Origin: Dipteris shenzhenensis
Taxonomy: Eukaryota
Assembly (NCBI GenBank): GCA_047967505.1
Contig: CM106538.1
Strand: one strand, 5' to 3'
Length of the DNA: 64,000 nucleotides
Part shown: positions 1 to 64,000 of the stretch, piece after piece
How the letters are laid out: each line of letters opens with the position of its first letter
Numbering within the stretch: the stretch's first letter is position 1
The notes under the pieces: generated by a model
What the model was told of the DNA's origin: nothing
Databases searched by the model: none
Seen by the model: only the letters and a program-made list of their open reading frames with translations
Program-made: the position numbers and the translations under genes

Positions 1-2253
1 GGGCAGCACTTTTCAGGGCACACTTGAGCTTGTTGGCACGAAGTGACAATGAGTTCGAAATGATCTCGCTCGCACCGAAGCCCCCGACCCTCTTGGATAA
101 CTTGTTCGGGGAGTTACCACCTTGAGAAAACACAAACGATGACAAGGCCCCAACTAAAGGCCCTGTAGCCGCACCTGAAACACTCGAGCCAACACCACAA
201 TTGCAACCAACAAGTTGAATACATTCAAAAGGTATGCCTTGGAAGTTGAGAGAGAGAACAAGAAGAAGAAGAAGAAGAGAGATAAAGGGGGAGAAAAAAA
301 TAGTTGCTATTGAAGAAGAAGAAGAAGAAGAGAGAGAGAAAGGGGGATTTAAAAATGGGGACAAAATAGCAAACACCAATTGGATGAGGACAAAATTACA
401 ACGCCAAAAATAGCACTTTATCATCTCCACCAAAACCAACCCATCAGTATAGCCTTTCCTACGGGTAGGCCAAAAACGATCGTTGGTACCTCAATCGTCA
501 CCAAGCAACCCACTCCATTGCCGAGGATGACGTTGCGAGCCTGGAAGCCAACATGATCCACCCCAGAGGAGCCACAGGAGGGGACATACAGTGTCCCCGT
601 GTTCCCGCCCTTCCTATGTGGACACAAACTTGGGGAAACGTTGGCGCTCGAGATGAACTAGGCGTGCAAAATGTGGTTTGCTTCATGATAGATCACTTCC
701 TCCCACCAGCAGTCGCATGCTACCATTATGTTACTAATCACAGAGATTGGAAGAAGAGAACAAAACTCTCTAGGCGATGTTCGTCTCTTACATCCGCAAA
801 CCAAAAGTTCTAGCAAGATGATGCTAAGAAGACTCAAGTAACCAACGAAGGCCACCGCAATGTTCGAAGACGACGAAGCCAAGGCAGAGGTCACATGCCT
901 AGAAGACAAACTCAAGAAAATGAAGTAGGAAGGCCATAGAAGGAGGAAGTAAGCAAGGGAGGCTTGAGCAATCTAGCAGCAGAGTCAACAAAGAAAACCT
1001 CAACAAACTAATGTTCAGCTAACACCGCAGATAAAATCTTGAAAGGAATTTACTAGCAGAGAGACACATAGCAGCAGTTAGTAGAAGATCTGTTGTAACA
1101 ATAGCATAAGACTAGGCATATGTAAGGTAAATAGTAAATTTTACACCCAAAAATAAATTTTTATTATTATCAACTTAAGCCATGCAAGATTGGTCCCATG
1201 AAAGTTTACTTGGTCATTTGTGGGAACACATCTATTTTGGAAACTCCAATGATATTGAGAATATAACTTTTGAGAATGATAAGATGATATCCAATCCGAT
1301 AATCTCAAACGTAGGTTTTTTTAAGTAGATTAATCCTTAATAATTGATCCGATAGTCATGCGTGGATCCATAAAGAGGCATCAAGTGAATGTTCTATTTG
1401 ATAATGCAACTACTCACAATTTTATTGATTTCTCTGGTGCAAGAGTTGAAGCTGCCTATGGTGCGTAATGACCACTCTTCTGTGTGGTGAAGTTTTCTTG
1501 AGGGGATTTTGAGCATTTGGATCGTAGTGTACCTACAACTCCTTTATGAATTCATGAATATGAAGAGAATCTTTTCTTTTATCATGTTTGAAAATGAATC
1601 TCATAGATGTAAATTGTTTGGCAAAGAATGGTTCTTTCAATGGAACCTCATGTGGGTTACACTATTTTCTTTTCTACGTGCAGTTAGCATGTTACTGTAG
1701 AAGCTTACCCCATGGCCCTATGCCATAGTGTGTTAATAATGACAATTAGCTTTTATTGTATGATGCTCTGATGCCGTTATTCTTTATTAGTTGAATGGAT
1801 TTTGGTTGAATAATGCATGAACTTGATGTTATAGCTCATGTTTGTTTAATAAAATCAAGTTGTAAAACTATCTTTGCAATGCTAAAAATAGTTATTTTTA
1901 ATGCATTAATGAAGCAATTCATTTCGAAATTTGAACTGTTAATGTAGTAATATTGAATTTTTTGATAGCCATAATTCTTTTTTGCATGATGGAATTGAAA
2001 TGTTATACAATGGATTATGGATGTACTAGCAGGATTGTGGATTCAATCCAAGGTTTGATTCCCGCTGTTAGAGCTTCTTCCTGACTAATTTTTCATGCAA
2101 AAATTCAATGACACATCCTCAACTACCACCTCCAACAAACCTCTTGGTAGCATTAATTGGTGACATTTTTAGTCATGTAAATTCACTACTGATTAGCAAT
2201 AGAGATGACTAAAAAACCTACTAAACACAAGGATTTAAACATCTTGACAACAA

Positions 2254-2445
2254 TTGTTGCTCAGAACACCTTGGGGAATGGTGGGCCCCATACATCTATT
2301 TGTAAATTGCGCTCAAGCCCAATGCATAATTGTTGTCACGTATTATTTCACAAAATGGGCCAAAGTTAAAGCAATGAGGAAAGTAGATGCTAAAAGTGCA
2401 GTAAAGTTTCTCTATGCACAATTTATCACGAGATATGGTCAATGA
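2254..2445 (+). mobile_element. Ty3/Gypsy integrase (rve) fragment, degenerate
   Basis: Translation WGMVGPI...IIVVTYYFTKWAKVKA...DAKSAVKFLYAQFITRYG matches the Gypsy integrase consensus WGxDxxGP...YIIVAxDYxTKWxEA...AxFLxExIIxRFG. It is an isolated fragment. Confidence 0.8.
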
Positions 2446-4960
2446 TCAATGATAGCAAACTCAGGAAATACTATGATGCCTTTCCATGCATCATTAACCA
2501 CTCTGATGACTTCGGTTAAATGTATGTATGTATGTATGTAGTCCTATTGACACAATATTCTTGCCTTTATTGTGATCATTTCCTACACTCAATCTCTTCA
2601 ACCCTCAACTTACACCAGCTTCTATAGACCTCCAGTGGCCACACCCTCCTCGCATCGCTCAATAGTGCTGGGAAAGTACCATTGGCCTAGCATTTTCATG
2701 TGTGAAGTTGTCTGGCTTGATATTGCACTGCTAGCCCAACGCCATGATTATTCCATGGTGGGATAATTTGCAAAGACTTGCAAAGCAAGTTCCACCTATT
2801 GCAATCCCTTGACGACATGTGGGGACATACAAGGACCTCACGCCTCTCGTTGCCCACTGATAACCTCAATTGTGATGCAAGGAGGCCTTTCTAGTCCCAC
2901 CAGCCTCTCATTGGTTTTGGAGCGAGGCCACACCATTGCATTGATGTCGTGGATATCCAAAGGAGCAATCTATTACTTCAAACCTTTATCATCCAAACTA
3001 TCACAATTAGTACAAGGGGAAGGAGGATTTGGACTAAGCTAGGGTAGTTCAATATCCATATTTTTCCCCAATGAGAGAGGGTGAAATAGAAGAGGGGAGG
3101 GGGAATTCACAGATCAACTAATAGGAAGACATGTAGCCATGAGATAGTGGTAGGATAGAATTTGTATTAGGGTTTAACATTAGGGTTTTCCAGGATAAGT
3201 AGGGTTAAGCACCCATTTTCATAGCCACTCGTGTGCGTAAGCCTAGATAAGAATTGTGTGTGTGTGTGTGTGTGTGACGTACTACTTCAAAGAATCTACA
3301 TCTCCACTATTCCACATTCTTAGTCAAAGCTTTGCAAGGCCCATGGCAACCATTGCTTCATCAAGACTATGTTCACAAGTAAGTTATTTCTTAAGGGTGC
3401 AGAAAAGAGAATCACCATGTAAAGAGAAACACATTTGATTATTCTAGTTGCATTTTCATTTGGGAATCCAAGGGAACAATTTCTTGTCAATTCCTCCAAT
3501 GGTAAAACCCTAAGAACTTTTGAACTGAGCAAGCTTTAATGTAGTTCACGTTCTAGTTCTCACTGCAGACTCATACATTTATGTAAGTGTGTACAATAGG
3601 GTTGAGAATGCTGTGTCTCTCAGGGTGGTAGCAAGCTAAGGGTGTCCACTTTTTGACCACTTTCCATGGCTTGGGAGGGGGGAGAACATCCTTTTTTGCA
3701 CATAAATTGGGAAATCAGATCTAGTTCCCTAAGTAATTAATTCTCAAAGTCTTAAGACAAAACACCACACATGCCTTTGTGCACATAATGGTGTGATCCG
3801 ATCGAAAATTGGAGTTACTCATAAAAACTTTGTTTGCGGCCGACTTCAGGGTCATAGCACCTGTTAGACTTTTTCACAAATAGACACTATGACACTAAAT
3901 TCACAATTTCTCCCTTGTTATACATCAAATGATGGTGAGACTTGATAGGAAGTGTGTTCACATATGGTGGAACTTAACTTTATTTTTTGGAATTTTTTGG
4001 AAGGGCTTATATAAATAATACTAATTTTTGTAAATTTATGAAGAATAAAAAAAGGCACATTTTTTTGTACCACAACATTTTTTTAGTATTATGATTAATT
4101 GAACAAATCCACTTTGATAGAGGGTTAGTGGACATACAAGTTTTTGTGCTGTTTTACTTTCACTTGTTAGAGGAGTGGTAAAGGAAAAATGAAATAAATA
4201 TAATAATTTGTGCACATAACCAATTACGTCAAAATTCACACATATTAACCTCCTCCACGTGATGAATCCAAGGAAAAACATTTGGTTAATTTTGGCCTTC
4301 CCATGTTAAAATCCCCCTTTTAGGGAAAAGGGGCTAGCCAAACCAAGCCTAATTAGGCTTGGAAAGGTAGGCTTGGTAGATCACCAACCCTAGTGGCCGC
4401 CATTTGGGGGGTGGCATGGTGCACATGTGGAAGGCTGACTCATTAGACAGCTCATCTAAATTGCATCATCATCCCGGCATGTAGGCAAGTTTGACTATGG
4501 TCACCCATGCCACCTCCCCACCTCTTGCCACCTCACACATCATCAATGTCCACCTCATCAGGTCACCCTCTTCCACATCATCACACGAGCTACCGCATCA
4601 CCTTGCCACATCACAATGATTTGCCACCTCACCATTCTACATTTCTACCACCTCAACCACATGTGCCACCTCATCAAGCCACATCATAGGCATGGTTGGA
4701 GCCTAGTCATCAGTTAGCCACCACCACCTCAATCTTCCACCTCATCTTTGCCAACTCATCATTGCCACCTCGTGCTACCATATCATACCATGTCACATGC
4801 TTGGCCACCTCAACTTGCCACCTCATGCATGATGACCTTAGAGGCATGACACATGATGTGCCACCTCAGCAGCAGCAAGCATGGAGCCACATCACCCATC
4901 AACCATGCTCATGCATGCATGCCCATGCCAATCTTGAAAACGTGTGGTTATGCCAATATT

Positions 4961-5026
4961 CGTGGAATTTCCCCCGCCAAAAAATATGCGTGGAATTTCC
5001 CCCGCCAAAAATTATGCGTGGAATTT
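4961..5026 (+). repeat. 28-bp tandem repeat (about 2.4 copies) containing an E2F-like site
   Basis: CGTGGAATTTCCCCCGCCAAAAA(A/T)TATG starts at 4961 and 4989, with a partial copy at 5017. The reverse complement contains TTTGGCGG. Confidence 0.75.
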
Positions 5027-5789
5027 GATTCAATGATTAGCATAGGTGAACTATATTGAGCACTACATAACTATAACAATACACCATTTTTAAAGCATAG
5101 ATTAACGTATAATATTTGCAACATAATCAAGATGTTAGTACATAGCATTAGGTTAATATGGAAATAAAATTAAGTGAAAGCAAAATATTTGCATAACATA
5201 ATCAAAATGTTAGGACATACCATTAGGTTAATTTGGAAATAAATTAAAATTAAACATAATAATATACCATTATATTATGCAAACATGAAATCCGATAGGA
5301 TTAGATTCCTTTAAAATTAGTGTAAAAAAATAAAATTATGTCAAATTAGAAGAGCCACTTATTTTGGCGAATCACCACAACCACTAGATTTAGCCAATTT
5401 ACTAAATCCAATCAAGATTTAGATTAGAAGAGCCACCAAATCACCACAACCACTAGATTTAGCCAAACTACATCCAATGAAAGGCAATTAAATCCAATGA
5501 AGATCTAAGGGAGGATTTCCCAACCTCTCTATAAGAGACTACTTTTTTAGAACTCATTTCATGCATCCTTGTTTGGAGCCTCTCCATTCTTGCCTTCCCA
5601 TCACTTGTCACTTTCTCTTACCTTCATTAAGATGGCTTCTCAAAGTCGTAGATCTGATAGATGTGATAGAAGCAGGAATCCCCCTACTCATACTCTCGTG
5701 GACGAGGAGAGGAAGAGGAAGGCGCCTGAGCGAAACAGAGCCTCGAGAGTGAGAGCAGAGCTCGTGCTACTGATGATGCACCCTTACCC

Positions 5790-6240
5790 CCACCACCATC
5801 TCCCACCTCCAATTCCACCTCCACCCCCAACTCCCTCCCTCCCTCCTCCCCCTCTAGCCCCCCCCCCCCCACACACCTCCACCCCTCCCCTCCCCTCCCC
5901 CCCCCTCCCATGCATACTCTCTCCCCTCCCCCTCCCCCCCATACCCTCTCCACCTCCTTACTCCCCTTCACCTCTTCTCCCTCCACCCTTCCTCACCCCC
6001 CTCCCCCATCCACTTCCCTCCACTTCACCGAGTCTTCGTTTTCCTTACATCCCTCCCCCCCCCTTCTTGTTCCCTTCTCCATTATTCCCTCTAGCTCTTC
6101 CCCCTCCACTCTACCTCCCCACCCCTCCCCCCCCACCTCCCCCTCTAGCTCTACTCCCTCCACTCTACCTCCCACCCCTCCCCCCCCCTCCCCCTCCCCC
6201 TCTCCCTCCCCCTCCCCCTGCCCCCTCACCTCCCCCTTCA
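5790..6240 (+). repeat. C-rich low-complexity tract (G-rich on minus strand) upstream of the Sola-like transposase
   Basis: Near-continuous CCC/CCT runs that produce the poly-Pro and poly-Gly ORFs in the ORF track. Confidence 0.85.
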
Positions 6241-6248
6241 ACCTTGTG

Positions 6249-8988
6249 ATGGCTGACTTGCCTAGGACTACCATTCATCGTTGTGCTAGTAGGATAGTGG
6301 AGTCATTCTTCAGTGACATTACACCAGCTTCACAGTCAGCTCTACTATCTTGCTTTTGATAGATCACCCTACCTTGGTGGAGTGTAGGAGGCTTGCTGGC
6401 TCAGGGGGTTCACTCATCATATGTAACCCTATCACGTGAGTTCAACAGAAGGATTTTTTTTATTTCTAAAATTTACAGAAATAAATATACATAAGGGACT
6501 ATTTAAAATAGTTTTGGAAAAAATTTACAGATTTGTATAGAAAAGGGGTACATTTTATTAGTGAAAATTTTTACAGATAAGGGACTTTAAATATAGGCCT
6601 TGAATGCACGTGATATAGAGGGTTTATACATAGTGACCCCCCTGAGCTTGCTGGTCTTGTGCATCTAGAGATAGGGCAGTATGTAGTGATGTCCTTTCTA
6701 GTGTTCATCGGTCCTACGCATCCATCAAGCGTAGGAACACCACAGATGCCTTGGCAGCACGTTGTGCCATTATGCTGCCATTAGTAGACCGTAGATGGCT
6801 GGCCATGTACGCACCACATTGCGTTTCCTTGACATTGCACCACGCACATTGCAAGTAGGTATGATTAGGAGGCAGAGTCTAGAGGACCATGATGTTGATG
6901 CTCTTTGGGCTTTGAGTGGCCATGCACCTTGTAGCAATCGACTATTGGATGATTGCACTAGGTCCATCATACATCAGTTTTGGGAGGAGCATTGCAGGGT
7001 ATCTCCAGTGTTCAAGAAGGCAGTGCGAAAGAGGGTATCATGTGGTGTGTACATTGAGCATGGTGCATGTTTTTTGGAGTGTACCCAGACTCATTTGTAC
7101 ACTCAGTTTGTAGAGGTGCACACGGAGGTAAGGATTAAGAAAAGGTCATTTGAGCGGTGCAAGCCATGGTTTATGCGGTGCTCTAGAGAGTGTGACACGT
7201 GTTGTCGCTATCATGTTGATTTTGGATTGATGTATGCCGTATTTCGTTCCCTTGATGGTCATAGGGGAGTGGTTCCTACTAGCCCTCATGACTTCATTCA
7301 CTCCATATTGTGTGCATGAGATGGCAATACTTTGTACCACTCCCTTGATTGTGTAGAGGGGAGGTGTACAATGTGTGGTCACTTTGCTAGAGTGTTGCGA
7401 GTTCCGCTAGATGTCAGTGATGTGGAGATTGCGCGTTGGCAGCAGTACGAGTACATCGTGTTGACATTAGAACAGTCCAAGAGGTTGCAGCTTGTGGAGC
7501 AGCAGACTGCTTTCATTGATGCTTTCCGAGGGAAGTTGTACCACTACATACAGCACTCCCACACTACGAAGTGGGAGGATCGACAGTTTCAGGGCACATT
7601 TCTCATAGGGGTGGTTGTCTCGGTGGTGGACTTTGTGGAGAACTATACCTTTGCACCACAGCAGAGTTCCAATCGGAGTATTATTTTTCCGAACAGGTGA
7701 CATGTAAATGAGTATTGTTCTTACTTGTGTTTTCTTGTGCATTTCATTTATTTCTTTCCATCATCCTCATTGTTTTTTATGTGCCATCTTGTAGGTTGCT
7801 ATATTTGTGAATATTAGCTATCGTCATGCAGAGGCTCAGGGGGATGGCATTGATAGCACCATGGACTCGCGTGTCATTGTGTAGGAGTATCACTTCTACA
7901 TTAGTGATGATTGCTCGCATGATGCCCATTTTGTGCAGCATTGTTTCGGTCTCCTTGATAGTTTCTTGAGGGATCGGGGTGTGACATGACAGCAGCACTG
8001 GGTTTGGTCTGACGGTTGTGGTGGTCAGTTCAAGTCTGCTAGGTAGTTTTATTGGTTCTACATATGGCACCGCGAGATGGGCATTCCGGTGATGTGGAGC
8101 TACTTTGAGACAGGGCATGGTAAAGGAGAGCATGATGGGGCAGGTGCTTGCGTGAAGCGTTCTTTGCGGCAACACCAGTTGTGTCACAGTGCCGCTCGCT
8201 TTATGGATGCACACGATGTGGTGCAGTGGTGTACCAAGCACTTAGGCACTAGTGCATTGTCCTCGTATTAGTCGTGTGATGAAAGGTGGTCATATAGTTT
8301 TCCTAGTGTGTGGACGTAGGGAGCATTCATCAGTCTAGGCCTTTTGATTGTCGTACCGTGCCTGGCACTCTTGATTTACATTATATCAGGAGCACAAGTG
8401 ACACAGACCCCATGATCTTTTCTCGATGCTTTGCATGTTTTTGCTCAGCATGCATCGATGATGATTGGGGAGGTTGTTCCATGGTGCCATGGGCCGATCC
8501 ATGGATGCGACATGTACTTTCCCCCATCTAGCCCTGGGAGGTGGTACATGACGATCAGGAGATGCACAGTTCAGTTCTAGCAGTGATTACGATCAGTTGA
8601 CAGATCTCTTACGTATTGATGACATATTTGTGCTCATTGCTCCAGAGGGCAATCCTAAGCACATGGATTGCTATCTGTTGAGATGCTCTATGGTGAAGAG
8701 CGTGCTCAACTAGGATGCAGTGGACGGGCATGGGATCCATTTTGATGCTCACAGCATGATCATAGCTGGGTACTACTTTGAGCAGGTACATATGCATGGT
8801 CGCTTCTTCGAGTATTAGGAGTACATGGTAGATTGTGAGGTGTACATGTATTCCCATCTTTTTGTTGCGATCAGGATCTAGCTGACTCGTGTTCGCAGTT
8901 GCAAGATGACATCCACTCCTCGATGGCACCTTGCTCTTGAGGATCACGAGAACATACGCGGCTATTGGCATGAGAGTGGATTCTAAGT
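6249..8988 (+). mobile_element. Sola2-like DDD transposase pseudogene with spliceosomal intron(s)
   Basis: Three catalytic-type motifs in order: VDFVENY (~7626-7646), WSDGCGGQFK (~8005-8034) and ETGHGKGEHDGAG (~8107-8145). Upstream Cys clusters (CDTCC, CxxGxCxxCG) and a downstream CFCxxC are present. A GT..AG intron at ~7697-7793 joins YYFSEQ to VAIFV. There are several stops and frameshifts. The Sola2 assignment rests on recalled motif patterns. Confidence 0.75.
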
Positions 8989-9325
8989 AGTTTAGGGTAT
9001 ATCATTGTATTGGGGGTTTCTAGTTTATTACATCATTGTATTGGAGATCTATAGTTTCACATTGTGAGCACACCATTGTATTTTGCATGGAATTTTTTTA
9101 TGTATTTCACTGTAAACGACATGATTGGTTTTATACAATGTCATGCACATCTTGTATTTGACTCTATTTTATTCATTATCCCCATTGCCTCCTCCATTCC
9201 ATTCCTTGTTTTATCATCTCCAAGTGTTTATTATTATCAATGTTCCAATGGCATATCATGCTTTGGTGATTGAAGTGGTTGTTGTACGTGCATCATGCAA
9301 TAAAGGAATAATAAATTGTGTAAAC

Positions 9326-10087
9326 GATTTGCATGTCCATACATGTGTCCGATCGGGCTCAAAATTTGCACAGGTCCTAAACCCTATGGTTTCCATTCTC
9401 TTGCAAAGTTTGAGTCCCATCCAACACTGGATGTGGGCACGCGGAGGTCAGAGGGCCCATTTTAATCCTATGCACCTTGTTGCATCAGTGAAGGAGCAAA
9501 ATAAGGAATGGGTCATTCGGATTTGCATGTCCATGTGTCCGATCTGGCTCAAAATTTTCACAAGTTCTAAACCCTATGGTTTCCATGTTCTTGCAAAGTT
9601 TGAGTCCCATCCAACACCGGATGTGGGCACAGGGAGGTCAGAGGGCCCATTTTCACCCTATGCACCTCGTTGCATCAATGAAGGTGCAAAAAAATGGAAT
9701 GGGTCATTAGGATTTGCATGTCCATGTGTCTGATCGGGCTCAAAATTTGCACAGGTCCTAAAACCCATGGTTTCCATTCTCTTGCAAAGTTTAAGTCCCA
9801 TCCGACATCGGATGTGGGGACAACAAGGTCAGAGGGCCCATTTTCACCCTATGTACCTTGTTGCATCAGTGAAGGAGCAAAATAAAGAATGGGTCATTAG
9901 GATTTGCATGTCCATGTGTCCGATCGGGCTCAAAATTTGCATAGGTGGTAAACCCTATGGTTTCCATGCTCTTGCAAAGTTGAAGCCCATCCGAGACCAG
10001 ATGTGGGCACGGTGAGATCAGAGGGCCCATTTTTACCCTATGCACCTTGTTGCATCAGTGAAGAAGCAAAATAAGGAATGGGTCATA
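9326..10087 (+). repeat. Four-copy ~190-bp tandem array with an internal inverted repeat
   Basis: Units begin GATTTGCATGTCCAT at 9326, 9520, 9711 and 9901. Each unit contains the imperfect inverted pair CCGATCGGGCTCAAAATTTGCA ... TGCAAAGTTTGAGTCCCATCCG. Confidence 0.9.
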
Positions 10088-10308
10088 AGAGAGGATGGAA
10101 GAGGAAAGGAGAGGGGAGGAAGAGGGAAAATAGAGGAGGCAAAAGAGAGAAGAAAGGAGAGGAGGGGAAAGAGAGGAGTGAAAATAAGAGGGGAAAAGAA
10201 AATAAGAGGAAAAGAGCGGAAAAGAAAATAAGAGAGGAGGGGCATACGTGTCTTTGATATTTATAGAGTCTCGAGGCAAGCCGCATCATGATTGGCACAA
10301 GGTCTTAC

Positions 10309-10720
10309 AGGTATTCTACATATTAGCTTGAAAGAAGAGTAGAACTAAGATTGCGATGCTTTCATGTAACTTATATGATTGTGACACTTTGTTATAACTC
10401 CTTTGTTGCTTAGGTAATTTATCCTCCCAATTACAGTGAGAGGATGCTTATCAGAAGATGTTAGAAAAGCTATCTACAAGATCAGTGGCATTGTCAGGTA
10501 TGCTTACTATCATATCACACTCATTGTATTTCATACAATTTTAAATGATATGTAGAAAATATGAAATCTTATGGGTGCATGTCGAATAGGTGGATCTCAC
10601 AAAAAGAAAAATATATGTATCAAGCATCGAGAGGGCTAAGCTGGACTCCATTGAAGCTATGTGCTTGCTTGAGAAGCACTTTTCCTCAAGCATTATGATG
10701 ACTCAGGTGCACTTGCTTGT
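10309..10720 (+). mobile_element. CACTA/EnSpm TnpD (DUF4218 region) fragment with introns
   Basis: Exons FILPITVRGCLSEDVRKAIYKISGIVR and WISQK...EAMCLLEKHF...QVHLLV are homologous to the TnpD copies at ~15.8-16.1 kb and ~55.8-56.1 kb and have the same intron positions. Confidence 0.75.
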
Positions 10721-10814
10721 AAGCTGTAAGATGACACAATTTGCAGAGGGGTTAGTACAAAGAAACAACCTCCTAATAAACCACATAAACACAATATAAT
10801 TTGAGATCGATACT

Positions 10815-11790
10815 TACAAACTGGGTCTCCCATGATTCAACACCCCCTGCTCTAAAATGCACGTTTCCATATTGGTCCATTGGGATCCTTCGTGCCTCCA
10901 TGTGCTGTAGACTGGGGTCTGCCTTTGCTGCCTTCATTGCTTTCTTTCACTCACGCTTGTGAGCGGCTAGCCCCTTGGTGGTTGACCTCCCTCTCTCTTG
11001 GCAATCTCGGCTAGTGCCTGCCTCTTAAGCGAAGATCTTTTCTTGGCAAGTATCATAACAATGTTTGACTTGGCCCATTTATCTGTGAACTGAACATTGG
11101 GGGGATTGGGATACCTATAGCGAACAGTAGCAAGCGTCTCATCAACCAACCTTTTTGGCCTGTCTTTGTAGTGAATAAAGCAATCTCTATAATTATTAGC
11201 AATTACAGAGCACATGAAGGCCATGATGTCCTTCCCTTGTGCATCCATCAAGATGCCTCCTATTTGAGTGATGTCATAAAAGATCATAGCATCACCCTTT
11301 GGCATGTCTGCATCATCTGAATCATCCTTGCCCCCACCATTACCCCCCCCCAAAGCACTGTGCCATGCATCTCCCACCACTCTCCCTGCTACTACGCTTG
11401 CTGCCCTATCGTGTCGAGCTAGTACGTTGGCCACTCGTAGCTGGAGAAGTGACTCTCGATTGCACGAGTACATTGCACGAGTACACCGGTAGCTTTGCGA
11501 GGCAGAAGGGCCTCCTAACTGCAAGAGGGGAGAAGGGGCTCGGCTCTGTAGCCAGCTGGGGTATCTTGACTCCATTGGGGTAATCTCAACTAGTGTGGGG
11601 TTGGGGTGGTTTGGAGTCTGTACTGGTGACTCCTAGGGGGTGTTTAGAGTACCCGTCATGTATGTGTATAACTCCCCAGGAGTGGGAGGGTGTCCCAAAA
11701 TGTTATATAACTCCCAAAATATGGCATCCCGAAGATCAGGTGAGACTGAAGAGCTTCCTAGCCACATGATGAACTGAAGAAAAGAAAAGA
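10815..11790 (-). pseudogene. Putative CACTA accessory ORF (TnpA/Ptta-like), divergent from TnpD
   Basis: The 202-aa ORF 10967-11575 continues after a disruption into ...QHMEARR...GNVHFRAGGVESWETQF, which ends at a GTAAGT donor. It lies head-to-head with TnpD inside the CACTA region. The family assignment is inferred from context. Confidence 0.45.
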
Positions 11791-11952
11791 AGAAGATTAC
11801 CATCGAGCATGCCCTCTTTCCATCATGCAAAAGAAAAAATAGAGTGACAGCCTGACATTGAGCAAGCATTTATAAGCTCTTGCATTCTTTGAATTAGAGT
11901 GACAGAAGTCTGTATCTGCTTGCTCAATGTCAGGCTATTGAAGCTTCATGTG

Positions 11953-12724
11953 GGGAAAAAGAGAGAAGGAAAGAGAGGAGAAAAGAGAGAAAAAGAGAGG
12001 AGAAAAAAGAGAGAGAAAAGAGAGGAGAAAAAAGAGAGAGAAAAAGAGGAGATAAGAGAGAAAAAGAGAGCAAGTAAAAAGAAAAAAAGTGAGGATAAAA
12101 GAGAGAAAAGGAGAGAAGGAAAGAGAGAGGAAAAGAGAGAAAAATAGAGGAAAAGAGAGGATAAAAAAGAGAGAAAAAGAGAGGAGATAAGAGAGAAAAA
12201 GAGAGGAGAAAAGAGAGGAAAAGAGACAAAAAGAGAGGATAAAAGAGAGAAGGAAAAAGAGAGAAAAAGTGTGGATAAAAGAGAGAAAAAGAGAGAAGGA
12301 AAGAGGGCAAAATAGAGGAGAAAAAAGAGAGAAAAAGAGAGGAGATAAGAAAGAAAAAGAGAGGAGAAAAGAGAGGAAAAGAGACGAAAAGAGAGGATAA
12401 AAGAGAGAAGGAAAAAGAGAGGAAAAGTGAGGATAAAAGAGAGAGAAAAAGAGAAGGAAAGAGAGTAGAAAAGAGAGGAGAAAAAAGAGAGAAAAAGAGA
12501 GGAGATAAGAGAAAAAAAGAGAGGAGAAAAGAGAGGAAAAGAGACGAAAAGAGAGAAGGAAAGAGAGGATAAAAGAGAGAAGGAAAAAGAGAGAAGGAAA
12601 GAGATGAGAAAAGAGAGGAAAAGAGAGGAGAAAAAAGAGAGGAGATAAGAGAGAAAAAGAGAAGAGAAAAGAGAAGGAAAGAGAGGAGAAAAGAGAGAAA
12701 AAGAGAGGAAAAAAGAGGAAAGAA
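11953..12724 (+). repeat. ~770-bp near-pure purine (GA-rich) tract
   Basis: Degenerate AAAAGAGAGGAG-type units, with pyrimidines almost absent on the + strand. Confidence 0.95.
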
Positions 12725-12796
12725 GAATGCTCCATCATGCATGCCCTCTTTCTTTATCCCGCCCTCATGCTTCAGTCTAATTTTGCTCTTTCTTGG

Positions 12797-12968
12797 ACCC
12801 GCCCTCATGCAATCACTTATTTCCATCATTCATGCAATCCCTTATTTCCTCACCAATGCAATCCCTTTCTTCATTCATGCAATCCCTTTCCATCATTCAT
12901 GCAATCCCTTTCTTCATTCATGCTATTCATGCAATCACTTATTTCCATCATTCATGCAATCCCTTTCT
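12797..12968 (+). repeat. Short tandem repeats of the TCATTCATGCAATC(C/A)CTT type
   Basis: The motif CATGCAATC recurs about every 21-24 bp. Confidence 0.8.
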
Positions 12969-13759
12969 TGGAAGGGGAAGGGGAAGGGGAAGGGGAAGGG
13001 AAAGGGAAAGAGAAGGAAAAAGAAAAGAAAGGGGAAGGGGAAAAGGGAAGAACACATAAGCAAAACTATCGTAGCGCATCTATAGATGCATCTAACAGCG
13101 CATCTACAGGTGCGGCTATCTATTTTTCCAAAAATTAGATGCATTGTTAGACGTGATGTTTGACGTGTCTATAGACGCACTCTGACAAATGCCTTTTTGA
13201 AAGAAATTGAAAAGGACATGCGCCCGATCCCAAAAAGAATAACACTAGTACCAAAAACATCCCTTCCCTGCATATGACAAAGGACACCGAATCCAAAGAG
13301 AGCAACTTCCAAAGAAAACCAACCGCCAAGAGACTTACCTTGGATAGAGGTATGGAAGCTTCTTGTCCTTCTTCAAAGCTACTTCTCTTTCTTCTCTTCC
13401 TTGTTCACCCTCTTCTCTTGTATGCTTAGGGATGACTGTGTAAGCTTGGAGATGAGTGTGGGTGCTTGGAGATAAGTGTGGATGCCTAGAGCTATGTCTA
13501 TTAATAGGAAAGCAAGCCATGCGACACTTAAAGTATGTGAAGCGCGCTAAAAGTAGGTTTGAAAATCAGCTCGCAGTCTATGCATCCAAAAGCACATCTA
13601 AACACGTGTCTAAAAGTGCATCTACACTATGTTTTAGATGCGCCTATAGATGCGTTCCATAGTACAGATGCGATGTTAGACGCACTTTTAGATGCTACAC
13701 AGAGTTTTGACATTTACAACTCATGCAAGAACACATTTTTTGGGTTGTTTATCTATAGG

Positions 13760-16700
13760 ATGTCTTCATCTTCAACAAGTAGCTCTAGTGAGGATGAATC
13801 CCTCCGTATCCACCATCGCAAAATGTGGTTGGAGCAAAAAATCAAATGTATGTGTGATCGATGTCGAGGAAACATGTATCGTGCACACAGAATTACACTC
13901 AATCATGTCTTAAAGTATGAAGAATGGGATGCGACCGTAAACATGGTAAGTGTTAAAGAGTTAAGGTTGATTGAGGTACCTATGAGTGTTCATATGTTTG
14001 ATATATGATCCTTTTTTAATTTAATACAGGATGCAATGCCACACCCGCATATGTTGCCCTATGCTCATCGTGAGGAGGCAAAGTGTCGATGATATGAGGT
14101 GGGATCTTCAGGACTGACCATTACGGATGTATGGAGTGATGGTGATAGTAGCCCTCCACCATTACCTCATGAGGTCGTGGAGGAGGAGGTGTTTGATGAT
14201 ATGGTGCGGGATTTATATGTCCATCAATCCTCAGATAGGGATGATAGCATGGAGCAAGATGATCTTTTTACTGCAGCATTGACTCCACTGTTTGAGGGGT
14301 GCACATTCTCTATTCTATGTGCCTCCCTTTAATTACTAAACTTGCAGACCATCTATGGATGGAGCAATGCAAGTTTAAATGCATTACTTAAGTAAGCTTT
14401 AAAGTCTATTTTGCAAACATGGTGAATTATGCTAGTGGGTTAATTACTCAAATGCTTTTTCTCATTTATGGTCTTCATGTGCAGGCTATTGTGTAAAATG
14501 CTTCCAAGGGAGAATAAATTACCGACCTCAAGAGACATCTGACCTCTCTTGGAGGATTAGATTACAAGCACATCCATGCATGCATCAATAATTGCATTAT
14601 GTTTCGTGGACCACATAAGGATGCAAGAAAGTGTCCTACTTATGGAGAGGCAAGATATAGAGCAAATCTCAAAACTTTGGATGTGCCTCATAAGGTTCTG
14701 CAACATTTTCTGCATCCAACATATGTTCAAGTGCAAATCCATTATAGAGCTCATGTCATGGCATTCCTCCCATCAATCAACTGATGGCCTTCACGTGCAG
14801 GCTATTGTGTAAAATGCTTCCAAGGGAGAATAAATTACTAACCTCAAGAGATATGGCAAGGCAGCATGTGACCTCTCTTGGAGGATTAGATTACAAGTGC
14901 ATCCATGCATGCGTTAATGATTGCGTTCTATTTCGTGGACCACATAATGATGCAAGAGAGTGTCCTACTTATGGAGAGGCAAGATATAGAGCAGATCTCA
15001 AAACTTTGGATGTGCCTCGTAAGGTTCTATGACATTTTCCCATAATCCCTTGCATCCAACATATGTTCAAGTGCAAATCCATTGCAGAGCTCATGTCATG
15101 GCATTCCTCCCATTGATCAACCAATGGCAAGTGGAGAACTCCCACAGACACTCCTGCATGGAAGCATATTGAAGACACAAGGAAGAACCTAGAAACTTGA
15201 GACTTGGATTGGGTATGGATGGTGTGAACCCATTTGGTTTCAAAAGCACCTCTTACAATGTATGGCCAATGATATTGGTGAATTATAATCTTCCACCCTC
15301 TATGGCGATTAAGAAAGGACATGTTATGTTATCCCTTCTAATTCCAAGGAAACATAAAGTGAAAAATCCTGATGTTTATTTGGAGCCTTTGATTGATGAG
15401 CTAGAGATACTTTGAAGAGGTATCAAGAACATTTGAATGGGACACAAGATTCCACAGGCATAAGGGAGGATCTATGCACCACAGGGAGGATGCATGAAGC
15501 TTGGCCACAAGAGAGGCCAAATGGGCATGTCTTTTTACCTTATGCACTGTGGAGGTTATCAAAGCTAGAGATGGTGGCGGTGAAATGAGCTATCACTACA
15601 ATTCATACTCCCACCGGATGCATGAGGTGTTTGAAGGGGGCCTTCACAAAGAGCAAGAAAAGAGGTGTAGAGCAATTATATGGCTTAAAATCTCATGATT
15701 GGCACAAGATGCTTCAAGTAAGTATTTTATGTGCATAATATCTTTTTCCTTTCAAATTTGTGAGTGAATTAGAAGTAACTAATCAACCATTCCTCATGTG
15801 TTCAGTTCATACTACCTACTAGCATTTCTCGTAGTGCATCAAAAAACATGAAGGATTGTATTTACAAGATGGGTGAGCTTGTGAGGTACTTTACATGATA
15901 CAAAATGTGAAGCGTATCAATGCTCCATGTAAGGTTTTCATATTGCTAATATGGTGTACTTTTTCCTTTCTAGGTATGTGAGCTCAAAGGAAATAGATCC
16001 CACCACGCTTGATAATGCTCGAGTTATGTCAGTGGAGGTGGTTTGTTTAGTGGAGGAGACATTTCCACGTTCTATTCTCACAAGCCAACTACATCTCATA
16101 GTGCATTTAGTGGATGAGATTGCTATATGCAGTACTGTACATGCACAATGGTTGTTCTTTCTTAAGTGCTTTATGAAGACCTTAAAGGGTTTCATGAGAC
16201 AAAATGCAAGGCCTGAATGTAACATGGCCAAGGGTTGGTTGGTACAAGAGTCACTTGTATATATTTCTGAGTTTCTTGTTGATGTGGATAGCTCTCTCCC
16301 ATGACTATGGAGAGATGATGAAGACCTAAGGATGACCTCTATTGTGCCTCAAGGGAAATGACGGAGCAAAGTAATAGACACAGCGTTGCTTAATAATATC
16401 AACCTTTATTGCATGCTTAATAGTGATGTGATGAAAAGATGGGTGACAAGATACGAGGATGCAAAGGCAAGAAGCTAAGAAGAAAGGGCCCTCTTTCGTA
16501 CACACCACGGATCTCGTGTGCCATATCCTCAGCATCTAAGAGCACTTCCAAATGATATTCATGTGGATTGGCTACTTAACGAAATGGAGAGAGCAAAGAG
16601 AGACGAGGGGATACATCACAATAAAAGAATGGGAGTATGCTAGGGGATGCATGAAGAAGGTCAGTATATAGAATGTTATGCATAAGTTAGGAGCTTCTAA

Positions 16701-17494
16701 CAATTTAGATTGCTTATTTAATTGATTTTATCTTGGTGTAGTGTACTATGTTCAATGCTATATGGTGTGAGAGCAAGCATTTTTGAACACAATGGATTGA
16801 TGATAAGAGAAACACACAAGATTGCAGCGTCATGGCTAGCTTTGAGGGAGCCAATGGAGCCATGGATGATTATTGTAGCATAATCCAAGATATTATTAAG
16901 CTTGACTTTTGATGCTTCTTTGTGTATGTTTTGGATGTAAAGTGGTTTAAGGACATGGTGGAAAGAGGGCCTAATACAACAATCAAATGCCATGCAAGTG
17001 GCTTTGTAACTATTGACTCCACAAAGTTTTGGCAAAGTAAGTAGGACACACTAGTACTACCGTAACAATGTGAACAGGTATTGTATACACATATAAAAAT
17101 ACTCACTTTTAAATATTTGATACCTTCGATGCAAGGAAAATAACATGATTGGTGGATAATAATAGGTGGTGGCATGTCATACCTATTACGCCACGTTCCA
17201 AAGTGATGTATAGTACATTTACTAATATGGAGCGTATGGAGGATGATCATGGCCATGGAGGTGATGATTACCATTGATACGAGAGAGGAGAATGATCATG
17301 AGATAGGAGATACAGATATTGAGACCATTACCCGTGAGGATGAGCCTACCATTGGTGATGCTGATTTCGATGAGCACATGAGTAGCACAAGTAGTAGTGC
17401 GCTGAATGTATTTGTAGATCTCAACACTAGTTTGGATTTTGAAGTAGATAGTTTGGCAAGGGTTGATCTCATTGAGGATGAGATTGAACCGTAG
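13760..17494 (+). mobile_element. CACTA/EnSpm transposase (TnpD) pseudogene, multi-exon
   Basis: Transposase-associated domain (IKCMCDRCRG...HVLKY), IHACVNDCVLFRG, Transposase_21 core (LGLGMDGVNPFG...WPMILVNYNLPP...DVYLEPLIDEL), DUF4218 (LKSHDWHKMLQ, HLIVHLVDE, KGFMRQNARPE), DUF4216-like region and an acidic tail. Many stops. Confidence 0.92.
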
Positions 17495-17669
17495 CCCTGA
17501 ACCATAGCCCATCATTGATATTGGCAAAACTATTTTACATATTGTCTCATTCTCCTCACCTCACTTAATTTTTGTATATGTGGGTTTGCCAAAAAGCATT
17601 GATATTCTTATTAAAATTATGTGCTTTGGTAATCATGGGCAATATTTGGAAAGCAGTGATGTACATTTG

Positions 17670-18026
17670 TCTAAATTCGCGTCTAATTCACAGTGCAGAT
17701 GCGCTAATAGGTGCGCTACTAGACGCACCAAAATCTTACTTTTTATATTCTCTGTTTTGCGTCTAAATTCGCGTCTAATAGATGTAAATTTATCAGCTTG
17801 TACCAAAATCTTACTTTCTATATTCTCTATTTTACGTCTAAATTCGCGTCTAATTCGCAGTGCAGATGCGCTAATAGACGCGCTATTAGACGCACAAATA
17901 GACGTACTATTAGACACGCCCGTATTTTTACTATTCTAACAGTGCTTATAGATGCGCTCGCTATTTTGCACGTCTATCAAGTGCGTCTATAGTTGCTTTG
18001 TCTTGTTGTGCCCATGTCTTGTAGTG
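17670..18026 (+). mobile_element. CACTA right terminus: TAGACGC/GCGTCTA subterminal repeats and TIR TCTTGTAGTG
   Basis: 18017-18026 TCTTGTAGTG is the reverse complement of CACTACAAGA. Clustered TAGACGC/GCGTCTA motifs precede it. Confidence 0.8.
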
Positions 18027-18301
18027 ATTCTACTTCACACCCATGGTAATAAAAGGGATAGGGATAAGTGTTTTTAAAAAAACGATGGAGATTGAGGTAA
18101 TTTTTAATGTTGATTCAAAGAATGTGTGCATAGAATTGAACAAGAAGATGAAGATGCTAAGAGAAGAACATGATAGAAAAAACTCATAGTTTGTAGTATA
18201 TTGCAACAAAAAATCAACCATGCTTCCATGAAGAAACTATACTAATAGCCAGCAACTTTTTATAAAGTAGATTGATAAAATAAGAATACACGTATGATGA
18301 C

Positions 18302-18338
18302 GAGATGGAGATGGAGATGGAGATGGAGATGGAGATGG
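18302..18338 (+). repeat. (GAGATG)n hexamer microsatellite
   Basis: About six tandem GAGATG units. Confidence 0.9.
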
Positions 18339-18822
18339 ATTCGGAACAAGACAATAATTAAAAGAAGGTGACTGAACAACGTACCCTAGATCATGAATAA
18401 CAGAGAGGAGAAAGTGTAGATTAAAGGTAGATTAAGAGAACCATGACAAAAATAATGAAAAAGAGATGAAAATGATAGTTATGGGCCTTTCCAAAAAGTT
18501 GCTGCGTCAATATTCCAAATTTCCCACAGCCTGGCAACACAAAATCCTGTTGCGGGAGGGATTAGTGTCACAGTCTGTAGGAATTAAGAGCCTGTGCAAA
18601 GAATTGAACGTATGAAATGGTCAGTATAAACGAGCACTCCTCTCTTTGGAATATATATAGAGCGTAGAACGCCACAGAACATCCAAGGAATCATTCACAT
18701 AAACGTGCAAAAGCACATCGACAGAAGAACACCGTATAATTCGAACTGAACATGCGGCGCACACATATAGCAGGAAGATCTTCGAGGCAATATTTTTAAA
18801 TTCCTTTATGCTCTGTATAGCT

Positions 18823-19482
18823 TCATGCAATCACGCTTACATCCTCTTCCCAACCCTGATCCTGCCATTGCGCCCAGATTTCGTCCTTGCAGCTGCTACC
18901 TCCTTCAAAGTGTGACTCGCTTGGCCCCGAGTCAGCAGGGCCACGCTGAATCAAAGATGTATTGCACGTAGAATTATATGAACTGGAAACTGCAGAATAA
19001 CTGGTTGTCAAGCTGCTCGGATCGCTTGACGGACGTGAATGAGACAAATTGCCAGGCTGAACAGCTGCATAAACGATCTTCGAGGGATTGTTGATAGCGG
19101 AACGACAGTTAATAGTATTTCTTCGGTCGTAAGCTGCTCCTTCAGCCATAGCAGCCGTTTGGACAATTTTCGGGCTGTAATCGCCCGAATCTCTAGCGAT
19201 TCCAATCTGTGGACGCGAGTGGGCTGGGAAGTTCAGGCGCGCACCGGGTCCCCGGAGGTAAAGCAAGGCGGTATCATAAGCGCGAGCAGCTGCCTCTGGT
19301 GTGTGATAAGAGCCCAACCATATGCGAGATCTCTTGTGAGGCTCGCGAATTTCCGACACCCACTTCCCCCAGGAGCGCTTGCGTACTCCGCGGTAGATGC
19401 AAGATTTAGTTTTCCCGTTGGATGAATTGCGATTTTGTCGTTGATCAGCATGCATTGGATTCGCAAACTCTAGATCTGTCAT
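18823..19482 (-). CDS. AP2/ERF transcription factor, DREB subfamily (A-5 / group II, RAP2.1-like), intronless
   Basis: Complete AP2 domain [57 protein letters not shown] with the DREB-diagnostic V14/E19. A post-domain [17 protein letters not shown] motif and an acidic C-terminus follow. The first in-frame ATG is at 19482 and the ORF is uninterrupted. Confidence 0.93.
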
Positions 19483-19933
19483 GCTACAAAGTTGTACTCG
19501 TGTACGCAAATAGAAACGGAAGGAAACCAATGCAAAGAGCGTTAATCCTATGTATGAATTTCAAGAGAAAACAAATAACTGCGACAACGGCTGACGAGGT
19601 CTGAAAACTGATCACAATACAAACGGCGCAGCGTGCTACAATATCAATACTGGAACGTGCTTGTATGACTTCGTAAAACGTGCTGATGCTAACTCTACTT
19701 CACATGGGATACAACAATCGAATGGTGGACGAGTTTGCAAGAGAAAGAATGTAACGACAAGCGCTAAGATGGCTACGCCTTGCTGGGCAGCAATCTATCT
19801 TTCTATAGCAGCCGTGATTCGTAAGGGATGAATGGCAAATTGCAATCAATTTTTGTGAAGAGATCATGCCATTTTCTCGTTTAATGACTTGCAGGAGGCG
19901 AATTTTGTGCAATTGGAGCACGATTTTCTTCCA

Positions 19934-19941
19934 CCACGTGG
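19934..19941. promoter_or_regulatory. G-box/ABRE CCACGTGG upstream of the DREB gene
   Basis: Perfect palindromic CCACGTGG about 450 bp upstream of the ATG. Two further ACGTGC cores lie at ~19656 and ~19678. Confidence 0.4.
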
Positions 19942-21829
19942 GAAGTGTGCTCATTTGATAGACGGAGTCTCAAACATTCCTCCCCACAAGACTCCGTATC
20001 TTTCGTCCAAGACTGCGTGATGATAATGGTCCGCCACTAAGTCGAGTAGTATAGCATCTCTCTGATTGAGCAATAACTTCCGTGCCCGTCTGGTCTTTAA
20101 TTATCTCGGCTTCAAGAAATCTTTCTATATTGGAATCTGCATTTTAATTTCTTTTGTCATTCTTTCACATTTTTGCCAACTTGGACCTTTTCCACAGTAG
20201 TAAATTCAAAGTGGATGACTTGGAGTGCAAGTTGCCAACTTGGAACCAATATTCAAAGTCACGGATGACTTGGAGTGCAAGTTGCCAACTTGGAGCCAAT
20301 AGAGTGCACTCCAAGTTGTTAACATGTAGCCAATAGTTTTGCAGGTGGGGAGCCCACAAAGGTGGGTCAAAGAGGCTCCACTCTATGATTTTGACTAGTT
20401 CCACAAGCTACTTCTTCATTGGTGGGGCTTGACTTGTTGAACTGCAAGCATATCCATGACTCATAGGCTTATGTCATAGAGGCTAAATATATGAGAAATA
20501 GAGGGGGAAATCCTCACACATACACAAGACCAAGGAGCATCTCTCCTATTTCCCTTACCCTTAAAGACAAGTTAACAAGACACCTTTATGATGTGAAGTT
20601 TCTTTATAGCTCCCTCTCATTTATCCTTTTACATTATCTCATGCACCATGAGAATAACTTCACAATTATGCTCTTCCAAGGGGGGTGGGCGGGGGTGTTG
20701 GTCAAAGTGGGGACCCATCCCTCAATTATAATTTTGTACCTACTTGGAAGATATTAATACTCTTACCTATCAACCTATTGACTCACACCTTTTAGTTATA
20801 GCTACCTTCTTACTCTTGCTAATATGTTACTCATATATTACAGATTTCCATGTCCTGATTCTAGTCCACCTCATCACTCATCATTCACTTGGCTCTGCGC
20901 CAAGTCTCTTGATGAGATACATACAAATTACCTCGAGGGATTCACCAAAATACAGGTAAGTTATCCCTTGGGTTTAGATGAAGGGGTTTTTGAAATCAAT
21001 CTTCCAAGGTAAATTGATAGAGATTACAAAAGATCTTAAGTTTGGAATACAAGGGGCCTACACCAATTTCCAACGTGCAATATAGACAACCACCCTCAAA
21101 AAACATTTTCAAACTTTTTATGGCATATTTTTTTAGGGCAAACAATAAAAAAGTAAATAATTTGCTTCAAAGACATGTTTTCATAAAAGGGGGCTCCTAT
21201 ACATTCTCAACATTCATGATCGTGAATAAGTTTTAAATGACTTCATGCACAGTGCCCTACCCTACCAATTCCAATGTGCAATATAGAAAACCACATAACT
21301 CACAAGACGTGTCCAAACTATGTATTGTATATTCCTTTAGTGTAAACATTGAACTTCTTTTGCACATTATAAGAAGACACCAAAAAATCCTCTTAAAGTG
21401 AATACTTATTTTTATCTCCAAACTCTTATGATGATATAAATGTATGCATATAAATTCTAAAATTATACTAGTAAATGAAAACCATGAGCACAGCAATCTG
21501 CATAACATTTAATCATTCATACTTGCTACCCAAGTGTAGGAGAAATAACGTGCGTATAGATTATCACTCAAATATTACCAGCAAGACCCTATTTTCTACA
21601 TGCATATTCACATTCTTTAGCATGCCACTATACAAGAATTATAAAATTTGTTTTTCAACTTTCAAGTGTCATCAAAACTAATCATGCATATAAAATATTG
21701 GTTTAAATTTTATATTCCATGAACATTTATACATGTGTTTATGGTTCCTTAGTGCATCATAAACATTAACAATCACAAAAATTTTGCTCAAAACCCCTAT
21801 TAAATCAAAGAGTGGATGTAATTTTTATT

Positions 21830-22330
21830 CTAAAGTTAAGATGCCCATACCTTTGGTTCCATAGTTGAGAGTCTATATGTGTAATCACATATACTCTCTA
21901 ACCAAGAATTGTGACCACCAACCTATAAAAAATGTGATCTTTGAATCCATGTCCAATTATATCTTTTTTATTGAATAAGAGAACTTTCTTCTCATCAAAG
22001 AGAACTCAAGTCAGCTGATCAGCACATTATATGATTCAATTTGATAGTAGATTCATGGTAATTCTCATACATAAAGAATATCACAAATGGATTTATCTTA
22101 CCATTCAAAAGCTAGGCTGATACATCTCGAATTCCTTTGGTTGTAAGTGGACGATTATCTCCTAGAAGAACATCTGGAGCCCTATTGACTTGATCAAGTG
22201 TCTTGAACTAATCATGTCTACAATACATGTGTTATGAAGCACCTGAGTGCACTCTCCACAAATTTCAATCAATTGTATTTGAAACACTAAAAGATGTGCA
22301 TAAGTTGATGTCCTCGAGATGTTTAAGGTC
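21830..22330 (-). mobile_element. Highly degenerate Ty1/Copia protease and GAG-pre-integrase fragment
   Basis: Minus-strand reading through stops gives LWRVHSGAS*HMYCRHD*FKTL...VLLGDNRPLTTKG (Copia protease WxxDSGASxHM), then LWNQRYGHLNF (GAG-pre-integrase LWHxRxGH). Confidence 0.7.
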
Positions 22331-23312
22331 TCTACATTAGCTATCTATGGCAATCGGCATCCTTATCATCTCACAATCCATGTTGAATGAGGCATCACCT
22401 CAAGATTCCTATGGTTTAAGTGGCAAGGCTACAAATCTAGCCACTGCCATGGGGTAAGAATATATTGCCCTAGATTTCACAAGATACTAGACCAAATCGG
22501 GTGAAAATATCTACTACCAAGAGGTGGAAAACAAAGAACTTAGAGAAAAGGTGGTGGAAATCTTGGAAGGAGACACCACATGAAGAAGCTTGGAGTGAGG
22601 CACTATGAGATAAGAAAGTACAAGAGCTCCATTTTCTTGGTTAATGAAAGAGACAATGAAGGAATTGAAAGATAGCCCTTTTCCTCCTTGGAAGAGTCAT
22701 CTAAAATAGCTCTAGTTTCCTTTCTTGACGACATTAACTTAAGCATAGTCAATGCAAGTCGATAACTATCATGAGCAAAGACATGCAACTTATAAGTTGA
22801 GAAGAGGAGAACCATCTTTCATACCAAAGTGATTCATTAACCTTGGGGTGGTAACAATTTTTGAAATTGTTTATAATGAAAAGATCTATAATCAATCCTC
22901 AACCTTCTTGTTTGAATCAATTAAATCTTTATTTAATAGCGAAATTGAGGTGTATTCAAGCTTACTTCCATTTTGTGTTTAAATTGGTTGTGTTTGGGAT
23001 GGGGAGTTTGTACAATTTAAAAATAAAAATAAAAATAGGGAATTAATGTAAATTAAAATTAAAATTTTTGTATTCCCTCTATGTATGTGTGTGTGTGTGT
23101 AAAAGAAAAGGCATGTAGGTGCGTTTTGAGAAAAAGAGAAAGAGTGGAAGCACGTTAACCCACTCAAAAAAGCATTTCCATGAAAAATTCTAAGAAGCAC
23201 AATTGAATAGCACGTTTTGGCTTTGTTTGTAAGTGAGCATAATGTTAATTGGCAGTTACACTCAGCCCATACGTGGAGTTTCTCTATCTTTTGAATTTGA
23301 ATTGCAGTTACA

Positions 23313-23467
<155 letters not shown>

Positions 23468-24177
23468 TCACTCTCACATGCACAGAGGTGTAGTCTTCAT
23501 CCTACCTGCTCCATCACCAGCTCTCTCTCTAACAGAGGTGCAATATTCCTCCTGCTTCTTCCATCACCAGAAATTGTTGTCCTCCCTCTCACTCACTCTA
23601 CTGTTGCTACTGTAGGTGACATTGCAGTGTCTAGACTACCTCTCTCTCACACACACTCACACACAGGTGCAAGCTTCCTCCTGCCTACTCCATCACCAAG
23701 AATCCTTGTTGAGTCGGTGTATTCTCTAGTGTGGACTCACTCTCTCTCCAACTACATGAATCATTTTAGACTACATTAAAGGGGCTACTGCAATCTTGTC
23801 AAGACCTGCTTGCAATCAAGCTTTCTTGAAGCTTTGGTAAGTATGCTCACCATAGTCACCAGATCTTGCTACTTCAACTTGCTCTTTTTTTAAAACACTT
23901 CGAGTTATGGATTTGATGTAGAAAGTTGTATGGATTCTTGGTTTATATTGTTGATTGTTCAAAGCGTTGCTTAGTTCCACATTTTTGTATGTGTGCTACA
24001 TAGAATATTCCATTACTCATAGTCTTGAAGTCTTTGTCTCCTCTTCACTATGTTGGGCATCTTCATCTTTGTCTCCTCACTTGTCTTGTTGTCTAAAGTC
24101 CCAATCCTCACTCAATCCTCATGGCACATGAAAAGAAACCCCCAATCTAGCCATAATGACAAATTGCCTATGTTGCA

Positions 24178-24460
24178 TGCTAGCCTTTGATGAAATTATA
24201 GATCTTTCCAAGTACACTTCAGCAGCCAGGGGAACAGGATAAAGAGGATGAGAGGATTACAAAGAATATTACTATCTCCTAAGTGTACATGATATCTATA
24301 ATTTCATGGAAGCTTGTGTTGTGTGCTAGCCTTTGATGAAATTATAGATCTTTCCAAGTACACTTCGGCAGCCAGTAGAACAAGATGAAAAGGAAGAGAG
24401 GATTACAAAGAATATTGCTCTCTCTTAAGTGTATGGGAGATATCTATAATTTCATGGAAG
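24178..24460 (+). repeat. Tandem duplication, period ~146 bp
   Basis: TGCTAGCCTTTGATGAAATTATAGATCTTTCCAAGTACACTTC... at 24178 and 24324. Both copies end ...ATCTATAATTTCATGGAAG. Confidence 0.9.
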
Positions 24461-25169
24461 GCTATACAGTGGGTTTCTTTTCATGTGCTAAAGATGTGGA
24501 CTGTCATATGCTAGTTAATGCTAGTTAGGACCTGAAGTATGATGCTAGGGACTTGCTTTTGAAGTCCTTGAAAATAATTGTCATATAAAAATCTTTTTGC
24601 CCAAGTTCTACCCTCTCCAAGTTATTTATCTTTACATCATTCAAAGTCACAACTAAAAAAGGCTATTCGATTAGCTTGACTGAGTAATTGACAGTGGGAA
24701 CAATGAAATCTAAGGCCTTTTGAGGTAGGACTTGTGGGCTGAATAGCACAAATAGTGTGCTATAGAGCATACATGGTGCACATAGCTCCACATCTATGTG
24801 TGCACTCAAATTGTGCACTATGTAGCAAATTTTGTGGGGTGTATAGCCTTGTATAGCAGAGATAGTGTTGTATAGTGCATACATGTTGTGCCCCATCTTT
24901 GTGTATTGAAATTGTCTGCTATGTTGCTGTAGTGTGCCACATAACATATGCACATTAACTGTTCAGAGCATTGCTTAGTTCCGAGCCTGCACTGAATCGT
25001 AGGTTTTGCATTTACAGCAGTTGAGCTACCAACAAGTTGAGCCAATGCAAGGCAACATGGGAAGATCCATTGAACCAACAGTATGGGACAATGTCATAAG
25101 GGATTATGAATCTAGAAAGAAAAGAGAGCCACGCACAAGAGACAAATGCAGGAGGGAGGTTACTATACA

Positions 25170-25722
25170 TAGAATTGATGACTTGCAGAAGTGAAGGATT
25201 GTTAACAAAACTGTGAAAATTTTTGATAGCATGATAGCTGGCATGGGTGCAAAACTCAGGACTGAACTTTTCAATTCAATATTGCAACATCCTTGGGTCT
25301 AATTGCTTCATGACCTTTCATCAAGAGAAAAAGGTGAGGTTCAAGCATGCCTCACTAACAATGTTCGCAGTACAGTGGCCATTATAAAGCAACCAGCTTC
25401 CAAAGATGAGTTGTTTTTTAAGAAAAGTGCATTGACTATGCTAATGAACTCCAGTCAGTGCATTCCCTCAGAAAAGGTCTCAAGAGTACTTCAAGTTCCT
25501 AGGCATAGCTTGTATGAGGCAAGATCCAGAGTCTATGCACGGGCTGATGATAGTGGAAGCAACACCACACTAGCCCAATTAGTGATGAAATAAAGGAGCT
25601 TGTATAATCATTTTGGGAGGCCGAGATGCGTGTTTCCCGCAATAATAAGGACATGTGCCGATAAAGAGTTGGTAGAAATATTTACATCAAGCACCCAATG
25701 CACCTTCTCGAGGAGCCTCAAG
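25170..25722 (+). mobile_element. Second Sola2-like transposase, N-terminal fragment cut by the Copia insertion
   Basis: SFWEAEMRVSRNNKDMCR*RVGRNIYIKHPMHLLEEPQ (~25608-25720) aligns by eye with QFWEEHCRVSPVFKKAVRKRVSCGVYIEHGACFLECTQ of the element at 6.2-9.0 kb. Confidence 0.65.
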
Positions 25723-25850
25723 TGCTACCCTACTAAAGTGCATGATTGATAGTGCCTACTCTGCAACTTACCACTGACATGATAGTTACAGTATGATATG
25801 TTGATTTCCACTGTCATATGTTATTAACCAAAATCATGGGATGGTTTCCT

Positions 25851-26066
25851 TGTTGCGAGATCACGCTCAACATCATGTGATCATATGTGCATAGCACTAA
25901 CCCAATAGAGTGCTATAAAGGAAAGGGTTAGATGCGCTAGCCCTAACCCTAAATGGGTTTGTATATATTCTACATTTTCAACTAAATCTAGTGTATAGTT
26001 AGTCATTTGTGGTGTGCCCTCTCTCCTCATCTCCACTCTTCTCCTCTCCCCTCTTCAGATTTGTCA
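25851..26066 (+). repeat. 5' LTR of Ty1/Copia element (left boundary approximate)
   Basis: Starts TGTTG and ends CA immediately before a PBS. Confidence 0.6.
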
Positions 26067-26078
26067 TGGTATCAGATC
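26067..26078 (+). other. Primer binding site for tRNA-iMet
   Basis: TGGTATCAGATC is one mismatch from the canonical TGGTATCAGAGC and lies directly after the LTR-terminal CA. Confidence 0.85.
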
Positions 26079-28198
26079 TCCCTTGCCTTTTGTTGTTGAG
26101 GCATTGTGACCCTTGAGAGCGTGAGAGTGATTGAGAGATTGAGAGCTTCTCACATGTTCTTGTGAGAGTTCACTTCCGTAGAGAAAAGTTTCTGTTCATT
26201 GCATTGAGAGAAAATTTTCGTCCATTTGATTGAAAGAGATTTCTGTTCATTTCTTGAGATTTCCTTATGAGGATTTCAATTCATTCTTTGAGACATTGTT
26301 ATTGTGAGAGAGAGATTTCTTCTTCCTGAGTGAGAGAGGATTTCCATTAAGAGTTCTTTGAGAGATTTCTTGCTTCAAATATTTCCGTTGAGAGAAAGAT
26401 TCAGGTAATCATTGGATCTTAGTGGATCTTGAGAGAGAGAAAGAGAGAGATAATTCATTAGAGAGGTCGCAATGAATTAGAGAGTGAGACCCTCAACTAA
26501 GCTTCTGTCTACCTCGACCCAACCTCTACAACAGCAATAGCCTTCTACCACGACCTAAGGCGAGCCTTCTACAATGAGCCGCCTCTCCAAACGCCTCTCC
26601 AAGATCAGCTTATGGGCAACGGTAGCTTAGGCTTCACGGGCTAACAAGTAGCCCTCCATTAAGCTCCTACACGACCTCAAAGACCTGATGCAATGACCTA
26701 ATGAATAGAGCCCTCCACGGCTACCATAGCCTATGACTCGACTACTCCAACAAGCTCCCTTCAATGGGCGCTTCTCCATCAAAGGGCAACATCACACCGC
26801 TCCAAGCCTCTCAACGTGTCCTATCAATACGACAAGGTCCACAATGCCCTACTTCAACAACCCGCTCCTTAGCCGAGAACAGAAGCCTCATAGCACCAAC
26901 AGCCTTGTCTATGTCGAGACGCCTTACATCCTCACCAACCAACGCTCCTATTCTCTCTATGACCAAGCACTCCCAAAACGGCCTCCTCACAATGATCTCC
27001 TGGGGATGTGACAGCTCCAAATGCACAGCTCTAGAGTTCAAACGGGGCAACTCTCCATCGATGCCCATGCTCAGAGCCTCTCCGTCGACCATCACCCTTC
27101 TCTGAGAGAGAAACTGCCATGTGGCAGATAAGGCCACGTGGCACTCCACAAACCACACCCAATTCTTTGGTCACATTAACCTAGGTATGGTTTACAGTGG
27201 ATAGGGTTGGTCACTTTAACCCCGACTCAGGCTAACCTCTAGTTGAGTCACTAGAGTAAGGTTTGGTTAAGAATTTGACACGTGGCAACCGACTGCCATG
27301 TCATCTCATCTGCCACCTCAACAGACACATGGCACCCTTATCTTTCACCTCAGCAAGTCAAAGTCAAAGTGCCCAATCATCCTTTGACCAGTCAAACTAC
27401 CACATGGCACTCTGACCCCTTGCTTGGCACAATTACCCCTTCATTGGCACACTTGGCACTTTGCATGTGAAAGATCCAGGAAGAATTTGAGAGTGCTATA
27501 AAAAGCTGAAACGATCCATTTTTTGTGCTCTATGTGCTTGTCACATCATGCACACATTTTGGCACAGTATCACTCACTTTTATGCCTCACCAACAAATCC
27601 ACTTCCTACACGCACATCAGCCTCTACATCGATGCATCTGACCCAGCACATAAAAAGAACCAAAGAAAAGAAATTATTTGCTGTTCTTTCATTGATCGAT
27701 GGTTGGTATAGATTTAGATCAGAGTAGACTAGATCGCCATAGAGGGGATGCTTTGAATTTCCCCAAGTTGCCAATCTAAGCCATGCCCAAAATTCTAGAC
27801 TAGTTCCTACTCGGAGTCAATCCCTATGCTCACATACGGTTTCACATCATCACATTACCTAAAACCTGATGTTCATTAGTTTAGTGAGCAGACTTCAAAG
27901 TGTTCAGAGGCATTGGTGATTGTTCAGTGGGTAGATAGCATATGATTTGATTTCACACACAAATGCTATCATTGTAAAGCCTACTTGGCTATTTCATGGC
28001 ATTGTGCACATCATTTCAGCCTTGTAAAGTCTCTTGGCTATTCTTGGCATTATTTGCTACAAGTCTTATAATACAGATTGGATTATATATTGTAGTTCTA
28101 CCTTCACTGACACTTCAAATTTCACTTGCTACAATCAATGTTTTGCATTTTATTCAGACAGTGTTTTTTCATGACACTTTAAGTACATTTCTTGCACC

Positions 28199-31100
28199 AT
28201 GTCTACGACTAGCAACCTCAATCTGGAGGCATCTACTAAGCTAGACAACTCCAATTACGACCCATGGAAATACTAGATGGAGACCATTCTTGTACTTCAA
28301 GACATATGGGAGTATGTCGATGGATCTACACCTAGACCATTGGACGATCCAGTCAGCAGTAACTCTACTCCATTTGTTGTCATAGCACCAACAATAGATC
28401 TACAGCTACACAAATAGTTTCTGCACTTGTAGGAGATCCTGCCATTGCCTGAGCACAGGTAGAATGGGATAAGAAAGATAAGTATGCATATCATCTGATC
28501 AAGTAGAATGTGCAAGATTTCATGCTAGGACAACTCAACACCATCAAGACATCGAAAGAAGCACAGGATATGTTCGCAGCTCTCTACGAGTCCAAGAACA
28601 CTTTCAAGATTCTCACACTAAGAAACCAAATCAACCAGAGTTTTCGCAACAGCAGCAAAACCAGTCATGCTTACGTGCTCAAAATCAAAGACTACAACAA
28701 TCAACTTGTAGCAGTAGGAGAGACCATGAGCCTTGCAAAAATGGTTCAAGTCATCCTGAATGGACTAGGAGAGGGATACAAGAATCTAGCCTAGAGTATT
28801 ACCATCCAACAGCAAATTCCAACACTAGAAGAACTTCAATCAGTCTTACTTGGTGAAGAACTCAGGAATCAAGCCGTTCATGCACGCAAAGGTCATTCTA
28901 ATGATCAGGCATTCATAACTTCAGACAAAAGTAGAGGCAGAGGCAGAGGCAGATCATTCCAGCGAAGTAGTCATCATCAGCAACAAAGTCATTAGCAAAG
29001 TCAACATCAGCATCATCATCAGCATCATCCTCAACAACATCAGATTCAGCAAATTGAAAATCATTCCAACCGAGGAAGATTCCAAGGACGTGGGAATGCA
29101 TCCACCAATGTGTCAAACATCCAGTCTAACTACTATCATAAGTTTGGACACTATGAAAGAGATTGCCGTAAGAAGCAGTATGACCAAGGCGGTCAATCCA
29201 GTAGCAATCAAGGGAATTTTTGCGAAAGAGGAAATCATCGTGGTGGACATTCTAGTCACAGTCATTTTGCAAATGAACATGGGAATATGTTTCTTGCAAA
29301 CTCCTTGCAAATGAGGAAATGCAGAAGATTGATACATTGTACCTAGAACTGATTACAATCCAAAAGAGGATCTCAGCTATCAAGTCGACCAAGTAGAACA
29401 AGATCCTTGGTATATCGATAGCAGTGCATCATCTCGCATGACAAATCATCAGGAATGGTTCACAGAGTTGAAACCATTAGAAGGTCAAAAGAATGTCATC
29501 TACACATCAGATAATACACTGAATCCAGTTCAAGGGATAGGCATTATCCCTATGAAAAATTTCATTGGTACAAAAGGATTGGTGAAAGATGTACTCTACA
29601 TTCCGAAACTCAACAAGAACCTCTTGTCAGTAGGGCAAATGATGGAACACAACTACCGAGTCATCTTCGATAGAGATGAATGCACTATCAGAGACAAATC
29701 TAGAAGATTTCAGCTAATAGGAAAAGGTGTCAAGGAAGTACGCTTGTACCAAATGCTAGCTGCAGTACCAGATTTTCATGTCATGTCAGCTCAACCACAA
29801 TAGATGCCACTATCCGCAAAATGGCACAAGAGATATGGACATGTCAATTTCAAAAGCTTGCTAGATCTCAGGAATTAGAATATGGTAATCAGGATTCCAA
29901 AGCTACAGTTTCTTGGAACAATTTGTGAAGCATGCTGCTTCAGCAAACAAAAGAGAACCAATTTTGGCAGAAGCATCTCTCGAGCACGAGGTATTCTTAA
30001 TTTGATACATACAAATGTATGGGGTTATGACCAGACCCGTAGCATCAATAGTTCACTTTACTACTTGACTTTCATCGACAACTACAACAGATATTGTTGG
30101 GTCTACTTTCTAAAAGAGAAATCTAAAGTGTTTTCCTGATTTCAATAATTCAAAGCCATGGTAGAAAACCAAACAGGCAAAAAGATCAAAGTCATGAGAT
30201 CAGATAGAGGAGATGAATACATGTCTTCAGCATTCATGACCTTTGGAAGAAGTCACGGCATTTGAAGACAATTCACTTGTGTAGATACTCCTCAGCAAAA
30301 TGCAAGAGCTGAAAGAAGAATGGTACTTTAGCAGACAATGCTAGAGCAATGCTTAGTGAGAAGCATCTTTCGAATCAGTATTGGGCAAAAAAAATAGCCA
30401 CTACAAACTATTTGCTTAATCAGATTCCTACCAAACCGATACAGGGTATGACACCTTATGAAGCATTCACTGGACATAAGCCACACATTGGGCATCTTCG
30501 CATATTTGGTTGCATAGCATATGCCTACATACATGATGGCCATCATACATGTGAAGTCATGCAAATGCATCATGGTTGGCTATAGTGAAGAAATCAAAGT
30601 AGTACAAGTTGTATTATCCCATCAACCGCAAGGTCATTATCTATAGAGATGTAATCTTTGAAGAGGAATCATAATGGAAAACCTCAAACACACAGGAGAT
30701 AGATTCACCGATTTCACAGTCATCTACAGAAGAGATTGATGAAGAAGAGCAAGAATTTCCAGAAACACTCTAAGTAAAGCCACAACAGCTCAGATGGTCT
30801 ACCAGGAAAAGCAGACCACTAGCCAGATTGACATATGCTCAGAAAGGCAAAGCAATTCAGGTTGAAACCACCAACTATGCTCTTATGACTACCATCATGG
30901 CTATAGAAGAGCCAGTGTACTTCGAAGATTCAATAAACAGGAAAGAAGGCCATAGCAAACAAATGGGTATACAAAGTGAAGTACAATCCAGATGGAAGTA
31001 TTCAAAGATACAAAGCCACACTAGTTTTCTGTATAGTTCTTGATATCACTAGCGACACTCAGTAGATGGAATGTGTACTAGCTCAATGTCAAGAATGCAT

Positions 31101-31575
31101 AAATCTCAATGGTTATCTAGACGAGGAAGTCTACATGCAACAACCAGCAGGTTATGTTGAGCCAAGAAAGGAGAATAAGGTTTGCCATCTTAAGAAAAGT
31201 TTCTATGGCTTAAATCAAGCACCTAGAAGTTGGTACAGTAGAATTGACAAATATTTTGCTGATTTGGGATACATGAAATCCAATGCAGATCATACTCTCT
31301 ACTACAAAGTTCAAGCGGAAGACATTACTATTGCACTTTTGTACGTAGATGATCTGATTGTAACCGGAATCAAGGATAGCTTCATCAAAAAACTAAAACA
31401 AGACTTACCTGCAGAGTTCGACATGAAAGATTTTGGACTTATGCACTATCGTCTTGGAGTTGAGTTTTGGATAGATTCAGACAGCACCTTCATGAGTTAG
31501 CTCAAGTATGTTGACTGTCTCCTGAAGAAGTTTCATATGGCAGATTGCAAGCTTGCAGCCAGCCACTCCCATGGA
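28199..31575 (+). mobile_element. Ty1/Copia gag-pol pseudogene, 3'-truncated within RT
   Basis: Gag KLDNSNYDPWK..M...IWEYVDG, knuckle GHYERDC, protease WYIDSSASSRMT, WHKRYGH, integrase (LIHTNVWG, TFIDNY, TPQQN), and RT YGLNQAPRSWY and LYVDD. The order is PR-INT-RT. Homology stops after ATPME at ~31575, with no RNase H or 3' LTR. Confidence 0.93.
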
Positions 31576-31800
31576 ACCATGGACGATTTTTTCAACTTAG
31601 TTTCGTTAGGAAGCTAAATTTTAATATTGGCATCAAAAGTTTGTATGCCCTAATAAGAACAAATGTTTGAAACATTCGCTAGGATTTGAAACTTATATGC
31701 TTTCTCTATGCTTTAAAAAAATAAAGTTTCACTAAGATTTACATTTTCCCTTCAAAATTCAAAAGGAAAAATAGAAAAAAGTACTACATTCTACCAATAA

Positions 31801-32180
31801 AGAAGCTAGCAAGATTTGGATGCACGGCCAAATCCTTTGAGACCTTGGTGACTTCTTTCAAAGCACTAAGAAGATTTGGTTGTGGCGTTCTTTCAAACTT
31901 GGGGAGATTTGGTCGTGTGGCCAAATCTTGTAGGCTTCTTTCAAAGCACTAGGGTATGGAGAGTTTTGGCCGTGCAACCTCCTCTTGCATGCTTCTTTCA
32001 AATCACCAGGTTCTAGGAGATTTGGCCGTGTGGCCAAATCTTTCAAAGCATTAGGGTTTGGGAAGATTTTGCCACGCTGCCAAATGTTGCTAGCTTCTTT
32101 CAAATCATTAGGAAGATTTGGCCACATGGCCAAATCTTCTTTCAAATCACTAGGAAGATTTGGCCACATGGACAAATCTT
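31801..32180 (-). repeat. Left array of 24-bp palindrome units, mostly in reverse orientation to the array at 33.9-34.9 kb
   Basis: Repeated GGAGATTTGGCC-N4-GGCCAAATCTT...CTTCTTTCAAAGCACTAGG, which is the reverse complement of the right-array unit. An (AAATTC/AAATTT)n tract follows at ~32190-32332. Confidence 0.85.
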
Positions 32181-33061
32181 CAAACGTTAAATCTAAAAAT
32201 TGAAAATCCAAATTTTAAAATTTTAAATTTAAAGTTCAAAATTCAAAATTCAAAATTTAAATTAAAAAGTTCAAATTTGAAATTTCAAAATTCAAATTTC
32301 AAGTTTCAAGTTTCAAATTTTGAAATTCAAATCTAGAGATCCTACTTTCAAAAAAATCATACATGCTTTTCATGATTCACGCTATTACACTTTAAAATCA
32401 TACTATTACTTTAAAAGCAAACCAGAAAATCTAAAACTATTAAAAAACCAAAACTTTAAAAGGCAAAGCTAAACAAACCTTTTAAACCAAGCATAAAAAG
32501 TAAACCTATGAGAAGGAATTGAATTCATCTTCATGGGGGATCAAGTGCTAGGCTCACCTTGTTCTCTCCCTTCCTAGATCTCAAATGTGTAACTAGGGTG
32601 GTTTGAGAGCCTTAGGACAATGTCTTAGATGGGGTAGTTCTTGGAAAACACTCCTCCACCCTTGGTTAGCTAATTGCAAGCAAAAAAGTTCAAAACTATG
32701 TAAAAATAAGAGGTCTCGGGAGGCTCCCCATCCCAGTTTTGTCCTAACAGTGTGTACTTAACTATGTAGGCTTTAAACTTCCATTACCAATTCAACTCTC
32801 CATAGACTCCACATCCAATAGTTGGATGAGAGTTGGATTAAAAAGAGGTCTTTTTTTTTTTCCTTTATTTTTTTGCATTACATGCTTTTGGGGGGATTGC
32901 TCCTTCCCCCCAAAGCATTCTTTTTTGGGGGGATTTCTTCTTCCCCCCCAAAGCATGCTTTTTTTGGGGGGTGTTGTCTTCTTGCTCTTAATCTTGGCTT
33001 GCTTCTCAGGTTTCCTTCAATCGACGAGGCTTCTTGGGTAGGCGCAAAGGACAAGACAAAT

Positions 33062-33620
33062 CTATTTCTTCTTCACAGCCCTCAATGAGGCTTCTGTCTC
33101 GTCAACAATAGTTTGGAGCTTCTCCTTTTTCGTTAATCTTCCCACTTGCTCCTCGCTTCTGCCATGATAGTCTCCTCCTACGATCGCTCTTTCTCGCAAG
33201 TTCTTTCTCGGGCGAGTGCTTCTTGTCTTGTCCTTTCCTATCGTCGACAGGGTCCGTTCTATCTCCAAACGAGATCTCACTAAATAATGGTCCAGTAAGT
33301 CGAGGATTTCATCGATGGTCTCCCTGTTGGGTGAGGCATATCACCTGCTCCAGAAGTTGGAGTAACAGCCAAAGCAATCACACCCAAAGGTGGGTTTATG
33401 AGTTGTAGCACTTGACTTGGAAGACGCAGTAGTCTTCCAGGGTTTCGAAAGGGATTTACCCGAAATCCCCTCTTGACGCTTCTCTCTCCTGGTACAGCTA
33501 CAGATCCACTCCTCTCCTGGATGAAATCCTCTCTTGACGCTATAGCTACTCTCTCTATAGCTCCTACGATTGCTTGAAATCCAAAGAGCACAAGCTCACA
33601 AACAACAATGGCTACTCAAT
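33062..33620 (-). pseudogene. Fragment of a plant uncharacterised protein of the F12F1.11/At1g12020-like family
   Basis: The frame of ORF 33062-33280 extended upstream through one TGA (33341-33343) reads HKPTFGCDCFGCYSNFWSR*YASPNRETIDEILDLLDHYL. This matches the family signature HPPxFxCxCFxCYxSYWxRWDxSPNRxLIHEIIxAFE. Confidence 0.7.
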
Positions 33621-33904
33621 CATCCAAGTAAGAAAACGAAAGAAATCAAAAGTGTACCTAATTCATGCATGTTCTCCATTTTTTCCATTTCAGAACACCA
33701 CGATTTGAAAGAAAGAGTCTTGTAAAAGTAGGAATCTCGAAGTGTGATTTGAAAGTAGGGTCTTTAGTATATGATTTGACTTTCAGATCTTGAAATTTGA
33801 AATTTGAATTCTGTATCTAAGATTTTGAATTTTGAATTTTAAATTTTGAATCTAAGATTTTGAATTTTTCAGATTTGAAAAGATTTGAATTTTAAATTTT
33901 AAAT

Positions 33905-34935
33905 GGGGAGATTTGGCCATACAAGGTTTGGCCATACGGCCAAATCTCCCTAGAGCTTGGTGATTTGAAAGAAGCTATAAAGATTTGGCATCACAACTAA
34001 ATCTTCCTAAACCTTGCTGCTTTGAAAAGATTTGGCCATACAACCAAATCTTCCTCGACACTCATGATTAGAAAGAAGATAGCAAGATTTGGCCGCATGG
34101 CCAAAGTGATTTAAAAGAAGTTAGAAAGATTTGGCATCACAACCAAATCTCCCCAAATCCTGCTGCTTTGAAAAGATTTGGCCGCATGGCCAAATCTCCC
34201 TAGACCCTTGTGATTAGAAAGAAGCTAGCAAGATTGGCCGCATAGCCAAATCTCCCTAAACCCTCGTGACTTATAAAAAGCTAGAAAGATTTCGCATCGT
34301 AGCCAAATCTCCCCAAACCTTAGTGCTTTGAAAAGATTTGGCTACACGGCCAAATCTCCCCAAACCCTGGTGCTTTGAAAAGATTTGGCCGCATGGCCAA
34401 ATCTCCTCAAACCTGGTGCTTTGAAAAGATTTGGCTGCATAGCCAAATCTCCCCAAACCTGGTGCTTTGAAAAGAATTGGCTGCACGACCAAATCTCCAT
34501 AGAGCCTTGTGATTAGAAAGAAGCTAGCAAGATTTGACCGCACACAAATCTCCCCAAACCTTGGTGCTTTGAAAATATTTGGCCCTCCATAGACCCTCGT
34601 GATTAGAAAGAAGCTAGCAAGATTTGGCCGCACGGCCAAATCTCCCTAAACCTAAGTGATTTAAAAGAAGCTAGAAAGATTTGACTGATTTGAAAGAAGC
34701 TAGCAAGATTTGGTTGCACAGCCAAATCTCTCCAGACCCTAGTGCTTTGAAATAAGCCCACAAGATCTGGCCACAAGGCCAAATCTCCCCAAACTTTGAT
34801 GCTTTGAAAGAAGCCCATATGATTTGGCCACACATCCAAACCTCCCCTTCCAGTGCTTTAAAAGAAGCCCATAAGATTTGGCCGCACGGCCAAATCTCCC
34901 TAGTGTGGCCAAATCTCCCTAGAATCTAGTGCTTT
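33905..34935 (+). repeat. Right array of roughly twenty ~47/57-bp units, each with palindrome AGATTTGGCC-N4-GGCCAAATCT
   Basis: Short unit AGATTTGGCCGCACGGCCAAATCTCCCCAAACCTTGGTGCTTTGAAA; the long unit adds GAAGCTAGCA. A (GAATTT)n tract precedes it at ~33790-33902. Confidence 0.92.
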
Positions 34936-34950
34936 CTCAAATCTACTACT

Positions 34951-37863
34951 ATGTTTAGTGTCAATTCTAGATTCTATTTCAGATATGTTTATCGATAATG
35001 TGTTTTGTCTAACATTAAAGATTATAAAGATGATAGTTTGTATATTGATTGGGTTTTTTACAGGAAAGACACAAATGTGAAGAAGGTTGAGAAAGTTGTA
35101 AGTGGATTTGGAGAAAAAAGCATACATTGGTACTTTGACATATATAGTATTGAGGGAGCACAATTGACACGAGTTTACTTATTTGTTTTGTTACCTAATA
35201 AAAGTGCATACACTTTTGTTGGACCGGTACATCGAATCACTAAAGATGTGGTTGGAAAAGAGGGAGATATTGGATTGTTGATCATTATAAATCAAAATAA
35301 GAAGTTTCTCTTGGATCCCAGCAATTATGAAGCATCTCGTATGAAGTCTGATGTATGAAGTCTGATGTAGATGACAACATGCACTCAAGAGGCTGGATAA
35401 GTGTTGAATCGATTGTATTGACACACTGACAACAATCATTGAATCATATCACAAAGTTTCAGCAACATTAAAGAAGCGTAAGAGTGGGGAAGGAACAAAG
35501 AAAGGAAAGTCGACTATGGTTCAAGCACCAGGTGGTAGCAGACAAGGGGCAAAGAAAGGAAAGCTAACTATAGTTGATGTACCACAAGAAGGAACACCTC
35601 CAGAGGGTATGCTAGCAGTTGTGGAAAGAAGCAGTGGTAGTGAATTGGAGCCAAGTGGAAAGGTCATAGGAAAAAAAGGGCAAAAGAAACCATCAGGCTT
35701 GGTGGAATATGAAAAATACTACCCATTCGGGTTGCATGCAACATTTCCAATTCCAGTTGCAAGATGTCAAAAAGCTCCTCCAAGCTATGTATATAGAGGG
35801 TTGAACAAAGAGCATGTGGAGAAGCTTGCTACGGATTTCGGTTATAACTCTAGGCCTCCTGCTGCTGTAGCGGATTTAATGCCTTTCAATCCTAAATGAA
35901 AAGCAGCCCCTGGAAAGGGTAGATAAGAAAGATATAACCAAGTGCCACTACTGGATACTATCTGGACAACATTCAATATATGCTGCTAAAATATTCACAT
36001 CTAATGATGATAACAGCACGGCCCAAAGAAAGAACTACTACCGCACCCGCCAGGCGAGGATTGTAGTGAATTGTCCCACACGCTATTGTGTGGAGATATC
36101 AAAGATGGCAAACCTAGAGTCTCAAAATATCTTAATACAATCTCCATACATTGATATACTTAAGTAGGTGAGGGGACAATGGATTCTCTTTAATAGACCC
36201 AAGAAATCACAACAAGGGCTTGCAAAAGGACATCCAGATCGTGAGAATTGGGATGTAAATACAGATTTTAATTATGAATCATTTTTTACAAGTCTTTTTT
36301 TTTAATTATTGCATTCTAATGGATTCATATATTTTGCAGGCATTAATTGACACTGGCAAGGTAACATTAGGCAATAGCTTTACCACGAAGGATGTACATA
36401 TGATAATCACAAGCAATGCCATTTATGATGGTTGGATCTCCATCCTTGAGGATTACATTGCATGCAAATATTCACAAGATGGAAAATGCCGTAGGCAACC
36501 CACAGTCTTAATGTTTAGATGCTTGCATGGATTGAGTGATGATCAAATTGGTCAAATTCAAAATGACATTAAGGAAGGTAGAGTAGTCATAGCTAAAACA
36601 AAGATTGATGCCATGATTCTTGATATTGAAGGACGAGCTATGCAGATCAAGAGAGATGCTGCACTACAAGAAGAACTTTATATGTTTATATCGGCAGAAC
36701 GGCCTTCTTTAATGTTAAAAAATTGGGATGAGTGCAGATTACATTTTAAAATTACTCCAGAATTGTATCATCGGATTCGTGGTTGCTATGACTCATGGTT
36801 AAAAGTGAAGCTTCAACAGGGCAAGGAAACTCCACCATTGCCTGATGCTGCAAAGGGGTATCTGAGGTGGATTATGGGACAAAGTGAAGGTGCAAGTCAT
36901 GGACCGAATTCCACCCGGCCTTGGAGGTTCTACACATTCGGTTCAAACATGGAGGGAATGGAATTTATACATAATGTGTACCAAGAGCCAATGGCAATAG
37001 GGGTTGCCTTTTTGGATGTAATGTATGGACCAAGCAGAAGTAGAAATTAGAATGAGGATCGCTTTAAGTGTTTGTTGAAAAGCTTGATGACAATCGCTTC
37101 TCCCCTAGTGCAATTCCTTCTTGTGGTGTTCTTGACCATGGATCATGTATCATGTTTGAAGAATGCATTAAATAAGACATGCCAACAATATAAAATACAT
37201 TTCGGTTGCCTTAATTTTGAAACTACATATATATTTGTCACTGGATCTATGGATGGCTTAATTGCCTGTGTACTGGTAAGCAAGGAAAAGCATTTCAACG
37301 ATATTGAGTGCTATACCAATGCACAATGTAAGCCATCAATATATATTACAGATGAAAAATATGAAAAATCAAGTGGTGCAGAAGAATCAGGTGATGAGGA
37401 TGATTATGACGAGGATGATGATGATGAATTTGACATTGAATTGTCCTTGAAAAGAAAATGTTCAAGTATCATGAAAGACATGATCATGGGTTTCTGTCGA
37501 GAAGATGAGTATGTATTGGACTTGTTCTCTGAGGGGCTTGCTGCAATAGAGTCTCTTTCTTGTAAGAGGCGTGTTGTTTCAGTTGTTGAGACTTATGAGG
37601 AGTTGGCAAAGGTTGAAAGTATATGTTGCACATATGCCTATAGTAATCATGAAATTCGACAATGGGCTGGCTTGCAAGAACCAATATTGGCAATAGAGGG
37701 GGTACCAAAAGAAGATGATACAACTGAAGGTGGAGGGGATAAAGAAATTGATACCATACCAGGACAAAAAGAGCTTCAACCCTTAAATGAAGAGCAGCGT
37801 GAGCATTTACAAAAACACGCTTCAAAGTTTTGGGAAACAGAAGAGGAAGCAACAGGTCCTTGA
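34951..37863 (+). pseudogene. ParB/Srx-like domain fused to a beta-class N4C/N6A DNA methyltransferase-like domain; one intron; disrupted
   Basis: ParB-like part: FPIPVARC...VYRGLNKEHVEKLATDF, then after a frameshift near 35897 YWILSGQHSIYAAK (35949-35990). A phase-0 intron GTAAAT..TTGCAG at 36255-36339 joins ENWD to ALID. ORFs 36274 and 37072 share a frame and are split by one TAG (37048). Motif IV-like FLDVMYG (37009-37029) precedes motif X/I-like KRKCSSIMKDMIMGFCREDEYVLDLFSEGLAAIESLSCKRRVVSVVE. The start is uncertain. Confidence 0.6.
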
Positions 37864-38568
37864 AATTGTCCTTTTATATGGTGTTCGTGTTTTCCATATG
37901 TTATCTTGCTATATTCTCCATATGATGTATTAATTTTGTTCCAAAGATCTTTTAATATTACTTGGAAATTTCTTCTATCTCATTGCCATAATTCAAACAT
38001 TCATATGTATTCTTGAATATATTTAATTTTATATATTTCATGAAAAGATGTGTTTGCATGTTGTAATACCTTCGGAGTGTGATACACATCCAAATTTATT
38101 TATGAGTTCATAAATGTTAAAAAGTGTGTTGAGTCTTGATCATGATAAATGAATTAGTGTAAATTGTTGTCTCTATCCTTATTCACTTCATATGAATGCT
38201 CAAATATGTTTTGGCCGCTTGGCCAAATCTTTTCTTAGTGGGAACACTCGGGCAATGCTAGATAATGTTGGACTCCACTCTATCTATTATGCAAAGGTTT
38301 TTGGCATTGTAAGGATATGTAGTTTTGGGGATTAAAATAACTTGAAAGGGTATAGATTCAACAACTTTAGGGGGTATACTAAGCATATGAACATGAATGC
38401 TTTTTTTTTTTTAGTATTCCAATCTTGTTTTGAAAAAGAAAAACATGAATGCTTTCACACAAACAAATTGCATTGAGAACACACAACCTAAAGTTTGACA
38501 ATTTGGTTTTCCATCTCAATCTTCAATTTGTTTCTACTTATGAATTTTATTTCCTTGTTTATCAACAG

Positions 38569-39831
38569 ATATTGGCCATCTCAATTTCACATCGCTAGAA
38601 GCATTGCCTGTACATGTGACATCTGATCCAATGATTTGTTATGTGCCTAATTTGAACATTAACATGCAAGTTCCAAGCTCAACATGGTTGATTGAAAATG
38701 TTGAGGATGCAATGTCTAGAGTTAATGTTCCATTGACAAATGTGGATGCAAGCTTAGAAGGTAAAGGAGAAGATGCAATGTCATTGTATGAAGCCAAGGT
38801 GCAGGAAGAAATCTTAGAAGGTAAAGGAGAAGACATAATGTCACCCTCAGAAATAATGTCAAAAGAGGTGATAACAAAAATAAGACTAGCAGTGATAATA
38901 GATTTGAAAGGTTTATTGCTCGAGCGTTGTTTTTTGAAGTCAAATAAACATATGAGCTTGCACAATGGGAAGCATTGGCTTGTTCTCCATCCTGGGTGTT
39001 TAAAGTTTCTACAATGGTTGCTCGATCACTACCATGTTGGCATTTGGTCCACTGGAGGAGAAAAGGGCATGGTGGACACTTTGGAGCACCATGTTAACAG
39101 AAAGTTTTATTTCTTCATGGTTTGGGGTGCGATGGCATGCCACAAGCATACAAAGAGTAGAATCATTTGACCAGATAGGATGAATGTGGAAGCAGAGTTT
39201 AAACCATTAATGAGAGTGTGGTGTTGTTTTAAAGAGGAATGCAAGCTAGCAAGAACAGTGTTCTTACACGGGTTGTGTTAATCCAGCAAAAAATTACATT
39301 TTCCCTACAAAATTTGATATAGATTGTGGTGATTCTAGTTTGCTTCATGAGTTATTACCGTACCTACAGATGCTAGATGATGCAGTAGATGTGCGCAGTG
39401 CCATCTCTTCTAACAGATTTGGTCAAGCTCCGATTGTCAAAGGGCATGATATGTTCTATTATTTTCAACCAGTGATCCTTGAATTCAAAGAAAAAAACAA
39501 AGAATTTCTCGAAAGGATGAATGTCAAATCTCATATGTCTACTCGTAGTTCAAAAAAAGACATAGAGAAAGGTATTACTTCACCTATAACCAAAACTAGA
39601 GTGAGAGGGACTTGTCCTACTACAAGAAGTATGGTGCATGCTCAACATGTTACATTGAATGAAGGGGAAGAATGCATGCTAGGAAAAATTATCAAAATGG
39701 GGCCATTGAAAGATAGTGAGGCAAAATGCTTTGCTATGGTTCTTGGATGCAAGGAAAGGGGAATCACTGCCGATGCTGCAAGGGCATTCTTAGCCAACTT
39801 GATTCGATTTTATTGCATAGACAACCCTTAG
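38569..39831 (+). pseudogene. FCP1/NIF-family HAD phosphatase-like gene (plant C1271.03c-like type), disrupted
   Basis: LAVIIDLKGLL (motif I position), LHPGCLKFLQWLLDHYHVGIWST, FMVWG..C, KPLMRVW, RTVFL (the DDSP motif appears deleted), NPAKNYIFP, LLPYLQMLDDAVDVRSAISSNRFGQAPI. A splice acceptor TTTATCAACAG ends at 38568. There is a TGA at 39168 and a frameshift. Confidence 0.75.
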
Positions 39832-40076
39832 GGAATGTGAGTGATCTTGTTAATTAGAGTTGCAAACACAAATGCTCAGCTAAAACATTTGTACCTAAAT
39901 TCTGATTTATATTTGGACACTATTTGGTTAGATTCGATTTGCAAAACATTGTTTCAATTTGTTTTGTGAAAGAATTAATAGACATTGAGTTAGTACCTTG
40001 TCCAAAAAATGCTATGTGCTTTGTGATGTGAGTTTGTATTCCTCCACTAAAAGAATGTTTCTTTGATTTTAAACAT

Positions 40077-40634
40077 ATGATAGGTGTTGCAGATTGTCCT
40101 GAAAAGTTGAAGAGCTATCTTATTACAAATTTTGATCCTGCATCCAATGGCTTATGGAAACATAAATTGCCCATACCCATTGAGCACATGTTCGAAATGA
40201 ATGGCATCCATTATGAAGTAAAGAAATCAACAATACCTGGGGCAGGATATGGTCTTTTTGTACATACGAGCATCAAGAAGAAACAAGATTTGATGGTATA
40301 TAATGGTCCAAAGTATGATTATGATACTTGGATATCTCTCCTCAAGTTTTTCCCAAGGATAAAGACTTATGGAATGTTTGAAGATCCATTCATAGAGCCA
40401 TTGACAGATGTGAAATGTATTGTGGGAGATGTATTGTATGGAAACATTGCTCAATATATAAATAGCTCAATGTATTATAAAGAAAGAACAAATGTTATAT
40501 TTGTATACATCCCTAAACTACCACCTTGGGCTCAAAAGTCACAAGGAAATTTGAGTGCCCATGGCTACATTACTGTGCAAACCATAAAGGATATCTCCTT
40601 CGGAGATGAGCTACTTTGTGAGTATGAATACTAG
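40077..40634 (+). CDS. Stand-alone SET-domain protein (lysine methyltransferase-like); open ORF, possibly a terminal exon
   Basis: YEVKKSTIPGAGYGLF (motif I GxG), LMVYNG, GNIAQYINSS (RFINHS position), ITVQTIKDISFGDELLCEY (ELxxDY). No pre-SET or post-SET Cys clusters. Confidence 0.8.
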   Translation: MIGVADCPEKLKSYLITNFDPASNGLWKHKLPIPIEHMFEMNGIHYEVKKSTIPGAGYGLFVHTSIKKKQDLMVYNGPKYDYDTWISLLKFFPRIKTYGMFEDPFIEPLTDVKCIVGDVLYGNIAQYINSSMYYKERTNVIFVYIPKLPPWAQKSQGNLSAHGYITVQTIKDISFGDELLCEYEY

Positions 40635-41937
40635 TATGGAATTGTTAATGATTATGTTAAATGATGTGGTGCGAAATTGGCTATATGTCAATGGTTTTGA
40701 TTACATTTAGTACAAGAAAGCAATTTTAAAAAAGGTTTTTATCAAGACCATGTCTCTGAGTTTCATGAGCTCTATTGTGATGGAGAGTTTCATGAGCTCT
40801 ATTGTGATGGAACGGTGTTTTTAAACACCACATTTATATGATGGATGTCAAAGCTCTACCATAATCCTATTGCTGCATATGTCAATACTGCAATTTATCA
40901 ATATAGAAACATATGCATTTGACATTAATTTGATACATCTAATATACCAAATAAAAATTGACAATTGTTGTAAGTTTAATTTTGTTTTTGAAGACCACAT
41001 TTATATGATGGATGTCAAAGATCTATAACAATCCTATTGCATATATCAATACTGCAATTTAATTTACTCCAATGAATCTTCCTAACACAACATCTATAAA
41101 TTGGCTTTTGTTTGTGGTTTCGATGCATATGAAACAACAAACATCTTTCTTTCACTAGCAAATCAACAAATGTTTTGGCCATGGAGCCATGTTCACATCT
41201 ATTAAGGCCTTTTGCCATAGCGACATACGGAAGATTTTTGCTTGGGTTTCTAGGAATTGGGAAAGTATTGTGCATTGAAACTTGGGTCCTCAATGGAGCT
41301 AATGTTTCAATAAAAAACATCAAATTTTACTTTTGAAGTGACTATATTTTATTTTGTGGGAATTGGGGATTTCCCAAATTCTCTAATATAGTGTTATAGA
41401 TGACATGCATGTTGTAGGTCACTGAGAAACAACCAAACCTCTATGTCAAGGTCTTCTGCATTTTGAGTTACGCAACGCACCACTTTGCATTGGAACACCC
41501 TGGGTTACCAGTTGCCATGGATGATTCGTGAAAGAGAACCAAACTTGCAAATGGGTGAAATGCAAGTGAGAGAACTAGGAGGAAAAGTTGGAATGCAGGC
41601 AACAAAGCCCTTTTAGGCAAGAAAGATGCCTTGGGTTATCTATTGCCATGGATGGAAGGGGGACGAAAGCAAGCAAGAGAACTGGGAGGGAAAGCAAGAG
41701 AATCCTAGACTTGAGAAAGCACATTTGAATCGTTGATTCATACAAGCTAGAAAACTAGTTTAGGAGGGAATTTGAAATTCACATTTGAGTTCGTGATCTT
41801 TTTTTAAAATGACTCATTGTTAGGTTTATACAATCATATATCCATAAAGTTTTTTTTTCTCTCTTATTTTGTGAAATTATTTGGTATTTTCTTAATTTTC
41901 TAAACATTACATTACCTGTCTTGTGATTGGTGGAGGG

Positions 41938-42510
41938 TGTTAGATATGCTCAATGCCCCACCCTCCTGGTAACCACCAGTGGTCCAAGGAGCTCAAGTTG
42001 TAAGGCCGCCATATGAGAAGAAGCCATGTGTGAGCCCAGGACACTAGATGGATCCTGACTTGCATGTCAGATGGGCTAGGCAGGGTAGGTAAGGTGGTAG
42101 CACAACGAGGCACATTGTCTTGATTGTGTGGGAGACCCTTGCTCTTGTTGGGGTCTGAGGGCCAACTGGCCCCCAATAAGGGGGTCCTAGGGGGGCCAGC
42201 GGCCCCCCTGGTGGGGGTTCTGGGGCGAAAGCCCTCGAGGCGAAGGTATAGGGAATATTCCTTGAATATTCCATGCATAACTAGTTGGTTCCACCGACTA
42301 GGTTGATTGGTCGGCTCCACCGACTACATTGATCTGACTACCACCCTCATAGCTGTAAAGAGGCAACCGTCCCAGTCCATTGCATCATATCAGATCTTCT
42401 AGTAGAGATCTTCTAGCTAGTAGCTCTTCACCTAGTATTTTTCTAGATTACCATCTAAGCTCCACTGTGGGAGTGCACGGGTGGACGGAGCCATCATCTG
42501 TACTACATCA
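41938..42510 (+). repeat. Probable 3' LTR (Copia-like) after a polypurine tract; right boundary uncertain
   Basis: GGTGGAGGG followed by TGTTAG resembles the PPT-LTR junction at 53846-53860. It contains a GC-rich hairpin-forming segment at ~42150-42245. Confidence 0.4.
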
Positions 42511-42659
42511 GTATTGAAGGAAAATTTTGTTCGTCTCTAGTTTGCTATGAACTCTCTCTATTCTTTTTTCAGTTTCTATTCCGCTGCGCCGTGTAATTTA
42601 ACAGAGAGTGATTTTTCATTTTGGCCAAAAGGCCCCAAAATGAGTTCCCTTTTTTCCTA

Positions 42660-43363
42660 ATGAGCAAAAGAGAGAAAGAGAAATAATGAAGAAAGAAAGT
42701 AGGAGAAAGAGAGGAGGAGAGAAAAATGGAGAAAAAGAAGAGAGGAAAAGAGAGAGAGAGTAAGAGAAGAACAAAGAAAGAGAGCAAGAGAGAAAAGAGA
42801 GGAAACGAGAGTAAGAGAGAGAGAGAGGAAGAGGAAGAGACAGAAAGAAGAAGAAAAAAGAAGAGAGGAAAAGAGAGGAAAAGAGAAAGAGAAAGAGAGA
42901 AAACTTGGGAAAAGAGAGGAAGAGAGTAGGAGAAACAGAGAAAAGGGAGGAAAAGAGAGAAAGAGACGGAAAGAAGAGAACAAGAAGAAAGAAGAGAGAG
43001 GAAAAGAAAGAAAGATAGTAAAAGAGTAGGAGAAAGAGAGAAAACTTGAAAAAAGAGAGGAAGAGAGTAGGAGAAAGAGAGAAAAGAGAGGAAAAGAGAG
43101 GAAGCCAGGAAGAGAGAAAAGAGAGAGGGAAAATAATAGAAAACAGAGGAAGAGAGAAGAGAGAAAGGAAAAGAGAGGAAGAGGAAAGAGAAGAAGAGAG
43201 AAAAGAGAGAAACTTGACTAGGAGAAAGAGAGAAAGAGAGAAAGAGAGGAAAAGAGCAGAAAGAGGAAGAGATGAAAGAGGAAAGAGAGAAATACATGAA
43301 GAGAGAAAGAGAGGAAAAGAGAGAGAGAAAGAGAGAAGAGAAGAAAGAGGAAGAGAGAAGAGA

Positions 43364-43408
<45 letters not shown>

Positions 43409-43475
43409 GGGGAAGAGAAGAAAGAGGATAGAGAGAAAGAGGAAGAAAGAAAGAGAGGAAGAGAGGAAAGAGAGG

Positions 43476-43531
<56 letters not shown>

Positions 43532-43625
43532 GAGAGAAAAGAGAGGAAAAGAGAGGAAGAGAGTAAGAAAAAGAGCGAGACAAAAACAGAGGAAGAGTGA
43601 GAGAAAGAGAGAAAGAGATGGAGCG
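42660..43625 (+). repeat. ~960-bp GA-rich purine tract with (GA)n runs
   Basis: Purine-only stretches and (AG)n at ~43370-43400 and ~43480-43525. Its position upstream of a TnpD start mirrors 11953-12724. Confidence 0.95.
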
Positions 43626-44627
43626 AGTGAAGGGAGATAAGGGCTCTACACCCATCACATTCGCTAGCACGTAAGGCACTAGCAAATAACCATTACAACA
43701 TAAAAATAAAATAAAAAGAAAGTAATGTAGAACTTTCATACCTAGAGCTGAAGAATATGAGGCGACCTAGAAGCAAAAGAGAGAGGTTTTGATCGGCTCC
43801 CCTATAAAATAAATCAAACACCTCTCTTTTTTTTAAAACCAGTGTAGGTGAAGCAAAAACTATTGGGAGCAACAAAGCAAGGGAATGAAGCAACTTTGCA
43901 ACGGAAATCCTTACTATAGGCAAGCAACTAGAGCAAAAAAAAAGCAAACAACCAAAACAAGAGGTATAGTTTTTCTCTACATCTTCCTATTTCTTATGGT
44001 TCTTCTTAGAGGAAAGTGAAAGGGCATTGTGAGGGAAAGTAGAGTAACTTGAGGAAAAGTAGAGGAAAACACAGCAAACAAATAACTTAGAAAGCATAAA
44101 TTTTGAAAAGAAAGAAAGAGAAGAGAAGCACATACCTTGAAAGAAAGGGAGCAAGAGGTTTGTTGCAAGACCTAGAGGTGGAGATGGAGATTCATGGAAG
44201 GATGGAGAAGTGAGAGGTGGGGAGGGAGCTTTATCTATAGGGATGCAAAACAAAGTCAAATGGATGGTGAAATGTGAAAAACAGCTAGCAAAATAGAGTC
44301 ATAGGAGAGAGAAGCATGGGCACATAGATTTGGCTATTTTTGCCAGAAAATTGCCATTAGATATATATTGATGGTTGTAAATGCACATCGTCGGTATCTC
44401 GTCGGTATATACTGACACTTATCCATCGATATGTATGAACAAAATATGGCTTTCATCAGTATATAGTGATGGATAGGGGGTTTGGCAACATGTTGACAAA
44501 AATAGGGTCTGAAGTCAGTATATACTACCTGAACAAGGAACTTTCCTAAAATTGATGGATGCTTGGGTGATTTTTGACTCTTTTGGTCTTGACTTGGCTT
44601 TTTTGTTGTGGTTTTGGACGTGTGCAG

Positions 44628-45410
44628 ATGGCGAGGATGAGTGGAAGCTCTTTGAAGAAGGGGCCAAGGCTTGAGAGCACATACTAGCTTAAGGAGAGGT
44701 TACCTTGTCCTTACACACATTGCAAGTGAGAAGTTTAACATCAGCACAGTATTGTCATCCAGCATATGCAAGCATATGAGGAGTCACCAAAAGTACCACC
44801 GATTGTTGGTGGAGCTAAAGGATTATCGATAAGTCAATGGCATTTGAGTCCATGATCAATGGTATTTGAGTTCACAATCACACTAACCTTGTATTTATGC
44901 AAAACCATTCTACAAGATGAGGAGGGCAACGAAACATATGCACCTACACTCTTGGAGCCTATGAACAATCTCCTTGATGTGCCAAATGATGACAAGGGTA
45001 TGGTGGACATGATGGATTCTATTTAAAAATAGAGGCACGATGTCGCATGTGCATGTGATGTCCGAGTCTGAGACCGTGGTGTGGGAGTTGCAATCAACAC
45101 TCTTGTATGATGGTACTCGGATGTCAAAACTATGGGCTTGCTTCTTGATCTTAAATTTGCAAGTATGGTTGGTCAGACACAATTGTGTCGGCTTTAATTA
45201 TTTTAATAGTTACTAATATCTCATTCTTTTAAAGTATGGTTGGTTAAACACAAGTGTGTCGGCCTTAATGAGGTTAGCGCATATCGATTGATGTTTGGAT
45301 ATTTAATTGTTTTAGTAGTTACTAGTATCTTATTCTTAAAGTTTTTAATTGCAACAGGTTGCCCCAAAAGATGTTTCCTGCTCCAAATACCATGCCCACA
45401 TCAAAGTGTG
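44628..45410 (+). mobile_element. 5' part of another CACTA TnpD, truncated at the Gypsy junction
   Basis: ERLPCPYTHCK...IVIQHM (transposase-associated CPCxxC..H domain), TLLYDGTRMSKLWACFLILNLQ and LPQKMFPAPNTMPTS parallel TPLFEGCTFSILCASL.LLNLQ and LLCKMLPRENKLPTS of the copy at 13.8 kb. Confidence 0.7.
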
Positions 45411-48400
45411 TGGCAAGGGGCCCCCGAACTCGAGGCCACAAGGGCTGAACATATCCTTGGAGGGCTCCCAAAAAATTTTAATATGGTCTGTAGAGATTCC
45501 ATTCCAGGACACTATATGGCCCAGGATGACACCATGTTTGACCCAGAACTAGCACTTAAGAGAATTGAGGGATATGTGGTATAAGCGGCATTTCTCGGGG
45601 ATGTGATCCTGAGGTACTTCAAGTGGTCATCCCACTTCGAGTTCACGTAGATGTCATCTACGAAGACTTCCATGCATATGTTGTCTGAGAGACTTCCAAG
45701 AAGTCTCTCAAATACTCTTTGAATACATCGATCATCATCCGTTGGAAGGTAGCAAGGGCATTGGTTAATCCGAATATCATCACCCTAGCTGTTATACACC
45801 CCATTCAGTTGTGAAGGCAGTCTTATGTTGATCTTGTGGGGTGATCGACACTTGGTTGTAACCTGAAAATCCATCTAGGAAGCTATATGCCTCTTTTCCA
45901 TGGCTACCCTTTCTAGAACATGTTCCATGAATGGCAAGGAGTAGTGGTCATGTCTTGTGGCAACCAGCAATAACCTTTTTCAAATCCACACATGCCCTGA
46001 TTTTTCCATTTTTCTTTAGGACTACCATGATAGGTGATAGCCAGTCCGTATGCTCAATCTCATAGATGAATCCTACGTCTATGAGTTTCTAGATTTCTTC
46101 CCTCATTATGAGTGTGTATTTAGGATTCATGGGGTAGAGGCATTGCCGTACTAGCCTGGCATCATCTATCATTGGGATTGTGTGCTACACTACTATGATA
46201 GGCACCCTTTTCATGCCAGTGTACTTCCAGGCCATGCAGTCCTTGTACTTCTTTAGGAGAGCTATTAAGGCATTCTCCATGTTGGGGGTGAGGTCATCGG
46301 TGATGAATACGAGTTGTGGGTCCTACCCTTCTAGGGCTAGGTTTACCTCCTTGATCGGGGCTGGCCCATCATACCCTTGAGAGCAATTATCCTCTTGAGA
46401 CCTTTTGGCCTGTTGGTTTAAGATCTTACGATCCTTAATCGTATAGGCCTTGTAGTGGGCTGGTACCTACCGTAGGTCCTCTTTATCTTCAATTTCCTCT
46501 ATCTCTACTAGAGCAGTGCTCCTTTTGGCCTTAGCTTTACCTTTGGATATAGGGGATTTTGGATCTGAAGGGGGCTCTTCCATTGTGCTTACAGAGCTGA
46601 CGGGGGTGGTTACCCTACTTGCCTTGTTTCTCCAGTTGGAGGAGAACTCGTGGTGAGCAGTTGTGGCACCTATGTAGGACAGCCAGTGATTTTACCCTCA
46701 CAGATCCCTTACTTACCTCTTAGAGTTCGAGCATGTTACATTCTTAGGGGAACCACTACAGTCAGTAGACCCTTGAGCTCTGGAGTGGTGATCTGAAACC
46801 CTACTCTTTCTGGGACATCTATATTGTCTAAGATGTGCATCCAAAATCTACGAGAATTCTACCTCGAGGACAGGTGCACACCAAAAGTCATCAAACTCCT
46901 TCTCATCCTCTTCCTTGTCACAAGGTCGGAATAGCTTTATAGAGGTGGTTCGAGCGGTGGTGTCAGACTCAACAGCAAAGAGGTGTCCTGACAAAGGGTG
47001 GGCCTTGTAGGTGTGCAAGTCCACTCTCATGGTTTGCTCCTCGTGCCGCAAGTAGATGTTATCATTACACCAGTCATGCATGAGTCTAGGCATTCACAAG
47101 AAGGGCCTGCCTAGGATAGCTTCATGTCCTGGCTGTCGACTGAAGTCCATGACCATGAGCTTGATGGGGTACGTGAATCCAAATACCTTAATGTTTATGC
47201 CAGTCAACACTCCCAGGGGTTCGGCAGTTCCCCCATCGGCTAACTTTACTACCAGATGGGTTTGCTCGAGTGTGGGTTTTCCCCATTTCACCCAGCATTC
47301 CTTGGTGCAGACACTCACTCCTTCCCCCCCATCCAGGATGGTTTCAACCTTCTAGTTTTGATAGACTATGGGGATAGAGGCATTCATGTCATCACCCTCA
47401 AAGTACTAGCCTAACTTGTTGATGGGAACCTTAGGTAGGTTCTACCCCTTTTCTAGAGTCAATTGGTTAGGCTTAGGGCTGCTGGTAGGGGCTGGAGGTA
47501 AGAATGACTTATTCATCCAATTGGACAGATCATGCCATAGGATGGGATTTCCTCTTAGCAGGGAAGCGATCGACATTTTCACTTCTGTCGATAGGAAGGC
47601 AGCCAACCGCAGCACTGTCGTAGGGCTCTAGTGAAGCTTCTTCCTCCATGGACAACATGTCCTTGAAGCCATACAGGTCTCCTTCCTCCTGGAGGTTATG
47701 CAACACTGGGTCTTCCTAGAACATCTTCTGCATCAGATCCAAAGCTTCTAACTGCTGCCCGAAGCTAAGGTGTTCCTCTTCCTCCACCCTCTCTGGTACC
47801 TTGAACGATTTTGCCCCTCAGTGGCCCATCAGGTGGGCTAGATGAATAGTATCTGATCCCCTACTGGCCTTTAGTCGATGCTCGAACTTCTCTTGGCAAT
47901 CCCGTACCAAGTTTTGGGCATCTTTTAGGTCTCCTTATAGGAGGGTGAGGGTGCTAGGCCTTGGTCCTGCACTAGTTTGTTCAGCTTTGGGATTAGGGGC
48001 ACTTCAAGGTCACCCTGGGTGGAAGACTATTCGAAAGCAAAGGAGGTGGCAAGAGTAGCTGTCTCCTCATCAAAACCGTCCTGGATGAGCACCCGGTCGG
48101 ATCCATCACTTACTCGAATGGCCTTCATGGACCGGGTTAGGGGATGTGGGGGAATCTCGAGGTGGGCAATGGGGATCCTTTACCCTTCCTTTTGAGCTTC
48201 CTCATTGCTTTGCCTAATGCCTTGGCTTGCATCCTCGTGATGACGTGTAGTGGCATTGTGGCCACATGGCCCTATTCGATGCTAAGCAGATTAAGGCCGG
48301 TGCTCTTTGGCAAGATGATTGGTGTGGTTGGTCTCCTCGTGGGATAGTCCTGGAATAGATGCTCAGTTCCACACCCCACACATAAGGGGGTGGGGTTAGT

Positions 48401-50530
48401 CATGGCTGGGGCAGCAGGGGTACGATCCCTATATGGCCAATCCTTCAAGAAGTGTGGGCCCTAGTATTTGAAACAAGACACCAGAGGGTTTGAAGTACCT
48501 TGGTAGGGGCATTCACTTGCTCTATGGGGACCCTGGAAGGTGTAACATTGGAGTGGGGGTCTCCGAGCAATTGAGTTTAGATCTCTTGCCCTTGCATTTA
48601 GGGGGGCAGTCTGGAATATGGGGACCTGTTGATCCTCTGGTGGGAGGTAGTGGATCAGGGTGCCACTTCCCTCCTCATAGGGGTAGTAATCATGAGGTCC
48701 GTGAGATCCGGGTCCATCTCCTCCCAGTCGTTGGGCAATTCTTCTACCAACACTTGATTGACTGGGGCTATACGAGGTAGTGGGGGCTGTGGACCCAATA
48801 TGGGTGGTGGTAATGGAGCTTTGTACTAGGGTAGAGCTAGCCACGGGGCCACCTTGAGAGATCTGAGGGTTAGGCAGGACCATTAGGGCCAATGGGGGTC
48901 TCATTTGATACATGGGTTGGGGAAGGGACCTTGGAAATCGACATTGGGAGGTTTCATGATTTCCCCACCAATGGCAGTGTGTGCAGTAGAGTGACGGCCT
49001 TGCTCTTAGGCACAGGCACTCATTGGAGGGGTGGTTGCCATTGCATACCCCACACCATACATTGTCTCTCCATGGAAACAAGTGGGGGTTGCTTGGCACC
49101 TCCTTGGAGGTTCCTGTCCTCCACTGCTGGCCTAGCTGATCCAATAGATTGGAGGCCATCTCGCTCATATCCAAGCCCTTGGGTTCGTTAGTCTCCTTTT
49201 TGATTGATTCTACACTCGAGGACCTAACCGATGGAGCTATTTCTGAGGGAGCTGGGGCTTTATCCAAATTCACATTGTCCATCATGTTGTCACATATACA
49301 GATGGCCATCTTGCTACATAGATCAAAGTAGGGTTCATCACCATGAGGTGGTCGTGCAGCTTTGGGTCTATCAATCCGATAAGAAAGCGAGGCAACAATC
49401 ATTCATCGCTCATCTGCTCGTATGGTTTATAGCAGACATTGAGGTGCTTGATCCTGGCAATGTAATACCTTAGGGATTCCTTATCGTTTTGCTTTACACC
49501 ATACAATTGATTGATCAGGCTTCTCCATTTAGGCTGCTGGAGGCGAACCCCACAATAAAGGCCTTTCTCAATGTCTCCCAATTGATCTTTTATTTTGAGG
49601 TGAGAGCCCTATACCATTGGCCTGCTTTGTTATCCAAGCTGAGGCCAAATGCATTGGCCATCTCTAGGTCTCTGGGAGCACCAAAGTCTTCAAAAATATG
49701 TTCAAACCGCTCCACGTGGGAGACTGGGTCTCCTTCTCCAAGGAACTTGGTCATGGCTATGGGATGGCTCCTCGAGGGATTCGCATTCCCTGCAGGAAAA
49801 ACTGGGGTAGGTGGAGGTGGTGTGGCCCCCCTTCTTAGGGCGTTCACCAAGATATGCATTGCCTCATAAGTCAACACTATTTGAGCGGCTAGTTGAGGTG
49901 GTGTTGCTATAGGCCTGACGGGGCATAGGGCTCGGGCTGGCCTAGGTGGTGGTCCCCACATATTTGCTAGTATTAGCATTGGAATGGATGTGCCAAGACC
50001 TTCATTCATTGGTGCAACCGGTATAAATGGGAAGGGATGGACTCTCGGAGGAGGGGGGTCTTGGGGCATGGGAATGTTAGTTCCATGCAATGGGCAGTAG
50101 GGTGGAAACTGTGGTGCCCCATAGTTGACGAAGGCTGGTGGCACCGAGGTTGTTGGAGGTTCATAAGGCACTTCACCTTGAAGTTCCTAGTATCCCCTCG
50201 GCTGGGGTCTTGTCTTGAGAATTCCCTCATCCATGGATCTTCATCATCCATGTTTTCCCACTAGGAAGGCCTCGCATAGGCAGAGGGTCCTGGATCGGTG
50301 AAGTTCCGTCGAGAGCCTGGCTGCTACTGGCCTTCCCTCCTTGTGGACATGTTGGCAAAGGGGTTCTCCATGTCTGTCGACTCTATTCGGCCTAAGTGGC
50401 CAAACATGTTGGAGAATGTACCTCTAAGCCTAGATGCAACCGAAGGTGCAGGTGAGTTGGGAGAGGCTACACTTGTGAATGCAGCTTCCGATGCCCTTGG
50501 ACCCGAGGAGTCTTGCATCACTTCTTCCAA
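45411..50530 (-). mobile_element. Ty3/Gypsy gag-pro-RT pseudogene (Athila/Tat-like RT signature), truncated after RT
   Basis: Gag KFLGEGDPVSHVERFE...FGLSLDNKAGQWY, multiple CCHC-like knuckles, protease ILDGG...AILGRPFL (47094-47345), RT DGFSGYNQV...KTAFTTEWG...FGLTNA.ATFQR, EVFVDD, LNSLKC.F...ILGHIVS. Confidence 0.9.
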
Positions 50531-52610
50531 ACTCTCTGTTTCATGAACTAGATAGAGTTTTTGGTCGAGGACCTACTAGCGAGTGGAGGCTTGAGATCGA
50601 GCTTTCGGATTCTCAGCTAGGACGGAGGGTGGCTGAGCGTAGCTTAAAGCACTCTCTTTCGACATGGGATCCTTTAGTAAAATCCTTCCAGACCTCAAGT
50701 GCATGTGGGATGCCTCTGGCTGAGCACACTCAAGCTGAACTAAGGTTCTTGAATTTTTTAATTCTTTGGCTACCCCAAAGGTATCACGATAGTCAATGGG
50801 ATAGCTCTATAGCGACGGTCAGAGGGATCCGATATCGCATCGAGAGGTGGAATACGGGTATGACGATGGTAGCGAAGTAAGCGTATAGTGACAATGGCAG
50901 AGTACGAATGACACCGAGCGGCAGTATAGATGTATCACGACAATCGGTGGGTAGATCTTGCCACGTGTATGGCAGGATCTTAGGTCAACAAGATATGGAT
51001 GAAGTGCCGAGTAGCAGTATAGATATCGCGACGGTCGTGGCGATCGACAATCGCATCGGGTGGCGTGATAGGAGTGAAACAACGATCTACAAAATTGGCA
51101 TAAGGCAACAAGCAGTGGAATCAAATAGTGATGGGTGGCATGATCGACATAAAAAGACGGGCGAAGGGGTGCCAATAAGACCACGGGCATGGGGATAAGT
51201 TCACCGCATCGACGGCAGGGTAGTAGACTAGCGATGATCGATGTAATAGCTTTATGGCATCGAGTCAACGGCTGTCAGGTCAGCGGGATAGCAACTCTAA
51301 CATGCATTTAATTGGGGTAGTGGGTTAGGCCGTGGTCAGAGGTTAGGTCGACGGGATAGCTCTATGGTGCCGAGTCAACAGGGTTTGATCGATGGGATAC
51401 GGCTAACGCATCGACCAGCAGGATAGCTCTATGGCACCGACTTGGCGAGATAGGAAAACACAGTGTGGCCAACTGATTTTTGATGATTCTTGAAGATTTA
51501 GAAGTTTTTGTTCATGTTTTTTTGTGATGGGGGGATGCTAAACTATCTAATCTACCTACTCAATGAAAAAAACTTGAAGAAAAAACACTTTTTGGAAGCC
51601 AAAATGCAAATTTTCATGAAGGGTGAGTTCTAAAACACAAAACAAGTTCAAGATTTGGCAAGAATCAACATTTTGGTTTTTTTTTAATGGGATTGGACCT
51701 CATACACTCCTTAGCAATCACACCCACTATGTTCCTATCAACTTAAAACACTAAAAAGCATCAAAAACAAGCTCTCAATGCTCCATAATGACTTTTTAAC
51801 AAGAAAAAACAATTTTCCTACTTGTGTCAATGAATTTGGAAAGATTCAATTCTGAGTGCCACAACCAAAATTTGTATATCGCCTGTTTCTTCTTCTTCAT
51901 TTCTCCATCCGCACAACTTGTTCCTATTCCCCACTCTATTGTTCCATCTCTTTTTCCCACACCCCCTATGTTCACTTCCCCTTTTCAGGTGTGTCCTCTT
52001 CTATGAAGATAATCCCTACATCCCCTTACATATCTGCTCCTCAATGGCGCTCCCTAGCTCCTTGCCTCCCACTTTTCTTCCCCCTTTAGATATCCTTTTC
52101 TGGTTTTCTTGCTATCTTTCTCTCCATAGGTCGTACAGCATCCGCGATGACGAATGGAATAAGCCAAGCCCAATGTGACGCGATGAGGTCTTGAAGCAAA
52201 GAATAAGTTGAGGATAGAAATATGATGGCAGGCCACCACTACGACAATTCAACTCATTTTCGACACTTTTTTCAACGAAAGATACTCTTTTTTTTCAAAC
52301 TCTGATATACGTCCAAAAAAAATTTTATATTAGCGTTGATAAGGAAGCGTTAAAAAACAATTGTTATTGAAGTCAAAATTTTCATCGATATGCAAACTTT
52401 CGACACTAATATCAACATTTATATCGATGCTCTTATCAATGGTTACTGAGTTTTCTGGAGTCCTCTTTTGATGCTTTTGTCGATGGTAATATCAACTCTA
52501 GGATACAAGTTTTTACTACAATACTGACGCTAATATCGATGCTGGTAAAAAATCTCGAAGCCTTATCAATGCTAATATTGACGATTTATTTTGTGGTCAA
52601 AAAATTTTTT

Positions 52611-54206
52611 GCATCAAAGGGATGGTCTTTACATCAGATGGATGTAAATAATGCCTTCTTGCATGGTGATTTGCAAGACGAGGTCTTTATGGAGCAGCCA
52701 CCAGGTTATGTTCATGCTGTTCATCCTGAGCTTGTTTACAGGTTGAAGAAAGCCTTGTATGGCTTGAAGCAAGCACCTAGAGCATGGTCTGTCTGACAAG
52801 ATAGGACAGTATCTTGTCACTATTGGCTTTCAGATCTCCAAGGCAGATTTCTCACTTTATGTGAGAAAAATAGAGAAAGGTATTATGCTGCTTGTCATTT
52901 ATGTTGATGATTTGATCATCACAGGTGATAGTGATGAAGATATCCTTCATGTGAAAATGCTATTGAAGTAGAAGTTTGAGATGAAGGATTTGGGAGAGTT
53001 GCGTTATTTCTTGGGCATTGAGGTGATTAGATCACCAAGTGGGATACGGCTCTTGCAGAGGCAGTATGGATTGGACATGCTATCCAAATATGGGATGACA
53101 AGTTGTAAGCCTATTTCAGTTCCTTTGGAGCAGAATGTGAAGCTGAGCACAGACGCAGAGGTGAGCTTTCGGAAGACCCTACTATGTACAGGCGCATAGT
53201 AGGAAGTTTGATTTATATGAATATTATGTTGAGCTATGTTGTAGGATTGGTAAGTCAGTTTATGCAGGCTCCAAGGAAACCGCATTTGGATGCGGCTAGA
53301 TGCATACTCAGATATGTGAAGTCCACATTGTAGTATGGACTATTTTATGAGGCTGGGGTTTAGATACAGTTGCATGGATACACTGATGCTGATTGGGCTA
53401 GTAGTATTTATGATAGACGATCTACCAGTGGATATGTGTTCTCTTTTGGGAGTGCTGCAGTCACTTGGAGTAGCAAGAAATAGCCTACAGTTGCCTTGTC
53501 GAGCACAGAGGCTGAGTACAGGGGTGCAACAATGGCTTCATGTGAGGTAGCTTGGTTGCATAAGCTACTTTATGATATGCATCAGTCTACAGATGGGCCA
53601 GTTGTCATTTATTGTGACAACATGAGCAGTATACACTTGGCAAATAACCCAGTCTATCATGCTAGAACAAAGCACATTGAGGTGCATTATCACTATGTGT
53701 GGGAGAAGGTTTTACTAGGTCTTATTGATCTAGTTTATGTCAGCACAGAGGATCAGGTAGCTGACATATTCACAAAGGCATTGGGCACAGAGAAGCTGTG
53801 CAAGTTCAGAGACCTGCTTTGTGTGCAGGAATTGGGATTGAGCTCGAGGGGGAGTGTTGAGATCTCGAGCTCCACTCGTGATATGCCAGGGTGACCGTTG
53901 TGCATTTATGTCACCGACTTGTTAGCTGCAGATGCGGTTGGTACACCGCCCATGAATAATAGCTAGATGACAGCTATCCTTATGTACTCTAGTTTGTGGC
54001 TCAGTTAGTATGCCACCTTAGTTAGCTGAGTTTGGTTTGAGACCCACATATAGGGTTCTTCTATTTCTTTGTACTAGAGTTCTTTTGGCTTTCACAACTA
54101 AGAAGAGGAAAACTATTTTCAGCCTCCACCTTTGTGTGTATTCCCCCATTGTGTATGTGAGAAAGCCGCAAGTGAGACTTCTTCCTTCTCTCCCACTATC
54201 TTCACA
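52611..54206 (+). mobile_element. 5'-truncated Ty1/Copia: RT, RNase H, PPT and 3' LTR
   Basis: [82 protein letters not shown] at 53846-53854, then the LTR starting TGTTGAG at 53855. Confidence 0.93.
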
Positions 54207-54269
54207 GTCTAAACTATAGTTTCAAGTGTGGCTTCCAAATTGTTGCTTCAAATTCATTGAATGGATCAA

Positions 54270-57200
54270 TGTCCCAGGTTACTCCAAACATTACTTCCAA
54301 AATGAAATACAATGCCGACATAAGAAAGGATGCAAAGAAGATGCTGGCATCATTAGGAATTGATTACTAGTCAATTCATGCATGTGTCCCAATGATTGCA
54401 TCCTTTACAGAGGAACATATGAGCACTCTACAAGCTCTCCACAATGTGGTGCATCTAGATACTGACAAGACACACAAGGAGACAAGATTCTAGGAAAGGT
54501 ACTCCGACACATGCCGATCCTAACACGCATGATGCACTTATTTCATTGTGAATCATTAGCTGGACTTATGGATTGGCATTCTCACAACTACTCGACAAAT
54601 GGAATAATCCCTCTGGATGGAAAGGCTTGAAGACATGTAGAGAAGAGGTGGCCAGAGTTTGGGCTTGAGCCTCTCCATTTGCATCTTGGGCCAGCTATGG
54701 ATGGTGTTAATCCCTTTGGACATCAGTCCACATCATGGTCAACGTGGCCAATAGTAGTCACAATATAAAATACTCCTCCTTGGATGACCATAAAGAAGGG
54801 AATTTCATGTTGGCACTCATTTTGCCGGGCAAGCACAAGGTGAAAAACATGGATGTGTATCTAGCGCCTTTGGTGGATGAGTTGCAAATATTATGGAATG
54901 GCATGCAAGTTTATCACATTTCAAACCCTTTGGGTCAACGTCATTTTCAAGTGAAAGGCATTCTAATGTGGACCATGCATGATTATCCTAGGTTGCATGA
55001 TTGCTTAGATACCAAATCTATATTCCTCTCAATTTTCTTATGCCTATTAAAATTCAAGATGTAACTTCAACCGATGCTCGTTGTCTCAGTGGTCCTTCTC
55101 TTCCACAAGATGTAACTTGTGTCCTTGCATTTTAATACTTTGTGTTTCCAAATTGTGGAGACATTTTGTGTGGTTGGCAATCAAAAGATCTAAACAAGGT
55201 GGTATATGAGAAGCACATGACATTTTTTCCTATGGACCATCTGTATCATGTGGATCCATCTTTTGGGGGGGCATAATTAGCTCCTATTCCTCCAATCACC
55301 AGGTCTGGAGATTGGGTGGGAGCGACTTTGGCATGATCCAAAAATCCAAACACCTCCACTTGGCATGCAATGTCTCTCCATATTTTATACTCTTCCTTAC
55401 TGGAGACAACACAAAGTCACATATCTATTAGACCCAATGCATATATTCAAAAATGTGTCTTGAAGTTTGTGGAAACATATGATTGGGGATAGAGACACCC
55501 CAAAGTCATGACCTGACTTGAAACTGATGAAAACCAAAAGAGCCTTTTGGCCAAGAGAAAACCATGCCAACAAGGTGATTTTGCCAAAGGCACCCTGGGT
55601 TTTGACAAAAGCAGAGGAGACCTAGGTCAAGAGCGTTATCGTGGGTATGAACACCCCAACCGGATACATGCATAAATTAAAGGGTGCCTTTACTTCCTCA
55701 GGAAAACTAATTGGTCTAAAGCCGCATGATTGGCACAAAATCATTTCTGGTAAGATTGCTTCCACTTCTCTTCAATCTATATTAAACCTATTGTTTGAAT
55801 TTGACTAACATAGCATTGTTTCTATAGTATGTACTTCCAATTGCTTTGTAGGGATGTAGTACTAAAGATGCATCAAAGGCTATCAACAAGCTCAGTGTAT
55901 TCATAAGGTATGTTAGAGGCTATACATATTCATGCCAATGTTTTGTGCTCATTGCAAAAGCAAGTTCCATTTCTTACCAACATGTAAATGCAGGTGGATA
56001 TCATCAAAACAGATGAAGAAATCTTCCATTTCACAAATGAGACTTCTCATGGTCGACGAATCCATATGTTTGATTAAAAAGGCATTTCCAATGAGTATCA
56101 TGGACATCCAATTGCATTTGCTTGTGCACTTGGCAGATGGAGTGGCATATGCAGGCACTTTACATAGCCGATGGATGTTTTTCTTGGAACGATTTACAAA
56201 GGTGTTGAAAGGGGTATGTAAGACAAAAAGCAAGACCAAAGGGAAGATGGAAGAAGGTTGGCTAGTGCAAGAGTCATTGTTTTACATTACAGAGTTTCTT
56301 ATACAGCTCATGCCAAACATGCCTTCACTTTGGGAGATGATAGCGATGACCCACATGTTGTAGGAGAGATCAAACAAGGGAAGGGAAAGAAAAGAAAATG
56401 AGTATTGCCTTGCAAAAAAAAGTGAACACATTTTGTCTTTACAATTGCGGAGAAATGGAGAAATGGCTCAAAATATATGAAGAAGAAAGAGCTAAAAGGG
56501 AGTAGGATAGAAAAGCTTGGCAAAGAGCCAATAGAGGTAAGAAGTATCCCCCGGAGTTATTAGACATGTCAACTAAATGCACCTTTGAGTGGACTGTGGT
56601 TGGAAGATGCTATTGAAACTGCTAGTGGAAGAGGGGAGATTGTGACAGTCAGGGAGGAGGAATTTATACGAGGTTGTGATCTAAAGGTATGTAATCATTT
56701 TGATTTTATTTACATTTGTCTACAGCCTTTTTATATAAGCTAATGAGAATCCATTACCTTTGTAGTATCATTTTTTCAATGCAATGTGGGCATATGGTAA
56801 TCATTATGAAGTAGAGAAAATTGATGTAAGGGAACAACACATTTGATCCAGGAGTCATGGCCAATTTTTCACAAGAGAGTAGAGCTAGTGCAAGGGATAG
56901 GCGAAATGGATTATCTTGGAACCATACAAGATATTTTGCAATTGAATTGTAGGAAATTCCAAGTATTTATATTTGATTGGAAATGGTTCAAAGTCATTTG
57001 TAGAGGTGCTCAGCAAGAAGGATCCAAGTGAATTTTTTGCCATTGACTCAACTAAAATGTGGGATGACCTTACTGAGACATTTGTGCTACACACGCACTG
57101 CGAGCAAGTAAGCATTTCTTGTATGGATATCATTTGTTGCTCGACTTCATCAAAGATTGTATGAGCATATCATGGATTTTTTGTCTTTCAACCCAATTGA

Positions 57201-57489
57201 GTGGACAACCAGTGGTGGTTTGTGATTCAATTTGCACCTAGAAACCGACATGTGTTTCGAGATGTGGAAGTAGAGAATGAAATGGAAGAGCAAGAAATAG
57301 ATGCATTGGAAGCTATCACTTCTAATACCCCTTCTACTAGAGTTTTGGAAAGTGAAGATAGTTTGAGCTCCTCAGAGGGTTTCTCATATACTGATTTGGG
57401 AGACCTCAATCTACATACTGAAGATGTGTGCTTGGCCATGGATGATCAAGAGGATGAGCATCAATCTCACAATGAAGATTCTAGTGATG
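54270..57489 (+). mobile_element. CACTA TnpD pseudogene (Transposase_21, DUF4218, DUF4216)
   Basis: NDCILYRG, MDGVNPFG..WP, DVYLAPLVDELQILWNG, TMHDYP, LDPMHIFKNV, GLKPHDWHK, HLLVHL, RWMFFLERF, WWFVIQFAPR and an acidic tail interrupted by the LINE. Confidence 0.92.
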
Positions 57490-57497
57490 TGAAAAAA

Positions 57498-59400
57498 ATG
57501 ATGGAAATTGACGAGGGAGAAGGAGAAGAAGACGCAAGATTTCACACTAGATCCCCCCACCCTCCACTGAGTTCTCATAGAGGACATGATCTGGGATATG
57601 ACTATGATGATGACATGGAATCAGCAGATAGGGCTGACGGCCTGACCCGGACAGGATCATTGATCCCATCCAAAGTGGTCTCCTGATGTGACCTTTGAAG
57701 ATGCATTTCCTGAACTCCCCAGAGAGAGCTCTTATAACTAACCTTCACCAGTTGAGCCTGAAAAGGGGCTAAGGGACCCTCAAACAAGATATACTTTCTT
57801 CCATTGTGAGAGAAACTCACTATCTTAGGAAAAAGATGGACGTTCCCCATCAGCCTCCAAATTTGGGAGAGGGGATGCCACGGTATCTTACTCGATGGCT
57901 GTTCAGAAAGCTAGAGGAGGGTTCTTTTCCCTCCCTGCAAGAAAGGAACTTACTACTCACTTTGCCAACTCAGGGAGGACTGACGACGAGGTCAAATGAT
58001 GCACTATTGCCCCCAAGCCACAAGAAACCAGAGACTCCCAGAGCAGATCAAAGGATGAGCAATGCCCTCAAGGAGGTGAAAGAGGAACCATTGGAACCCC
58101 TCAAGGAACCAAAGAAGGAGATAGAGGAACCCCAAGAGCCAAATCCCTCCAAAGCAGGAGTGACGGACCCCAAGGAGAAGAAGAAGGAAACAAAGAGTCC
58201 CTTCACCACGAGAAGGAAAAGGATGACCCACAGACCCCAGAAGACAGCGCCAAACCTATTGAAGAAGAAGAGACTACTGGTGGTGAGGGCCAAGAATCTC
58301 CAAGAGGTAAGCAGATTGCTGCCTTCATCAACGAAGACTTGCTTTTTGATTCCATTGAATGACTCAGCACCCATGCACTGATTGGATTCCTCCCAGGGCT
58401 TAGACCTCCTCTAGCCTTCATTGAGAATTGGGTGAGAGCAAATTGGGTGAGACAAGGCATTAGTGTCACCAATGTTAGATTTTTAAGGAAGGGTTTCTTT
58501 GTCTTCCTCTTTGAGTCTCCTACCATGGCCTCTAAGGCTCTCAACTATACCCTCTGTACTGTCAGACACCAACCTCTCTACTTAGAGAGGTGGAAGGAGA
58601 ACTTCAACCCTAATCTTCCTAGATCCACCATTACCCTAGTTTAGGTTGAGCTCTCAGATTTTCCTCTCTCTCTTTGCAACCAATTAGCTTCCTTGTGCAG
58701 TGGACTAGGTGAGGTAGTTGGAGTTGAGAAGGAAAACTTTATTAATCCTAGAGCTAACCCTCAGGTTTGTATCAAGATGGATATTGCTGAGGACCTTCCC
58801 AACACATTGGTAATGGTGAATAGGAATGGCAATGTGTACAGGGAACAACCCCTTCTCTATAAAAATCTTCCAAACTCTTTCTTCCTATGTGGACTCTCTG
58901 GTCATGTAGTTAAAAACTGCCCACAGAGGAGGGTCAAAGCTAAGCCCAAGGATCCTGCACCTACCAACAGAGTAAACAAACTGAAAAATGGATCCCCAAG
59001 ACACTTTCTTCTAAAAAAACCCTTCTCTGGAAGCAAAACCTTGCTCTCCCAGGACAAAGGCAAAGGGAAGCTGAATGACACTATAGTTCTTAACAATGCC
59101 TTTAACACCTTGGCAGAGAGTGAAATTGAGGAGTAAGAAAAATCATAACTTGGACCTTGATTCTCAAATAGAGCCAGGCTGGTCAAAAGATTTTGAAGAG
59201 GATATAAACAGAGAGGATGAGATGGCCTCTTCAAAATCAATGAGGAAGACCTAGAAGGTGATCAAGACATGGGGGTTGAAAAAGATAATGCTGACCAAGG
59301 TAAGGCTTTTACCCATGTACAAAGCAAGACAAAGCTCTCTCAAGGAAAAAATGCCTCCCCTCAGACAAACAACCCCAATCCCAGGGCTAGAAAGAGAACT
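57498..59400 (+). pseudogene. LINE ORF1 (DUF4283/RRM plus zinc knuckle), disrupted
   Basis: FLRKGFFVFLFES, LYLERWKENFNP, LGEVVGVE, LYKNLPNSFFLCGLSGHVVKNCP. Confidence 0.8.
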
Positions 59401-59407
59401 AAGAAGA

Positions 59408-62400
59408 ATGTCAAGTAAACCAATAGCCATCCTCTCCCTCAACGTCAGAGGGCTTACCGACCCTGGCAGAGGAGAAGAGTGAGCTTATTGCTGAGAACTA
59501 ATGCTCTTTCCCCTACTTTCTTGACTTTGCAAGAAGTTAAAGTTTCTGGGCCCTCTTTGGAGAAGAGACTTACTGCTATTGACAAGAGAAGGAAATGGTT
59601 CTTCACTGACCATGAGGAGGGCGGGCTAGCAATTGGAATACTCTCTAACTATGCTCAAGGTATACTGGATGTGGATCTGGACACACAGAACAGATGGATT
59701 ATGATTAAATGCAGTATGCACGGGTAGACTTTCATAGTGGTCTCCTTATATGCCCCTAACAGTATATAGGAAAGAATGGTGAGCTGGGAGTCACTTCTTT
59801 TGGCAGGAAATAAATGTTTTGTTGTTGGTAACTTTAACATGGTAGAAAGTTCCAATGGTAGATGGATGGGTAAAGGAACAGTCATTAGAGGCAGAGAACT
59901 GACCCTCTGGGAGGATTTGAAAGAAGATCTAAGTCTGGTGGACAGGGGGATGAAGGGCACTTTCACCTGGTCAAACAGTCAAGTGGGGGACAATAGAAGA
60001 GAGGCTAGACTTGATAGGATATATGCTTCACAAGAGCTAGTTAGACAGACCAGCTCTTGTCAAACTCAGATCTTCTCCTCTTTCTTTCTTTTAGATCACA
60101 AGCCAATCCTTCTCAAGTGTGACTTTGGCTTGGGCCAAAAAACCACTTCATGGTTTAAGGCTGATCCCAACTTTTTTGACTTGAGGAGTGTCTAAGAAGG
60201 TGTTAAATCTACCTAGCTCAAGGCTTTCACTAATTTTCCCTTAGCCAGTGTGGCCTGGTGTACTACAGTTGACCAGACCCAAAGGCTCCTTAGAAAAGCT
60301 AGAAAGGATAGAGCTAAAATTAGAGCCAAGAGAATGGATAGCATTCAGAGCATGATTACTTCCTTAGAGAACCTAGCTAGACAGGGGGACCCAAAGGCAC
60401 AGGCTAACTTGGTTCTCAAAAGAAATGAATTTAGGATTCAAGAGTAGATTCTTCTGAATGACTCAAAAATATACTTCAGAGATTGGTGCCCTGATAAAAC
60501 TGACAGACCTACCAAGAAGTATTTCAAAATTATTAGAAGGAAAAGGTCCAATGAAGAGGTCCCCCTTCTTAAAAAAACTGACAACTCTTTGGCTCTATCT
60601 AATGAGGAGAACATTGACCTCATTTAGCTTCACTTTCAGAACTTATTGTCCTCCACCATTCAAGTAGACAATGAAGTGATCAAAGCCAGGGGACTTTGCA
60701 AGGAGGCTAGAAAAAACACTGTTCTCAGCTTTGACAACAAGTACCTGGAGAAACCTTTGACTATAGATGAGCTTTTTGAAGCTGTCAAGGTGATGGCTGA
60801 TGGTAAAACACCAGGAGAGGATGGTCTACCAATTGAATTTTATAAAAAATTCTGGTCCACATTTGGCCCATACCTCCTCTTCTTATGGCAGGAAAGTGTA
60901 AAAAATGGGACCTTGCCTACTCACATCAATGGTGGTGTTATTAAACTTATTCCTAAGGAAGGAGATAAGGCTGAGCTAAGGAACTGGAGACCTCTCACTA
61001 TGCTCAATTGTAGTTATAAAATCTTTGCTAAAGCTCTGGCTCCAAGCTCTGGCTCTGAGGGTAAAAAACAGAATGGCTAAGTGGATCCTACCAGAGGAAA
61101 AGGTTTCATAAAGGGCAGACATTTACTGGAAGCCATCATCAACATCTAGGAGGGTTGTGAGTATGCCAGAGAAACAAAACAGGACATTTGCTTCTTGAAG
61201 GTTGACTTTGACAAGGCATATGATAGACTTGAATGGGACTTCATCATCCAAGCTCTAGCTGACATGGGTCTTGGCCCCTTTTTCTTCTCTTTTATCAAAC
61301 TCCTCCTCACTAATGCTACAGCCAAAATATGTGTTAATGGGATCATGAGCCAATCCTTTGAGCTTAAAAGATATATAAGACAGGGATGCCCTATTGCTCC
61401 TCTACTCTTTGCAATGGCTGCAGACTCCTTGGGGTGGATTTTTCATCAACAAAGTCAAGAAGGCAAGTTGAAAGGTATTGAGCTACCCTCGGGCAAGCAC
61501 CTTATATGCCAGCATTTTGTTGATGATACAAACTTAACCCTCAAGAATGAACCACAAGACATCAAGGTGGCCATGGAGTCTTTAGAGATATTTTGCAAAG
61601 GATCTGGGTCCAAAATCAACCACTCCAAAACTAGATATGCAACCCTCAAAGGGGAGAAACAGCAAGGTTTGGAAGAGATGGGTTGCCAAAGAATCAAGCA
61701 TGGCTCAGTCTTTAGGATAGTGGGGGTATCCCCATGGGGTTTGATATTTCCCTCAAGCAAAGGTGGGATTAGTTCCTGAAGAGATTCCAAAACAAAATGG
61801 ATAAATGGAGAGGATTTCAAGCTAGTCTAGTTGGAAGAAGAACTGTTCTTAGCCACTGCATATACCCTATTGTTATCTTTTACCTCACAACATGGTCCCC
61901 CTCCAAAGCTGGAATTAACAGGTTCATAAAAAGCTAGAATTTTATGTGGGGAGGTAAGATACCCAAGGTTAGATGGGACTTCTGTTTCAAACCCAAGCAG
62001 GAGGGGGGACTAGGGGTTATTGATATAGAGCAAGTTGCTCTAAAACTCTCCTCAACCTAGATATTAAAGGCAATCCTACACCCTCTTGAAGATGGGGCTC
62101 AACTTCTCCTTAGGAATGTCAGCTCCCTAAGACCCCTCAGAGCCCTCAAGTGGAAAAATTACCCCATGCTGTCAGCTATTTGTAACCCAAAACCTTGCAA
62201 AGCTAAAGGCAGCCAGCTTTGTGTCTCTCTTTGGATAGCTTTTAAAGGGATCAAAAGCCAAATTGTCTTTTTAGGCAAAGGAGCTTTTATGACCTTGGAC
62301 TCAATTTGAATTTCTATCACTTTCAAAGAAGCTGTGCTTTCTGATGAAGAATTAGCTAAGGTTGCTCTTCTCTTTAAAAAGGGTTTGCAATGCTGGGGGC

Positions 62401-63342
62401 AGCTGTGGAACAAAGCTGAACTAAGGTGGAAAACATGGGTAGAGATTAGGAGAGAGTTTAGCCTAAATAATCAAAGCCAGTCACTCGTGTTGAATAGATT
62501 ACAACTTTGGAGTGCAGTCAGTAGTGGAAGGGGGGATCTTTCCTAGTCTATAGTAGAGAGTTCAGTTGGTTGGAGAGGGCCTCTTTCTTCCCTATACCCA
62601 CACCAAGGAGGGACATGGGAGATCTCTCCTGACTCCAAAGAGAAATGAAAATTCAGGTTCTGTGCCATTTGCTCTTCTTCAATTCTAGACAAAATGTCTG
62701 CCCTAATGTGGCTCATATTGCATATAGCTATGTGGACCAATATCAGAGGACTTAGGATTGGGAAGGAAAATGCGTGAACTGCTCCTCTACCAATGAAGAT
62801 ATTGTCCATCTCTTTGTGGCTTGTCCTGTGGCCAGAAAGGTTTGGAAAACAGTCTAACAAGGGAGCCAATAAAGCCATTTTACTTGGAGACTCTACAAGG
62901 ACAAAAAGCAGGAAACTTGGTCACCCCTGAGAGCACATGCACTTTGGTTCATATGGGTAACTAGAAATAATGTTCAGTTTAATCAAGTTGTATTGCAAGC
63001 TGACCTACTGTTTGTTAACTGGCTGAACAAGACGAGAAGAAAATCATAGAAATGATACACAACTTCAAAGCAGAGGCTGCCCTCTTCAATGCTGACCTTC
63101 AAGAACATACTCAAAGCTGGTTTGGGATTGATAATTCCACACCCAATGAAGTCCCTGCTGAGATCACTAAGTTTCTCAAATAGGTACCCTCCACAACAAT
63201 GAAAAAGGAACCAGACTCACCTTGTGAGGCCCAAGTAGATGACACTGAAAGCTCTTGGGATTCAAAGAGCTTCAATTTCTCTGACTACTTCAATGATGAC
63301 AATACAGATGACACAAATGACTCCTATATCCCTCTCTTTTGA
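59408..63342 (+). pseudogene. LINE ORF2 (APE endonuclease, reverse transcriptase, zf-RVT), disrupted
   Basis: ILSLNVRGL, LQEVK, VGNFN, RLDRIY, LDHKPI; GKTPGEDG, NWRPLTMLN, KVDFDKAYDRLEW, IRQGCPIAPLLF, FVDDT; CVNC....EDIVHLFVACP.ARKVW. Confidence 0.92.
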
Positions 63343-63525
63343 TTCTGCTGCTGCTACTATTTTTACTCCAAGAATATTTCTCATAAATGTTTTGATATGA
63401 AACGCTCCCCTTGGGGGCTGGTTTTTACCAAAGAACATGTAAATATTTATGCTGATGATGATGATATTCTAATATAACACAAACTTTTCTGCCCCCCAAA
63501 AAGAAAAGATTCTAGTGACGCTTCA

Positions 63526-63616
63526 ATTGATTAAGAAATGGAGAACAACATTGATCTAATATATGTTGCAATTGATTAAGAAATGGAGAACAACATTGAT
63601 CCAATATATTTTGCAA
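63526..63616 (+). repeat. ~45-bp tandem duplication at the CACTA TnpD stop
   Basis: ATTGATTAAGAAATGGAGAACAACATTGATC(T/C)AATATAT(G/T)TTGCA occurs twice. Confidence 0.85.
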
Positions 63617-64000
63617 TATGAAAACCTTTCAATTTGATTTGAATTTTGGAAGGTTTACCAAGGATGACTATTGAAGCTTTTTTCGATGCTATGTGTTTTT
63701 CTAGGGGTCTTTTTGACTGAAATAGCGACACTAATATCGATGCTAATCCAATAGATAATGCTGATATAGATGCTAATATTGACAAAGATATGGGTGTTAT
63801 GACTTTTTGGCTATAATAGCAACATAATGATTCTTGGCTAAAAAACTAAATAATATGCGTTTAAAAAAAGTATCGTAAAGGGAGCTAATGGTAGTAGTGC
63901 ATCTTGCCATCCAATTATGTCTGTGATTGTAGCTTGCCTACATACCTTGAAGGCGTGCAATCTGTTCAGACATTGAACGCATCACTTCAACCCCCCCACT

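Follow-up and report, generated by a model that had tools for sequence, protein, structure and literature searches.

Several described systems approach the locus analyzed here, each in a different respect. In plasmid partition by ParB-parS or SopB-sopC, where the sopC repeats are 43-bp long, the likeness lies in a putative ParB-superfamily gene adjoining an array of short palindromes, which in our locus have a spacing of roughly 45-57 bp. CACTA/En-Spm transposons share large size, short-motif arrays in direct and inverted orientation near one end, an element-encoded protein other than the transposase and, at the right edge, TAGTG. In bacteria and phages, ParB domains are fused to beta-class N6A/N4C methyltransferases (ParB_N with N6_N4_Mtase; ParB-terminase loci), so that a ParB-type domain is followed by a methyltransferase fold, as in the gene described below. 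One study derives eukaryotic methyltransferase clades of haptophytes, chlorophytes and chytrids from phage ParB loci (PMC4738411). N4CMT of bdelloid rotifers, a beta-class methyltransferase gained by horizontal transfer, reportedly acts together with a SET-domain enzyme (PMC8885841), and a SET gene likewise stands beside the gene of our locus. DUF3723 (PF12520), an auxiliary gene of fungal Starships, is described as mobile-element-associated and of unknown function (PMC9156397, 10.1101/2025.02.28.640899, PMC11162782, 10.1101/2025.11.25.690456).

The window, a 64,000-nt stretch of contig CM106538.1 from the fern Dipteris shenzhenensis, probably contains at 31.8-41.4 kb a dead copy of a dispersed, many-copy and undescribed selfish element whose protein would bind the element's own palindromes. 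The conserved core is a lineage-specific 22-bp palindrome array and one large intron-bearing gene, and the family is otherwise known only from hypothetical proteins of the fern Adiantum nelumboides and from further assemblies. A sequence-only reading had proposed a chromatin toolkit cargo of three compact genes. Co-oriented reading frames with NIF and SET Pfam matches do lie downstream of the arrays, and the motifs DVMY, DLKG and INSS occur where that reading placed them. However, two of the three genes are one protein, as the "ParB-MTase" and "FCP1" parts form a single gene at 35.06-39.83 kb in which the ParB-like, methyltransferase-like and NIF parts go together with a conserved intron.

This gene, on the plus strand throughout, is colinear with A. 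nelumboides hypothetical proteins of about 1,100-1,400 aa, two of which (P0057 and P0060) align colinearly over 35062-39813 in tblastn. Residues 3-101 of both proteins place the N-terminal domain (WY.D.Y...G motif) at 35062-35352; it is present in 38 family proteins (phmmer, E <= 3e-4), and in the window copy its expected start has no ATG. A frame-shifting 14-nt tandem duplication of 2.2 copies lies at 35339-35369, and the tblastn alignments change frame between 35352 and 35663. The ParB/DGQHR-like domain (YWILSGQHSIYAAK), with weak family matches, extends to the end of exon 1 (35663-36254) and carries a frameshift between 35887 and 35913 and a TAG at 36165-36167 where homologues have Q. A phase 0 GT..AG intron (36255-36339) follows at a site conserved across the family. 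Exon 2 (36340-37863) encodes a helical domain and then a degenerate beta-class amino-methyltransferase fold, with DVMY (37015-37026) at the motif IV position, an acidic run (37392-37427), a motif I-like VLDLFSEGLAA (37513-37545), a TAG at 37048-37050 in place of the W of homologues and a TGA at 37861 at its end. Between this fold and the NIF part is a linker or intron (37864-38867) containing one solitary palindrome at 38208-38229. The first part of the NIF/FCP1-like HAD domain (38868-39266), located by Pfam and homologue alignment, has DLKG (38901-38912) where DxDx is expected. It is interrupted by an in-frame stop at 39168-39170 and by a frameshift near 39266, at the point corresponding to LIDD.P of the relatives. 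The remainder of the domain and a C-terminal helical tail (39265-39831; tblastn and alignment) are found in 19 family proteins at E <= 1.4e-13, and the stop at 39829-39831 matches the end of the homologues. With at least seven disabling lesions in the large gene, the window copy is, as had been claimed, pseudogenised.

The NIF assignment holds, weakly in the window itself (E 3.9e-4, 20.6 bits, under the Pfam cut-off of 21.8) and at up to 5.8e-17 in homologues. The proposed amino-METHYLTRANSFERASE stands at the level of fold only, as neither the window ORFs nor 54 relatives have a Pfam match. In the AF2 model of homologue P0005 (pLDDT above 90 for residues 1-410), all 37 of the listed Foldseek matches at E <= 1e-3 fall among DNA N6A/N4C methyltransferases, either of the beta class or of type III, and the predicted model thereby confirms a beta-class amino-methyltransferase fold, as fold only, for the exon 2 region. 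ParB kinship is suggested weakly, by the PHROG "ParB-like partition protein" in three of 23 members (best E 0.032), by TIGR03187 DGQHR in another count of 3/23 (best E 0.01) and by ESM features. Direct tests were blank and left the ParB claim unconfirmed: Pfam ParB_N matched no window ORF and none of the 54 + 23 family members scanned, sequence profiles of the region had no match in the PDB, hhalign against one plasmid ParB-like protein returned a probability of 0.05, and the predicted model of the region was of poor quality.

The methyltransferase fold is devoid of the catalytic PP(Y/F) as well as of a glycine-rich SAM loop, and the FCP1/NIF fold lacks the DxDxT acid. PP(Y/F/W) is found at motif IV in 0 of 44 family members, and most of 50 aligned members have just one G in the region of motif I. 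The second Asp of DxDxT is present in 0 of 16 members, the window included, and the first is also missing in 10 of the 16. Since the odd motifs are family-wide, they are not due to decay of the window copy; of the earlier suggestion of readers or decoys, or merely decayed domains, the former fits and the latter does not account for the motifs.

Among 1.84 billion representatives, 51 relatives were found at E <= 1e-3, and a ParB-like profile recovered 55 more, 35 of them named A. nelumboides; no prokaryotic relative was found. Nearly all A. nelumboides relatives are on contigs of different size, suggesting dispersed loci. PF03031 is present in 15 of the 55 profile relatives and other Pfam families in none (precomputed Pfam). 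Segment matches were obtained for 105 of 108 family proteins: 12 have the full NT-PARB-MID-MT-NIF order, three have PARB-MID-MT-NIF and none of the 105 is permuted. The 7.5-kb contig L006 carries the whole gene colinearly at 1138-6991. The domain order is N-terminal domain, ParB/DndB-like (DGQHR-type) domain, helical domain, methyltransferase fold, acidic linker, FCP1/NIF domain and helical tail, and the order from N-terminal domain to NIF is kept in every multi-domain relative, in agreement with the view that the block is no chance juxtaposition.

The intron site is likewise conserved in the family, since the tblastn alignments of L001, L002, L003 and L006 are all interrupted there, at one position of the protein, for about 164-226 nt. 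Of 23 short relatives, 18 have V directly after W[DEKN], in agreement with read-through into the GT donor, and YWI..GQHS shows little or no variation among 23 relatives. All five loci have an open exon-1 ORF, of 416-513 codons, and exon 1 is under purifying selection with a rough dN/dS of about 0.2 (0.17 for L001/L002, 0.19 for L006/L007), the values being rough because dS is near saturation (1.4-1.7). All but one of the related loci come from a single contig set (JAEIGA01...) and so may represent one genome.

A conserved intron, purifying selection and conserved motifs are also what a host gene would show. Under such a scenario a regulator of chromatin or transcription, its promoter elements repeated, was expanded in this lineage by duplication, and the window holds a pseudogene that is not mobile, which would also suit our failure to find mobility machinery and termini. 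This is unlikely, given that the non-coding linker, 3' region and arrays are repeated at the depth of the coding part and are 93-97% alike. Moreover, A. nelumboides has at least 35 annotated copies, and many of these are truncated or joined to parts of retroelements. Lineages only 25-35% identical to one another, several in number, exist side by side in one genome, and the window copy lies within nested repeats beside a truncated Copia.

The window has 22 matches to the pattern GATTTGGCCNNNNGGCCAAATC (<=3 mismatches), most of them upstream of the gene, where chance would give 0.03; none of 100 shuffles of the window reached 22. Six sites are at 31813-32178, 15 at 33925-34896 and one alone at 38208, so that the palindromic arrays seen by the sequence-only reading are indeed two mutually inverted arrays, together of 21 copies of a 22-nt palindrome whose ancestral form would be GATTTGGCCGCGCGGCCAAATC. 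The left array (31808-32185, plus strand; six copies, spacing 42-113 nt) lies at the left edge of the repeated unit, where word depth, about 220 in the Copia, drops to about 100 in passing from bin 31294-31690 to bin 31691-32087; the Copia reverse transcriptase breaks off as reported, with RVT_2 ending at about 31552, profile position 236 of 244. An AT-rich (CAAATTT)n run (32189-32332) borders the left array on its inner side and has an inverted partner at 33785-33904 (inverted pairs I18, I20). A private insert of about 1.46 kb (32333-33792) sits at the centre of the palindrome that the two arrays form. In other copies the arrays meet without it (joints 32285->33827 and 32332->33793 in source-species DNA contigs of runs X2 and X3), and its depth is 0-5 over 32882-33675, as contig word depth and not copy number. 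The right array (33902-34903, minus strand; 15 palindromes in units of 46-57 nt) is inverted relative to the left (pair I1, 107 nt, 88% complementary) and stops about 150 nt upstream of the coding region.

The arrays are a conserved partner of the large gene, which the sequence-only reading had missed. Six related contigs include at least 430 nt upstream of the gene (L001, L002, L003, L006, L007, L008), and all six have a repeat array there. In five of the six it is a lineage-specific 22-nt palindrome, CCTATGGCC..GGCCATAGG in L001/L002 and GGCTCAAACTTAAGTTTGAGCC in L006/L007/L008; the repeat of L003 is 21 nt and non-palindromic. Extra palindromes occur in the linker or intron of L005, L006 and L007, and those at 4440-4870 of L006 and 2491 of L007 are in the same place as that at 38208 in the window. 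Palindrome type tracks protein clades.

Such tracking is expected from shared descent alone. Upstream arrays could also be ordinary promoter repeats.

The unit at 34.9-41.4 kb, including SET, is a high-copy repeat in the source species. DNA contigs 93-97% alike from two 2.6-Gb runs span 34907-41389 at an even word depth of about 95-150, these being contig word depths and not copy numbers. The claim of a mobile element is thus upheld in its multi-copy part. The 3' non-coding part (40635-41393, plus strand) has short direct repeats of 27 nt, twice at 40758-40811, and of 82 nt at 40816-40897 and 40983-41061. Pfam finds no transposase in eight plus-strand ORFs and three minus-strand frames of 31.6-41.5 kb, as had been noted, and no reverse transcriptase, recombinase or replication genes inside the unit. 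Terminal inverted repeats, target duplications and empty sites were likewise looked for and not found, and mobility is deduced solely from copy number and dispersal.

The last 37 nt of the unit (41357-41393) are very high-copy and end in ...TATAGTG, which at 41389-41393 reads CACTA on the opposite strand. The unit may therefore derive from a larger DNA transposon of a known kind, such as CACTA/En-Spm, either as its accessory (ORF2-like) module or by deletion, with the arrays as ordinary subterminal repeats and the transposase supplied in trans, a possibility that we regard as real although clearly the lesser one. In CACTA elements a second protein (TnpA), which varies between lineages, binds arrays of subterminal repeats, and the unit is without an internal transposase. 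The 37 nt are also far more abundant than the rest: bin 41219-41615 has a depth of about 3000 with loose contig ends at 41357 and 41395, flanks after 41395 are diverse (agreement 0.44-0.48), and in other copies of the repeat the inner sequence before 41357 is different but consistent, a pattern that non-autonomous relatives with a common terminus would give. However, the 37-mer may belong to a neighbouring element. The right-end 29-mer (<=3 mismatches) matched only itself in the window, with no inverted copy, and local alignments in search of one scored 22-34 at best, where shuffled sequence averaged 22.7 and reached 38. At a candidate left end, 31782, the flanking AAG does not match the TTA after 41393. 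A CACTA transposase domain is found in 0 of 55 relatives (precomputed Pfam) and 0 of 54 scanned, and in none of six loci does a transposase lie between the gene and the array that abuts it.

Downstream of the gene, a separate 200-codon open frame (40032-40634, plus strand) contains a SET domain at residues 72-198 (40245-40625), a call that holds weakly (E 1e-4, 23.1 bits against a cut-off of 22.4), with INSS at 40458-40469 replacing NHxC. A 1231-nt source-species contig of depth 140 bridges the end of the large gene and SET, and the sole source-species contig covering SET has a 5-nt indel relative to the window inside the ORF. Relatives of the frame were not found; SET is missing from 110 family proteins and from all eight related contigs, including 510 nt after the gene in L006. 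SET did not prove to be part of the family and is probably an add-on of the source species' lineage of the element, not its core. The lack of SET relatives and of linkage outside the source species would be in line with a satellite and remnants of unrelated genes having come together by chance. We give this the least credence of all, in view of colinearity in other genomes, the recurring array-gene association and the contig bridging gene end and SET.

For the arrays and the ParB-like, methyltransferase-like and NIF parts, chance juxtaposition is refuted by that colinearity and recurrence.

Giant viruses of algae carry SET, FCP1-like phosphatase, DNA methyltransferase and ParB-like genes, and the same set in the window could recall an endogenised fragment of a large DNA virus with chromatin-modifying genes, as had been suggested. 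This is close to refuted. Among 2.9 million viral contigs, 19 matched by pattern but none of them was confirmed as a relative, and no viral hallmark domain or core gene was found on the plus strand at 25-34 kb and 40.6-49.6 kb or on the minus strand at 31.6-41.5 kb. Furthermore, the domains are fused in a single gene, conserved at 25-35% identity, with a spliceosomal intron at a conserved site.

Returning to a selfish element, a dimeric protein may read its own palindromes, with the dead methyltransferase, the helical module or both as sequence reader. The ParB-like part might then act in loading, bridging or nicking, and the pseudo-phosphatase might dock on a phosphoprotein, for instance the Pol II CTD. 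In the array the element would have a site in cis through which it is controlled, maintained or mobilised.

We could not find a description of an array combined with a gene for a ParB-like domain, dead methylase and dead phosphatase. By protein-language-model features, not alignment, the nearest named cluster is DUF3723, with scores for the ParB-like part of 0.96/0.95 (188/178 shared features, 15/30 matches) and of 0.92 for residues 225-770, and the fern gene is likewise mobile-element-associated. Unlike the Starships of Pezizomycotina, the host is a plant and no tyrosine-recombinase "captain" was seen; Pfam DUF3723 had no match in the 54 + 23 members scanned. Compared with CACTA/En-Spm, the fern element has arrays on only one side of the gene and is without a TIR pair, a 3-bp duplication or a TnpD or TnpA Pfam family. 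Unlike ParB-parS or SopB-sopC, it is a eukaryotic nuclear repeat with only candidate ParB kinship and putative palindrome binding, without the CTP-binding arginines, and no ParA-like gene was seen with it. Whereas bdelloid N4CMT is reportedly catalytically intact, single-copy and domesticated, the fern gene lacks the catalytic motif and is repeated. In contrast to the ParB-methyltransferase fusions, the fern family has no sequence-level match to either Pfam family, no prokaryotic relative found and, family-wide, neither the catalytic PP(Y/F) nor the SAM loop of those enzymes. It has another residue (GQHS) at the position of the ParB-type Arg, and its gene, multi-copy in plant genomes, has gained a spliceosomal intron along with a NIF fold and an N-terminal domain.

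The sequence-only reading had described three separate co-oriented genes, two of which, the ParB-methyltransferase and FCP1 frames, prove to be one. The plus-strand frames at 34999-35358, 35408-35899, 35880-36167, 36259-37863, 38544-39170 and 39250-39831 are pieces of this single gene, and the homologous family proteins P0057 (1125 aa) and P0060 (1246 aa) are colinear with the window over 35062-39813. The copy is pseudogenised, as had been supposed, with at least seven lesions relative to its homologues: the ATG is absent from the gene start, a 14-nt tandem duplication lies at 35339-35369, the frame shifts between 35887 and 35913, TAG codons at 36165 and 37048 stand where homologues have Q and W respectively, an in-frame stop is found at 39168, and a further frameshift near 39266 falls at the LIDD.P motif of relatives. 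A GT..AG intron at 36255-36339 (plus strand) occupies a conserved site; tblastn alignments to the related contigs L001, L002, L003 and L006 have a gap at the equivalent place in the protein. The final exon-1 codons, W[DEKN], are followed by V in 18 of 23 short relatives, which is consistent with read-through into the GT donor. Two RNA runs with the same species label as the DNA runs gave scattered reads, 85-95% alike and about 1x deep, on both strands of 35.2-37.2 kb, with no spliced reads over the intron at that coverage; a read pile-up at the acidic run 37392-37427, whose flanks are unlike, is a low-complexity artefact.

An exhaustive HMMER search of 1.84 billion representatives, with exon 2 translated across one TAG as the query, returned 51 proteins at E <= 1e-3. 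Seven of the ten best clusters looked up had a named member, annotated in every case as a 'hypothetical protein' from the fern Adiantum nelumboides, and in four of the ten a Pfam NIF domain lay downstream of the matched part. Searching with a profile of the ParB-like part added 55 proteins. Of these, 35 are named A. nelumboides, and their entries give nearly all different lengths for the longest contig, which suggests that these 35 members lie at dispersed loci. The NIF profile PF03031 matched 15 of the 55 and other Pfam families none. When five reference segments were searched against 108 family proteins, 105 had at least one match; the full order of N-domain, ParB-like, helical, MTase-like and NIF parts was found in 12, the order complete except for the N-domain in three, and a differing order in none of the 105. 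Pfam matches to ADDT (E 5e-4) and to the hAT dimerisation domain, each in a single family member, are treated as one-off or chimeric gene models. In the A. nelumboides gene models P0013 and P0104, family sequence is joined to pieces of retroelement RNase H or of the hAT dimerisation domain (Pfam E 2.6e-5 and 3.3e-4), suggesting gene models drawn over nested repeats.

One scan of metagenome contigs yielded eight related loci. The entire gene is colinear in one of them, L006 (7.5 kb), at 1138-6991. Exon 1 is open over 416-513 codons in five of five loci, and its dN/dS is 0.17 for L001/L002 and 0.19 for L006/L007, with dS near saturation. Family relatives were found neither among viral contigs nor in one genome per prokaryotic species. 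With no confirmed viral-contig relative, no hallmark domain in the scanned frames and a conserved intron, descent from a large DNA virus fails as an explanation, and with it the earlier suggestion of an endogenised viral segment. Searched against the PDB, window exon 2 gave a chance match only, and the family profile A1 low-complexity matches only.

The AF2 model of the family protein P0005 is confident over residues 1-410, and in it residues 163-398, with pLDDT mostly >90, are predicted to form a Rossmann-like fold with the beta-class circular permutation. All 37 matches listed by Foldseek against the PDB at E <= 1e-3 are beta-class or type III DNA N6A/N4C methyltransferases, and the window copy aligns with the P0005-type methyltransferase region at 27-33% identity. 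On this predicted structure and its matches, the beta-class amino-methyltransferase fold of the family is confirmed, so that the earlier domain call holds at the fold level. The PF01555 (N6_N4_Mtase) profile matched neither the window ORFs nor 10 relatives, nor any of 54 relatives at E <= 5, among 25 of 46 families listed. Beta-class methyltransferases carry the catalytic motif IV (D/N/S)PP(Y/F/W) and the glycine-rich SAM loop of motif I, FxGxG. At the place of motif IV, PP(Y/F/W) is found in none of 44 aligned members, where D plus TTH, AAH or NTE stands instead, or, in the window copy, VMY; the region of motif I has the form D.F(S/A).G..(S/T), with a single G in most of 50 aligned members. 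Judged from these alignments, the methyltransferase catalytic site is absent family-wide.

The FCP1/NIF call was likewise sound, PF03031 being strong in homologues (E 5.8e-17 and 1e-14) and slightly sub-threshold in the window ORF (E 3.9e-4; 20.6 bits, just below the cut-off of 21.8); the P0005 model is poor over its NIF part. FCP1/SCP phosphatases of the NIF type use the catalytic motif DxDx(T/V). In the family this motif takes the forms LSLCG (nine), LDLNG (five) and LSLSG (one), and IDLKG in the window copy; none of the 16 sequences has the second Asp, and 10 of the 16 lack the first. The later NIF motif LIDD.P is retained. The motifs DVMY and DLKG had been flagged as non-canonical, belonging to readers or decoys or else merely decayed; because neither PP(Y/F/W) nor the second Asp occurs in any aligned sequence, they are family-wide non-catalytic variants and not decay of the window copy.

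Ahead of the gene, tandem-repeat and self-comparison tools delimit a left array block at 31.81-32.19 kb and a right one at 33.90-34.90 kb, built of units of 46-57 nt and mutually inverted (arms 31899-32005 and 34686-34792 are 88% complementary). Each unit holds one 22-nt palindrome. The palindromic arrays noticed from the sequence alone are borne out by 22 matches in the window to the pattern GATTTGGCCNNNNGGCCAAATC (<=3 mismatches) against 0.03 expected, a number reached in 0 of 100 shuffles. Of these copies the left block has six and the right block 15, and a solitary one lies at 38208. The central four bases vary (GCAT, ACAT, GTGT, GCAC), possibly through CpG decay from an ancestral perfect palindrome, GATTTGGCCGC/GCGGCCAAATC, a form we infer from the listed copies.

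Depth was followed in two DNA runs that share a species label, each of about 2.6 Gb; they contain 35 and 43 contigs at least 99% alike to the window, which fits their being the source species. Source-species contigs link the two array blocks directly, through joints 32285->33827 and 32332->33793, and contig depth is near zero over 32882-33675; therefore the ~1.46 kb between the blocks is an insertion private to the window copy. This insert, 32333-33792, sits at the centre of the array palindrome and has a 37-nt G/C-run repeat (TTTTGGGGGG...CCCCCCCAAAG) in 2.3 copies at 32886-32971; its part 32485-32881 is genome-repeated, at depth ~150, and the remainder has a word depth of 0-5.

Sequence of 430 nt or more ahead of the coding region is available for six related loci (L001, L002, L003, L006, L007 and L008), and each of them has a repeat array there. 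A 22-nt palindrome is the repeated core in five of the six, with a sequence that differs from that of the window: CCTATGGCCACACAGCCATAGG four times in L002, with similar copies in L001; GGCTCAAACTTAAGTTTGAGCC five times in L007; and TGCTCAAACTTAAGTTTGAGCA four times in L008, with the same type in L006. The sole exception is L003, in which a non-palindromic 21-nt repeat, TTGGACAAGTGGTGGACCTTG, occurs in 15 copies (1-500 and 3460-4256) on both sides of the first two exons. Further copies lie in the intron or linker after exon 1 or exon 2 in L005, L006 and L007, and the window likewise has its copy at 38208. Palindrome counts are two to three times those of mononucleotide shuffles (51 versus 20.7 in the window stretch, 15 versus 5.0 in L007). 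Thus the array and the gene are one conserved module. The co-occurrence in fixed order that the earlier reading looked for is found for the arrays and the ParB-like/MTase-like/NIF gene; it does not extend to SET, which is unlinked in the eight loci.

A tree built on the ParB-like core groups L005-L008 in a single clade with full support and places L001 and L002 in another, with the window apart from both. Palindrome type therefore tracks protein lineage, a relation that is descriptive only, as kin share labels. Among proteins 25-35% identical, the length and position of the site are the same and its sequence is different. The simplest reading is that each family protein would recognise the palindrome of its own element as a dimer, and the catalytically dead DNA methyltransferase may serve as the sequence reader.

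The SET ORF (40032-40634) is open for 200 codons and co-oriented with the large gene, 200 nt past its stop. Pfam SET (PF00856) is marginal, narrowly above its cut-off (E 1e-4; 23.1 bits versus 22.4; profile positions 1-104 of 105), so the call stands, and the best PDB sequence match is EZH2 at E 0.31. SET methyltransferases have NHxC and ELxxDY-type motifs; as read from the sequence, INSS replaces NHxC here, with the N retained and the H lost, and GDELLCEYEY is kept at the C-terminus. Relatives of the ORF were found neither among proteins of 'longer' or 'near' lengths, nor in 110 family proteins (E <= 10), nor in the eight related loci, and in no relative is SET fused to the large gene. A source-species contig of 1231 nt (depth 140) spans 39317-40547, that is, the gene end and most of the SET ORF, and SET is therefore part of the repeated unit in the source species; relative to the window, this contig has a 5-nt indel at 40379, within the ORF. 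SET is treated as a lineage-specific passenger of uncertain activity. The candidate cassette noticed in the sequence is a real finding, and a more coherent one than first thought in that array and gene form one module and two of its 'genes' are one; it is less coherent in that SET is peripheral.

Source-species contigs 93-97% alike to the window span 34907-41389 at an even word depth of about 95-150, and depth over the neighbouring Copia element is 220-450. At the left edge of the unit depth shifts between 31.6 and 31.8 kb; at the right edge contigs end at 41386-41389, within a 37-nt stretch, 41357-41393. The stretch 41357-41395 (37-39 nt, GTGGGAATTGGGGATTTCCC...TATAGTG) has a word depth of ~3000 in the two DNA runs, about 20 times its surroundings; upstream of it other contigs have consistent yet different sequence, and flanks beyond 41395 are diverse. 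On the opposite strand it starts with CACTA, and by sequence 41357-41393 looks like the end of a CACTA-like or MITE-like family of high abundance. The main rival reading, that the unit is the accessory part of a known transposon, CACTA-like or other, takes this TAGTG right edge as a CACTA-type terminus, and a truncated member whose left end was perhaps lost would be compatible. However, no inverted partner of the right end lies within the window, the triplets flanking the candidate ends differ, leaving no 3-bp target duplication, and the unit frames scanned contain no transposase domain (TnpD); we consider such an origin unlikely. A joint 32138->41371 in DNA contigs was set aside as unreliable, having only 25 nt on one side. 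Pfam finds no mobility gene in eight plus-strand ORFs or the three minus-strand frames of 31.6-41.5 kb, in agreement with the earlier statement that the block has no transposase.

The window is repeat-rich plant DNA, as marked by an AP2-domain ORF on the minus strand at 18823-19560 (Pfam E 1.5e-12), which probably represents an AP2/ERF gene of the host, whole or in part. The Copia element (~28200-31560, plus strand) retains gag, Pol_BBD, gag_pre-integrs, rve (integrase) and RVT_2 with several frame changes. Its RVT_2 match stops at ~31552, profile position 236 of 244, so that it is cut off directly after the reverse transcriptase, close to the break at ~31575 seen before. Because the window has no Copia LTR pair and the plus strand of 40.6-49.6 kb no Copia continuation, insertion of the unit into Copia cannot be used to define the unit ends. 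A separate retroelement is represented by an RVT_1 reverse-transcriptase ORF at 61150-61779 (plus strand; Pfam E 1.5e-20), and a tandem repeat of period ~190 nt, in four copies 84-90% alike, lies at 9342-10086. Purine-rich low-complexity arrays at 11930-12830, 23315-23475 and 42570-43770, with 10-12-nt periodicity and strong GC and AT skew, match one another, direct and inverted, across ~20-30 kb.

On balance we favour, with some reserve, a selfish repeat family, so far undescribed, that encodes a catalytically dead multi-domain protein able to read the element's own palindrome array. If so, fern-type genomes contain an abundant repeat family with a protein architecture named in no profile library; of the Pfam, PHROG and NCBIfam families, NIF alone passes threshold on the family proteins. 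It would also mean that two enzyme folds were long retained in catalytically dead form and that a DNA site co-varies with its protein, the 22-bp palindrome and the protein being a directly testable protein-DNA pair. At least 35 A. nelumboides 'hypothetical protein' gene models are probably repeat-derived and could be masked. The literature searched holds no description of the family; Repbase-type libraries and supplements lay outside that search, and a catalogued consensus may exist.

The ParB-like part of the protein has the motif Y.YWI.(S/D)GQHSI.AAK, invariant or nearly so in relatives; within (S/D)GQHS, this holds for G, H and S. We take GQHS to resemble the DGQHR/GxxR motifs of the ParB/Srx/DndB superfamily, although the family has no Arg at the position of the conserved ParB/Srx arginine. 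As predicted beforehand, TIGR03187 DGQHR was the most-matched NCBIfam family (three of 23 members, best E 0.01); PHROG 1033 'ParB-like partition protein' led by member count (three of 23, best E 0.032), and ParB_N accounted for four of the 30 nearest named clusters by ESM features (0.91). Pfam ParB_N (PF02195) matched none of the window ORFs, 54 relatives or 23 further members, and profiles A4 and A5, the latter from a deeper alignment, found nothing meaningful in the PDB. Against a single plasmid ParB-like sequence hhalign gave a probability of 0.05; this reference was one ParB_N match in the F plasmid NC_002483, and its viral relatives (four loci) were too close to it. The P0057 model is usable only at 430-760, with pLDDT <50 over residues 196-399, the ParB-like region, because the alignment is shallow there. 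The ParB-like call is the weakest of the domain assignments. The family might, tentatively, be a new kind of eukaryotic selfish element, conserved only in its array of cognate 22-bp palindromes and in one protein joining a ParB/DndB-type domain, a dead-methyltransferase reader and a pseudo-CTD-phosphatase. It would then be the nuclear equivalent of the ParB-parS modules of prokaryotes, or a case of transposase-free spread or maintenance, and possibly a bacterial or phage ParB-methylase module that became a eukaryotic DNA reader.

A second comparison comes from ESM features, by which the ParB-like part has its top-scoring neighbours in DUF3723 clusters (scores 0.96 and 0.95; 188 and 178 features in common; 15 of 30 matches); residues 225-770 score 0.92 for DUF3723. 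No Pfam match to PF12520 (DUF3723) was found in 54 plus 23 family members, and the likeness is a lead from ESM features. Four reports describe DUF3723 as an auxiliary gene, conserved in the Starship transposons of fungi, whose function is unknown (PMC9156397, 10.1101/2025.02.28.640899, 10.1101/2025.11.25.690456, PMC11162782); our literature search found no text combining DUF3723 and ParB. Starships have a captain tyrosine recombinase (DUF3435) at the 5' end; in the window no recombinase domain was found in the frames scanned (eight plus-strand ORFs, the plus strand of 25-34 and 40.6-49.6 kb, and the minus strand of 31.6-41.5 kb). The family may be a plant relative of the Starship DUF3723 genes, in which case it would provide the first structural reading for them and a lead on the nature of DUF3723 in Starships.
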